From Lytechinus pictus (taxonomy: Eukaryota): 64,000 bases of DNA. The first letter of the stretch is position 1; every line of letters begins with the position of its first letter. The position numbers and the translations under genes are program-made. Shown here one piece after another: positions 1 to 64,000 of the stretch. Location: NCBI RefSeq assembly GCF_037042905.1, contig NC_087250.1, positions 13,766,001-13,830,000 on the forward strand. Direction: 5' to 3'. Below the pieces are notes generated by a model. The model made no database searches. It saw only the letters and a program-made list of their open reading frames with translations, and had not been told where the DNA came from.

Positions 1-451
1 GTGTCACCAAAGGTTTTATAAAAAGATCCTATAACTTGTTTATGTGTAGGTGTAAGACATCCAGGCCAGGTCTTACGAAGAGTGTCATTGATCCAATAAA
101 TTTCAACTTTGGAAATCCATTGATATCATAATTCTTTGAAGAAATGTCCACTCCATTGTAAACCAAAAAGATCACATTTATTGATCATGAAAACGATGTA
201 TGCACAAGTGCCCATCATATTGAGAATTGATTTTGTTTTAACAAAATGTGCTCTACAGGCTTCCTGAGTTTTGAAGAGCTGCGATTGATCCGAATGATCT
301 CGTGTATAAATAGAAAGCCAGCGGGGCCAACATGTAGAACATCCATTCAAACTTTTTACTAAATACAATATACATTTGGAACATGTATCATTGTCTTGAC
401 AAAATAGGGTGCTTCTTCATGTCCAAAGGGACATTGTGCACAATTTCTATA

Positions 452-926
452 CAGTGTGTCCCACAAAAAAGGAAACCCGTTTTCAGATACAGACTTCACA
501 GTTATTCAATATGTTTTCACTATAAATTTGACACTTGTGGAAAGAGTGGATTCTCTTCTCTAGTTTGAGACCTTGCAAATCTTTTCCGTGTGGGAGAATA
601 CAAACGGTAAATATTGAGGCCTATCAGAAACTTGCATGTGAATCTGAATCCACTCTCATATTAGAGATCACTGACTTCATTTAAGAGATCACTGAACTTC
701 ATATCAAACCAATCTTCTCAAATTTGTCTGTGCAACCTGATTTTGACATTGAAATTTCAAATTTGTCTTGCTCATATGTGCATGAAATTTCTGCCTCATA
801 TTAGGTTTCGAAATAGAGAGCAATTACAAATAATTTTCTGAAGATGTAAATGAAATATACAGTAATTAATTTGCCTTTGAAGAAAAAAGATGTGAATTCT
901 GGATTCCTTTTTTATGGGATACACTG
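452..926. mobile_element. Tc1/mariner-type MITE
   Basis: TA|CAGTGTGTCCCACAAAAAAGGAA ... TTCCTTTTTTATGGGATACACTG|TA: imperfect terminal inverted repeats with TA on both sides, no ORF. Confidence 0.75.
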
Positions 927-1366
927 TATAAGAATAAATGAATTATGATATTAATTGAGCTCCAGGTTTAAGTTGATAAGATCAGTAGCAATTCTTCTGA
1001 AAACTGGTTTTGTATGTACGATCGAGGATACCTTTAGTAGAGTTCTGCATGAGAATGAAAATTGATGACAATTTGTTAAAAATCAGTACTTGAAATTGGT
1101 ATGAGATGCAAATATAACAAAGATGAAATGTGAGCAACCTATATTATTTATCCTTAAATGTTCATCAATGTTTGTTCTTGAAAATCTTTGGTAGGTGAGG
1201 AAGTAGCTGGGTATATGTAATTTGATTTGTATATGACCCATTGATGAAAATAATTAATTTCTGTCAAGATTAGGGAGTCAATCATTCCTAGAATTAGACC
1301 ACTCCCTGCTGACTTAAGAGGATTTTTAAAAAATAATGTTACATCGGTGCTTGTCATGTATCTGAA

Positions 1367-2415
1367 TCACATCTGACTGTAGTTTTTCCTCATGTGATCC
1401 TGTAAATGTTCAGTTTCTATGCCTGAGAGACAATACATGCTCAGCATTCAAATATATGTATTTTGAAGTAACGAGTACAGACTTAGTGAGAAACGTACCC
1501 TTGAATGTAAATCCTGTAACGAAAGTTATCATTATGCAAGTTTATTTGTAGAACTGATGAAACATTCCATTGCTCTAAACCTATTTTCATGATAAATCCA
1601 GTTCTAAAGATGTATCACGGAATAATTTTCCTGGTAGTACATCGCAATATGCTCCACTTTGTTAAAGACTGCTACAAAAAAGTCTTTAATGTACATTGTA
1701 GCAGAATATTTAGGAGGACTGTACAGAACACAATTGGGAGCTTGATCAATAAGATTATGCATTACATATCATATACGCGTCGGCATTTAAGTGCAACTCG
1801 AAGTCATACTTTACACTTTGTGAAACACCCCCCTGGTTTGGGTAGTATTAAAGTCCAGGGGAGTGTTTCACAAAAGTCAAATGTGTCTTAGAATCATGTT
1901 TGAACACCAGCACGCATGCATGATGTGGTATGTAACTCATAATCCATTGCTGACTACGCCGAAGTGCACGTCTCCTGAGCTTGATCTGACCATTGCGGTG
2001 ATCATTATATACCATACGCAACTGGAAATCTCAGTGTGATTCTAGTCACTTCGGTCATCTGTGAAAAACCACCCATAAATTTCCACATAAATGAACTACT
2101 GTTAATTCTCTGTATTGGTCGATTTTCATGTGTTGAATATCTGCCCATGTCTATCAATGTTTTATAGTCTTTGAACATTTGACCGCATGTGAGTGCTACT
2201 GAACATGTATCATGGGCAAAGTGTGGGCTTAAGCATTAATATCGAGTACATTGGGTCAATTATGCACAATTTAGCATCCATCTTTTAAATGTATTAAGGT
2301 AATGATATATATACCTTGGGTAAAATACAAATTTCTGTGAAATATTTCATGATCGTTTGTTTTCTCCATTTTCATCATGTAATGGGTGGGTAATTGGATT
2401 GACTTATATGTATTA
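1367..2415 (-). CDS. Possible 3' exons of an unidentified gene (2415-2315, 2195-2100, 1513-1499, 1422-1367)
   Basis: AG/GT-bounded segments join in one open frame (NTYKSIQLP...FTQ-A-LTCGQMFKD...QRIN-R-FTFK-G-IETEHLQDHMRKNYSQM*). Splice sites are partly weak and the product is not recognised. Confidence 0.2.
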
Positions 2416-2859
2416 CTGTTCATCATAGAGTTATATATATGAAATATGATCATATTATGGTATTGTTATTATTGAAATATATATGTAAAGAAAAGTGGTG
2501 AATTTGCCCTGTGTCATAATTGTGTTTCTTACTGTTTTAACACTATTATTTGCAGTGCAGTTTTGAGGAAGAATTCTTGGGTGTTTCGGCTTGAAATAAT
2601 CCACAGATTATTTTTATACAAACAAGCCATTTATTAAAAAAAGATAATATTTGCTTTGATCATTAATACAACAGGTGTGCATAAATGATTTGATAATTCA
2701 GAAAGCTGGTATATAACACATATGTATTACATTATAACTTCTGGGCTTTTTCTTTTAGTAATTATATGCATATCAAATTATGTATACAGTTTCTCTGCCC
2801 TGTACACTATTGTTGCTGGTACCAATGCACTACAATACTGTACATGTAAATATACCATC

Positions 2860-3082
2860 CAGAGAGGGAGAGAGAGAGAGAAACGCACATAGAGAGAGAG
2901 AGGGAGAGGGAAAGAAAGGGGTGAGGGAGGGGGAGAGATGGGAGATGAGAGAGGGAGAGAGAAAGGGGAGAAGAGATGGGGGAGAGAGAGAGACAGATGG
3001 AAGGAGAGAGAAAGACAGAGGGAAGGAGAGAGAAAGACAGAGGGAGTGAGACACCCACACACACATTGATACATAGAGACAG
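2860..3082. repeat. (GA)n / purine-rich low-complexity tract
   Basis: Degenerate GA/GGA repeats, which generate the spurious ORFs at 2778-3074. Confidence 0.9.
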
Positions 3083-5205
3083 GGAAAATGTATTTTAGAT
3101 GCGAAATGATTTAAAAAGTGAATTTAATGTAGATCTTTGCACTAACATGTTGGCATTATTACCCTTTGTATGCGAACATCCACCTCCATCCCCACCAAAA
3201 AAATGGAGAAAAAGTTCAAATTTTTATTCACAATTTATATCAAGGTCGGATACCCAATAAACAGTGCACAAGTCGTGTTTATTAATTCGATTATAATCAT
3301 TAATATGCCAGACTTAATGCTCAACGTTACCTTTCGTCTACCACTACTCTTTGGTCAGCTCGACCATTTTGTTTATAAGATTTATGGCATGTCTACTCAT
3401 TGCACATGTCCAATTAAGAAAACATCTCACAAGTGACGTAACGGATGTTACACGCACTTTCTTACAATTAAAAACTGCATTGATATTCCTTCATTACACA
3501 GTGGAGATTGTATATAATGATACAATTTCACATAATAACTAAATATCCATATCCAATAACCGTGATTGTTCTATAAGCATAATAAGGGGTAATTCTCTCT
3601 TTATACATATATATATATATATATACACAACAAAAAAAGTAAGTCCCCCCTTAAACAAACATCAATAATTTCCGAACCAATGCGAGTTTTTAATATATTT
3701 TTACATGAGCGTGTAGGTAATTTTATAAGCTACCCTCTGAGTAAATGTTATGGACGTATTTTACGTCATGCTTCAGTGAGCACCGTCAGAAGGCAAAAAT
3801 GTCACTTTTCAAAAGTCACAAGCCAAATATCATGACTTTGATTCCATTTTATTGGAACTTATTCCATATTCTTATCATGAAAAATAGTCAGAAGGCTTGT
3901 AAAAGGTACTTTCTAAAAGACGATAAAAGTTTTTTGGCTAAATTTCACGGTTGAATAAACACAAGTCCAAATTTGCTATAATTGGATATTTTACACGTTT
4001 CTATCAATAAAAATGATAGAATATGATGACAGTTATTTTTGGGAAGAGTTTCTTCATCAGTATTCATCGTTTCATGGTTCAATGAACATTTATTGAAAAC
4101 AAAAAATACGATTTTCCAATATCGTAGCCGTAGGCAAGTATTGTTTCATTTTGGTAACTGAAAATGATCTTTTCTCAACTTTTTCGTTGTGTTCATGACC
4201 AATTAACATGCTTCAATGATTCAAAGGCGTTTAATTAAACATTCACGTTTGAATGAACATGTGGAATGTGAATAGCTCTTTTTTACGTTATTTGAAAAAA
4301 TGCAATTTGTAACTTTGGATATCTGTCACAAACCTCCTTGCATAGTTCATTTGATTGGATTTTTGTGAAAATCCCGATGTTTAATGCATCGGTGAGCACA
4401 CAATACTCGAAAATTATGCAAATGAGAAGAAAGTTCAAGGCCCTGGCCCCACTCCGTGCCGCATCGAATGGTTATTTTGGTGTTCGCGCCTTTTGGATAG
4501 TGTTACTCTGAAGCCATGTGCGAAGTTTCATAAAATAACTGTTGGCAGAAGTAACAAAAACCGTCCATGAAACAAACCCTCATTTCATATTTGTTAAAAT
4601 TTTGACTTCCTCTCTCATAGACTTATGTACATTATGGGTGCATATGTTTACAAATAAGTAACCCCTTATTCAATGTGGTGGAACTTTTTTTCAAGGCTAT
4701 CTTTAGCAATGTCGTTTGGCAGTAATGTTTATCAACCTATGGGCAAAATTCTGTGCAAAAATGAAATCGATTTGTTTATTTATGGATGAGTGAGCACGAA
4801 TCAACGTGGGAAAATTTGTATTTTCAATGTCACAGTCGCATTTTAAAGGGTAATATAGTGATTATTGGGGGCAAATTCGGTTTCCAATGTGACTTTAATT
4901 GCTGTTGTTTTTATCATACATCATTTCTATCACCACACACTTTCCGAATTTTAAACATTTTCATGGTTGAGCGAGCATATTCGAAAACTTAGGAATGAAT
5001 ACTGTTTATACTGCATAAATGTATTCTTTTCCTAACAATTTCTCAGGATCAGTTGAATGTATGGACAAATCAGTGGTGGGTCCAGAATTTTATAATGGGG
5101 GAGGGGCCTATAATCGGGGGAGCCACCAACATTTTCAAATCTTAACATGATCTAACAAGTTGTAGATGATACTACCATAAACCCCTATGATGATACGTCA
5201 CAGTT

Positions 5206-5384
5206 CAGGGGCCGCGGAACGGTTTTCAAAGTGGGGGGGGGGGGGGAGACAGAGCCAAAAGTGAGGGGGGGGGGCTGATCATGCAAACAAAAATCAAAAT
5301 CGTATGGTCATTTTTACATTTTTGTACATGTTTTTGGAAAAAAGTTGGGGCTGAAGCCCACCCCCCCCGCTTCCGCAGCCCCTG
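5206..5384. mobile_element. Short hAT-like MITE with poly-G/poly-C tracts
   Basis: CAGGGGCCGCGGAA ... TTCCGCAGCCCCTG TIR, no clear TSD. Confidence 0.65.
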
Positions 5385-5428
5385 CAATACATTGTGCTCA
5401 CTCAACCATGAACATGCGATATCAAAAT

Positions 5429-5617
5429 CTGGTGGGTGTTTCATAAAGCTGTTCGCTAGATAAGAGCAACTTTAAGAGCGACTGGTGAACCTTTTTTGCA
5501 TGCTAAATAATCACCAATGAACATTTAATTGTGAATATCATTTACCACAAGAAAGGATCACCAGTCGTTCTTAAAGTCGCTCTTAACTTACGAGCAGCTT
5601 TATGAAACGGCCCCCAG
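5429..5617. mobile_element. Hairpin MITE (same family as 62416-62599)
   Basis: GTTTCATAAAGCTG ... CAGCTTTATGAAAC inverted arms, with an inverted copy at 62416-62599. Confidence 0.75.
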
Positions 5618-5913
5618 GTCTGAAGTGGTTGAATGATGGATAGTAAAACAGCATAACGCCATAAAATTCACCTAAAAACAACTTTTGCCCAACTTTGTAT
5701 TTGAACAAACTGAAAAACGACTCTTGTGACTTTTAAAAATGGTCATTTTTAATTCAATCTTTAATTACTCATGCATGACTCAACCGATTGATCTCATTTT
5801 TCCCCAGAAGTTGCCTAATGAGTGCAGAAAACCACCTATGAAATATTATATCTCAAACTAATTCGCTTCAAAAGTTACAGCAATTTGATTTAGGGTGGAC
5901 TTACTTTTTTTGT

Positions 5914-5915
<2 letters not shown>

Positions 5916-5972
<57 letters not shown>
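5916..5972. repeat. (TA)n microsatellite
   Basis: Perfect TA run. Confidence 0.95.
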
Positions 5973-5974
<2 letters not shown>

Positions 5975-6356
5975 CACTCAGTATCTAATTATTGTTAACG
6001 CCATGATGACAGTCTGTCTCCTGTTAACAACAGATCGATGTCCGATTTCTCAGCATTTTTGGCGCCCAAACTACTAACTCTGAAAAAGAATGACAGTTAT
6101 AAGTTTTCATGATCATCAAAATGTGATATCGGATGTCTAATAACTAACATTAACGTTTTGTCCAATGTATAATTATGGTGGACCACGGTTAAAAATAATT
6201 GATTGATATATATGTAAGACTGTCAATCTATAGATTCGGTTGTTAATGTTGCAAAGTGCATGACCGTACTCTTAGGGTTGCCTCACTACTTTCTCACATA
6301 ACATCGATGGTAGTGCAGGAGTGATACTAGTAATTAAAAAAAATGATCAATCATAA

Positions 6357-7124
6357 TCAATTATCGTTATTATCGTCGACAACAGTTATATCAAAAATAT
6401 CATGGGGTATTTCAGATGCAGGGAACTTCTCATTGACTTCTGGTCTCAAAGTCAAGTTCTTCAAAACTTCGGCGGGCCATGTTTGTGAGTAACTGATGTT
6501 AGCTGCGACTCTGTCCACCTTGCGGAGCTCAGCAAGAGTGAGTTTCTTAGGTCCCCTCCTTAAGCTCCCCAATCCAAGTTTATTGGGAGGGTTGCGCCGC
6601 ATATCCATCAGAAGCGTTATGTTGTCGTGTCGCCGAACTTCCCGATTCCGTTGTCTCTTTGCGTTTTCAAGATAGGAAAAGGTAGTTTCATTTAAACTTC
6701 TGGTCAAATTACCAATCACAATTTTTGTCTTTGAATTGTTCTTCTTATCTCGAAGTATATCTCTAAAAACATATTTCTTTGATGTGTTATCTAAGTACTG
6801 GGATTTGATATTCTTCCGAGTTTTAGCCGGATCTGCTGAAGTGAATTTCTTTAGGGCGTTGTCACTGAACTTTGCGCCAGCTTTCTTTGAGAATTCGCCT
6901 GATTTAGATTCTGTAGAAGCGGTGTTCATTGATCGTGTCATTGTCAACGCTTCTTTCATGTCTTTCCTGTGAAGATAGAGGATCTCCTTGATTCGAAGAT
7001 CTGTTTGGGGGTTCGTATTTTCCCCGCTCTGATCTAAGTAGCATAGAATGACATACATCGCAGAAGAAAAGGCGATGAGGCCTCCGATGAGATATAACAT
7101 GTTACACATGCATAGTCTCTTCAT
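6357..7124 (-). CDS. 255-aa putative type II (signal-anchor) membrane or secretory protein of unknown family
   Basis: Long non-repetitive ORF. Short basic N-terminus, hydrophobic LYLIGGLIAFSSAMYVILCYL, several N-x-S/T sequons (NTS, NLT, NET, NIT, NIS). Candidate acceptor at 7156-7157 just upstream. Confidence 0.6.
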   Translation of the reverse strand: MKRLCMCNMLYLIGGLIAFSSAMYVILCYLDQSGENTNPQTDLRIKEILYLHRKDMKEALTMTRSMNTASTESKSGEFSKKAGAKFSDNALKKFTSADPAKTRKNIKSQYLDNTSKKYVFRDILRDKKNNSKTKIVIGNLTRSLNETTFSYLENAKRQRNREVRRHDNITLLMDMRRNPPNKLGLGSLRRGPKKLTLAELRKVDRVAANISYSQTWPAEVLKNLTLRPEVNEKFPASEIPHDIFDITVVDDNNDN

Positions 7125-7482
7125 ATTGGCTCACTTCGGGACACACTGCTTGCACCTACTATCATCATGAAATTATATAGATTATGTCAAACATAATATA
7201 ATTAGGATAATATTGTCCACTTCGAGTCCAGCAGATGTCATCGGCAAAAGGTAAATCACATCTGGGGCTCGTTTCATGAAAGGACTTGTCACCTATGGAT
7301 TCCGATAAAGAGATTTTCATCCCACAGTTACCGTAGGATGTGCTCCTCTGCCAATCCAAATCGAGGTAAGTAGACCGAAAAAGCAAATGAAACCCTCTCC
7401 TGGTTTAAACCTATAATTCACCTTGAAAATGCCTATTAATGGTATATTGTTTAGTATGCCCAATCTCTCACAATGATGTCCG

Positions 7483-7649
7483 GGGGGGGGGGGGGGGCGT
7501 TATGAAAGGACCTGTCGGACGTTTTATCCGACAAGTCTCATTTTATCCGACAGTTACCATATAAAAGTACCTCTCAGCCAATCAGAATCATGGAAAGATG
7601 TCAGATCTGACAACTAGTCGGATGAAAATATTGATGACACGCTCCCCTG
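7483..7649. mobile_element. Hairpin MITE (family of 59576-59738)
   Basis: Shares AAAGGACYTGTCGGACGTTTTATC and AGCCAATCAGAATCA core with the inverted copy at 59576-59738. Confidence 0.7.
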
Positions 7650-9437
7650 ATTCCTCCATGCTGGTGCCTCCATTACAGAACCATCTCCTAACTCAATGAT
7701 CGTAAAATTTCAATACAAGTGTTACTTTTGCCTTCTTTTCTCTTTTATCGGATCACAAGCTTCGACAGTACCAAAATAGGTTGCAATCAACTACTTCAAT
7801 TTACTGTAATTGTACCTGCCAGTCCCCCTGCGAATACATCAGTAGTAATACGTCCAGAAGGTGGTCTGTACTCAGAGAGGAAGAAGAATAATTTAACGGT
7901 GCTTTTAGGACGATGCCTGTTCACTTATCATCAAATATACGAATGTTTCCACACTGTCAGTTTCAAGCAGCTGCATGTGGCAAGAGATGATCTGTGGTAA
8001 TTCAGAAAATTCTGTATCAGCATAAGATGAAAGACATTCAAGTATAAATCAAGATTTTCCACAATTTATTGCCTGTCCTTCCATATGTCTATTGAAGTGC
8101 CATCATCGTGTCGAGTATTTAAGATTTCCTTTGAGCATGGAGTTATTCCTTCACGTGCTACTCCGATAAGTCCATTTTGGAGCTATCTCCTATATAGCCG
8201 ACTGGACTGCAAAATGATAGTCGTTGATATTCACTCTTATATTTACGTGCACTACTGTGCATGAGAACCTTTTTTGTCAATGATGTCGGCGGTAAATCCA
8301 TTCGGAGGTATCGTTTGTATTAGGTATCATTTCCTCATCCGAACTTTCTCATTAAAATGTTTAATTACTATTCATTTGACATCCACCTTCACTATTGTAA
8401 TCCAGAGTGCACTTTCAAAACTATCCAACATTAAAAGCACTTGAGGTGTTGCCTAAATGCACATCGAAACTGAATATCTTTTCATTTCTTTTATAGAATC
8501 AGAAACTCTTCCTTGATATTGATATGTTATTAATCAATCAATTGTCCCCTTAGATGAATGTAAGCATGTTCCTTCTGCTTGCATGACGTGGTCTGGTCTC
8601 AATATTAATGCACATGTCTTTATATAGGATAAGATATCATCCGCAACCTTTACAACCTTTGCGCATTCTTTAAAGGATTGACTAATGATCATATTCAAAA
8701 GGACAGGCTCGTCCAAAAAAAGTTAGCATCTGAATGTTGACAGTGGTTGATAGTGAGTAGGTCCGTACAATGATCAACCTAAATTGAATAGAAACCCAGA
8801 CAGAAATAGCAGTCAGTATACAGACCCGTAGATGGTGAGATTCACATGTTGCAGTTATGGTCGTTAAGCATGTACCCCGTCTGAAGGACAGATCATGCTA
8901 AATATGCGAAACTTGACGCTATTTCAGGGAGAACTGCATCGTCGTCATCTAGTTAGTAGCTTCTGCTTAATATCATGCAAAAAACATATATCGTAAGCAT
9001 TTTGAAGAGTTTGTATGTTTGGTTCTGACGTAGGGATTCCGTTCTCCTCGTCTCCCTACTATAATGGAGAAAGGATAATATATGTCTCTATATCCTCTCG
9101 TATCACACACCATGAAACAAATAAATGCCTTGCTCGATATACCATATGGCATTGTAAATAAATAGTAATATTATGCTCCGCTATTCTGCATATACGGTTT
9201 TTCATTTCCCGCCTCATGAAATATTGATTGGTGTCGAGATTTGAACAGATGTGCGGGTGAAAGAAAAAAACACAATAGTGTTTATTAAATTTTCCGCCCC
9301 AACGTCTTTCATATCTCGCTCACTATTTTAATTACCATTTTTCTATCACGCCGTTGTTGGCTGAATATAATGTTACGTGTGTGAAGAACGGCTGTAATTA
9401 TAAACACACCATTGACAGATTGAGACATTCATTTTAT

Positions 9438-9641
9438 ACACAGTAAAACAAATTATACAACGCTGTTTACTATATGAACCTTACAGTTTAAACAAGTGTT
9501 TAAATCTTAAGCAACAAAGTTTAATTTTCAATTTCTAATTTTCAATAAATTAAACATGATTGTTTAAACGGTTAAACAAATACTGTAAGGTTCATATAAT
9601 AAACAGCGTTGTATAAAATCTTAAACAGCGTTTTTACTGTG
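9438..9641. mobile_element. Small MITE with CACAGTAAAA termini; partial second copy at 11161-11256
   Basis: CACAGTAAAA ... TTTTACTGTG, internal inverted arms, duplicated fragment downstream. Confidence 0.65.
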
Positions 9642-10622
9642 TATAATTATTAATGATATTTAATAGCTGCTGATATGTGAAGTTTGTAATAACAATTTAA
9701 GAACCATACACACTTAAGACACGTCAGATGCACCATTCGCGCTCCTTTTGGGATGCAACTTTTAACCCTCTAAAATGGTTTTTCATGTATAGGGTGCACA
9801 GTTATACATTTTGTTTGGGTGGGGAGTTATACCGTTTAGGGAAAGTGCGATTTGCACAGCTTGGAAGCAAAATTATAACAAGTGGAAATTCCTCTAAGAG
9901 GATGCAAACCGATTTTCCTTGGAGCAAACAAACACCGTTTTGGGTTACAGTTAGTGATAATTCATTATAAAAACAGAATGATAATATAGAATAAACTAAA
10001 CTAAAAATGAATATATGTATATCTATACAATCAAAGTATTGATCATATTGTAATTGTTTTAAAGAACTATAATCTTTCGATCTAGTTTAACAAATTTTAT
10101 GTTTTAGATACAATTAAGATATAAATTACAATGGAAATATTTTTCCAATACTAGCAAGTATTGAAATCAATCATAAAATGATATAGAAATGGGTTCGAAT
10201 ATTACAGAAGCATAATGTACTCTAATAAAAACATATTGCTTTATGTTACACTTCTCTAGCCCGTTCTTTATTAAGCAAAATGTGAAAATTGAATAATTAT
10301 CGTATGGTATTGTAATGTGTGGCAAATCTGGCACTGTTGAAAAGTCTGTAGGTGATTAGATCTTACATCCAAACCAAAATATTCCAACCACATTCATATC
10401 TGGTACATATGATTTTTTTCTTTTTATCTATTTTGAGGGAGCGGGTGAGGGTATGTAATGACCTTTTAAAAATAAAATCTGATTTTATAACACACTTCAA
10501 CATAATACCCAGCAAATAATTTCATATTTTGGCCCTTTTCGCTTTCTTTCCATTTCTTTTCTTGGTCCCTCGGATATCTTTGCCTTTGTAGTTCTATCAT
10601 TATTTACATTTAATTTAATATA

Positions 10623-11940
10623 CAGTGCGTACAAAAACCGGGACAGTTTTGAAAAGTCTATAAAAAATGTTTCAAATTATGATATCTTTATTTTGACGTT
10701 AATAGATGCTCTAAAATATTATCTTTGAAATGCCATTTAAGAAAATAAATTTTGTTCATGCTTGAGTGAACACGGGACGTTTTTGTCGGGGGTTCAAAAA
10801 GAGGCTTGCGCCAAAATGGCAGAAATTATAAATTTGACGATCAGACTTCTTCCTAATCAGCAGACTTCATTTTAACCTTTTCATTTTCTTTGCCATGATT
10901 TTCGAATTATGCTGTCAAATTTCATGTACAAATTTATTTATTTACTTGAATTTTTTTTTTCAATTTAAACTTCTTTTACCTTTTAATTTTCCTTCATAAG
11001 TTTAAGAAAAGAAGACTATTTGTCAACCCAGTTAGATTTGCATTATTAATTGGGAGAACTTGAAATTATTCAAATCCTTTTATTATGTAAAAGGAATTAT
11101 GTTATGGTACCTTTAAAAACATGAATCCTATTTTGAAGGGGGTATTGTTTCCTTGACCAACACAGTAAAAAAATTATACAACGCTGTTTACTATAAATAT
11201 AAACCTTACAGTAATTGTTTAAACAGTTTAAACAAGTGTTTAAATCTTAAGCAACAGATCAAACAGGAAAGGATTCATGTCTTTCAATGGCAATGGTGTA
11301 CTGGGTCAATATTGAAGGAGCTAGATATGGCAGATCAGATAAAATGTATTAAAAAGTTGTGAGCGAGCGAAGCGAGCAAGCAAAAATTTCAAAATTTTGA
11401 TTTAAATATCAATTTTGTCATAGATTTTGACATAATATTCAGAAAATAAATCATATTTCACTTTCTATCTTTCCTTTTAATTCCTTTCCACTTTTTCCTT
11501 TCTACTTTTTTTCTCGCCCATCTGTATATGCCACTGTTCAAGGCAGTAACTTTTGTAGCACACAATGAAAGGATCGGTTGAAATTATTTTGTTTTTGCTC
11601 AAAGAAGGAATATTCAAAAAGAGAATAAAAAGAAACAACAGAACAATTCAAGAAAATAAACAGATTTGAAAAATGAATTATTTTGACCGCATAATTCGAA
11701 AATTATGGCAAAGATGATGATGTAAAGTCCGATTATCATCATTCTATGCCATTTTGGTGCAAGCCTCCTTTTTAACCCCTGACAAAAACATTTAATTCGT
11801 GTTCGCTCAAGCATGAACGAAACTGAAAATTTTTAATGGCATTTGAAAGATAAAACTTCAGAGCATCTATATTAACACCAAAATATAGACATCATAATTT
11901 GAAACAAAAATTGTATAGACTTTAAATCTGTCTCTTTTTT
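10623..11940. mobile_element. Degenerate Tc1-like MITE with nested fragments
   Basis: TA|CAGTGCGT start. The 10655-10770 segment is inversely matched at 11800-11925. Confidence 0.55.
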
Positions 11941-12057
11941 ATAGGGGAAGGCGGGGTAAGTTGAGCCATTTTTGTTTCATGTTAGAACTTATATGATTCG
12001 TAATCTTGTAGAAATAAGTACCTTGTCTTAAAATTTAATTCTTGGGAAACATTTTTA

Positions 12058-12058
<1 letters not shown>

Positions 12059-12117
<59 letters not shown>
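12059..12117. repeat. (TA)n microsatellite
   Basis: Perfect TA run. Confidence 0.95.
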
Positions 12118-12119
<2 letters not shown>

Positions 12120-12277
12120 ATTCTACCCCCATACTGAAATTCATTGTCATCTTTGAAAAAAATATGTCAGATATATATGGATCAACTTGCCCCACACATG
12201 GGGTAAGTTGAGTCACCTTCTAGGATAATTGAGCCACCGTACAAAATGTATGGGACAAGAACAAGCATGACAATTTT

Positions 12278-13970
12278 CCCGGGGGGTCACTCTCCACATA
12301 GCTTCTACACCCGTGTCCGACAACCTCAGTGCACCCTAAACGGCGTAACTACATTAACTAAATTTGCAACCCTAAATGGCGTAACCCATGAGAAAAGCCA
12401 CCCATAGTGCGTTATAACTGGGAAAAGCCCCTAATTCGATACCCTAAGTGGCGAAAACATATCGAAATCAAATTGATACCATATACTGATTACTGATGTT
12501 AAATTTATGTTACATATAAATTCCCGGCATTTTTTTTTATCATTGCAAGTATATAAGGCCAGCATAATTTAATCTCAATGACACCTCTCTTAGCCACTTT
12601 GTATAGCCATCTTTTAGCCTAAATTAATGAATGAAAGTGAAAAATGTTGCTTGCCTTGACTGACTGATGCTTCACTTACCATTCGTTCTACCAATCTCAT
12701 CAAAACTTGAAGAAAAAAAATGGAATCCATACCATTAATGTGTTGAAAAATACATACATTATAATTAAACCTCTATATATTTTCTTTTTTGTTGTTTTAA
12801 TAATAATTAAAAAACAAATCATAGGAATCCCCGGTATGAATCAAACAAAATGGTATATAGACTAATTAGCCTAAAACCTAGGCGTGCTGCCTATATAGTA
12901 TAGAGCCGGGGGTAAGACTAGAGACTATACTGTATACGGGCCGGGGTATTTCTCTCATGAGTGGCCGGCGTGTGCGAGGATTATTTTGTATATCCCTGAA
13001 ACCACTCCCTTCATGGTGTTTGCTAATTAGGTCTGCTCTCGAATCTTCTCAAATTTGCAACCCTAAACGGCGTAGATCTATACATATCTTAATTATTGTG
13101 TTGTTGTTTGGGGCAATTGCAGTCGAACGAAATTTAGAAAAATTATTTCAATTGCAGAAAAAAGCCCTAATTCGCATATGAATGTATGGGATGTCATTAT
13201 CAAGCCCATTCTGCCCCACTGTTTCGAAAAATAAAGTCTCTTAATATTTATGATTTGTATTATTTTTCTATTGCATTAATTGGTTTCTTTTATTTCCAGA
13301 ATAAACTACGTACCTCTTAATATCCATAAAATGTTTACCCTTAATCACCGGATACATAATCACAATACTCGTTTTAAAGATTCACCTATGGCCAGTTAAA
13401 ACTAATGACGTAATGAAATGTGTAAGACATAATTTCCCTGTAATTTGGAACTCCACCCTTGGAGATGTAATTGAAAGCAAGTCTGTTATAGGTCATTCAA
13501 AAAAAGATTGAAGCAGTTCCTTTATCTTAAATATATGTATAGTTATTTTTTTTCTTGTAGATCGATTGACACCTTTTTCTGTTGTTTTTTCTTGTTTATA
13601 ATCATGTTTAATTCTTTATCTTATTGTTTCTCTATACCATGTCATGTTATTAATGTTTTGGGAACTGCGCTTCCACAAGCTAGGCCACTTAATTGGCTTT
13701 ATTTATGCAGTTCCCGGCCCATTTCATTTTCATTTTTACTCTTACTTGTAAATATATTGTTTTTCATACCTTGCTTTATAATTGTTTTTATCGAGAATGA
13801 AATAAATGCAAATTGAATTGAATTGAATATTTGCATCCCTCAATGGCGTCATCTTCATAACCAAATTAGCAACCCTAAATGGCGTGTAGAGAGAGAGAGA
13901 AAAGGCTACCCTAAACGGCGATTTACCAGCTAGCGTATGGTGCTGAAATGCAACACTCTTTGCCAAAGAC
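12278..13970. repeat. Interspersed repeat with recurrent CCCTAAAYGGCG motifs
   Basis: Motif at about 12333, 12370, 13060, 13873 and 13909, after a CCCGGGGGGG start. Boundaries approximate. Confidence 0.45.
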
Positions 13971-13971
13971 G

Positions 13972-14518
13972 CCCGGGGGGGCCACTTACATTGATGAGTG
14001 GATACCATGCGCGACCAAAAAAACACGTAAAAAGGATGTCTTTTTCAAGATAGGGCACGTTACGTACGTAACGTAATAAGGGTGTCAAAAACACTAAAAT
14101 AATGAAAAAAGGGTATCTATTTCGCTAGGAAAGCTACGTGTTTAGGGTCGAATTTGCGAGGGTATAAAAATCAAGACTAAAATATTTATAAAGGATGTAC
14201 TTTTTGCTCCAAGAGTCAACACTACGTGTTTAGAGTATGATTGGCGCGAGTTGGGCTGTTAAACCCATGTAATGATGTAGGTAAAGGTAAAACCGACGAC
14301 CGACGTCCGTGACATACCGCTGTACTTGTTTAGGGGTTCAATTCAGGGAATACTTGCAATTAGTATCGTTTTGTTTCCAATACTTGTTAAGGGTAGGGTT
14401 TCACACGCCAATACGTATTAAGGGGTGCAATTTTAGAATATGGAAAATACGTGTTTAGGGTGCTTTTTGAGATCTCATGGTCGCGCATGGTATCCACTCG
14501 TGAATGGAAGTGGCCCGG
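13972..14518. mobile_element. MITE with ~35-bp TIRs
   Basis: GCCACTTACATTGATGAGTGGATACCATGCGCGACC ... GGTCGCGCATGGTATCCACTCGTGAATGGAAGTGGC. Confidence 0.75.
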
Positions 14519-15683
14519 CCCTTACAAAAAATTCCTGCAGTACTTTAGTGGTACTCTGTTGTACCTGTGTGATACTTCTGTCATACACGACGGTACCTCA
14601 GAATTACCACAGGACTTCTGTGGTATCACTCTGTGATAGTTCTGTCATACTTCTGTGGTACAGGAAAATATGAAAATTTCCTGCAATACCTTAATGGTAC
14701 TCTGTCGTACCTGTGTGATACTTCTGTTGTACAAAACTGTATATAGAATTACAACAGGACTTCTGTGGTATCACTCTGTGATAGTTCTGTCATACTTCTG
14801 TGGTACAGGAAAATATGAAAATTTCATGCAATACCTTAATGGTACTCTGTCGTACCTGTGTGATACTGCTGTTGTACAAAACTGTATATAGAATTACAAC
14901 AGGACTTCTGTGGTATCACTCTGTGATAATTCTGTCATACTTCTGTGGTACATAAAAATATGAAAATTTCATGCAATACCTTAATGGTACTCTGTCGTAC
15001 CTGTGTGATACTTCTGTTGTACAAAACTGTATAAGGAATTACTACAGGACTCCTGTGGTATCACTCTGTGATAGTTCTACTTCTGTGGTACATACAAATA
15101 TGAAAATTTCATGCAATACCTTAATGGTACTCTGTCGTACCTGTGTAATACTTCTGTTGTACATAACTGTATACAATATCACTCTGTGATAGTTATGTCG
15201 TACTTCTGTTGTACATGAAAATTCTAAAATATCCTGCAGTACTTCTATGACAACCCTGCGATACTTCTGTTGTATATGAAAATTTTTTTAATTTCCTGCA
15301 GTACTCCTATTACTAAGCACTTCTATGGAAACCCCCATACTTCTGTGGTACATGAACATTTTGAAATTTCCTGCAGTACTCGATCCTATTGAAGACACTT
15401 CTATGAAAACCCTGTGATACTTCTGTGGTAAATGAAAATTTTGAAATTTCCTGCAGGACTCAATATAGGCACTTCTAAAATTCTATGGCAACCCCAGTGC
15501 TATACTTTCAAAATTTCCTGCGGTACTTCTCATGCAGCCACCCCAGAAATATGACTGAAACTGTATCACAGACGCTACTGGTGTATTTTCTGTGGTACAG
15601 TACATGAAAAAATTAGTTTCCTTCAGTACTTGTATGGAAGCCCTGTTTGTACCACAGACTATTTTTTTTATTTCCAGTGAGGG
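14519..15683 (+). repeat. Minisatellite-bearing element with ~145-bp tandem units, possibly CACTA/EnSpm-like
   Basis: Starts CCCTTACAAAAAATTCCTG and ends CAGTGAGGG. TGGTACA..AAATATGAAAATTTC recurs at 14656, 14801, 14946 and 15086. Confidence 0.7.
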
Positions 15684-16358
15684 ATTTATCTTTTTTTTCA
15701 GTTTCGGGAGCGGTCAGTAGCGTATTGAGTCTTATATTTTTAGAAGGCCATATGGCTTAAAAGGGCACCATTCATTTTAAAAAGTACAATTTTTTATATG
15801 AAAATTTAATTTTGTGATAGCTAGATTGTGACATATAGGCCCTATTTCAAAATTATATTTCACCCTGTCCCATTGTGTAGGTCTATATCAGCGAGGGGGG
15901 GGGGTTATGCCTACTGAGACTCAGAGGTTTTAAGTTTGATAGCTTCTATTTCTACGAGAAAGGGTACTATACGTACTAGATCAAAACTAGGAGCAAAGCG
16001 CGAACTGAAAAATGCGAAAAATTATCGACCCCAAAATGGGCAACTTATATTTTGAGGACTATTGTTCGTTTTCAGGTTTATTTCTTTTTCATGCGCTCTT
16101 TTAAATTTCAATTATCATTTTTGTTTTGTTTGTTCGCCACTTATTTTTCATAAAAAACAGGATGAATAATAAAAAAATGACTATATTTAAAAGGGTACGT
16201 GTTGAAATATACAGGACACACCTAACACTCTTAGAGCTTAATGGTTGTGAGGAAGCCGGGTTGAATTTCAAAGAGATATTGTAATGAATAAAAATATAAG
16301 CATGAACGTATTATTCTACTTCATCCATCTCTTTCTAACAATACAAGAAAATAATTGA

Positions 16359-16946
16359 AGGGGAGGTCAACGCTAGAGATAATCAATAAATAGAGTAAAA
16401 TTCACAAAACAAAATGCTTAAAATTTATTCAAAATCGGATGACAAATAACGAAGTTAAGTTGAATTTTAAGGATTTGCAATATTCCCATGAAACAGTTTT
16501 ATTTAGGCATGTCTCATGAATATTCATTAGGTGGGCTGATGATGTCATATCCCATGTTCTTTTGTACAATATATGAAATTAGATTTATTCAACATATTTC
16601 TACCAAGAACTTAAACAATTGGAATGACGACTAATTAACCGCGTTAGTTATTTAATGCAGCAACTTTACAATGGGGACACATTATTTACACATGTATTGA
16701 AAAAATAGATAATCATAATTTCATATCTAACATTAAAAAAGAAAAATGGGAATGTCACATCATCAGCCCACCAAATGAATATTCATGACGATGTGCACAC
16801 TATCTGTTTTCACAAAATATTGATAAACAATTAACATAAGAAAGTTCAGCGTTGAATGTTGATTAAAAAATAAATCTCAGTTAAAATGCTATCTAAGATT
16901 TTGTTTTACACGTTTCATAACCAAGTTTTAATGCGATTCTGGCCCC
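16359..16946. mobile_element. Kolobok-like (TTAA) MITE; related copy at 46436-46992
   Basis: Internal inverted ATGAATATTCATTAGGTGGGCTGATG motif shared with 46550-46830, ends CCCCTTAA. Confidence 0.6.
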
Positions 16947-17989
16947 TTAAAGTTTTTATTGCGAGAAAATACATTTTTCCAAGTTTCCCATCTATTTTTT
17001 TATTTATTTTTTTTTAGTAAAAAGGACCTATTTTCTTACAAATATATTATTATAAATAAAATTACTTCAATATTTGTTCTCCTATTCACAATATTTTTTA
17101 CAGGTGGAATAGGATAAACTAAAAATAGGATATTTAATTTCCATTTTAAGGCCTATTTTTTGCTTTATATCCCCGGTTTATATCTTTGCCACCTTGCAAT
17201 ATGTTAGCCAGGCTGGTTTATATCTATTTCTTTTTAAATCAAATAAATTTGGATATTTTCAATCTTTTTTTATGATGCGAAGCTATATATAGTTTGTAAA
17301 TATGTTTTTTAATTGCAAGAACAATCTTGTATCTCTGTTCACATATGATGGCAGTTTATTTTGCTTCTTTTTTTCTTATTTGTATGAAGTTTGTATCTAT
17401 ATATTTTCAAACTATTTTCCATCCTTAAAGTGTCACAACCGATATCATATTATTTTTTACCTCGTTGGCAAAGTTATTATCTTTTCTTATGTTTCGCTTC
17501 AAAATGGTATCTTTATATTTGCTTGTCTTGCTCCTCCACCCCTTATCAAAATACCCTGCCGGCACTTGATCTAAGATTATTTTCTTTTACTACTTGAACC
17601 TTATAAAGGGATCTTTCCTTCGATCGCAAGAAAGGATAAAATGTGTGTTTTTGAAAAGAAATAAAATTAAAAATACATAGGATTGGAGCTGTGATTTTCC
17701 TCATTGCTTTCTTTGTCATCCTACTTGCATACTAGTAGGCCTATATAACATATTTTCAGTAAAATTGTGAGACATGTTTTTAAATCCTATCCTTATATTA
17801 AAAAAAAGAATAAAGAGAAAGAAAAAAATTAAAAGACATAGAAAAGAAAAAGAAAGGAAGAAGAAATAAATATTTGAATTTTACTTTATTCAATTCCTTT
17901 ACGTTAATAATATGATATATAAATGATGGCGAAAATAGTCAAATTGTCTGGTTGCCAAGTAAAAAGTAAGACCCCCCCCCCCCCCCCTC

Positions 17990-18330
17990 CGAGCTCCCCG
18001 TACAAACGCACGGACTGCATGTACCGTATACGTGTTTCCGGTTCCGCCATTTGAAAAAAAACGTTCGTAACTGCTCAGCTGAACCCGAAGCTTGATGAAG
18101 AAGGCCGTCAATATTTCAACAAAAACTAACAGAATATGGATCAGATTCGGACAACGACTTCTTAAGACATTCACACAACAGGCTAAACAGTAAGTTAGAT
18201 CAATTTTTCGTAGTTTGGCGCGGCATGCACTTAAATTTCTTCGACTTTTTAATCATTACCGTACGGCCACTGCACTGCCGTTGTTCCCGATCGCTTATCG
18301 GGTGGGGGCTGATCTGCGGTGTGCGCGGCC
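17990..18330 (+). promoter_or_regulatory. CpG-rich putative promoter / first exon
   Basis: CpG density far above background. TTTCCGGTTCCGCCATTTG (ETS-like plus YY1-like motifs) at about 18034-18053. Donor ACA|GTAAGT at 18190. Confidence 0.5.
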
Positions 18331-18932
18331 GGGGACGGCCAACGGCTGGCTAAGTTAGTAGTATATTGATGGCGGCGGTGAGGATGTTTGTATTGTCATG
18401 ATTGTAGCCAGGTCAGGGGTGGGCGCTAATGCAGTTTCGCACCGGCCGATTAATACCAGCATACCTCATCACCAATATTTGTTCCCAAATGTCATGACAA
18501 GTCTCTCAGTCACATTTGAAGTCAATATATCCACCACTTTTCAAAATATCGTGATCGGGAATGGCTGTAGGCCTAGCCAGGCGGCTTCTAGAGAGTGAAA
18601 ATCATTTACTAACGTAACTTCGTAAGGTCACTCTCATATGAAGCCAGGGATCCTTTCTCATATACCCACACAGAGGAAGCCAAAACTTGAAACTTTCACC
18701 CCCGGCCCCGAGATTTCTACTTTCCTTCTAAAAGATCTAGCCTAACGTTAGACCTAAATCATGTACATGGGATAAAACTTAATTTCCAACATTTCTACGC
18801 TCTCGTCGTTATTTTTGAAGAAGAAATTCATTCCAAAAAATGCGAAAAATATCATGATTAGACGGAAGAGACTTGCCCGATGTTTACGCCGCCATCTTGT
18901 TTTCTATTGTTCTTCGCCAACGTTACAGACGC

Positions 18933-19470
18933 GAACTTCGAGACCATGAACTCGATCTGATATTCTGAGTGACAGAGGTGGGATTTTATGGGGGTGGGGA
19001 ATATAAAATTCATGCAACATCTTGATTTTTAAAAAGAATTAAAACTAATATTCTTACTTTACACAAAGTTTCATTTAGTTCCATGCTTTTATCAGTCTCA
19101 AAATTGGTGATTTAGAGCCAACATGAAGTTCCTCACACATATTTATAATTCGCTGCCGATTTCAAAACATTGCATGCGGATGCAATATTCGCGAGATACC
19201 GGGCCTGGTCTGACCCGACCGACCTCACACGCATGCGATGTATTGAATATTGATACGTGTGAGAAACTTCATGTTGGCTCTAAATCATCAATTTTGAGAC
19301 GGATAGAGGCATGGAGAAGAACTGAAACTTTGTGTGCAGGAAGAATATTAGTTTTAATTTTTTTAAAGAGCGTGATGTTGCATGAATTTGATATCCCCCC
19401 CCCCATAAGATCCCACTTTTTGTCACTCGGAATATCAGATCGGCAGATCCAGTTCACGGTCTCAAAGTTT
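18933..19470. repeat. Long imperfect inverted repeat (~200-bp arms), likely MITE-derived
   Basis: 18933-19140 is the diverged reverse complement of 19255-19470. Confidence 0.75.
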
Positions 19471-19938
19471 GGGTAGGTGGAGCGTAGTGTAGCAATAGTG
19501 AAGTGGAGTGGAGCCTGCACAAACTTCACTCGAGGTAGGCAATCCCACAAATTTAAAAGAGGTTTCTATAAAATCAAGTCCGGCCTTCTATGAACATGAC
19601 AAACTTACGAAAAGATGTGAAGTCAATTCACCCTAAATATCATCAATATCCCTCAAATAGCTTCATTTAAGCACTAATTTCTCTTCCGGTTGATAAAATA
19701 TGGATCCGTCTTTAATTTCCAAAATTGTTCGTCTAACTAGCTAAAGGACGCATGTTTTATCTACATATTAAAGACACTACATAGAAAAGACTAGGCACAA
19801 AGACTATTATACATGTAAATCGATGCAAAGCATTACGCGATGTCGGCAAAGTGCCCAATCTTCTTATTGTAAAGACTTTAGCGACAATAACAGACTGTGA
19901 GTAAGGTTAAAATGCTCCTCTACTTTTAATGTTTTCAT

Positions 19939-20925
19939 TAGTGCTGTTGTCGGGAACAAAAATCCATGTCGACATGTCGCTTAAAAATTAATCCCGACAT
20001 CGACAATGTCGACATGAAAAAGGGACCGTAATTTAGCCTGGGCTCCCTAACATAAAAAAAACGCATTCGATCGTGGAACAACACTCTCAATCAAATATAT
20101 TCACCTTGACACGAGTGATATCCCCACACTAGATCTATATAATACAGGCTCACTTCGGGAATTGAGCTTCCAAAATCACCGATTTAATCCACATTTTTTT
20201 TCTGGAGAATCAAGTTTTTGTACCAGGATCCGGTTTCGAAAGCATTGCTCAATAACACTCGTAGCCAATTTGAGAATCACCAATTACAACAGTGATCATT
20301 GCTGCAAACGCAAGCTCCTCAATTTGACAATGAAAAGTAATGAAAATCGACCGATAATTTCAGTATCACTTCCGCGGCGATCCGTGCAACGATCTCCAAA
20401 CGAATGAAGGGAAGTTTTCTGTGACTTCGTGATATGAAGTAAGCGCTCAATTGCGGCAGTCACAACTTTGACAAAAACACGTGTTCGCTGCTGCTCACGT
20501 TTATGTGAAAAGTAATGCATTGAGGAGCAACGTATTATCAAGCACGGTGAATAGCGCGCGATGGGTACATATTTCCGTGGATGGGTACGGTGAATGCTAC
20601 TCTCGCTATAACGGGATATCGAGGGCGGCTCGATCGGGCAGGCCGGCCCTGCACTGACGTATTTCTACTGCCGCACAGCTCGCAGATATTCTTTTTTCAT
20701 TTAATGCGCTGCTAAGCTGAATAAACCTTTTAATCGCGCCAATTACTGTGTATAAATGCTTCTAACTTTTCAGCTAATCTTTACACTCGTGATTGTAGGC
20801 TAGACCCCTTTTTATTTTATGTTTACATGTCGATGTGGGTGCGTGCATGTCGACATGTCGGAATTTTGAAAATCCTTCGTATGTCGACATCAATGTCGAT
20901 ATGAGGCCTATCGACAACAGCACTA
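19939..20925. mobile_element. hAT-type non-autonomous element
   Basis: TIR TAGTGCTGTTGTCG ... CGACAACAGCACTA, perfect 8-bp TSD GTTTTCAT (19931-19938 / 20926-20933), subterminal ATGTCGACAT motifs. Confidence 0.9.
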
Positions 20926-21664
20926 GTTTTCATTGATTTTATGTTGAATATTATTAAAGAATATGACTCTTTGCACCTGAATTGTAACACTGAAATATGG
21001 AAATGAAGAAGTTTTATCATGTACTTTTATTACATCATGTATTTGTATTAACCTGCAAATAAAATTTTACTATGTCACTCAAATTCATTTCATTTCATTA
21101 AAGATTCAAAGAGGGATCTCTGGATGATCGAGCAGCAAGTCCAGCATTATGTGGGAAAGATACTACAGGTGTACACAGAAAAGGCCATGTTCTTGTACAA
21201 GACACGGTTGGAGTTCATAAAAGGTGATTATATAGGCATTCACTTCAGTAGATATTATAATTACAAAATTAAGCAGATTGTATTCATGCAGTGGCATACA
21301 GTGTAATCCTTGTTAGAAGATGTAGATTTATTCTTCATTGTTTTATTAAAGAGTTTCAATATGTGCTTATGACAATTTGTTTGCATTATAAATTGTTTGT
21401 CACTCTTCGGCTTAGTTTGCTTTTATAAGCAAGAATATGCTAAGAGAGATAGCCGCAAGGACCTCATTATCCGATAGATATGTACTTGTGAAAAGAGATC
21501 TAGATGGGGGCAAAACACCTTATTTCTTGTATTTTTATGTTGTTCATGTTATCGTAATGGTATGTGTTTTTTTTTCTACAGATTAAGCTGCCTCGTGCTA
21601 TACAGACTTGGATAAAAACAAGCTGTCCAATGAATGGTGACTACTCAAGAGGAGCCAGAAAGTC

Positions 21665-22128
21665 AACTAAAGCCAGGGTATTTTGGGAGTTGATATGGCC
21701 GGGGAAGGGGGGAGGGGGGGTTTCCAGGGCCCCCCCCCTTCCTTGAGATCTTGACCGCACAATCGCGTCTAACATTGGCACATGGGTTGTCTAGGGCATA
21801 ATTTACAAAATTAAATTGTAAATTATTTCACGCAAATTGTTAGTAAGTGATAATACTAATTTATGCGTAATTAGAATACAAAATCATACTTTTTCCTCTA
21901 TTGCATTGACTTTGTACACAAAATCACGTTTTTGAGCAATTTTTGGTATGACATGTACTTACATAATGTCACGTTATTACAGAACCACGTACCGGGTGAC
22001 ACAAGATTGGTCTCAAAAGATGCACAAGACTAGAAAGAGGCATGTTTTAAAAAAATTGTGCGACAGCATGGTCGCAAAATTTTTGGAAGGGGGGGGGGTC
22101 AAATTGGTCCAATTTAACTAAGGGTTAA
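21665..22128. mobile_element. piggyBac-like (AGGG|TTAA) MITE remnant
   Basis: Ends AAGGGTTAA at about 22128, has G/C tracts, and shows similarity to 22130-22370 and 30930-31460. Confidence 0.45.
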
Positions 22129-22381
22129 TAACTGGGAGGCTGTTAGCTGCCTTTTTACTTTCAAGTCTTGCACATCTTTTGAGACCAAATTTGTGATGCC
22201 TGGGTACGCTGTTCCGAAATTTCGCAACATTTTTATGTATTAATCCAACACAAATACTGTTTCTTGCTAAAAATTCACAATTAGTATACCAGTAATATAC
22301 ATTTATCAAGTCAAATTATTTAATTACATTTATAATCATAAAAGCTTTGATAAAGTATAAAAAAAAACAAAGAGTTGTATG

Positions 22382-23308
22382 TAGGCCTGGGACTTTCGGG
22401 TTTTTTCTCTTCGGGTACCCGTGGTAATTTTCGGGTGGGTACCTGAAAATCATGTCACTTGAAATATGACTGGTGGAAACACCCCATAGGTGACGTCATC
22501 AAGCCAATGCGATGCAAGCCAATTTATGAATGAAAATATAGTAAGCATGCGCATTGCAAGCCTCCCGTGCCCCACGCAGTATTCCATCGAAACAAGTTTC
22601 AATACTCTGTCACCTCGTACCAAAATCGACCTAGAATTCCACTTTCCTATATATCATATGAATTATAAAAGGTTTTCTCACCGATACTGCACAGGTAAGC
22701 AAATTTTTATTCTTGCTTTTCCGTCAAAATCTTACGAAGTAGCATCGATATTACATCGTGTTCGTGAGTTTGTATCGCTACGTGAACAAAGTCAATTGAT
22801 TTCCGGGTTTCGGAGCGTCAAATGCGCCAGCCAATCACGATCGTGTTCCCATTTTCGGTTTATGATGAACTAAAAATGGTAACAAGAACGTGATTGGCTG
22901 GTGCTTCGTAGGTCGATTTTGGTATGAGGTGACAGAGTATTGCAGACTTGTTTTGACGTAATACTGCGTGGGGCTGAGGCTTGCAATGCGCATGCTTACT
23001 ATATTTTCATTCATAAATTGGTTTGCGTCGCAGTGGCTGGATGACGTCACTGCGCTGCAAAAGAAACATGGCGATGATTGAACGATCTCGGTCACATCAT
23101 CATCACTTGAAAACTTGTATATTTATGGATATTTAGAGGGTAATTGGTGAAATTCAAAATGAGGCTTGTGTACTTTTGTAATGAGTTACAATCATGTCTT
23201 ACACTACGCAATACAAATCAAATACATGTACATTATACTGGTGAGCAATTTTCGGGTATCGGGTATTGATTTTTCTACTCGGGTACCCGGGTTTTAGTCC
23301 CAGCCCTA
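22382..23308. mobile_element. hAT-type non-autonomous element with internal inverted duplication
   Basis: TIR TAGGCCTGGGAC ... GTCCCAGCCCTA, perfect 8-bp TSD GTTGTATG (22374-22381 / 23309-23316). 22490-22630 is inverted at 22910-23050. Confidence 0.9.
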
Positions 23309-23762
23309 GTTGTATGAAAATTTTCAAAAATAATGAAAGGTAAAAGAAAACAAGATTACAATGTCCATTGCAAGGGGGCTAGTCTAGCTATTCAGGATAA
23401 TTGGGATTTTATTCAGTTTTTAATTGACATAACATTATGACAAGATCCCTCCAGTTAGTGTATAAACAGCACATGGCCATGATTGAAATTCATATAACAT
23501 TAAAGTATGCAAACCAGGCAGCTACATGTACATGTAGGACTCACTGCTTGTCAATTCTATTGTCTGCCAGGGTCAAGTGACATACAGTGCACATGTATAA
23601 CATGTGTGAAAGTACATAAGAAAATCAGCTTTTTATTTTTGTACTGTAACATTGGGTGAACTGGTGATCACTTTGGATATGATGCTCTTCATATTGGTTT
23701 ATTTTATGTATATGAATTTTTGGATAATCATTAAGAATTAAAGCCATTTACTTAATATATGG

Positions 23763-24225
23763 AAGCATAAGCCCATCAAAGAACAGAATTATGTCATGTA
23801 CAGCTAATTCATTTTGCGTGATATTACAATTGTAATTGTTTACTTGAGCAAGTAATTTGAATTGCTGCATGACCTAAACAATGACATGTTCCAATTCGAA
23901 TAGTAACATGACCTAAAGAAGAGTTACTCCACCTCGATTGAGAGTGCTTATGTTAAATAATTGATGTTGCTACTTCAAATAATTGAGGTCAATCAAATTG
24001 GTCATAATTATTCAAGTCAATTTTGAGCTATATGTCATAATTAATTAGGTCATATACTAATTGAAATTACTAAATGACTCGAGTAGGTATGAATTCACAT
24101 TGCCACATGACCTTAATTATTTTATGTAGCAACATCAAGTATTGAACGTCATTTAGTTATCAATTATGACATGTAGCAAATCAAATTACATCCCGCAATT
24201 TCGTGTTTATGATGGGCTCATGCTT
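23763..24225. mobile_element. Hairpin MITE
   Basis: AAGCATAAGCCCATCA ... TGATGGGCTCATGCTT termini with internal inverted motifs. Confidence 0.55.
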
Positions 24226-24707
24226 ACATTCATATATAACCCTTCAATACGTAGTTGGAGCAATTCTTAGACAAGAAGACTGTGTAAAATGATATGCCTA
24301 TTCAATGTCAAAAAGGTTAATGTCTCAATAGATTTGATCTACGTTTTGGCAAAGTAATCTTATGTAAATATTTTTTCTAACCTATGGTGAACGTTCTAAA
24401 TCATGTGAAATTCATTCAAAAATATCTTTCAGTATTTATGGACTTAAGTGAATTCTGAGCAAAATGAAGTGATTATGATTACGTTCATGTACTTTAAGTT
24501 TATACTGGTGATCAACACATCATAATTTCATCCCTTACTGTATGTGCACCATGCATTATCTGTACATGCAGAAGTGGTTATCCATTGTTTCATAACATGG
24601 TTGAGTAAAGGATGTTCTGCTTTTAGTATTAAGCCAATCGGGTGTTGACAAGAAGGGGAAAATGCAATTGCTCAGCTATTACAGTTTTTTTTGCAACCAT
24701 AATACTG

Positions 24708-24886
24708 GTTAAGCCTTGGTTACATTCGCCGGCTCGTGGCCTTACGTCGAGTCAAAATTAACAGTCTTAATCATCCTTGTACCAGCTACTACCAGCTACA
24801 CGTGGGTGGTTTGTACAGGAATACCTAAAACTGCTGATTTTGTCTCGCCGTAAGGCAACCGGTCAAGGAATGTGACCAAGGTATTA
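24708..24886. mobile_element. Short Harbinger-like MITE
   Basis: CCTTGGTTACATTC ... GAATGTGACCAAGG, with TTAA/TAA flanks. Confidence 0.55.
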
Positions 24887-25224
24887 ATAATAATCGCTTA
24901 TTGTTGTGTTAGAGGGAAGGATTCTGGGTCGAATCTAGCTTTCTTTATGTGATCTCAAAATGGCAGCAATGTATGAATAGTGAAAGTAGTTCATGTGGCA
25001 TCTCAATGTTCATGGATATAAATCTTTGTACATGTCTTATCCTAAAGATGAAATGTTACTGCATTATTCTAGCAGTCATTTATGATATCAAAGATGTTCT
25101 ATACTGTGCATAGTACAGCTCATACATAATAAAGGTATGTGAATATGCTTTTAACGTCTTTGCAAATTTGTGGGTTTTTTCACGCCTCTTTTCATTAGTC
25201 AAGATGTCAAAGTTGTTGTGCTGG

Positions 25225-26256
25225 ATCACAGGAAATTCTTACAAACTACTACGCCTAACAAACCAGTGCAGGACGGTGTCGTGAGAAAATCGCACAGACT
25301 ACTACAGGACAATACCATAGGATTGTCACAGGAAATCAACAAGAATACCCCTGCAGGATTACCACAGTAAAGTATCACAAGAAGGCTGCAGGATGAGACC
25401 AATAATGCCACAGAAGATATCAAAGATCAGTATCACAGGAATACCACAGGACAGTACTGCAGGAATTGTCCTGCGGTAAGGTCTCTTGGTATTCCTGCAG
25501 TACTGTCCTGTAGTACTGTTCTGTAGTACTTTCCTGTGATACTGGTCTGCGGAATTCCTAAAGTACTGTCCTGTCATACTGTCCTGTGATACTATTTATC
25601 ACCACAGGATAGTATCACAGGACAGTACTACAGGAATACCAGACCAGTATCACAGGACAGTACTACAGGAATACCAGACCAGTATCACAGGACAGTACTA
25701 CAGGAATACCAGACCAGTATCACAGGACAGTACTACAGGAATACCAGACCAGTATCACAGGACAGTACTACAGGAATACCAGACCAGTATCACAGGACAG
25801 TACTACAGGACACAGTACCAGAAGCCTGCGGTACTCCTGTAGTACTGTCCTGCGATACTGTTCTGTAGTACTTCCCTGTGATACTGGTCTGCGGTATTCC
25901 TGTAGTACTGTCCTGTCATACTGTCCTGTCATACTATCCTGTCATACTGTCCTGTCATACTATCATGTGATACTATCCTGTGATACTATCCTGTGATACT
26001 GTCCTGTAGTACTAATAGTAGTGTGGTAGTGGTTGTAGCGGTTGTAGCGGTTGTGGTGATCGTGTCCTGTCATACTTCCTGCCATACTTATGCGGTTATT
26101 ACCACAGGAAGTATCACAGGACACGGACCTGTTGTACTCCTGTTGTACATTTCTGTAGTACCGTCCCAAATTACGTGCACGTAATTCCTGCAGTACTTTC
26201 CTGCGATACTTCCTGCAGTACATATCACAGAGTACTACAGGAATTTTTTGTAAGGG
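25225..26256 (-). repeat. CWG-periodic minisatellite element, inverted relative of 14519-15683; includes a 35-bp perfect tandem at 25611-25810
   Basis: Ends CAGGAATTTTTTGTAAGGG, the reverse complement of the 14519 start. AGTATCACAGGACAGTACTACAGGAATACCAGACC occurs about 5.7 times. Confidence 0.8.
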
Positions 26257-26486
26257 GCCCCCCGGGCAAAGACGTCGACGACGCCAGAGTGCCTGAAACG
26301 GGACCCTTTTCGACGCTTTTCTGGACGCGGGAGCGTAGCAGACCATGTGGGTGACCCCCCGGGACAATTTTCGTTTAAAAGTCTTTTTCACTTGCTAATT
26401 CTCTATAAATCATCTAAAAGTATAAAGCAACTGTCTTCTGAATATGGTCCTCCCTGCCTGCATAGCAATGGCCTTTCAAGTATAAT

Positions 26487-26690
26487 CACTAGCGTACCTA
26501 CGGGGGGGGGGGCAGGGGGGGCACTCTGCCCCCCCTGACGAGCCACAACCCATACAAAAGTCATATACCTGCCCCCCCTGACGAGCTTTTTATTGAAGAC
26601 CTTTTTTTTTTTTTTTTTTTTTTTTTGCTTGTCAATTTTTTTGGCGACCGATTTTGCCCCCCCCTGTGGAAAATCCTAGGTACGCCACTG
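26487..26690. mobile_element. Short hAT-like MITE
   Basis: CACTAGCGTACCTA ... TAGGTACGCCACTG, near-perfect 8-bp TSD AGTATAAT / AGTATATT. Confidence 0.75.
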
Positions 26691-26692
26691 AG

Positions 26693-26723
<31 letters not shown>

Positions 26724-27873
26724 ATAAACACAAGTTCACACTGGTTGACTGGAGGTTCATCAAATTTAATTATATATATATATATAGTATATATAAAGAT
26801 ATATGTTAGGAGCTAACTTAACAAAATACATGAAAATAGTAAAATTATATTTCATGCATCAAAATTTGCCCAGATGGTTTGAACTCACAACATGTACAAA
26901 TAGTTGAATGCATATTCATGTAAAGTAGCCCAGTAAAACTAACCAATTTTAAATGACCCGGTACTGGATTTAGCTCCTTTTGAAATTAAACTCAAATTTG
27001 CAATCAATTTTTACAAATCTTCCCAATTCAAATGCGATATGGTGCATTTGATATTCGGAATGTCTAAAATACATATATTTGTATCAAAAATTCAATTTTT
27101 GTCAAAACTGGATTTAGTCCCCTTTTGAATCTTCACATTGATAGTGGTCTAATTTTTAAACAGAATCCGATTATTTCAAACTGATGCGAATTGCATTTCC
27201 CCTTTTGTACCCCGGCGCGGCCCTCGCGCCTCTGCATGCTCTTATCTATAGCTAGCTCTCTGCAATTTAATCCCTCTACGTTTTCTTCCCGTCAATTGTA
27301 TTGTGGAGACCGTATACCTAGCGTTGGCCCAAGCCTGCCAAAATGGTAGGCACTTATGAACCAAGTTTGAAAGGAGACTCGTAAAATTACGTCACTCTCG
27401 CCGATGAATATTCATTAGATCGTGGTCGTGCGTGTTCAATACACACTGCGTGCAGGCATGCAGATAGTTATATGCGAGGAACTTTGGCTCCAGAGACAAG
27501 TTGTCAAATTACGTGGGTGTGTGTGCGTGATGTGTGTACCATCGGCTGGTAGTATTCCATGCTGTCTTAGGCTTCAAACGCGTCGGAGAGAGTGCATGGC
27601 AATTCGGTAAAACGAAGTTTCCTATATAAAGAGATAATAAAATAACGCTATGTACAGTACGTTATAAAGAGATAATAAAATAACACTATATGTACAGTAC
27701 GTTGAGAGGCAAATGTCAGATCAGGGGAGGCAGGAGTACAATCAGGTTTTTTTTTTAAGGGAAGAATAGTGTAGAATAAAAGGTATTATATATATATAGC
27801 CAAATGATCTAGGTGAGGGAAGTGAACAATGATGTTTTAAAAAAAAGAATGAATATACCGGCCTTACCTGAAT

Positions 27874-28670
27874 ATTATGGTGAAGCCAATTTAAAAGGAG
27901 GTGAGGCAAGTTTTAATGGAGGTTTTTAAAAAGAATAAACTGTATTATGGTGAAGCCAATTTAAAAGGAGGCGACGCAAGTTTCAATAGAGGTTTTTAAA
28001 AAGAATAAACTGTACTACAAATTATGGTGAAGCCAATTTAAAAGGAGGTGAGGCAAGTTTCAATGGAGGTTTTTAAAAAGAATAAACTGTACTACAAATT
28101 ATGGTGAAGCCAATTTAAAAGGAGGTGAGGCAAGTTTTAATGGAGGTTTTTAAAAAGAATAAACTGTATTATGGTGAAGCCAAATTAAAAGGAGGTGAGG
28201 CAAGTTTCAATGGAGGTTTTTAAAAAGAATAAACTGTACTACAAATTATGGTGAAGCCAATTTAAAAGGAGGTGAGGCAAGTTTCAATGGAGGTTTTTAA
28301 AAAGAATAAACTGTATTATGGTGAAGCCAATTTAAAAGGAGGTGAGGCAAGTTTCAATGGAGGTTTTTAAAAAGAATAAACTGTATATGGTGAAGCCAAT
28401 TTAAAAGGAGGTGAGGCAAGTTTCAATGGAGGTTTATAAAAAGAATAAACTGTACTACAAATTATGGTGAAGCCAATTTAAAAGGAGGTGAGGCAAGCCT
28501 CGATCAATGGAGGTTTTTAAAAAGAATAAACTGTATTATGGTGAAGCCAATTTAAAAGGAGGCGAGGCAAGTTTCAATGGAGGTTTTTAAAAAGAATAAA
28601 CTGTACTACAAATTATGAAGCCAATTTAAAAGGAGGTGAGACAAGTTTCAATGGAGGTTTTTAAAAAGAA
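27874..28670 (+). repeat. 70/77-bp tandem array, left arm (11 units)
   Basis: ATTATGGTGAAGCCAATTTAAAAGGAGGTGAGGCAAGTTTCAATGGAGGTTTTTAAAAAGAATAAACTGT(ACTACAA) units starting at 27874, 27944, 28021 ... 28612. Confidence 0.95.
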
Positions 28671-31539
28671 CTATTTTATGCAAGATTATATGACCTTTGT
28701 GTTTTATTCAGTATTTTTAGACTGTCTCATATCATTTTGAACATAATTTGCGACCATTTTTGCTGCCCACTCAACATTCTTTGTAGATGTTTGTGCAAAA
28801 ACTTGATTAGAATGCATGCCGTTATCACACAGTACTTGCTAACTTTTATTATCTTTTATCATGATCCTAGGCCTGCCAGTACTGAAAATAAACGTATTTT
28901 AAACTGTATTATAGCGTATATTTTTATTTACTCAAGCTGCAGTTGCTTTCCATGATCATGAATTGGTTTTATAATACTTGCTGTTAACTAATGTAATTGT
29001 CACTTGTTTTTTCTAACAGCGAGAATATATTGCTATATGTGTCCAGCCACCCCAATACCAACAATAAATACATTGATTTAAAGATTCTCATTGATCTTGA
29101 GCGATCACATCCTAAGCTGTAAAATGATTTATCTTGTTAATATTGATCAATAATGTCCCTCGCTAGTACTTCATTGAATGCAGAAGAAGTTTGGTGAGGG
29201 CTTCAACAAATAAGAGAACAAGATTTGGGGTTCACTTAAGCATGCGATGTGTAATATGTAGTTCAACTACTTAGCAGTGAGCAAAACACGGATATCAAAG
29301 TTTTGTATTTTGTCTTGAACTTTTACAACCTCACATTTTGACAGTATGAAGAATTTTTTTTTTTTTCGGATAAACCAATATTCTAAATATGCGTTTGGAA
29401 AACTGAATTACTATTTTGGTTATTTTCTACGAACCTTCCCTGGCAACTTATTGTTGATATTTGGGTGGCTGGCCACATTTGTTTTGAGAAAAAATATCAA
29501 AGAGTATATGAAAAAAATATTTATGTAAAAAAGCTTGCCTATATAGCTGTTGGTATTTTCTTCTATTGTACTTTGTCATGTAACTCTGGTAGATTTCATT
29601 TCGTTACACAAAATGGGGTTCAGTATTCAGAAAAACCATTAACCTTGCCTCAACCACAACAGTACTTGCCAAACTGGATAAATCAACATTATATCAAGCT
29701 GTGTAGAAGAACTTAATGATCATGTAGATACCATTAAGTGCATACATATGTAATGTCTTTCAAGCTGTATGACAAAAATATTCTTTTCCATCCAACATCA
29801 GCTTCTACTATTTTTTAAGGTTAGTTTTTATTGTCATGTTGGCAAATTGTGAAATAGTTCATGTTGAAATATGTTGTATTACCTGTCATGCATTTGTAAT
29901 GTTATTTTTTTTAAATATATTCTGTCATCATTTTCAGTACATAAAAGTTTATTCAATGTATGACTTTACCAAAGTTGGCTATAAGCACAGTGGGTACCAA
30001 CTATCACTGAAGACAACACAACAATTACTCAAAATATATGCATAGCCTTATGAATGTACAAGTCAATAAAATCTACTATGACTACATAGCTTTTTTTTGT
30101 GCAACACAGTCATATTTCATTTGGATCAATTCAAAATTGAGTGGTGTTTTGGGGGTAATGCTATGGTAACTGCAGTTCTGTTGTCCTCTGACAGTTGGTG
30201 TTGTAAGGATGTGATTGGCAGTGTGTGGACGTCATGTTATAAGAGAAAAAAGAAAGTTAAAGTGAGAGTGTTGGCTTTGAAATGGACTCAACCTATGAAA
30301 GTTAAAGTTTGTGCTGCAGAAACTGGTGTGGTAGTGGGATGATAATGATGATGAGGAACAGGGCCGGTATTCAATGCTACTCTTAAAGCCACAATTTCAA
30401 GTATATTTTACTCAGTATTTTGCAAAAGTAAAATACTTATCCATCTTTGGTATTCAATTGCATTTTTTTTTTGGCTAAATATTTTGCTTAAATGTAAGTC
30501 AGCCATCTACTAGACTTAAGTCTACATATACAAAAATGATACGCACAGAAATACATTCACACATTTGGCACTATTTGGCTCAAAATTTATAACATCACAA
30601 TGGGTATTAGTATTTAGTTCAATTTGGATAAGGTAAATTCTGAGATCTGATCTGCATACAAGTTTAAGCATTTTGATAAGCCAGCCAAATTGCTAAGTAA
30701 AATACTTACAAAATCAAAACTTAGAATTTAATAGGCGGCCGAGGTATTATTTTCTTCCAGAGGACATGTACAGATTTCTTGTTGACGAAGGATGACATTC
30801 TGATGATTATTTTGCAAAACATGGCTTATTAAAAAATATATTATGTATATTCCATTTCAGTGACAATTGCATTTTTGGGGAGGGGATATTACGTATTTGG
30901 GAATGGAAAAGTTCAAAATTAATGCAAACTTAACCTATTTACGCAGGGGGGGGGGGGCTCTGAGCTCTGCGATTTAAATAAAAAAGTCTTTTGCATGTTT
31001 TGAGACCAGTTTTGCGAAGCCCGGGTACTGGGTTCTGAAAATTACCAAACAATTTGTAAGTGCATATCAGACAAAAATGGCTCAAAATTGTGATATTTGT
31101 GTACCACGTCAATGGAATATGCGTTTTCAACCAAAATTCATGAATGCCTAATTGTTTTTAGTTTTGTTGAACTAAACTGATTTATTTTATGCTGTTACGA
31201 GAGTCCGAGCATCGTTGAAAAAAAACAATGCAATACAAAGGTAAAAACACAAGAAATACATTATCGAAGAACACCACAAAGAGTTTCTAAACCAAAAATT
31301 AGAACATTTGGAGCTTTATTTAGGGAGTTAGAGGAATAGGTATAGTATATTAATTATGCACAAATGAGCATAATCAATTAATAGCAATTTGCATGAAATA
31401 AATAACTACACAATTTTGTGGATTATTAAAAGCAATTGCGATCTTTTTCTTCACTATTCATTGTTTTTAGAAACCTCATTGTAGACTTGCCTCATGCACC
31501 TCTCAAGATGGCTTCATCATTTGAATTATATTCTTTTAA

Positions 31540-33040
31540 ACTGGCTTCACCATAATACAGTTTATTCTTTTTTAAAACCTCCATTGAAACTTGCCTCACC
31601 TCCTTTTAAATTGGCTTCACCATAATTTGTGGTACAGTTTATTATTTTAAAAACCTCCATTGAAACTTGCCTCGCCTCCTTTTAAATTGCCTTCACCATA
31701 ACTTGTAATACAGTTTATTCTTTTCAAAAACCTCCATTGAAACTTGCCTCACCTCCTTTTAAATTGGCTTCACCATTTGTAGTACAGGTTATTCTATTTA
31801 TAAACCTCCATTGAAACTTGCCTCACCTCCTTTTAAATTTGTAGTACAGTTTTTTTTTTAAAACCTCCATTGAAACTTGCCTCACCTCCTTTTGAATTGG
31901 CTTCACCAAAACAGTTTATTCTTTTCAAAAACCTCCATTGAGGCTTGCCTCACCTCCTTTTAAATTGGCTTCACCATAACTTGTAATACAGTTTATTCTT
32001 TTTAAAAACCTCCATTGAAACTTGCCTCACCTCCTTTCAAATTTGTAGTACAGTTTATTCTTTTTAAAAACCTCTATTGAAACTTGCGTCGCCTCCTTTT
32101 AAATTGGCTTCACCATAATACAGTTTATTATTTTTAAAAACCTCCATTAAAACTTGCCTCACCTCCTTTTAAATTGGCTTCACCATAATTTGTAGTACAG
32201 TTTATTCTTTTTAAAAACCTCCATTGAAACTTGCCTCACCTCCTTTTAAATTGGCTTCACCATAATTCTTATTCTTTTTAAAAACCTCCATTGAAACTTG
32301 ATCACCTCCTTTTAAATTGGCTTCACCATAATACAGTTTATTCTTTTTTAAAACCTCCATTGAAACTTGCCTCACCTCCTTTTAAATTGGCTATTTGTGG
32401 TACAGTTTATTCTTTTAAAAACCTCCATTGAAACTTGCCTCGCCTCCTTTTAAATTGCCTTCACCATAACTTGTAATACAGTTTATTCTTTTCAAAAACC
32501 TCCATTGAAACTTGCCTCACCTCCTTTTAAATTGGCTTCACCAATTGTAGTACTAGTACAGGTTATTCTATTTATAAACCTCCATTGAAACTTGCCTCAC
32601 CTCCTTTTAAATTTGTAGTACAGTTTTTTTTTTTAAAACCTCCATTGAAACTTGCCTCACCTCCTTTTGAATTGGCTTCACCAAAACAGTTTATTCTTTT
32701 CAAAAACCTCCATTGAGGCTTGCCTCACCTCCTTTTAAATTGGCTTCACCATAACTTGTAATACAGTTTATTCTTTTTAAAAACCTCCATTGAAACTTGC
32801 CTCACCTCCTTTCAAATTTGTAGTACAGTTTATTCTTTTTAAAAACCTCCATTGAAACTTGCCTCACCTCCTTTTAAATTGGCTTCACCATAATACAGTT
32901 TATTCTTTTTAAAAACCTCCATTAAAACTTGCCTCACCTCCTTTTAAATTGGCTTCACCATAATACAGTTTATTCTTTTTTAAAACCTCCATTGAAACTT
33001 GTCTCACGTCCTCCTAATTAAATTGGCTTCACCATAATAT
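31540..33040 (-). repeat. Same tandem array, inverted, right arm (about 20 or more units)
   Basis: Reverse complement of the left-arm unit, with additional deletion variants. Confidence 0.95.
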
Positions 33041-33525
33041 TCAGGTAAGGTATTCATTCTTTTTTAAAAAAACATCATTATATTGTTCACTTCCCTCACC
33101 TAGATCATGGCTATATATAATACCGTTTATTCTACACTATTCTTCCCTTTAAAAAAACCTGATTGTACTCCTGCCTCCCCTGATCTGACATTTGCCTCTC
33201 AACGTACTGTACATAGTGTTATTTTATTATCTCTTTATATCGGAAACTTCGTTTTACCGAATTGCCATGCACTCTCTCCGACGCGTTTGAAGTCTTAGAC
33301 AGCATGGAATACTACCAGCCGATGGTACACACACGCACACACACACACGTTATTTGACAACTTGTCTCTGGAGCCAAAGTTCCTCGCATATAACTATCTG
33401 CATGCCTGCACGCAGTGTGTATTGAACACGCACGACCACGATCTAATGAATATTCATCGGCGAGAGTGACGTCATTTTACGAGTCTCCTTTCAAACTTGG
33501 ATCATAAGTGCCTACCTGCCAAAAT

Positions 33526-33590
33526 AGACGACAGCCTTGTCCTTGATAATATTCAGAATTTCACCTTGGGCTTGGTTGAGAATCGTAAAA
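33526..33590 (+). other. Putative 3' part of the non-coding first exon of the KRAB-ZNF gene
   Basis: Donor AAA|GTGAGT at 33591, followed by CpG-rich sequence (33700-33960). The KRAB exon has an acceptor at 35020 that needs an upstream exon. Confidence 0.35.
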
Positions 33591-33730
33591 GTGAGTTGCA
33601 GAATCATTCAAACCCCCTTTCACAACTGTGTTACTTTTGACCCTTTTTTTACGATACCGGTAAAATTACTTCAGTAGAGATCGGCCTTACAACAAGTTAC
33701 ACTTACTCAAGTTACTGACTTAGCCTGGAG

Positions 33731-33783
33731 TAACCCAGAGAGCTCCCGCCCGCCCGCGCAGCGGGCGGGAGCTCTCTGGGTTA
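33731..33783. mobile_element. 53-bp perfect palindrome flanked by a 9-bp direct repeat (micro-MITE)
   Basis: 23-bp perfect arms TAACCCAGAGAGCTCCCGCCCGC, 7-nt loop, AGCCTGGAG at 33722-33730 and 33784-33792. Confidence 0.65.
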
Positions 33784-35044
33784 AGCCTGGAGCAGTGGAG
33801 GCTTCTGCCAGTTCTGGGGAGCACTTTGCCCCGGGGACCAGTCCGCGACACGACGTCTTTAGACAGTGTTCGGGCTGCCGCAGTAAGGGAGCACTCATCC
33901 TACGAACGAGGAGTAAAGTCATCTACTCTACGTAGGCTTACTCCCCATGAAGCCTGGGACACTAAGGCCCTTACTTAGGGCCAAGGCATAACTTGTAATG
34001 TTACTAAAAGTCTAAATACTAGTCATGCACGTACGGCCACAAAACCTGAAACTTTCGGCTTTCGCCCCCGAGATTTCTACTTTCCCTCTAAAAAAGATCT
34101 AAGTTAGGCCTAGCCCTAATTTCCTAAATCATGTATCATGTACGGTACATGGCCATGGGGTTCAACTTCATTTCCGAAATTTCTGCGATATCGATTTCAT
34201 TTTTAAAGAAGAATTCATTAAATAATAAAAAAACGATAAAAATGTTATGAAAAGATGGGAAGAGCTTACGTTACGGCTGTGTTTACGTCACCATCTTGAT
34301 TTCTTTGTCTTCCGCTTGGCGACAGCACGCAAACCGCGCCGTTTGCATGCAAAATATGTTTTTTCGATTTAGAATTTTAATTAGATGCGCCACTTTTTTC
34401 CCCAAAAAGTAATAAGATGTTAGGTGGTCCATGTCCCACCTATGACTAAATCTCAGAAGTTTTGTTATTATTTTCTATGAGTTTGTAATTGCCCCATTTT
34501 ACCAATTATGCAAATTAGGTGCCCCAAATTAGCATAAATATGCATATCATTTAAGTATAAAGTTAAAGAAAGTCTATAATTAGCCCTCTGCCACATGAAT
34601 AAAAAGGGCCTTTTATTTACTTTCATAAAGATCTAAATCAAGACAGTTGAACTTAGTCACCTCTACTCTAGCTCTCTAAGTCTCTTATCGTATGTGTTGG
34701 TGTGTGTGCACTCATTGTGAACAATTATAATGGGAGTTGATGAAATAAACGGCAGTGAATGGACTGGTGACTTAACCAGGATAATGCGACATAAAAAGTA
34801 TGAGAATCAGAATGCCCATAAGTTTTTGCTGTGAAAACTGAAAGACAGGAAAAAAAACAGAATCCATTCCAGTCACCAGTCTGCATTCGTTAAATCTAAC
34901 ATTAGATCTTTAAGTATAACGTTATTCAAACGTGATTAATGTTAGACTTTAGAGTCGAGAACTTGTGTTTCCCGTTAGATAATTTGTGTCTTTTTAAAAA
35001 ATTCTTTTCCTCATCCTCAGGAGCCTGAAAATAGTAGAGTCACC

Positions 35045-35186
35045 ATGAGTCTGCCAAAGGCAAAGGTGGATAGTTATTCAGATATCCAGGTTCATTTCAC
35101 AGCCAAGGATTGGGCAAAGATCAGCAATTATGAAAGAATTTGTATCAAGAACATCAAAGAAAACTATGAGATGATGAGAGAAGTTG
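35045..35186 (+). CDS. Gene 1 coding exon 1: ancestral (PRDM9/SSX-type) KRAB-A box
   Basis: Acceptor TTTTCCTCATCCTCAG| at 35020, CACCATG start, MSLPKAKVDSYSDIQVHFTAKDWAKISNYERICIKNIKENYEMMREV-G|GTAAGT. Matches the PRDM9 pattern F.DI..YF...EW..M...EK..Y.NVK.NY..L..LG, with a phase-1 donor at the Gly. Confidence 0.85.
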
Positions 35187-35382
35187 GTAAGTACATTTAT
35201 CCAGGGCCCCATAACACACAAAGATTAGCATTTAATCGCTAAATGAAATGGTCTATCAGGACCATAGTTCCATGTGCCTTTTGCTCGGTAGACTGACTTG
35301 GCACCAATCGGAATTGTTCTTAGCAATTAATCGCTAACTTTTGTGTTACGGGGCATAGACTGTTTATGCTCTTAATGTACAT

Positions 35383-35960
35383 GATGGGGTGACCATAATT
35401 TGCGCACATTTTAAAAATTATCATGAAGTTGACTTTCAATAAAAAATTCTCACAGCTCACACAAAATTAATCAAAATCATGAATACCAAACGGAAGGCAA
35501 GATCCCGAAGTCAAATTCGCTTGATGGAATTATAAAGTAGGTCAAGGCTTTTGCTGGTATCGCCATCTCAAAATTCCATGGCAATCGACTAGTGCGCACT
35601 CGGCTGAAAAAGTGTGACCTTAATTTGTGCACGATCGTTTTGCAAGGCTTTAGAAAAGAAATCAAGCAAAATAAGATAATTATATCAGATGGAGGTTAAA
35701 ATGCCATAAATTCGGTTGGTACCATATTTTACTTAACGGTACATATTTGGAGACCTCTGCTTGCCAACTGGCGATTTCTTAATGCTGGTCAAGAAGATTA
35801 GATTTTCTCGGAGCTGACGCAAAAGGTAACAAAATTTGCAGATGTTTCGCCAAGAGACCTTACCTTAAAAAATAATTACCATGCTGAGTAATTTTAAGTC
35901 ACTCTTTCTGTTTTTCAAGATATTGAGATATTTGACCGTGCACAAAATTAGTTAACACGC
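35383..35960. mobile_element. MITE-like element in intron 1
   Basis: GACCATAATTTGCGCAC ... GTGCACAAAATTAGTTAAC imperfect inverted ends. Confidence 0.4.
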
Positions 35961-36082
35961 GAATTAAGGTTACACTACCATACCTGTTATCCAATCCATG
36001 AAGTTAAAAGGCATTGATTGCCTAAAACAGTCCTTCACGTTTATAATTTCGTGGAGCTCAATAAATCGCTCTCTTTATTTAA

Positions 36083-36167
36083 ACTCGGTAAATATTGTAG
36101 TCCCATATGTAGATTTTCATGGCAACACCATGGAAGTCTACATGTGGGACTATAATATTTACCGAGT
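36083..36167 (+). other. Intronic 40-bp-stem hairpin
   Basis: Arms 36083-36122 and 36128-36167, loop CAACA. Four mismatches, all G-U compatible on the + strand. Confidence 0.6.
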
Positions 36168-39100
36168 GTAAGTTCAAATCAGAGTTGGGAAAGAGGTGAA
36201 TATTCTTCATTTTTGTGATAGTTTTCAACTAAATCAAAATAATTTCAAGGAATTATGGAAAAAAGATGGCCATTTCATGGATTTAAAGATTAAAAAAATT
36301 ATTTTTAGGAGCGCGGTAGGAGCGCCGGCGCGATCGCGCTCCTCAAAAATGAAGGCCTGCTAAAATCAAATTTTTCAAGTTCATTGCTCCAGAAAAGTAC
36401 TGATCTGAAATGGGTTTGAACAGAATCTGATAACGTGAGTGTTCGTATGTAAAAAAAATATGTAGAAAATGTGTAATTGCTGACAAATGTACAAAACAGG
36501 GATAGCATTCCAGCCAGGTATCGGATGATTGTCGAAGCAATAAAAATACACTTTAATAATAATAATAACGGTTATTTATATGCGCTATACACAAAAAGTA
36601 TCACAGCGCTTACAATTGTCAGAAGTAAAAAATAAATATAAATCTTAAGTAAAAAAAAAGTATAGAATTGTATACATTAAATTGCATCAACTATTGGTGT
36701 TCTAAACTGCGCCAGATGAGGCCTTGTGGCACTTTCCCACTTGTTCCTATCTGTGTTGGTAATCCTAAGTGTATTCATTTAAGCTTGGATATATTTCATT
36801 ATTTGTAACATTCGAATCAGATCTCTATCTATGATTGTTTGATGATAACCTTGATTTTAAACATGCTGGAGAAATAAGCTCACATATTGTTATTTATAAA
36901 AAATCCTTCATCTTGTTTTTGTTTGAATTTTGGGACTTCATTTAGTGACAGATGAACTTAAGGGTTGTTGACTATCAGAGTACCAAATAGGTGTTTCATA
37001 TGGGCTCCAATTTTGTTCATTTATTGAAGGAAACTTGAGGAGATTTTACCCAGGCATGAGGACCATTTCATAAAACTTGTTATAATAACAAATTTGCAGT
37101 TAAAAGCTGCTGAAATCCTTCATTCTGATTGGTTGATAGTAAATTTGTTATAGAAATTCAAAATTAAATAGTATAACAGGTCTGTATGAAACGGGACCCA
37201 AAGCACAACAATCTAGTGCCCATTGACAGCGTTCAACAGATTCGGCAATTTGGATTGTGAGACTGCTGATTGGTTCATCGCGCAGACAACCTCATTGTCA
37301 TGTGATCACCAAAATAAACTGTTTGAAAGGTAAACAAATCTATCGATATCGACAACGGTACCTGGCCAACTTTTTTACTACGAAATGGTCTTGGCTCGTG
37401 ATCAGATTGACCAAGTATCATCGAAAATTATCAGATTCTGCAATTTCATGCATATGAATGTGTCGCTCCAAAATTCCATTCTGAATTGACTGTGTACATG
37501 TTGCGATAGATTCAAACAATACTAATCAAGACAGTGGGACATTGGCGCTATTTTATGTGATTTTGACAGAAAAGCAAGAAGTAACTAGATTTTAATTCGT
37601 CATGCGGACGAATTAGGTGGTCTGTCATGATTTTTCATTCATTGTCGGCTAATGTTGTATAAAATGAATCCCGGGAATGAATCATTCAGATATGATTGAT
37701 AATCTTGATCATAGACATCAAAGGAATAAATTTTGACCATTGCTAAATGTGATTATAAATGTAGTGATGACAATCGTGATGATAATGCAATATGTTAAAT
37801 ACGAAATAAAGTTAGGAGCACGTAAAATGCCGGCTTAAAAACTCTCCAAAAATCTCAGACGATTTTACCGAAATTGGCTTTCCAAAATTGCGCAATGAAA
37901 GGCGCCTTAATTTTCACAGCAGCTAATTTTTAATCGACAGTTTGATGTTTTTTATGCAAATTCTTGTTAAAAATTCTTTGTACTTTGAGCATTTTTTTTT
38001 TAATTTCACCCACTGACATTTCACAATGTCAGTGGGTATTAATTTCACAGAATACTTGAAAATTCATAGGTGATACTTTTTAAAAGCTAAAATATCTTAA
38101 ATATTTTTGTTCAAATTTTCTGCTACATTTCAATAGATTTTAATGAGAAGTTTCATAATGCTATAATTTCACAGCATTCACCTCAAAACTCATGAGTGAT
38201 GTATTTGATAAAAGAACCAGATTTTTTTGTAAATGTTTGCCAAATTTCTGAAAATTTTTAAACATTTCAAATAATATTTTCCGTCAAAAATTTTCAATAT
38301 CCATTTATTAATTGTGTATGACTTTGACATTTACTTGAAAATTCTTTCTTGATGATTTTTACTGAAAAAAAGTCAGGTAAAAGATTCAAATACTGGCAAT
38401 TTTCCCGCAAAATTTCGGGAACATGTGTAATTAACTAAATTGCACAATTTTTTCATTTCACAGAAGGTACCTGAAAATTTGTTATATGTTATATTAAGTA
38501 AAAATGAACAAACAGAAAAAAATCCAGGAATTTCCGCAAAATGTCCGGAATGAAAATTTTCAACCCAATAGCGTTTAAATATTGCAGCGTTTACTAAAAA
38601 ATACATAAATGATGTTTTACAATGTTAAAATTGCCCCTTAAAAAGTTCCGGCAAAATTACAAAAATTGTCCTACATAAAAAAATGCAAGGCAAGTGGGCT
38701 TGAAATTTTCAGGAAGACTGTACAATTGGTTAATAAAACATTTCTCTAAAGAATTTCTCAAAAATTACGTCCAGAAAAAATTTGCAAAAATTTAAACACA
38801 TCATAACACATTGATGCTGTGGTCAAAAGTCAAAATTATTCCACGTTATTTGTAGAGAATTGTCTTCACTATACGATATCAAAATTTGGAAGAAAACTGA
38901 CCAGTAAAAACGAAGATACGGTCAAGTCATTGACGTTTGTTGCGGAAATATGTAATTTTCACTAATAACTTAAAATTGACGTAATTACAAAATCTCCAAA
39001 TGAAATATTGAATATATAAAAGAGTGAGAAAAAATTTGGGGTCAACGGACTCCCTGAAGAGCTACAGTGAATTTTATATAGGCATATTTTAGCCCATTTA

Positions 39101-39740
39101 CGCGCGCGTAATGCAAATTTGAATGGACGCGCATTCCCGTATTATTGGTCGTAAGAGGCTGAATGAGGTATCAAATTAATCAGAAGATAATGAACAATGG
39201 AAAGACATGAAAGAAATGATGACTCGAAGATGCATAACGATGGTAGGTGCAAGAACGCGCACGCATACCTGTGCGCGCGCAAATTCTTGACATGCTCAAA
39301 ATGACCAGAAACGTACCCAAACTTGACCACGGTCGATTTGGGGAAATTTAAAATTTTGACGCGCGCGTACGTGCGCGTCGTGACCTTTGCATGACCTCTG
39401 ATGATATGTCCTGATGACCTGTCACCTGAACTTGATATGATGCAAATATGGATGATTTTTGATGATTAGTTGCGATGATATGATCAATCATTTAATTTTA
39501 CAAAATGGCGCCTAGATGACGTCATCATGATTTGATAACCTTGAAAAGTTTCCATTCCCATGTCCATAATGATGCCCATACATGACATGAAAATCAAGGA
39601 AATTGACATGCCCGATTTTGAGATAGAGGTGGACAAAGATTTGGCAATAAAAATAAAGAAAATTCTGACGAATATAATAGGTGATCTGTCATCTTAATGA
39701 CAGACCACCTAAAAAGGACCAAAAAAAAAAAAAAAAAAAA

Positions 39741-39815
39741 GGGGGGTCCAGCGAGGTTTGAACCACCGAACCCTGGTATACCAGTCAGGTGTGTTATCCA
39801 GTCGGCCACAGTGTG
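39741..39815 (-). pseudogene. tRNA-derived (SINE-head-like) segment; copies at 40901-40974 and 43750-43823
   Basis: A-box-like TGGCCGACTGG and B-box-like GGTTCAAACC at tRNA spacing, followed by T20 or more. Acceptor and T stems pair poorly. Confidence 0.5.
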
Positions 39816-41797
39816 TTCGACAAGCACAGAGAGCAAAATAGGAAACATATTGTCAACTTGACATTGAATGTACATTCTTGCAATTCCAAATTGGCATGAT
39901 GACAAAACTCTACAAATTCTAGTTTTGAGAATAGTACAAGCTTTAAAATGAAACAGTGGAGATATTGTCTAAAGGATACATTCTAAGCTAAAACATATTG
40001 AAAATTTGGCGAGAACAGACCAAGATTTACGGAATTAAAATCAATTTAAATGACTGTGGTGACATCATGAAACAGAAAACACTTGTTCTTAGTTCCGACG
40101 CCATTTTGATGACGTCACGATGTAATTAAGAGTCAAATGTGGCATGAAATCATATCTCCTATTCATACTCTATTCGAATATGAAAAGAAAAATTGGGGTC
40201 AACGGACTCCCTGAAGAGCTACAGTGAATTTTATGTAGGCATATTTTAGCCCATTTACGCGCGCGTAATGCAAATTTGAATGGACGCGCATTCCCGTATT
40301 ATTGGTCGTAAGAGGCTGAATGAGGTATCAAATTAATCAGAAGATAATGAACAATGGAAAGACATGAAAGAAATGATGACTCGAAGATGCATAACGATGG
40401 TAGGTGCAAGAACGCGCACGCATACCTGTGCGCGCGCAAATTCTTGACATGCTCAAAATGACCAGAAACGTACCCAAACTTGACCACGGTCGATTTGGGG
40501 AAATTTAAAATTTTGACGCGCGCGTACGTGCGCGTCGTGACCTTTGCATGACCTCTGATGATATGTCCTGATGACCTGTCACCTGAACTTGATATGATGC
40601 AAATATGGATGATTTTTGATGATTAGTTGCGATGATATGATCAATCATTTAATTTTACAAAATGGCGCCTAGATGACGTCATCATGATTTGATAACCTTG
40701 AAAAGTTTCCATTCCCATGTCCATAATGATGCCCATACATGACATGAAAATCAAGGAAATTGACATGCCCGATTTTGAGATAGAGGTGGACAAAGATTTG
40801 GCAATAAAAATAAAGAAAATTCTGACGAATATAATAGGTGATCTGTCATCTTAATGACAGACCACCTAAAAAGGACCAAAAAAAAAAAAAAAAAAAAAAA
40901 GGGGGTCCAGCGAGGTTTGAACCATCGAACCCTGGTATACCAGTCAGGTGTGTTATCCAGTCGGCCACAGTGTGTTCGACAAGCACAGAGAGCAAAATAG
41001 GAAACATATTGTCAACTTGACATTGAATGTACATTCTTGCAATTCCAAATTGGCATGATGACAAAACTCTACAAATTCTAGTTTTGAGAATAGTACAAGC
41101 TTTAAAATGAAACAGTGGAGATATTGTCTAAAGGATACATTCTAAGCTAAAACATATTGAAAATTTGGCGAGAACAGACCAAGATTTACGGAATTAAAAT
41201 CAATTTAAATGACTGTGGTGACATCATGAAACAGAAAACACTTGTTCTTAGTTCCGACGCCATTTTGATGACGTCACGATGTAATTAAGAGTCAAATGTG
41301 GCATGAAATCATATCTCCTATTCATACTCTATTCGAATATGAAAAGAAAAATTGGGGTCAACGGACTCCCTGAAGAGCTACAGTGAATTTTATATAGGCA
41401 TATTTTAGCCCATTTACGCGCGCGTAATGCAAATTTGAATGGACGCGCATTCCCGTATTATTGGTCGTAAGAGGCTGAATGAGGTATCAAATTAATCAGA
41501 AGATAATGAACAATGGAAAGACATGAAAGAAATGATGACTCGAAGATGCATAACGATGGTAGGTGCAAGAACGCGCACGCATACCTGTGCGCGCGCAAAT
41601 TCTTGACATGCTCAAAATGACCAGAAACGTACCCAAACTTGACCACGGTCGATTTGGGGAAATTTAAAATTTTGACGCGCGCGTACGTGCGCGTCGTGAC
41701 CTTTGCATGACCTCTGATGATATGTCCTGATGACCTGTCACCTGAACTTGATATGATGCAAATATGGATGATTTTTGATGATTAGTTGCGATGATAT

Positions 41798-43478
41798 TAG
41801 GAGTGGGCTATAAATGGGTGATTTTTGGTTTTACTGTGGGAACAGTTTTTTTGTGTTCCTTTTACCTTATCTCAACATGAATTAACAATATTTTTTGTCT
41901 CGGGTCCGAGAAAAAAGTGTGCCGGGCCAAAATCCAAAATGGCCGCCAAAACCCCCCAAAATCACAGTTTTGGCCACAACTTTTTTATTTGGTGGTCAAT
42001 TTCTCTGGTTTTGGTGTCTATTCATATGTTTTGGGGGGCAGGCAATTTGTTTTTCCTATAATTAGTACTTTTAAACCATTATTTGTAAAGTTAAAAGGTA
42101 ATGATACCTAAATTTTCCCATTTTTGTAGCCTTTTTTCAGCCAAAAGGTAGGTTTTATCAGCCTGGGGTTCTGGGATATTAGATGGTACGAGGTCAACAA
42201 TAGCAAGCAGCTTCATATAGCTATATTGCTTTTATTCCTCTACTTTGGGTTTTACGGATATTTGTGAAATATATCTTATCAAATAAAAGAAAATGTCATT
42301 TATCCATAGGGGCTATACGGTGTACAATGCACTGTACATACTACACTGCATATATCCATGCATTGACCACCATGGCATATGACAAGGCCTGTACATGTAT
42401 ATAAACTATAGTGTCATAGAAATGAGCTTCAAAGGTTTAGAATTAGATTGTGAATTTGATTCCTTGTCAGCTGATGTACATGACGAAACCAGCAATGTAA
42501 ATTGCACTTAAATATCACATACATCACATTTTTAGCCATATCTTCTTCATTTGGAGGCTTTTTTTAACCTGGTTCTGGTGTCTAACTGGCCTATGTTTAT
42601 GTGGTCAGGTAATTACTAGTATCATGGTTACGCTGATCAACAGCCAATCAGAATCAAGGATTGCATGCAAGTTACCATTAAGTTAAGTTAACATAATAGT
42701 AAATCTTTATGCAACGGGGCCCAGAATAGCTACAGTGTAAATTACCTCTCTCCGCCCCCTGAATTAGCATATTTGACAAAACATGTCCTCAATTTCTGAG
42801 ACAAAACATATCTTCAATTTCTGAGGCATCTAATTCTAAACCTGAGAGCTCATTTCTATGACACTATAGTTTATACAAGCCTTGTTATCTGTCATAGTGG
42901 CCAATGCATTTATGCAGTGCAGTATGTATGTACAGTACATTGTATACTGTATAGCCCCAATGGATAACTGACATTTTTTTATTTAATAAGATATATTTCA
43001 CAAATATCCGTAAAACCCAAAGTGGAGGAATAAAAGCAATATAGCTATATGAAGCTGCTTGCTATTGTTGACCTCGTACCATCTAATATCCCAGAACCCC
43101 AAAATGATAAAACCTACTTTTTGGCTGAAAAAAGGCTATAAAAATTGAAAAATTTAGGTATAATTTACCTTTAACTCTACAAATAATGGTTTAAAAGTAC
43201 TAATTATAGGAAAAACAAATTGCCTGCCCCCCAAAACATATGAATAGACACCAAAACCAGAGAAATTGACCACCAAATAAAAAAGTTGTGGCCAAAACTG
43301 TGATTTTTGGGGGTTTTGGCGGCCATTTTGGATTTTGGCCCGGCACACTTTTTTCTCGGACCCGAGACAAAAAATATTGTCATTTCATATTGAGATACAT
43401 TACAAGGAATAAAAAAAAACTGTTGTCATATTGAAATTACAAAAAAAGTATTTTTGACCCATGTATAGCCCACTCCTA
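41798..43478. mobile_element. 1681-bp foldback MITE inserted in one repeat unit
   Basis: TAGGAGTGGGCTATA ... TATAGCCCACTCCTA, arms about 640 bp. Duplication ATGATAT (41791-41797 / 43479-43485) is confirmed against the empty sites in sister units. Confidence 0.92.
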
Positions 43479-44924
43479 ATGATATGATCAATCATTTAAT
43501 TTTACAAAATGGCGCCTAGATGACGTCATCATGATTTGATAACCTTGAAAAGTTTCCATTCCCATGTCCATAATGATGCCCATACATGACATGAAAATCA
43601 AGGAAATTGACATGCCCGATTTTGAGATAGAGGTGGACAAAGATTTGGCAATAAAAATAAAGAAAATTCTGACGAATATAATAGGTGATCTGTCATCTTA
43701 ATGACAGACCACCTAAAAAGGACCAAAAAAAAAAAAAAAAAAAAAAAAAGGGGGTCCAGCGAGGTTTGAACCACCGAACCCTGGTATACCAGTCAGGTGT
43801 GTTATCCAGTCGGCCACAGTGTGTTCGACAAGCACAGAGAGCAAAATAGGAAACATATTGTCAACTTGACATTGAATGTACATTCTTGCAATTCCAAATT
43901 GGCATGATGACAAAACTCTACAAATTCTAGTTTTGAGAATAGTACAAGCTTTAAAATGAAACAGTGGAGATATTGTCTAAAGGATACATTCTAAGCTAAA
44001 ACATATTGAAAATTTGGCGAGAACAGACCAAGATTTACGGAATTAAAATCAATTTAAATGACTGTGGTGACATCATGAAACAGAAAACACTTGTTCTTAG
44101 TTCCGACGCCATTTTGATGACGTCACGATGTAATTAAGAGTCAAATGTGGCATGAAATCATATCTCCTATTCATACTCTATTCGAATATGAAAAGAAAAA
44201 TTGGGGTCAACGGACTCCCTGAAGAGCTACAGTGAATTTTATATAGGCATATTTTAGCCCATTTACGCGCGCGTAATGCAAATTTGAATGGACGCGCATT
44301 CCCGTATTATTGGTCGTAAGAGGCTGAATGAGGTATCAAATTAATCAGAAGATAATGAACAATGGAAAGACATGAAAGAAATGATGACTCGAAGATGCAT
44401 AACGATGGTAGGTGCAAGAACGCGCACGCATACCTGTGCGCGCGCAAATTCTTGACATGCTCAAAATGACCAGAAACGTACCCAAACTTGACCACGGTCG
44501 ATTTGGGGAAATTTAAAATTTTGACGCGCGCGTACGTGCGCGTCGTGACCTTTGCATGACCTCTGATGATATGTCCTGATGACCTGTCACCTGAACTTGA
44601 TATGATGCAAATATGGATGATTTTTGATGATTAGTTGCGATGATATGATCAATCATTTAATTTTACAAAATGGCGCCTAGATGACGTCATCATGATTTGA
44701 TAACCTTGAAAAGTTTCCATTCCCATGTCCATAATGATGCCCATACATGACATGAAAATCAAGGAAATTGACATGCCCGATTTTGAGATAGAGGTGGACA
44801 AAGATTTGGCAATAAAAATAAAGAAAATTCTGACGAATATAATAGGTGATCTGTCATCTTAATGACAGACCACCTAATAAAAACATGCTTACCTGTGTGG
44901 TATCAGTTGGAAAATTGATCATCT

Positions 44925-45320
44925 AAAAACTGCCGATTCGTCTATTATCTATTACCACATGGTCTACATTCATTTAGTCTAATGCCATGCCGTCCATCAA
45001 CATTTCATCTGACAACCATTTGGTCCAATAATCACTTTGTCTAATCACCAGTTCGTCTTTGACCATTTTTTCTAATTACCAGTTGGTCAAATACCCATTT
45101 TCTTTTCATTCATTTCGCCCAATTAACACTTTTCCAAATAGACCAAATGGTTTTTGGACTAAATGGCTATTGGACCAACTGGTTATGAGACGAAATGGTG
45201 AGTGGACGAAATGGCACTTAGACTATGTGGATAGTGGATGAATTGATGATAGACCAAATGATAGTAGATGAGTTGGTAATTAGACGAATTGGCATTAGAC
45301 CAATTGGAAATAAACCTGTG
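44925..45320. mobile_element. MITE with short inverted subrepeats
   Basis: TTGGTCYAAT-like motifs on the left mirrored by ATTAGACSAA-like motifs on the right. Confidence 0.55.
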
Positions 45321-45644
45321 TTGGTCACAGGGAGGCTTGCGCTGCTCTTGCTGACTTGGCTTGTGATCGTAGCTGGATGACATCACGTGATAAGCAGGGT
45401 GTTTGTCAACCACTGTATGTCCCTTTTCGTCACTTGCACATGTGTTTTTATGCCATAGCAAGCGACGACGAGCCACGATGACTTGAAAACCAAAATGTTC
45501 GACCTGTTGCCCCCCCCCCCCCAAAAGTTGGTTATGAGAACAAATATTTGATCGTTGTGCTAGGTATCTTGTTTCTTTCATGACAATTCTCATGTAGGAT
45601 TAAATCGTTAAAACTATAATTGCATTCTTTTCTTCTATACAAAG

Positions 45645-45734
45645 GATTACAGGTCAGTCCACCAATGTTCATGCGACATGGCGATGGAAAAGCGACACAG
45701 GTGGTAGAAGAAAGCGATGAGATGACTACAAGAG
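45645..45734 (+). CDS. Gene 1 coding exon 2: KRAB-B-like / post-KRAB segment
   Basis: Pyrimidine tract plus AAAG|, (G)LQVSPPMFMRHGDGKATQVVEESDEMTTR-G|GTTTGT, 90 nt, phase 1-1. Resembles PRDM9 GL....P.FM followed by an acidic ..DSDEEW.P segment. Paralogous exons at 59227 and 59875 share the same splice positions. Confidence 0.8.
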
Positions 45735-45984
45735 GTTTGTTGAATTTCGGAATTCTAACACTTCTTAATTTACTTCAATCCAATGATACACTGATCAGTG
45801 GAAATATATACAAAAACAATCCACGATATCAGTTTCAAGAAGTTGCGCGTGGCACATAAGTCCTTCACAATATTGCATCAAAGCATTGGATTACAAATGT
45901 CGTAAACAAAAGTACATGTAGCATCCCTCTGAGATTATCAAATCAGTTCTTAATAAAATGATTTATCATCTATGGTGCTGAGAC

Positions 45985-46436
45985 CCACGAGGGGGGGGGG
46001 GGCAGTCAAATGTATTGCTATACACATGTGTTACCAAATTGTTTCCAAATACCCCCTAATCGAGTTTATTCTCTGTGTGCAAAAGAACCCCCTAAAGAAG
46101 TTTTCGCGGGCCTTATTTACACAAATTGGTCCCTAAACAAGTTCTCGCCAGAATATGACCTCGGGAGAAAAAGCTGGGGGGAAAAAAACATACCCTTAAC
46201 ACGTTTGGCTAGTCTGTAAAAAAAAAAAGCTTTGGAAAAAAAAAACATACCCTAACTATGTTTTACCCCGCAATTGACCATTGACCAGTCTTTCAAAACC
46301 ACCCTTTTTCTTGAAAATCTGTGTTTTTGATACTCTTAAACGAGTGCACGCGCTGCCCGCGTCCGAAACTGAAAAAACACCCCTTTAAACGCATGTTTTT
46401 TGTCACGCATGTGTACAGCAATATATTTGACTGGCC
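45985..46436. mobile_element. MITE
   Basis: CAGTCAAATGTATTGCTATACACATG ... CATGTGTACAGCAATATATTTGACTG. Confidence 0.7.
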
Positions 46437-46992
46437 AGTCTCAATAAATAGAGTTAAATTCACAGATCAAAATGCTGAAATAACAGTTATTGAATTTTAA
46501 TGATTTGAATTATTTCGGTAAAACAGTTCTAGGCATGTCTTTATGAATATATGAATATTCATTAGGTGGGCTGATGTCATATCCCACTTGTTCTTTTGTA
46601 TTTTACTTTATGAAATAAGGTTTATTCAAAAAATGTCAACCAAGAACTAAAACAATTGGATTGACAACTGATGAAGTGCATTGGTTATTTATTGCCACAA
46701 CTTATTTCATCATAATGGAGACATCATTTACACATGTATGAAAAAATGAAACATTCATGATTTCATGTAGTAACATAGGTATAAGGAAAGTGGGGATGTG
46801 ACATCATCAGCCCACCTAATGAATATTCATGACGATGTGCATATTACTGTTTTCACAACATTTGATGAACTTAAATATTCTATAACTTCGTTATTTCTTA
46901 TCCAATTTTGATGAAGTTTTCAGCATTTTGCTCTGTGAATTTTACTCTATTTATTTAGATATATATATTCTCAGCTCAGACCATCCCTTTAA
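46436..46992. mobile_element. Kolobok-like MITE (left end truncated)
   Basis: Homologous to 16359-16946, ends CCCT|TTAA. Confidence 0.6.
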
Positions 46993-47144
46993 TAAGTAAG
47001 TCTTCAGTTCTTGACCAAGTGATCTGTACAACAAAACTTTACTCTGACTTTAAATGAGTGGGCCATAATAGTTGGAAGGAGGGATGGTTTTGAATAAGAA
47101 ACCCATAAAAGTATGGTACATGAATGAGTAATACTTTCTAACAG

Positions 47145-47192
47145 GAGCTGGACATGGCAAATCTAAAACTTCTTGTTATACTCCCTGCAGAG
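47145..47192 (+). CDS. Candidate 48-nt cassette exon of gene 1
   Basis: TTTCTAACAG| (G)AGHGKSKTSCYTPCR-G |GTATTA. Phase 1-1, frame-preserving and stop-free. Confidence 0.3.
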
Positions 47193-47302
47193 GTATTATG
47201 TATTGATGTATTACTGAAAATGTCCAATGGATCTTTCCATCACACAATTACCAATTATTGCAGATTTTGTTCGGATTTGACTGAAACATCAATGCACTGA
47301 AT

Positions 47303-47571
47303 TCAGGGTTGAACCCGGTTCATGGAAAGTCTGGGAATTTGGAAAATTTGTGAAAAGTCATGGAAAGGGGAATTTTGGTCATGGAAAAATCATGAAATTG
47401 CATTTACCTCTTGGCTATGGCAGCTCTCATACTCTGTGATCATACCCTGCTATTATAATTGGTGTTCATGAGGGGAGGTGGAGGCCACCATAACGTGTCT
47501 GATTTTGGAAATCGTGCCAGAAAGGAATTCATGGAAAGTAGCAATTTTAGTCAATTTCTGTGGGAACCCTG
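47303..47571. mobile_element. hAT-like MITE
   Basis: CAGGGTT ... AACCCTG termini with repeated TCATGGAAA motifs. Confidence 0.65.
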
Positions 47572-47616
47572 TAAAAAAATTGTTTAAATTCTATTTTTTT
47601 TCCCTTTTTAAAATAG

Positions 47617-50600
47617 ACTCTGGAGTCTATAGATGCACGGACTGTGGATCTCCATATGCTATTCCTCTCATCTTAGCAAGGCATCTCAAGTACAAACATG
47701 GCTTCAACGGGGTCATCTTGCCTGCAGATGGACCAAAGGGAGACATTCTCCAGATCGTCTATGGTAAAATTAAACCCAACGATCCTCCACTACGTGAAAA
47801 GCGATTCATACTCCAGGGGAGCAGCAGAGTAATATTTCAGGATGAATCGTGTGGGGAATTATCCTATCTCGCGATTAAAAATCACGATGGAATGGAGTCC
47901 CTTGCACCTGATAGAAGGTGTAAGGCATTTGACGATGATCATCGGCCACAGGCAGAAGAAATGACCCATTCCGGCGAAAATGCTTTGACTCAAGAAACTC
48001 ATCTTGCAGCACATAAACCACTAGAAAGTGATGACCGTCGTGAACGAGAGTATTACGAGGCATTTACTCAAACACATAAACCGATTGAAAGTGATGACCG
48101 TTGTGGACGAGAGCATTGCGAGGCATTTACTCACGAATCTAATAATGTAGCACATAAACCAATTGAAAGTTATGAACGAGAGCATTCTGAGGCACTTGCT
48201 CAAGAATCAAATGATGTATCACAAAGAACAATTGAAAATGATGACCTTCGTGTACGAGAGCATTGTGAGGCATTTACTCAAGAATCTAATGATGCAGCAC
48301 ATAAACCAATTGAAAGTGATGACCATTCTGAACGAGAGGATTGCGAGGCATTTACTCAAGATTCTAATGATGTAGCACATAAACCAATTGAAAGTGATGA
48401 ACGAGAGCATTCTGAGGCATTTACTCAAGAATCTAATGATGTATCACAAAAAACAATTGAAAATGACAACCTACATGAACGAGAGCATTGCGAGGCATTT
48501 ACTCAAGAATCTAATGATGCAGCACATAAACCAATTGAAAGTGAAGGCCATTGTGGTCATGAGCAATGTTGGAAGACCGACAGTGATACAGGTCCGTCCA
48601 GTAGACGTGCGCAAATCCGTAAGAAGCCGTGTTTTTGTGATCTGTGTGGTAAGGGCTTCTATGACGGAGCAAATTTGAAGAGGCATAAACGAATCCATAC
48701 AGGTGAAAAACCGTATGAATGTAAACAGTGCGGGAAGAAATTTAGGGATAATAGTTCTCTTAATAGACATACACGAATCCATACGGGTGAGAAGCCCCAT
48801 GTTTGCGATCAATGTGGTAAGGCATTTATTGAAAAATATACTCTTACACTACATACGCGTATCCATACAGGTGAGAAGCCCTATGTATGTGATCAGTGTG
48901 GTAATTTGTTTACTAGTGTACGAGATCTAACAACACATGAACGAGTCCATACAGGTCAGAGGCCCCATGTATGTGATCAGTGTGGTAAGGAATTTTCTCA
49001 GCAATATGATCTCTCACAGCACAAACAAATCCATTTAGGTGAAAAGCCGTTTGTATGTCGCCAATGTGGTAAGGCATACACGAGTAAAATTAATCTGGAA
49101 TCACATAAGAAAATACATAAGAATCTGAAATCACATAAGAAAATGCATAAGAATCTGAAATCACATAAGAAAATGCATAAGAGTGAAAAGAAGTCACATG
49201 CAGGTCAATGTGGTAAGTCCATCATTACAAAATTTAATTTTAGATTAAATAAAATTACCCATACAGATGAGAAACCCCATGTATGTGACCAATGTGGCAA
49301 TTCATATACTAATGTACAAGATCTCACAACACATAAACGAATCCATACAGTTGAGAAACCCGATGCATCTGATCAACATGGTAAAGCATTTAATCAAGCG
49401 CATCATCTAGAAAAACCTAAGAAAGTCCACACAGGTGAGAAGCTCTATGTGTGTGATCAGTGTGGTAAGCAATTTAAAAACGCGAGTGCTCTATCAATAC
49501 ATGAAAAAATCCATACAGGTGAGAAATCATTTGCATGTGATCATTGCGGTAAAGTATTCAATCGACTGCATTTCCTCACAAGACATAAACAAATCCATAC
49601 AGGTGTGAAGCCCTATGTATGTGATCAATGTGGTAAAGCATTTAATGATAACACCAATTTGGGGAGGCATAAACAAATCCATACAGGTGTGAAGCCCTAT
49701 GTATGTGATCAATGTGGAAGGGCATTTAACGATTCTAGTAACCTCAAGAAACATAGAAAAACTCATAGACCTAAGCAGCTTCATCAAACACATCGTCCAA
49801 ACGTACATAAGCAAGTCCATACAGGTGAGAAGCCCTATGTATGTGATCAGTGTGGTAAGGCATTTAGTCAAGCACATTACCTAACAAACCATAAGAAAAT
49901 CCACACAGGTGAGAAGCTCCATGTATGTGATCAGTGTGGCAAGGCATTTAATCAACCTTACTATCTCAAAAGACATAAACGAAGGCATACAGGTCAAAGG
50001 CCCCATTTGTGTGATCAATGTGGTAAGGCATTTAGTGATACACGTTACCTCCGTCTACACAAACAAATGCATACAGGTGAGAAGCCTTTTGTATGTGATG
50101 AGTGTGGTAAGGCATTTTATCGGGAATATAGTCTAATAAGGCATAAACTAATTCATTCGGGTCAGAGTCCACATGTATGTGATGACTGTGGTAAAGCATT
50201 TACTCATGCAAGAATTCTAAAGGCGCATAAACGAACCCATACAGGTGAGAAGCCTTTTGTATGTGATCATTGTGGTAAGGCGTTTGGTCAAGTATCCCAT
50301 CTCACAACGCATAAACGAATCCATACAGGTGAGAAACCCTATGTGTGTGAGGAATGCGGTGAGGCATTTACTTACACTATCAGTCTCAAAACTCATAAAC
50401 AAATCCACACAGGAGAGACACCCTATGTATGCGATCAATGTGGTAATGCATATCGTCACAAAAGTACTCTCACAATTCATAAAAGAACTCATACAGGTGA
50501 GAAACGCTATGTATGTGATCAATGTGGTAAGACATTTACTCAATCTGCCCATCTCAAAAGACATTTACTCATCCATACAGGTGAGAAGCCTTATGTATGT

Positions 50601-50786
50601 GACCAATGTGGTAAGGAATTTAATAAATCTGGCAATCTCAAATCACATAAAAGAATACATACAGGTGAGAAGCCATATGTATGTGATCAATGTGGTAAGG
50701 CATTTAGTCAATCCTGTAATCTAACAAAACATAAACAGACCCATGCGGGAGGCAAACCCTATGTAAATTTGTTGTTATCATTGTGA
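47617..50786 (+). CDS. Gene 1 last exon: early C2H2 finger, acidic repeat, 22 intact and 2 degenerate tandem C2H2 fingers
   Basis: Acceptor TTTTTTTCCCTTTTTAAAATAG| at 47616. The phase-1 join gives D-SGVYRCTDCGSPYAIPLILARHLKYKH. TGEKPY-type linkers, TGA stop at 50784-50786. Confidence 0.93.
47980..48570 (+). repeat. Coding minisatellite of 21-26-aa acidic units (AFTQESND.AHKPIESDD..EREHCE)
   Basis: Eight units. Units 3-5 recur as 6-8 at a 225-bp offset. Confidence 0.9.
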
Positions 50787-51087
50787 GAAATTAAGCTAAT
50801 TTCACAGGAAATATGAACAGTATATTGCAAGTTGAAATCTGTTAAGCTCAGTAATTGTTTCCTGAATACTCCCTAAGTGGAAAATCAAATGTATAAAATA
50901 CTTTTCACTATCATGAATGCTATTGGCTCTATGAAGTGGACCCCTGATGAAAATGATACAATTTTTTTCCAGTTCAATGATTACATGCTGTGGAATGACA
51001 ATAAAATCTCTTCCTTCTGTGGATTTGGGATTGGTATCTGAGGAACAAAGGTGTTGATATAGCAATTACTTTGTTCAAGCTCCCTTT

Positions 51088-51168
51088 AATAAATAATATA
51101 GATTTTTATTCCCTGTAGCTATTTGGCTTTTTAAACTGAGCAAATAGGTGTTATGTTTTGACAATAAA
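51088..51168 (+). terminator. Candidate polyadenylation signals of gene 1
   Basis: AATAAA at 51088-51093 and 51163-51168, 0.3-0.4 kb after the stop. AT-rich context lowers specificity. Confidence 0.3.
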
Positions 51169-51509
51169 ATTGAGATGCAATATCTATTTATATTAAGTGT
51201 TTTGAACAATGTCCTGCTTTGGGCATAGTGCAAATGCATAGAACAGATTCTAACGGCCTACTTTTGGAGAGAGAGAAAGGCGAAGAAAGAAAAGATTTTG
51301 ATTTAGATTTGTTTGTGTTTGCCTACCCTCACAGCATTACAAGTAAAAAACAATTTATTAAATGTATCCCAATTCAATATACTCTTGGGTATTTCTGTTG
51401 AAAGCTTTTTAAGCTATGACATATTGCTTTCTTTGCAGTCTAGGAGGGACCATAACTTCCTAATAAGTATAATGTAGACCTGTTCTATAGTGAGAGGAGA
51501 ACCAACTCC

Positions 51510-52042
51510 TTAAAGGTAAAGTAAAATGTTGATTTGAATAAATAGAGAAAATCCAACTAGCATAATGCTGAAAACTTCATCAAAATTGGATGTAAAATGG
51601 GAAAGTTATGACATTTTAAAGTTTCGCTTATTTTTTACAAAACAGTGATATGCACAACTCAGTGACATGCAAATGAGACAGGGGATGACATCCCTCACTA
51701 TTTATTTTGTTTTATATTGTTTGAATTATACAATCTTTCAATTTTTACAGATATGGCAATAAGGACCAACTTGACTGAACCATATAATATTAAACTATGC
51801 TAATTCCATGTGTTCAGGGAGGAATTAATCGTTTCACTTGACAATGAGAAAATTAGAATATTTCACATTTTATATAATAAAATACAAAATAAATAGTGAG
51901 TGGATGACGTCATCAGTCTCCTCATTTGCATACCGACCAGGATGTGCATATAACTGTCTTATTTCACATCCAATTTTGATGAAATTTTCAGTGTTATGCT
52001 TGTTGGATTTTTTTCTCTTTTTATTCAAATCAACTTTTTGTT
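51510..52042. mobile_element. Kolobok-like MITE
   Basis: TTAA|AGG ... CCT|TTAA. Inverted AGCATAATGCTGAAAACTTCATCAAAATTGGATG / CATCCAATTTTGATGAAATTTTCAGTGTTATGCT. Confidence 0.7.
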
Positions 52043-52136
52043 TGGGTGGACTTGTCCTTTAAAAAAAAAAGGGATTTTACTTCCAGCACATACATAGACA
52101 ATAAACCCCTATTCCCAATATGATATGTGCTGTTAA

Positions 52137-52733
52137 AGGGGAATCCAACCCAAATAAACACTTGTTTTTATAAGGAAAAGAAAAATCAGACAAGTTGATA
52201 GGTGAAAGTTTGAACAATATTGGACAAACAACAAGAAAGTTATGAATTTTTAAAAGTTGTAAATATTGGTAATCACTATACCCATGGAGACTTCAAATTG
52301 GTCGCATATGGGATGTCATAGTGATGTAAGGCAAGGACTACCCTACTCTTCCATGTACTCCAATACATATTATGGCTAAAATGTCATTTTTTCCAAAGGT
52401 TTTATTTCAAGTTATATTTTTCTTTCATGAGGACATAAAACAATATACTACCTGGATTATATTTAGATTACTGCCCCAGGGGAATGGGTACTTAGGAGAA
52501 AACCACAAATCCCTGATAAGGTACATGGCCTATGGGAAAGTTGTCCTTGCCCCTTGTCATAATTTACTTACCCAGTTGCTAATTTGAAATCTACATACTA
52601 TTAGTGATCTCAATTGTAAACCAGCTATAACTTTCTTATTGCCTGTCCGATTCCTTTACAACTTTCACCATTCTGTTTAAATTATTTTTCTCCTTCCCAA
52701 CACAACATTTTATGGCCAAGGCTGGATTCCCCT
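52137..52733. mobile_element. Kolobok-like MITE with TTAA TSD
   Basis: TTAA|AGGGGAATCCAACC ... GGCTGGATTCCCCT|TTAA. Confidence 0.85.
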
Positions 52734-52959
52734 TTAATGACCAAATTCCCCACTAGGTTTTCATGTTTTATTTGCTTGCGATGAATGTATTATATTGTTT
52801 ACGTGTAGATGTATGTATGGACTTAAGTGCTTTGATGCGCTGTTTATACAATGTCTATTTTGGAGTGGAATAAATCAATATTTAACCTCGAAATCTTGTC
52901 ATTGGTATTGAGTGAGGTCCGTAACAGAGAGAACAAATGTTAACATTTTTCTGAATGCA

Positions 52960-53265
52960 AGAGGGAAAGAGAGAGAGAGAGGGGGCCGGGAGTAGGGCCC
53001 TGGGTAGGCTAGGGGGATGGGAGAGATTGGTCTTTGTAGAGACAGGCTGGAGAGGGGGAGGGGGAGGGAGTGGAAAAAAGGTAGAGTTGGAGGAATGGGG
53101 AAGAGGGAGATTTACAGATCATGGGTGAACCCCGAGGTATAGGCCAGCTACATATGTATATGGAGACGAGGTGGGGAAAGAGGGAGATAGAGTTAATATA
53201 GAGGAAATATAAAGTAGGGTTTGAGAATGGGAGAGAAATCGATGCATAAAGAGATAACAAGAGAG
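52960..53265. repeat. GA/G-rich low-complexity tract
   Basis: Purine-rich degenerate repeats. Confidence 0.7.
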
Positions 53266-53642
53266 AGTTGCTGATGTGGTAAGTAGACAGATAAAGAAGA
53301 TGTTGAAAAAAAAATGTTCATCTTCCATAATACACAGTGAGAAATGACTTTACCTCACTTTAGAAAGAAAAAAGACGTGTTTCAGCTACATATGCTGAAA
53401 AGTACGTTTCCCGCTTGCTTTGCTCCTTTTCATGGCTTATATATTTGCATGGTCAATGGAATTTGTAATTATATAGCCATTTTGAAAAAAATCATGAATA
53501 TGAGTTCTAACGAAAGAAAACTGTTTTATGTACGGGTGGTACGTAGTATGCACAGACAGCATTTCATGTGGGGGTGAGGGGGGAATTTTCAGTTCAATTT
53601 ATTACTAGATAACCCCCCCCCCCTGCACACACACCCACACAT

Positions 53643-53883
53643 CAGGGTTTGGATCATACATTCCTATTAAATTACATTCCAGAGATGATCCAGCTACTAT
53701 ATAGTTATACCAACTTATTACTTCTAATTAAAATTACAATAACCTGCTTAAGCTCGATCCCCCTCGATCATGCACGACCAATGAAAAATTTTCAAGTTGA
53801 TTATGCTGGTAAGTATAGCTGGATCATCTCTGGAATGTAATTAGGAATGTATTTGGAATATGTAATTGAGCCCAATTACCCTG
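53643..53883. mobile_element. Hairpin MITE
   Basis: CAGGGT ... ACCCTG termini, AATTACATTCCAGAGATGATCCAGCTA inverted at about 53816-53842. Confidence 0.65.
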
Positions 53884-54099
53884 CCACACATCCACCCACA
53901 CCCGTACCGTCTCACACACACACACACGCACCCTCACTCTTTCTTCGCACACACACACGTACACGCGCTACGCTAACCCACGTCATCAGCTTGAATAAAC
54001 ATAAACACACGCGTACTGCTGTCTCTCCACCGTACCCACTTACGTAATGAAGCTCTCATTGTATTACATCAATACATGTGTATACCGTATACCCCCAAG

Positions 54100-54491
54100 G
54101 CTAGATGTTGCCCTAAATTGCCAGATTGTGAATCATTAGTCATCAAATATGACTTCTGGTAAGTTGCAATTGAATTTGACTTGAAGCTAGTCTCTACATT
54201 AACTTTAGATACCGTATTCCCCTTCTTTTAATTGCCTTTAATATACGCAGCGGTACCGGTACGGTACTTCCGGTATACTCATCATTTTCATCGGAGCCCG
54301 AGCGGCCGCCTGGCGGGCAGCAAGTCCGTAGGAGGTACACTACTATTTAAGCCGCGCCGCTGGGCCGTTTTTTCTTCGCTATTTTGGAAAATGGAATGGA
54401 AATCGATTTTGTTAAGACAATTTGAATCTTAAAGAAAAAAAAGCAAGGACAAAATGTTCACGAAACAAAACTTAGATTGGTTGCAAACTTG
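54100..54491 (+). promoter_or_regulatory. CpG-rich putative 5' end of gene 2
   Basis: CpG cluster 54245-54370, ACTTCCGGT ETS-like motif at 54266-54274, donors CTG|GTAAGT (54159) and TTG|GTAATT (54492). ATG ACT TCT G (54149-54158) is phase-compatible with exon 59227. Confidence 0.4.
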
Positions 54492-56604
54492 GTAATTTGT
54501 TTGTTGATGCATGATCCATTTTTCGCTTACGGCAGTTTGTTGTCATGGTTGTAGGCCTATATATTTTTTTTTCCTTTTGCCCTTCAAGTTTTGGACAAGC
54601 ATAGCTTTTTAAGGATATTGGTTTTCAATACTTGTGAAAAAAAAGGAATATATGTTTAAAAATGAAAAAATAAAAATAAAAAATATAGAAAAATGTGATA
54701 TTTTATTTAAATTCACAAATATCGCAAGAAATGAATTACGTTGGGAAAAAAAATGAGGAAAACTAATTGTATATTCGAAAATACTCATGCAACAACAATA
54801 TGCTGATACATATTGATTATTGTATTGATATACATGTTTACTGCGGCAGCCCGAACACGTACTTGTCTAAAGACGTCGTGTCGAGGTCCCCGGGGCAATA
54901 TACATGTATACTATTTGTGCTTTTGCAACTAACAGTCAGATGGCCACTGGTAATAGTTAATACTGATTTGAATAATTCTTATTTCTCTTCGAAAGAAATA
55001 TCGAAGTCGAAATATACATTTTTTTTTCATTCTTTGAAATCGTCTGTTAATTAGGGACGACCGCTATAAAAGAAAGTATTAATTACTTAATACATGTAGA
55101 TTGGGTTTGGACATTATTTGGCAGTTCTGCTGATTGTTGCAAAAGTAATGACTTATCGATATTACTGTGAAGAGTTGAAATTTAAGGTTCCTTCATTATT
55201 TTTTTTTTTCCTCTTGAATTTTTGGCCTGTTAAAAAAAAATCATGCTAGAAAGAAAACATGAATTTAAACTTGAAAACTTGGAGTGTATATTGAAAAAAT
55301 GAGGACATTTTTAAATGAAGAGGGAATCTTATGTAACAGTAAATTTTGCTGGGTTTATTTATTTAATCTGTACTCTTACATTTGGCTTTCCATACTTTAT
55401 TGTTTACATTCAACTTATTTCCATTCCAACTCGTCTCATCCTTCTTTCCATCCTCACAATCCACATACATTGTCATGATCTCATCTTTCATTCCATCTCC
55501 ACAATACTCACATAGCAGCACAGGTTCATTGCATTTCATTCTTTCATTCAGTTTCCCCTCAGTCATGCTTCCTGGTTTTCCATTAGCTTTCCACTCCACA
55601 TGGTCTTATTGTTTAATTCTCATTAGGATTCAGTTTAACTCATGATCACCCTTCTCTATTCTCTGATTAGTTCTTATTTTTAAATAGGGTTAGTTCATTT
55701 TATAGTTCATACCATTTTCCTTGTATTTGATTGGTTGATTTCTATGATTATCCAATGTGGGTACATTGGCAGAACTTCCCAGAAGATTGCATTAGAAAGT
55801 AAAGTCAGTGCTGATCTGGACTTCATCGTGTTAAGTTCTAATTTATTCTGTGTTCACCCTATCTTCAGTTTAATAATTTTAGTTTAATTAAAGTAAGGAG
55901 AGCTTTGGAGATTGAATTTACAGGAGAGCATAGGAGACTGAAGTGCAAGAGTTTATGATTTTGGAGTGTACAAATGGTCATGTTACAGTATTCTGAAAAT
56001 TGTCTTAACTTTTCTTGTAAGTCAGCAAAATAACAGCTCACTAAAATTCTCTTAAATTGGTATTCTGAAAATTGTCTAAAAAAATCTAAGTAAGGATTTC
56101 CCCATTTTTATCTCTGACACGCCCAATATTTCATCATCAACCAATCAAGCTTGTTTTTAGTTATATGCTTAGGTCTACCAATAGAAGCATCTCTTCTGAA
56201 AAATAATGAAGCGTAATTTCCTTGCGCCCCGACGCTTATGCTTGTGCGCTTCTGTGCTAAAAATACACGTGCCGTGGCTCTTCTCAAAGATTTTATTTTC
56301 TCTGAAAAGATTCATCGTCTCGAAAACAAATTTTTAATTGCTGAAAAGTCTACCAATCCGTCGTTATAATGTCTTTGGAATGTCTCCTTTTGTAAAACAT
56401 GATGTTCTTGCGGGATGCAGCAAGAAACAATTATTGCAGACGGACAAATATCGCATCCAACAATAAGTTACAATAGCCCCCTACCTCTTGTAAATTTTCT
56501 TGTATTTTGCAAAGAAGTTAACAACGCAAAGATAAGAGAATTTTCAGAATACCTTTTATCTCGATATGCAAAGGGATATTTATGGTGTAATCTTTTCCAA
56601 TCAG

Positions 56605-56741
56605 GGTCCCGTAACACGAAGGTTAGCAATTAATCTTTAATAAGTCTTGATCAATCATGATTGATTGTACATTGTAGTCAATGGAATCAATCGCAGAAAA
56701 ATGTTCTACAATCATTGCTAAGTTTTGTGTTACGGGCCCCA
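56605..56741. mobile_element. Short hairpin MITE (family of 35203-35355)
   Basis: CCCGTAACACGAAGGTTAGCAAT ... ATTGCTAAGTTTTGTGTTACGGG. Confidence 0.7.
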
Positions 56742-56837
56742 GATATTATATTACCTTATGATGCAAAGAAGAAGGTCAAAGAAGGTCCGTTATTGTGGAT
56801 TTGGAGAGATTTTGTTGGAGCAATAAAATCCTTCTAG

Positions 56838-57272
56838 CATGGGTGTCGATCGCTGTTCTTGGTTGGGGGGGATGATTGACACAAAAGTTCTTGTGGATGG
56901 GGATCTTTCAACATTACCTCCACTAAAATCACAAGTTAGGACATTTGGGAGTGATTGATATGCATGGTGTTCTTGGAAATTCCTTCATTGTTGTAGTGTA
57001 CTTATATTTCTTTTTTGGAAATTCAATTTGTGTTACAAGTAAGCCTATTCTAAACTCATACGAAAGAAAAAATGACAAATTGTCTGGACCATGTTCATAG
57101 TTTATTGAGCATGATGTATACACAGGGGCGTCGATCCATTTTTCAGATTGGGGAGGGGGGGGGGCAAAATCATGAATCAACGTTCCAAAGGCGCTCGATC
57201 ATACAAAACGAACAAACTCATCCACACACCCCTACACCCCACACACATAGGCCTATATTTTATATATATATA

Positions 57273-57313
<41 letters not shown>

Positions 57314-58679
57314 CTCATGAGAAAGAGACACATATCTCACCCTCACCAACAATGCGAGCGCGAGCTAAAATTTTTTAGTATGACATGAAAACAGGAAAAA
57401 TGTACCTGTTTAGGTTTGTTTGTAGTTACTCATGAAAAGCATAGATACATGTATCTCACCAGAGAGCGAGCTAAAATTTCTTTATATTCTGACGTGAAAG
57501 CTTGATATTCTAAGCATTTTTGGTACCAATGATTAAGATGGGTATCTAGAAGAACAATAGATGCGAGCGCAAAGCGCCAGCTGAAAATGTTGATATTTCG
57601 ATCTGGAAAAAAAGACAGTTTAATGGACGCTTTTAATAAAGAACAAGATATATATCCAACAAAAGATTATTGCAAATCGAAGCGGGAGTTCTTTTGAGGT
57701 ATAGAACTGAAAACGGGACATTCTATTCACCTATTTAATCATGAAAAGTATGGGGTTTTGGTACAGAAATGATGCGAGCGCGAAGCGCGAGCTGAAATTT
57801 TTTATATTCCAATCTGAAAAGCAGACATTTTGAGCACGATTTTAAATCAAAATCGAGTTGGTATCTCAATCTCGCTTGCTGGTTTCAGTGTAGCATTACA
57901 ATCTTATTTTATTTTTTAGTTGCACATGCGGAATTATGGGAGGGGGGGGGCAAAACGATATGTTCCCCCAAATATTTTCATTGGCGGGGCGATCGCCCCC
58001 TGCCCCCCCCCCCCCCCGGATCGACACCTATGTGTATACAACTTCTCTCTTAAATCTAACCCGACTGGCAATATCTTTTTTCTTAATGCATGATGATAAC
58101 ATGCAGATTCGGACCAATTAAGACTAGCACAAATTACAAACTGTGTGGCTTCTCGTGCGCCATCGGGCTTACCGTCATTCCATAGAGCTATTACTGTAAT
58201 AGCTATATGGTAAATCCTTAGACGATTTATCTTGCCACCCTTTTACTCCCGTTTATTTTTCCACCCTTTTGAATTAATTGATTTATTAAAATTAATTTTT
58301 TCACCATTGGTGGGATGGAACACCAAAAGTATTTTTTCGTTGGGGTCCCTTTATGTTATGTGTTAAAAAATATCATATACATAAACATTTCATTCTTTTT
58401 CATCTTGAACCTCCACCCATCTGTTTAATAGTCCTGAAAAAGAATGTTTTTATTTAATAACAATATACACAAATTGCGAGGGAAACAAACTGATTGATGG
58501 CATACTATAATCATCACTATAATCATCATGATCAAACGTTTCATTTTTTCATCATCATTATTATAATGTTTCTACCCTAAATTATTGGGGGGATGATAAT
58601 ACAGGCCATCCCCCCACTTGAAATATTGGGGGGGGGGGGATATATCCCCCCCATCCCCCCCCCGTGATCGACACCCATG
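56838..58679. mobile_element. hAT-type non-autonomous element (outer)
   Basis: TIR CATGGGTGTCGATC ... GATCGACACCCATG, perfect 8-bp TSD CCTTCTAG (56830-56837 / 58680-58687). Confidence 0.9.
57123..58032. mobile_element. hAT-type non-autonomous element nested in a relative
   Basis: TIR CAGGGGCGTCGATCC ... GGATCGACACCTATG, perfect 8-bp TSD TGTATACA (57115-57122 / 58033-58040), internal GCGAGCGCGAAGCGCGAGCT repeats. Confidence 0.9.
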
Positions 58680-59226
58680 CCTTCTAGGCTTCTACATTAT
58701 CTTCGAAGCGCCCTCGATAAAATTCAGTGATCAAACAGTGATAGAAAATAACCGTTTTGTCTTGATTATGGTTGAATTGTGACACTTCATGATTTGACAG
58801 AATATGGTTCGAGAAGAGTTACCTTTCATAGACCCACGTTTGTTAAAGACCTAATTTCACATACATGTATTCTTTGGCATATCCAGGGATGCCAATCGTT
58901 ACAGAATATTTTGAGATAAGAAATTGCAATGAGAATAACCAAACGGCTGAACCAAATGTTGTCCTACGAGACAAAACATGTTCAAATTTTTTCGCTCAGT
59001 CGGGAAGTAAACACTGAATTTACATTACAACACATCTCATTAATATTCCATAAGGGTTGACAACTCTGCATAACACATACATGTAGAATCTTGCATGGGT
59101 CCTTATGATTTTTTTAATAGATTTTTTAGAAAAATCTGCCGCAGTCCTTGATGCATCGTTCCTGTAGTCTTTATTCTTATGCTTGATTAAAACTCTAAAT
59201 TTGCAACACAATTATTTTTGATACAG

Positions 59227-59325
59227 GGTCAAACATCAATCCACCAATGTTCACGCAACATCTGCAAGGAATAAAGATAGAGATCAAAGAGGAAAGTGAT
59301 GATGAGGATGATTACGAGTCAAGAG
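59227..59325 (+). CDS. Gene 2 exon: paralog of the KRAB-B-like exon (copy 1)
   Basis: GATACAG| (G)SNINPPMFTQHLQGIKIEIKEESDDEDDYESR-G |GTTTGT, 99 nt, phase 1-1. Shares CCACCAATGTTCA, GAAAGYGATGA and AAGAG|GTTTGT with 45645-45734. Confidence 0.75.
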
Positions 59326-59575
59326 GTTTGTGAATTTTAAAGTCATTTGGGTATTAAGCCTTGGAGTAAAACTTGAATAATCAATGCATTTGACTCGTTT
59401 ACCAACAATAGGCAAGCAAATACTACTTTTTACACTTTAATATTTCATACCCATGTATTTGCCAGATGTTGATTTCTCATTTGAGACATTCAATTATCGG
59501 AAGTACATGGGTATGAAATTTGTCAACTAATTACCACAAGATAACAAATGAAAAGATAAGTTTATGTTAATGTAC

Positions 59576-59738
59576 CAGGGGAGCGTTTCATCAACATTTT
59601 CATCCGACAAGTTGTCAGATCTGACATCTTTCCTTGATTCTGATTGGCTGAGAGGCAATGTTACTATGGTAACTGTTGGATAAAATGGTACTTGTCAGAT
59701 AAAACGTCCGACAAGTCCTTTCATGAAACGCTCCCCAG
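59576..59738. mobile_element. Hairpin MITE
   Basis: CAGGGGAGCGTTTCAT ... ATGAAACGCTCCCCAG. Confidence 0.8.
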
Positions 59739-59874
59739 ATCTACATATATCTATGATAAAATTGTGGCAACTATCCTTGATTTTAAAGACTTTCTCATGA
59801 ACTGATTGGTTGCAGGAACTATTTTCTTTTACCTTTAAAACTCCAAACTTTCAACACAATTATTTTGGATACAG

Positions 59875-59976
59875 GATTGGAGGTCGGTCCACCGATGTTC
59901 ATGCAACATCTGCAAGAAATAAAGATAAAGATCAAAGAGGAAAGTGATGATGAGGATGAGTACAACAAGTCAAGAG
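59875..59976 (+). CDS. Gene 2 exon: KRAB-B-like exon (copy 2)
   Basis: GATACAG| (G)LEVGPPMFMQHLQEIKIKIKEESDDEDEYNKSR-G |GTTTGT, 102 nt, phase 1-1. Flanking intron sequence is also duplicated. Confidence 0.75.
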
Positions 59977-60272
59977 GTTTGTGAATTTTAAGTCATGTGA
60001 GCATCTTTTGACCCTAGACTTGTGATAAGCATTGTCAATAAATTTTTTTTTTTTGGGGGGGGAAGCAAACTCAAGCCAGGTACCAGCTAGAAATTATTGG
60101 GCCAAACCTGTTTTATCTCAAGCAATTGATGGGCCAGGGAAAGTGAGATATCAACCAAACCATCATAATAATGATAATATGAATTGCAAAAGCACATATT
60201 GTTGATGATCTCAATGCACTTTACATATGGATTTATAATTTATTACATTAGAAATCAATTCATATATTTGAG

Positions 60273-61154
60273 TTTTTGTCTTGCCTGCAGAGCAGAGCGA
60301 GACTATAGGCGTCGCTTTTCCAACGGCAGCGTCGTCGTCCGAAATTAAAATCTTAACCAAGGTTAAGTTTTTGAATGTCATCATAACTTAGAAGGTGTAT
60401 GGACCTTGTTCATGAAACTTGGACATAAGCTTAATCAAGTATTACACTGAACATTCTGCCTGAGTTTCAGGTCACATGACTAATGTCAAAGGTCATTTAG
60501 TGTCAATGAACTGAGACCATGTTGGGGGAATCAATATCAAAATCTTAACCAATGTTCAGTTTTTGAAATGTCCTAACTTTAAAAGTATATAGACCTAGTT
60601 CATAAAACTTAAATATGAGGGTAATAGTGTATCACTGAAGATCCTGCCTGAGTTTCAGGTCACATGATTAAGGTCAAAGGTCACTTGGGGTCAACAAACT
60701 TTGGCCATGTTGGGTTTTTTTGAGGAATTGTCATAACTTTAAAAGTTTATGGATCTAGTTCATGAAACTAGGACATACATGTAAGAGCAGCAATTTATCG
60801 CTGAATACCCTGTGCGCATTTCAGGGACATGGCCCAGCTCAAATGTCATTTAAAGGTTAATGACCTCTGGCAGTGTTGGTAGTATGTGTTAAAATTGGCA
60901 TCATAAAGTTTATGGATCTAGCTCATGAAACATTAACGTAAGGGTATTCAAGTATGAATGATTGTTTTGCACATGTCTTGGGTCACATGATCACGGTCAA
61001 AGGTCATTTTGGGTGAATGGACATAATATTTTATTATCATTAGTATTTTGTTCTGTGAATAATTATTCATTAGCTGTTTTCAAAGGCAGCACTGCTGCTA
61101 TATATCATCGAATTGCGTAATGAAGGCGAGACTGCCAAAGGCGCTCCACTTGTT
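60273..61154 (+). mobile_element. Helentron/DINE-like non-autonomous element with internal ~180-bp tandem units
   Basis: TTTT-GTCTTGCCTGCA...GCGAGAC 5' end, AGGCGAGAC...GGCGCTCC-ACTTGTT 3' end, repeated GTCACATGA..TCAAAGGTCA units. Confidence 0.65.
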
Positions 61155-61203
61155 TTAAATTACAATATTATTCTACTTTATACTAGATAAGTGTAATCTC
61201 TTA

Positions 61204-61585
61204 GGCCCGAATTCACAAAGGTGGTTTTGAAAACCCACGGTTGAATCCATATTTTATGCAGATTTCCTGTATAAATGACGCTTAATTTAGCGCGTATTGT
61301 ATGTCCAATGCAGATGCATGATTTTGTCACAGTGCGCCAAATTGATGTCTGTTACCATGGTTAGATACACTATTTTATTCATGAGTCCTAGAGCTGTTTT
61401 TAAGCGTATCTAACCATGGTAACAGGCGTAAATTTGGCGCACTGTGACAAAAGCGCGCATCAGCACTGGACATTTTTTATACACGCACCCGATATGCGCT
61501 AAATTAAGCTTCATTTTTACAGGAAATCTGCATAAACCATGGACTCAACCGTGGGTTTTCAAAACCACTTTTGTGAATTCGGGCC
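61204..61585. mobile_element. PIF/Harbinger-type MITE
   Basis: TTA|GGCCCGAATTCACAAA ... TTTGTGAATTCGGGCC|TTA: long inverted arms and a 3-bp TTA TSD. Confidence 0.88.
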
Positions 61586-62003
61586 TTATTATCTGAAAAC
61601 ACTTTCTTAATTCCTGTAGAGAACTCATATCTCGGCAAATGAAAGTCGCTAATTTTTTCAAAACTGTCACATCTAGCATTTTCCTGAGCTTTCCTAATTA
61701 AAAAAAAAAACTTGTTTCCAATATTACTCTACTTATTACTAACTAGGGTGTAAAGCTCTTATTGTCTGAAAACAGCTCCCTAAATCCTGTAGATAACTCT
61801 ATCTAGATGAATGAACTTGCTACTTGTGTCAAAACCGTAAAATTAAGCATTTCCCTAAATTCCCTCAATTTCTTCTCTTTAACTTTGAGGTTCAAGGTTT
61901 TAACACCCCCTCGATGATATTCTTGTTTGGTAGTGGGGTAGGCATTAGTTTCAATTTTGCATGGTAGGGAATTCATCATGTTTAACAATTTGTTTTGTTT
62001 CAG

Positions 62004-62083
62004 AATCACCCTGTTCAACAATGGATGATCAGCAGGACAGCCATCAAAATGAAAATGAGATACATGAAGAGATTCTAAAACCG
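62004..62083 (+). CDS. Gene 2 candidate acidic linker exon
   Basis: TTTGTTTTGTTTCAG| (E)SPCSTMDDQQDSHQNENEIHEEILKP |GTAAGT. Strong splice sites, and the phase-1 entry matches the upstream exons. Confidence 0.6.
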
Positions 62084-62157
62084 GTAAGTAGTGAAATATA
62101 CTGGATAAAAAAAAATTCTCAATCATTTCTTTCAATTATGTCACCATAAAGTTAATA

Positions 62158-62403
62158 GGCGGAGGCTGCAGCTTTTGTCTTTGACTGTGATGCTGATGCA
62201 CAATAGGTCTGATGGGAAAGACTATGAACCGTGGCTCCGCCGATGCACTCTGATCTTGCGTTGATGGACGATATTTTGATAAAAAGAAACTTACTCAAGG
62301 TCGGAATGTATAAGTGGTTTCATAGTCGTCAGACATATTGCTGACATTTTGTTTAAGAGCATCAGACTTGTAAAGATCAAAGCCAAGAGCTGCAGCCTCT
62401 GCT
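62158..62403. mobile_element. Short MITE
   Basis: GCGGAGGCTGCAGCT ... AGCTGCAGCCTCTGC. Confidence 0.6.
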
Positions 62404-62415
62404 AACCATGTTGGT

Positions 62416-62599
62416 CAGGGGGCCGTTTCATAAGGCTGTTAATGCGTTAAGAGCGACTTTAAGAACGGCTGGTGATCGTTTTTAGAGGTAAATGATATTC
62501 ACCATTAAATGTTCATTGGTGATTATTTACCGGGTAAGGAAGTTTCACCAGTCGCTCTTAAAGTCACTCTTACTAACAGCTTTATGAAACACCCACCTG
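62416..62599. mobile_element. Hairpin MITE (family of 5429-5617)
   Basis: CAGGGGGCCGTTTCATAAGGCTG ... CAGCTTTATGAAACACCCACCTG. Confidence 0.75.
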
Positions 62600-63382
62600 T
62601 AAAGAGGTTTAAATTGTATGCAGATTTCTCTTCATATAATTTCGCTTCCCTTTTATTAGCTATTTTTGCCAAAAGCGGGCTTTTAGTTGGATTTTTACCT
62701 AGTATGCGATAATACAAGCGTAATTGTGTACAATTTTGTACCGTAGTACTATTGAAATTTGATTTAGGATTACAGGCCATAGAGGGATTGTCCAGGTGGA
62801 GGGATGGATATTTAGCCGGAAAGGTAACCTCTTTTCATATACTTCGGCATATAATTGCTTCCTACTTGCATAACAAATGGGCAGTCTGGCATGTTCTACA
62901 TGTAGTTCTACCTGGGCCCCGTTACACAAAGCTTAGCGATGAATAGCAATTATGAATGAACACTTCTGATTGGTTCCTGGTCAGTATTTTGCGCCATATG
63001 CTCGAGTAAACTTGATTATAATTGGTCATTTCATATAGTGATTGTTATGAGTTGAATTCATAGCATACATCGCAGTGAGTGCCATGCTCTCTAGAAAAAT
63101 ATTCTTAAAATACACTCTTGTGCATTTCAAGCAATCAATTCCATTCACTGTTCATATGCTGAAAATTATGTCACATTTCTGAATCCCTAAATGTAAGTTC
63201 ATATATGGATATTGAAAATGAATACACATTCTTAATAATACTGAAGAGGAATTTAACACATGAAGCCCGATATAAAGGTAAATAAAACTTCACATTAATC
63301 TATTTCCTTTTTTCAATGCCACTTTGATGGGTTACAATGTACATGTATAATACTTAATTTGCCAGTGTAGCATGTACATGTA

Positions 63383-63965
63383 CAGTTGAGGTCAGAAGTT
63401 TACAACACCCAGGAAATTCAAAGTTGACACTTGCCAAAAATAAAATTTTACTTTATATCATAAAATATTTGAGCTATCATGACAAATTTGATATCAAATA
63501 ATTATGTCATGCCCCTTTATCACATCGCTTTGTCATCAGGAGCTGAAAAACATTTAGGTGTAATTTTTCCCCAAAAAAATCATATTTTAGACAAATTAGA
63601 AGTTAAAACTTGGACAAAAACATTTTTTATTACACTTTTTAGTTCAGTGGTGACATATGATAGAAAATATAATGTAAATCATAGATTTGAATAAAATATA
63701 TTTCTGTGAAACAATGTTTGAAAATATAACAAGCAATAGAATACATTTGGCACAAATATTACTTTTTTTTCAAAGGAAATTCCACATGAAATATACTTTA
63801 ATTCCAACGTCATCCCTATCATAGCTTAATGTGCTCTTTCATTTGATACCAAATTCGTCATGGTAGTATGTATGCTTCTGAAGATTAAGTAAATTTTACG
63901 ATGTTTGGCAAGCGAAGAAATTTCACTAGATTCCATGGGTGCATGTAAATTTTTGGCCTCAACTA
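63383..63965. mobile_element. Tc1/mariner-type MITE
   Basis: TA|CAGTTGAGGTCAGAAGTTTACA ... TGTAAATTTTTGGCCTCAACTA|TA. Confidence 0.75.
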
Positions 63966-64000
63966 TATATATATTCTCAAATTACTCATTTCATGATTGG

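Follow-up and report, generated by a model that had tools for sequence, protein, structure and literature searches.

The window analysed here, a 64,000-nucleotide stretch of Lytechinus pictus DNA (NC_087250.1, positions 13,766,001 to 13,830,000 of the forward strand), contains a zinc-finger gene (gene 1) followed by two small exons that resemble each other and exon 2 of gene 1. This raises the question of whether these exons belong to a second gene (gene 2) and, if so, where that gene starts and ends, what it encodes, and how two versions of one exon would be used. For comparison, gene 1 has, all on the plus strand, a KRAB-A exon at 35021..35186 (ATG at 35045; tblastn E 6.5e-17, family HMM E 6.8e-31; Pfam KRAB 11.9 bits, below threshold), a single KRAB-B-like exon 2 at 45645..45734 (90 nt, phase 1-1), and a terminal exon at 47617..50786 that codes for a zinc knuckle, internal 69/78-nt repeats and 22 C2H2 fingers.

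Twin KRAB-B-like exons in gene 2

Exon 2a (59227..59325, plus strand, 99 nt, phase 1-1) and exon 2b (59875..59976, plus strand, 102 nt, phase 1-1) each have a sole open frame, which enters and exits in phase 1. Both are ancestral KRAB-B-like; exon 2b (GLEVGPPMFMQHLQEIKIKIKEESDDEDEYNKSR) is the copy at the ancestral position, and exon 2a, which reads GSNINPPMFT..., is divergent at conserved positions. An earlier note on this DNA described the twins as homologues of gene 1 exon 2 with the same splice positions and duplicated intron flanks, a description that the alignments bear out. Specifically, gene 1 exon 2 matches the twins at 69-71% over 103-117 nt (E 1e-7 to 5e-7), and the units 59187-59349 and 59835-59999 match each other at 86.1% over 166 nt (E 2e-50), a likeness that takes in ~40 nt of intron upstream and ~25 nt downstream of the exon. 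The junctions are identical, with ...gatacag/G on the 5' side and ...AAGTCAAGAG/gtttgtgaat on the 3' side (slashes mark splice junctions). The PxxFM motif, which Lorenz et al. 2022 (PMC8835667) name ancestral KRAB-B, reads PPMFM in exon 2b and PPMFT in exon 2a. This supports the view that the twin exons encode the ancestral KRAB-B segment that comes after KRAB-A in PRDM9-type proteins.

The closest paralog of gene 2, located on contig C10, has the same exon set and intact splice sites, with a single exon 2. A MITE-like inverted-repeat mobile element that lies between the twins (59552..59745; 40/40 scored genome candidates, of 5146, match at 81-96%) is absent from this C10 paralog, where the sequences flanking the insertion are contiguous. 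The intron between the twins also holds a short inverted repeat at 59442..59519 (38-nt arms, 76% complementary, 2 nt apart).

The downstream exons and reading frame

The exon that the earlier note placed at 62004, in a phase compatible with the twins, is an 80-nt acidic linker (exon 3, 62004..62083, plus strand, cag/...CCG/gtaagt) that is entered in phase 1 and left in phase 0. The intron before it contains a repeat element (60290..61160) with ~150-nt tandem units inside it; a second copy of the element lies at 67093-68117 of the extension, and the C10 locus matches it at two places. From the last window bases before exon 4 (63970..64000, plus strand) gene 2 runs on past the window, with exon 4 at L009:76-607 (extension 64076-64607, plus strand) and a terminal zinc-finger exon at L009:4129-7715 (extension 68129-71715, plus strand). 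Exon 4 encodes many acidic residues as well as QSGD-type repeats, and its matches are urchin PRDM9-like and family proteins. The terminal exon has 1194 open codons and 36 C2H2 fingers (36 zf-C2H2 stretches in L009:4128-7709), and its zinc knuckle region is present with the cysteines replaced (YSSKYRGS). All five donors and all five acceptors of gene 2 are canonical, and each of the four splice combinations gives one open frame (1469, 1435, 1436 and 1402 codons). Gene 2 is a real and apparently intact sea-urchin zinc-finger gene that descends from the recombination gene PRDM9.

Searches for KRAB-A and SET

The earlier note saw no KRAB-A upstream of the twins and proposed a profile search for a degenerate one; three profile searches returned neither an exon nor a relic. 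A family HMM made from 19 KRAB-A exons, which scores the gene 1 exon at E 6.8e-31, was run on 3375 six-frame pieces, and its best match in 50.8-59.3 kb spanned 9 residues at E 1.7; a DNA KRAB-A profile had the gene 1 exon as its only match (E 2e-47); and at E<=1 Pfam KRAB matched none of the 112 plus-strand ORF pieces from 50877-59330. A modern KRAB-A above the Pfam KRAB threshold was also looked for, and no gene 2 piece gave a KRAB match. Note that the KRAB-A-bearing relatives score 17.4, 15.6 and 11.9 bits with Pfam KRAB, all under the 20.4-bit cut-off.

The sequence beyond the window, where the earlier note would have looked for a SET domain or a finger array, has the 36-finger array and no SET domain. 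When P0004 was used as a tblastn query, its SET part had no match throughout the 104-kb extension, and 0/60 genome PF21549 matches fall within C6:13.77-13.87 Mb. Gene 2 lacks a PR/SET domain and is therefore not a PRDM9. The arrangement that the earlier note set against its own reading, a normal KRAB-A exon with a complete PRDM9 downstream, is not what these searches found, as neither KRAB-A nor SET was detected. Pfam SSXRD at E<=5 had no match in exon 4 or in the family proteins P0003, P0001 and P0004.

A candidate mini-exon start

The sequence ATG ACT TCT G (ATGACTTCTG) followed by the donor GTAAGT stands at 54149..54158 on the plus strand, as the earlier note had read it, and would form a first coding exon that exits in phase 1. 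The guess of a mini-exon at this place is strongly supported by a unique island conserved in the C10 paralog. Specifically, 29/31 nt of 54140-54170 are identical to C10:28926569-28926599, which is collinear and ~4.9 kb upstream of the paralog's exon 2, and a 22-mer from the island occurs, with <=2 mismatches, at 2 places in the 812-Mb genome (reversed control 0). The surrounding 53950-54383 is single-copy. The mini-exon is flanked by CpG-rich patches (53850..54400; CpG observed/expected of 1.0-1.95 at 53850-54050 and 1.2-1.7 at 54200-54400) that possibly mark a promoter region; the CpG layout around the C10 mini-exon is similar, and Rfam families and tRNAs had no match in 53850..54400. The most likely start of gene 2 is thus this mini-exon, with 10 coding nt (M-T-S-G) and CpG-rich DNA close by, and use of this start codon is predicted from the sequence. 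The conserved island is short at only 31 nt, and the promoter is putative.

Gene 2 could instead lack a separate start: read-through, or a choice between alternative 3' exons, would join its exons to the KRAB-A exon of gene 1 (35021-35186), and a single KRAB-A would then be shared by two finger arrays. The two genes are on the same strand, no KRAB-A was found between them, and the gene 1 KRAB-A exon exits in phase 1 with G/GTAAGT, as does the mini-exon. However, such a join needs a 24-kb skip across a complete terminal exon, AATAAA signals are present downstream of the gene 1 last exon, and in the C10 paralog the mini-exon is present too, with no KRAB-A within 10.4 kb upstream and no family gene found in 20 kb upstream. 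We therefore regard sharing of the gene 1 exon as extremely unlikely and retain the mini-exon as the likely start.

The C10 paralog and the order of events

The earlier note took gene 2 for a tandem paralog of gene 1. A second same-strand family member does adjoin gene 1, but it is not a recent gene 1 copy; the gene 2 introns align only with the C10 paralog and not with gene 1. Like gene 2, the C10 paralog has no KRAB-A and has lost the knuckle cysteines. The KRAB-A loss that they have in common is therefore older than the exon twinning. The C10 paralog has one KRAB-B exon, which makes copy A (unit 59187..59352, plus strand, the exon flanked by ~40 nt of 5' and ~25 nt of 3' sequence) a gene-specific extra copy. 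The homology of unit A to unit B and to the C10 exon ends at the unit limits, and the flanks of B stay collinear with C10. In addition, exons 2a and 2b share an H at a position that is R in C10 and in other family members, and twinning thus occurred after the split from C10. Remodelling of the N-terminus by exon loss and duplication, as the earlier note proposed, is seen in the absence of KRAB-A and the duplicated KRAB-B exon, but the loss, which C10 shares, came before the twinning.

Between gene 2 and C10, exon 2b is identical at 91/99 nt (dN/dS 0.56) and exon 3 at 62/78 nt (dN/dS 0.29), and dN/dS is 0.33 for the start of the last exon and 0.70 for exon 4, with few sites behind each of these values. 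These values bear on the idea that gene 2 is a pseudogene, either silent or dying, which as a truncated copy of a family gene would have neither KRAB-A nor promoter. This would fit the missing KRAB-A and lost knuckle cysteines, a last intron with repeat insertions and with partial, decayed duplicates of the beginning of the terminal exon, and the fact that no protein model of gene 2 or the C10 paralog was found in a 5.8-billion-protein collection with exon 4, the terminal exon and exon 2b as queries. In that collection exon 4 had four matches (best 48%), exon 2b had one at 69%, and the best for the terminal exon was 51% identity among the 120 matches listed. Without a protein model, gene 2 may be unannotated, called a pseudogene, or silent. 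We nevertheless consider a pseudogene improbable, as the spliced 1469-codon frame is stop-free with all splice sites intact, the C10 paralog holds the same architecture with intact frames, dN/dS relative to C10 is 0.29-0.70, and the start-codon/donor island is unique and conserved.

Exon 2a evolves faster than exon 2b

Exons 2a and 2b are identical at 83/96 nt, with 11 non-synonymous and 2 synonymous differences and a 3-nt deletion; the resulting dN/dS of ~1.15 gives no purifying-selection signal for 2a. Copy A is the faster evolving of the two, with ~10 private changes plus the 3-nt deletion as opposed to 4 private changes in 2b. Nine differences from 2b cluster in the first 16 nt of 2a, two family-conserved residues are gone from it (L to S, and FM to FT in PxxFM), and its conservation is not above that of its own intron flanks. 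These features could mean that exon 2b alone works and that 2a is a decaying duplicate, ignored or rarely included, which would leave a single KRAB-B segment. We hold this to be possible but doubtful. Exon 2a retains both splice sites, a purine-rich core and an open frame, the 5'-end clustering of its changes could equally be diversification, and in relatives all 3-4 KRAB-B copies are intact, with all three present in both RefSeq isoforms of one of them.

Exon multiplication in the echinoid SET-less family

Gene 2 belongs to an echinoid SET-less PRDM9-derived zinc-finger family that is defined in this analysis by its chain of exons: a KRAB-B exon of ~102 nt in phase 1-1, a linker, a DDDGN/QSGD exon, and an exon with knuckle and C2H2 fingers, with no SET. 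Gene 2 fits this chain, and the RefSeq models P0003 and P0125/P0126 share it. In P0003, KRAB-A together with the exon-2 segment can be aligned to residues 28-94 of reindeer PRDM9 (34% over 67 residues, pairwise E 1e-7). A KRAB-B query against this genome revealed 2-4 tandem copies, 0.5-3 kb apart, at 7/18 family loci. Doubling is thus no peculiarity of gene 2. At one locus (L033) 4/4 KRAB-B copies are 102-nt exons with the same junctions, and L. variegatus XP_041466760 and XP_041466761 have KRAB-A and three tandem KRAB-B units in both isoforms. Judged from these gene structures, exon multiplication is a family-wide habit.

How the twin exons would be used

Mutually exclusive use, which the earlier note also raised, would give two isoforms with different KRAB-B variants. 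The twins are adjacent, alike in length (99 and 102 nt) and phase, and differ in their N-terminal residues. However, 99 and 102 are each divisible by 3, which means that transcripts with both exons or with none stay in frame and that nonsense-mediated decay would impose no choice, and the 549-nt intron between the twins leaves no steric block. The best duplexes of the shared flanks are at -16.9 to -22.4 kcal/mol versus shuffled best means of -19.5 to -21.1, which in this low-power test is no docking-type complementarity above shuffles, and the L. variegatus RefSeq isoforms have all three KRAB-B units together. Mutual exclusion is thus very unlikely. The family-standard splice sites and lengths divisible by 3 indicate that the twins are most likely co-included or skipped independently. 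Joint inclusion appears the likeliest use, because 7/18 loci are multi-copy and the L. variegatus gene carries three units in both isoforms.

We think it probable that gene 2 is an intact SET-less PRDM9-derived gene with a mini-exon start, both KRAB-B exons and 36 fingers, in a KRAB-A-less sub-lineage with C10. These two genes would make up a sub-lineage that lost the KRAB-A exon, and exon 2a would have been born in gene 2's own lineage when a 166-nt piece with its splice signals was copied a few hundred bases upstream. We infer that gene 2 is transcribed and that splicing would join the mini-exon (54149-54158), 2a, 2b, linker exon 3, the acidic/QSGD exon and the final exon, the last encoding the degenerate zinc knuckle and 36 C2H2 fingers of a full product of 1469 residues. 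By joint inclusion or independent cassette skipping the product would have two tandem KRAB-B segments with no KRAB-A, and the protein would presumably be a sequence-specific DNA binder with an altered N-terminal partner-binding module.

The KRAB-B exon combines P-x-x-F-M with a strand-like I-K-I-E-I-K stretch and an S-D-D-E-D-E acidic run whose serine is of the casein-kinase-2 type; it may resemble SUMO-interaction or similar short linear motifs. Speculatively, this ~33-residue exon might be a self-contained, copy-number-tunable motif, used in 1-4 copies across an urchin SET-less radiation of at least 30 genes and KRAB-A-free in gene 2 and C10. If true, urchins would have an independent KRAB-zinc-finger-like radiation in which the KRAB-B motif was repeatedly multiplied by exon duplication.

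Comparison with known systems

Gene 2 is like PRDM9 (Meisetz) and its sea-urchin orthologues (S. purpuratus W4YDS2, XP_030849319 and others in PMC8835667 Table S1; P0004) in having an ancestral KRAB-B, G-L-x-V-x-P-x-x-F-M followed by an acidic run, a 'DDDGN...' exon with QSGD-type repeats, the same exon phases, and a zinc knuckle 'SPYAIPLILARHL' region directly before a long C2H2 array. Unlike PRDM9, it is missing PR/SET and KRAB-A, has lost the knuckle cysteines, and has KRAB-B twice. Gene 2 also lacks the W, placed behind the acidic run, that Lorenz et al. (PMC8835667) describe as conserved in PRDM9 orthologues. The SSXRD column is empty for 5/5 S. purpuratus PRDM9 entries shown in PMC8835667 Table S1.

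Truncated PRDM9 paralogues share with gene 2 a birth-and-death via loss of whole 5' exons, including loss of the first KRAB exon only. Baker and colleagues reportedly described vertebrate partial PRDM9 copies in 2017. Cnidarian 'kXSZ' PRDM9 paralogues are missing the first KRAB exon, and the variants described with them retain SET (bioRxiv 10.64898/2026.09.07.749791). These truncated-PRDM9 surveys were anchored on the SET domain. In gene 2, by contrast, SET is gone, half of KRAB and the array are left, and the retained KRAB exon is multiplied.

A KRAB-type N-terminus with a long fast-evolving C2H2 array is common to gene 2, tetrapod KRAB zinc-finger proteins and coelacanth ancestral-KRAB proteins. 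KRAB zinc-finger genes are described as clustered, rapidly duplicating and thought to be derived from a PRDM9-like ancestor, and the ancestral-type KRAB of human PRDM9 as giving no repression and no TRIM28 binding in assays (PMC8835667). Unlike the tetrapod and coelacanth proteins, the gene 2 family would be an independent echinoid radiation with an ancestral-type KRAB, of which gene 2 lacks the A half. SSX proteins have the ancestral KRAB type in common with the family, but they have no zinc fingers; in gene 2, KRAB-A is absent and SSXRD was not detected. The nearest structural neighbours of the family N-terminus in the ESM Atlas are SSX2-like and PRDM9-like clusters (TM 0.31 and 0.29), weak leads only.

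The L. variegatus 'zinc finger protein 2 homolog' (XP_041466760.1/XP_041466761.1; P0126/P0125) differs from gene 2 in keeping KRAB-A and intact knuckle cysteines, both lost in gene 2, and in having three KRAB-B units and 8-9 fingers as opposed to two units and 36 fingers; its best match in this genome, at 60%, is not a close orthologue. Like gene 2, it is SET-less with tandem KRAB-B units, of which the second and third share 69% identity with the exon-2b query, and the two genes have the QSGD-repeat exon, knuckle and fingers in common.

Results

The twin exons of gene 2 lie at 59227-59325 (exon 2a, 99 nt) and 59875-59976 (exon 2b, 102 nt), have the same edges (...gatacag/G and ...AAGTCAAGAG/gtttgtgaat, slash at the splice junction) and show phase 1 in, phase 1 out as their sole open frame. 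The repeated unit measures 166 nt, comprising the exon together with intron on either side (~40 nt upstream, 25 nt downstream), and its two copies are 86.1% identical (E 2e-50), while each twin matches the gene 1 exon at 45645-45734 at 69-71% (E 1e-7 to 5e-7). The shared splice positions, duplicated flanks and homology to gene 1 exon 2 described in the earlier note are thus accurate and far above chance, and the phase-compatible exon that it placed at 62004 is borne out by our reading of the next exon, exon 3, at 62004-62083. An assembly artefact or a haplotype copy can be dismissed as the source of the twins, since the copies are 14% apart, share only these 166 nt and have unlike flanks.

Three L. 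pictus proteins (P0001-P0003) show what the twins encode. Each has a KRAB-A-like stretch (…DVQVYFTAKEWA…NYEMMNKV) that is directly followed by a second segment, 'GLQVNPPMFMQRQ.EIK.EIKEENDSEDEE', to which the twin exons correspond. In a BLASTP alignment residues 44-109 of P0003 (XP_063957034.1) match residues 28-94 of reindeer PRDM9 with 34% identity (pairwise E 1e-7), covering both KRAB-A and the segment after it. The segment following the ancestral KRAB-A is the "ancestral KRAB-B" of Lorenz et al. (2022, PMC8835667), with PxxFM as its hallmark, and at this position the sequence is PPMFM in exon 2b and PPMFT in exon 2a. Given this PxxFM-type segment and the PRDM9 alignment of P0003, the label "KRAB-B-like" previously given to the twins is correct if ancestral KRAB-B is meant.

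Upstream of the twins no KRAB-A exon was found, as had been noted by eye, nor was any relic of one detected with a protein HMM, a DNA HMM or Pfam KRAB. Both HMMs were built from 19 family KRAB-A exons, 18 of them genomic and the other that of gene 1 (35021-35186, ATG at 35045, donor G/GTAAGT), and the protein HMM was run on 3375 six-frame pieces of the extended sequence from 30 to 75 kb and of the locus of a gene 2 relative on contig C10. It detects the gene 1 KRAB-A exon at E 6.8e-31, and its best match in 50.8-59.3 kb has an E of 1.7 over 9 residues. For the DNA HMM the gene 1 KRAB-A exon is the sole match (E 2e-47), and 0 of 112 plus-strand ORF pieces (at least 25 residues) from 50877-59330 match Pfam KRAB at E<=1. 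Note that family KRAB-A sequences score 17.4, 15.6 and 11.9 bits against Pfam KRAB, below its cut-off of 20.4, which fits the ancestral type.

The 10-kb intron of gene 1 between the KRAB-A exon and exon 2 contains, at 39031-44913, four to five copies of a ~1157-bp unit that are 98-100% identical, each with the same 107-codon minus-strand ORF. The last exon has coding repeats of 69/78 nt (…HKPIESDD…EAFTQESND…, 48073-48584) ahead of 22 fingers, and counterparts of gene 2 exons 3 and 4 are absent from gene 1. Minisatellites lie upstream of the gene at 14527-15218, 25475-25963, 27874-28685 and 31483-33017 (periods 145, 35, 70/77 and ~70-285 nt).

Comparison with C10:28.926-28.936 Mb revealed that the introns of gene 2 align there at 70-88% over hundreds of bases and are collinear all the way between exon 2 and the last exon, whereas between gene 1 and gene 2 DNA exon 2 alone aligns, which argues that the C10 gene is the closest relative of gene 2. 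The C10 gene has the same exon chain, its splice sites all intact, with one exon 2 and a 499-codon last exon, and it has lost the knuckle cysteines as gene 2 has. No KRAB-A was found within 10.4 kb upstream of it, and the loss of KRAB-A therefore predates the divergence of gene 2 and the C10 gene.

Upstream of exon 2 the sole island shared by the two loci is 54140-54170, which is identical to C10:28926569-28926599 at 29 of 31 positions and lies 5.0 kb from exon 2 in gene 2 and 4.9 kb from it in C10. The island reads TCATCAAAT-ATGACTTCTG-GTAAGTTGCAAT, that is, the mini-exon (54149-54158) and donor that the earlier note had proposed as a direct splice into the twins. Its central 22-mer, with 2 mismatches allowed, occurs at only 2 places in 812 Mb (reversed control, 0), the sequence around the mini-exon (53950-54383) is single-copy, and CpG-rich patches flank the island at both loci. 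Since the mini-exon exits in phase 1 at G/GTAAGT, just as the KRAB-A exon does, it could be an in-frame substitute for that exon. This unique collinear island, donor included, provides good, though indirect, evidence that the candidate mini-exon (M-T-S-G…) is a real first coding exon. A relic of the 3' tip of a KRAB-A exon was considered as another origin for it and set aside, there being no convincing similarity and no match to the DNA profile at that place. The CpG-rich stretch at 54.24-54.37 kb, which has a T run at its end, was likewise considered as a small RNA gene and rejected, as scanning the window for Rfam families and tRNAs gave no hits. Another match to C10 lies at 52806-53440, ~1 kb ahead of the mini-exon; its partner at 68-80% is C10:28936248-28937905, just downstream of the last exon of the C10 gene, and the two could be copies of one repeat or the remnant of an earlier tandem layout.

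In a three-way alignment the flanks of exon 2b are collinear with C10 on both sides, whereas the homology of exon 2a extends only ~40 nt upstream and 25-30 nt downstream of the exon, to the limits of the unit, indicating that 2b occupies the ancestral place and that 2a is the copy of 166 nt that was added. The sequence between the twins is mostly later insertion. It holds a short inverted repeat (59442-59519) and a mobile inverted-repeat element (~59552-59745) that has many genome copies at 81-96% and is absent in C10, where the sequences flanking its site are contiguous. In the motif 'MF.QH' both twins have H where the C10 gene and other family members have R, which assigns the duplication to the lineage of gene 2 itself. 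After the duplication exon 2a acquired ~10 changes private to it plus a 3-nt deletion, with 9 of its differences within the first 16 nt, and exon 2b acquired 4 private changes. The twins differ from each other by 11 non-synonymous and 2 synonymous changes (dN/dS about 1.15), and the ratios for gene 2 against the C10 gene are 0.56 (exon 2b), 0.29 (exon 3), 0.70 (exon 4) and 0.33 (start of the last exon); these values come from few sites, and they point to constraint on gene 2 and to relaxed or diversifying change in 2a. No feature that would enforce mutual exclusion of the twins was found, all combinations being in frame and the intron between them measuring 549 nt, and in a crude test their shared flanks had no complementary pre-mRNA partner beyond those of shuffled queries. 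Joint inclusion, or use as independent cassettes, would be the default expectation.

Downstream, in the 40 kb that extend the window to 104 kb (numbering continued), gene 2 proceeds to exon 4 at 64076-64607 (phase 0 to 1), which encodes an acidic 'DSDDDGNTIDDAYH' start and then QSGD/TQSCDQK-type repeats, and to a final exon at 68129-71715, which opens with a 'SPYAIPLILARHL' zinc-knuckle region and has 1194 open codons with 36 C2H2 fingers. All splice sites are canonical (5/5 donors, 5/5 acceptors) and 4/4 combinations of the twin exons keep a single frame (1469, 1435, 1436 and 1402 codons). The earlier note had left a SET domain or a finger array to be looked for here, with a complete PRDM9, alongside a normal KRAB-A exon, as one outcome that would count against its reading. 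The finger array is present, and no PR/SET domain was found: the SET part of P0004, an S. purpuratus PRDM9-like protein, has no match in the joined 104 kb, and 0 of the best 60 genome matches to Pfam PF21549 fall in C6:13.77-13.87 Mb. Gene 2 does not, therefore, constitute a complete PRDM9.

For neither gene 2 nor the C10 gene did queries with exon 4, the terminal exon and the exon-2b ORF find a model in the protein collection. With longer proteins the exon 4 query had 4 matches (two L. pictus THAP-domain proteins, P0003 and P0004) and the exon-2b ORF had 1, while the terminal exon had 5957 at E<=1e-50, with no urchin protein among the 120 listed and a best identity of 51% among them. At L009:2824-3032 (extension 66824-67032), in its last intron, gene 2 has two decayed and incomplete duplicates of the beginning of the last exon, in one of which (66942-67032) the knuckle cysteines lost in the real last exon are kept, together with an acceptor-like ttag and a stop after ~43 codons. 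A ~1 kb repeat element (L009:3093-4117), also present at 60290-61160 in the window and twice at the C10 locus, separates these copies from the real last exon. Farther downstream lie a 322-codon minus-strand ORF that is transposase-like by eye (78199-79164) and plus-strand ORFs that read, also by eye, like LINE endonuclease and reverse transcriptase (88076-92487).

Additional analysis with P0003 as query gave 124 exon-level genome matches among the best candidates scored, located on C6 (8.2-8.5, 13.8-14.45, 15.07, 19.2-19.5 and 20.17 Mb) and also on C21, C17 and C10. Among these best candidates only three family loci, all on C6 (8.186, 15.075 and 20.174 Mb), have adjoining PR/SET matches. At 15.07 and 20.17 Mb the KRAB-A exon resembles the S. 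purpuratus PRDM9 orthologues given by PMC8835667 in its Table S1, where 5/5 S. purpuratus entries are of that same PRDM9 type. The remaining loci appear to form a SET-less radiation, as supported by SET-less RefSeq models in two species (P0003 in L. pictus; XP_041466761.1 and XP_041466760.1 in L. variegatus). Two of the L. pictus predicted proteins, P0001 and P0002 (LOC129282884 and LOC129282883), combine an N-terminal THAP domain (E 9.5e-15) with the family KRAB-A, KRAB-B and QSGD-repeat region and seem to have no finger array. Contig C8 (7.4-7.7, 18.0, 22.7-24.7 and 27.6-39.1 Mb) holds >40 of the best 60 PF21549 matches and 0 of the P0003 family matches scored, and may represent a separate large expansion of PR-domain genes.

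Multiplied KRAB-B exons recur in this family. A query of three KRAB-B units found at least 32 exon copies at at least 18 loci, a lower bound because the divergent exon of gene 1 was missed; 11 loci have one copy and 7 have 2-4 copies spaced 0.5-3 kb apart, namely six in the 19.2-19.5 Mb cluster and gene 2. Two of the family loci (L033 and L034) have four copies, and at L033 4/4 are 102-nt exons of the form cag/GATTACAG…AAGTCAAGAG/gtttgtgaatgt. Both L. variegatus isoforms encode KRAB-A and then three KRAB-B units, their sole difference being 9 residues elsewhere; where RefSeq gene models exist, the KRAB-B copies are used together. No close orthologue of this three-unit gene was found in the L. 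pictus genome, the best of the 64 candidates scored (of 1310) reaching 60%. Exon multiplication is thus habitual in this family, and gene 2 represents at least its second independent occurrence.

Discussion

As read from its exons, the product of gene 2 would be a multi-finger DNA-binding protein with a reduced N-terminus, from which the methyltransferase and the two-helix KRAB-A half are gone and in which the short PxxFM-plus-acidic segment persists in two copies. The ancestral KRAB of human PRDM9 showed neither repression nor TRIM28 binding in the assays of PMC8835667, so that no TRIM28-type silencing role should be assumed for this product. The retention of the segment without KRAB-A in two genes, and its multiplication up to four-fold elsewhere, suggests that it may be a separable, dosage-sensitive contact motif. 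The family offers natural variants with which each half of the ancestral KRAB could be tested, as KRAB-A occurs with one or with three or four KRAB-B units, and KRAB-B occurs alone in one or two copies. For annotation, gene predictors miss structures of the kind proposed here, with a first coding exon of 10 nt and twinned exons of 100 nt. The chief value of gene 2 is as an entry point to this family.

Baker et al. reportedly described, in 2017, exon-wise truncation of vertebrate PRDM9 copies. Cnidarian PRDM9 copies are also truncated exon-wise, including loss of the first KRAB exon alone (bioRxiv 10.64898/2026.09.07.749791); the truncated variants listed there retain SET. Vervoort et al. (2015, PMC4760075) put the number of Prdm genes in S. 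purpuratus at 18, and SET-less derivatives are not treated in the parts of that study that we draw on. A full-text literature search found neither a KRAB zinc-finger family without SET in echinoids nor multiplied KRAB-B exons described. The vertebrate KRAB zinc-finger genes are thought to be rooted in PRDM9 through loss of SET. The echinoid family would have taken this same SET-loss step independently.
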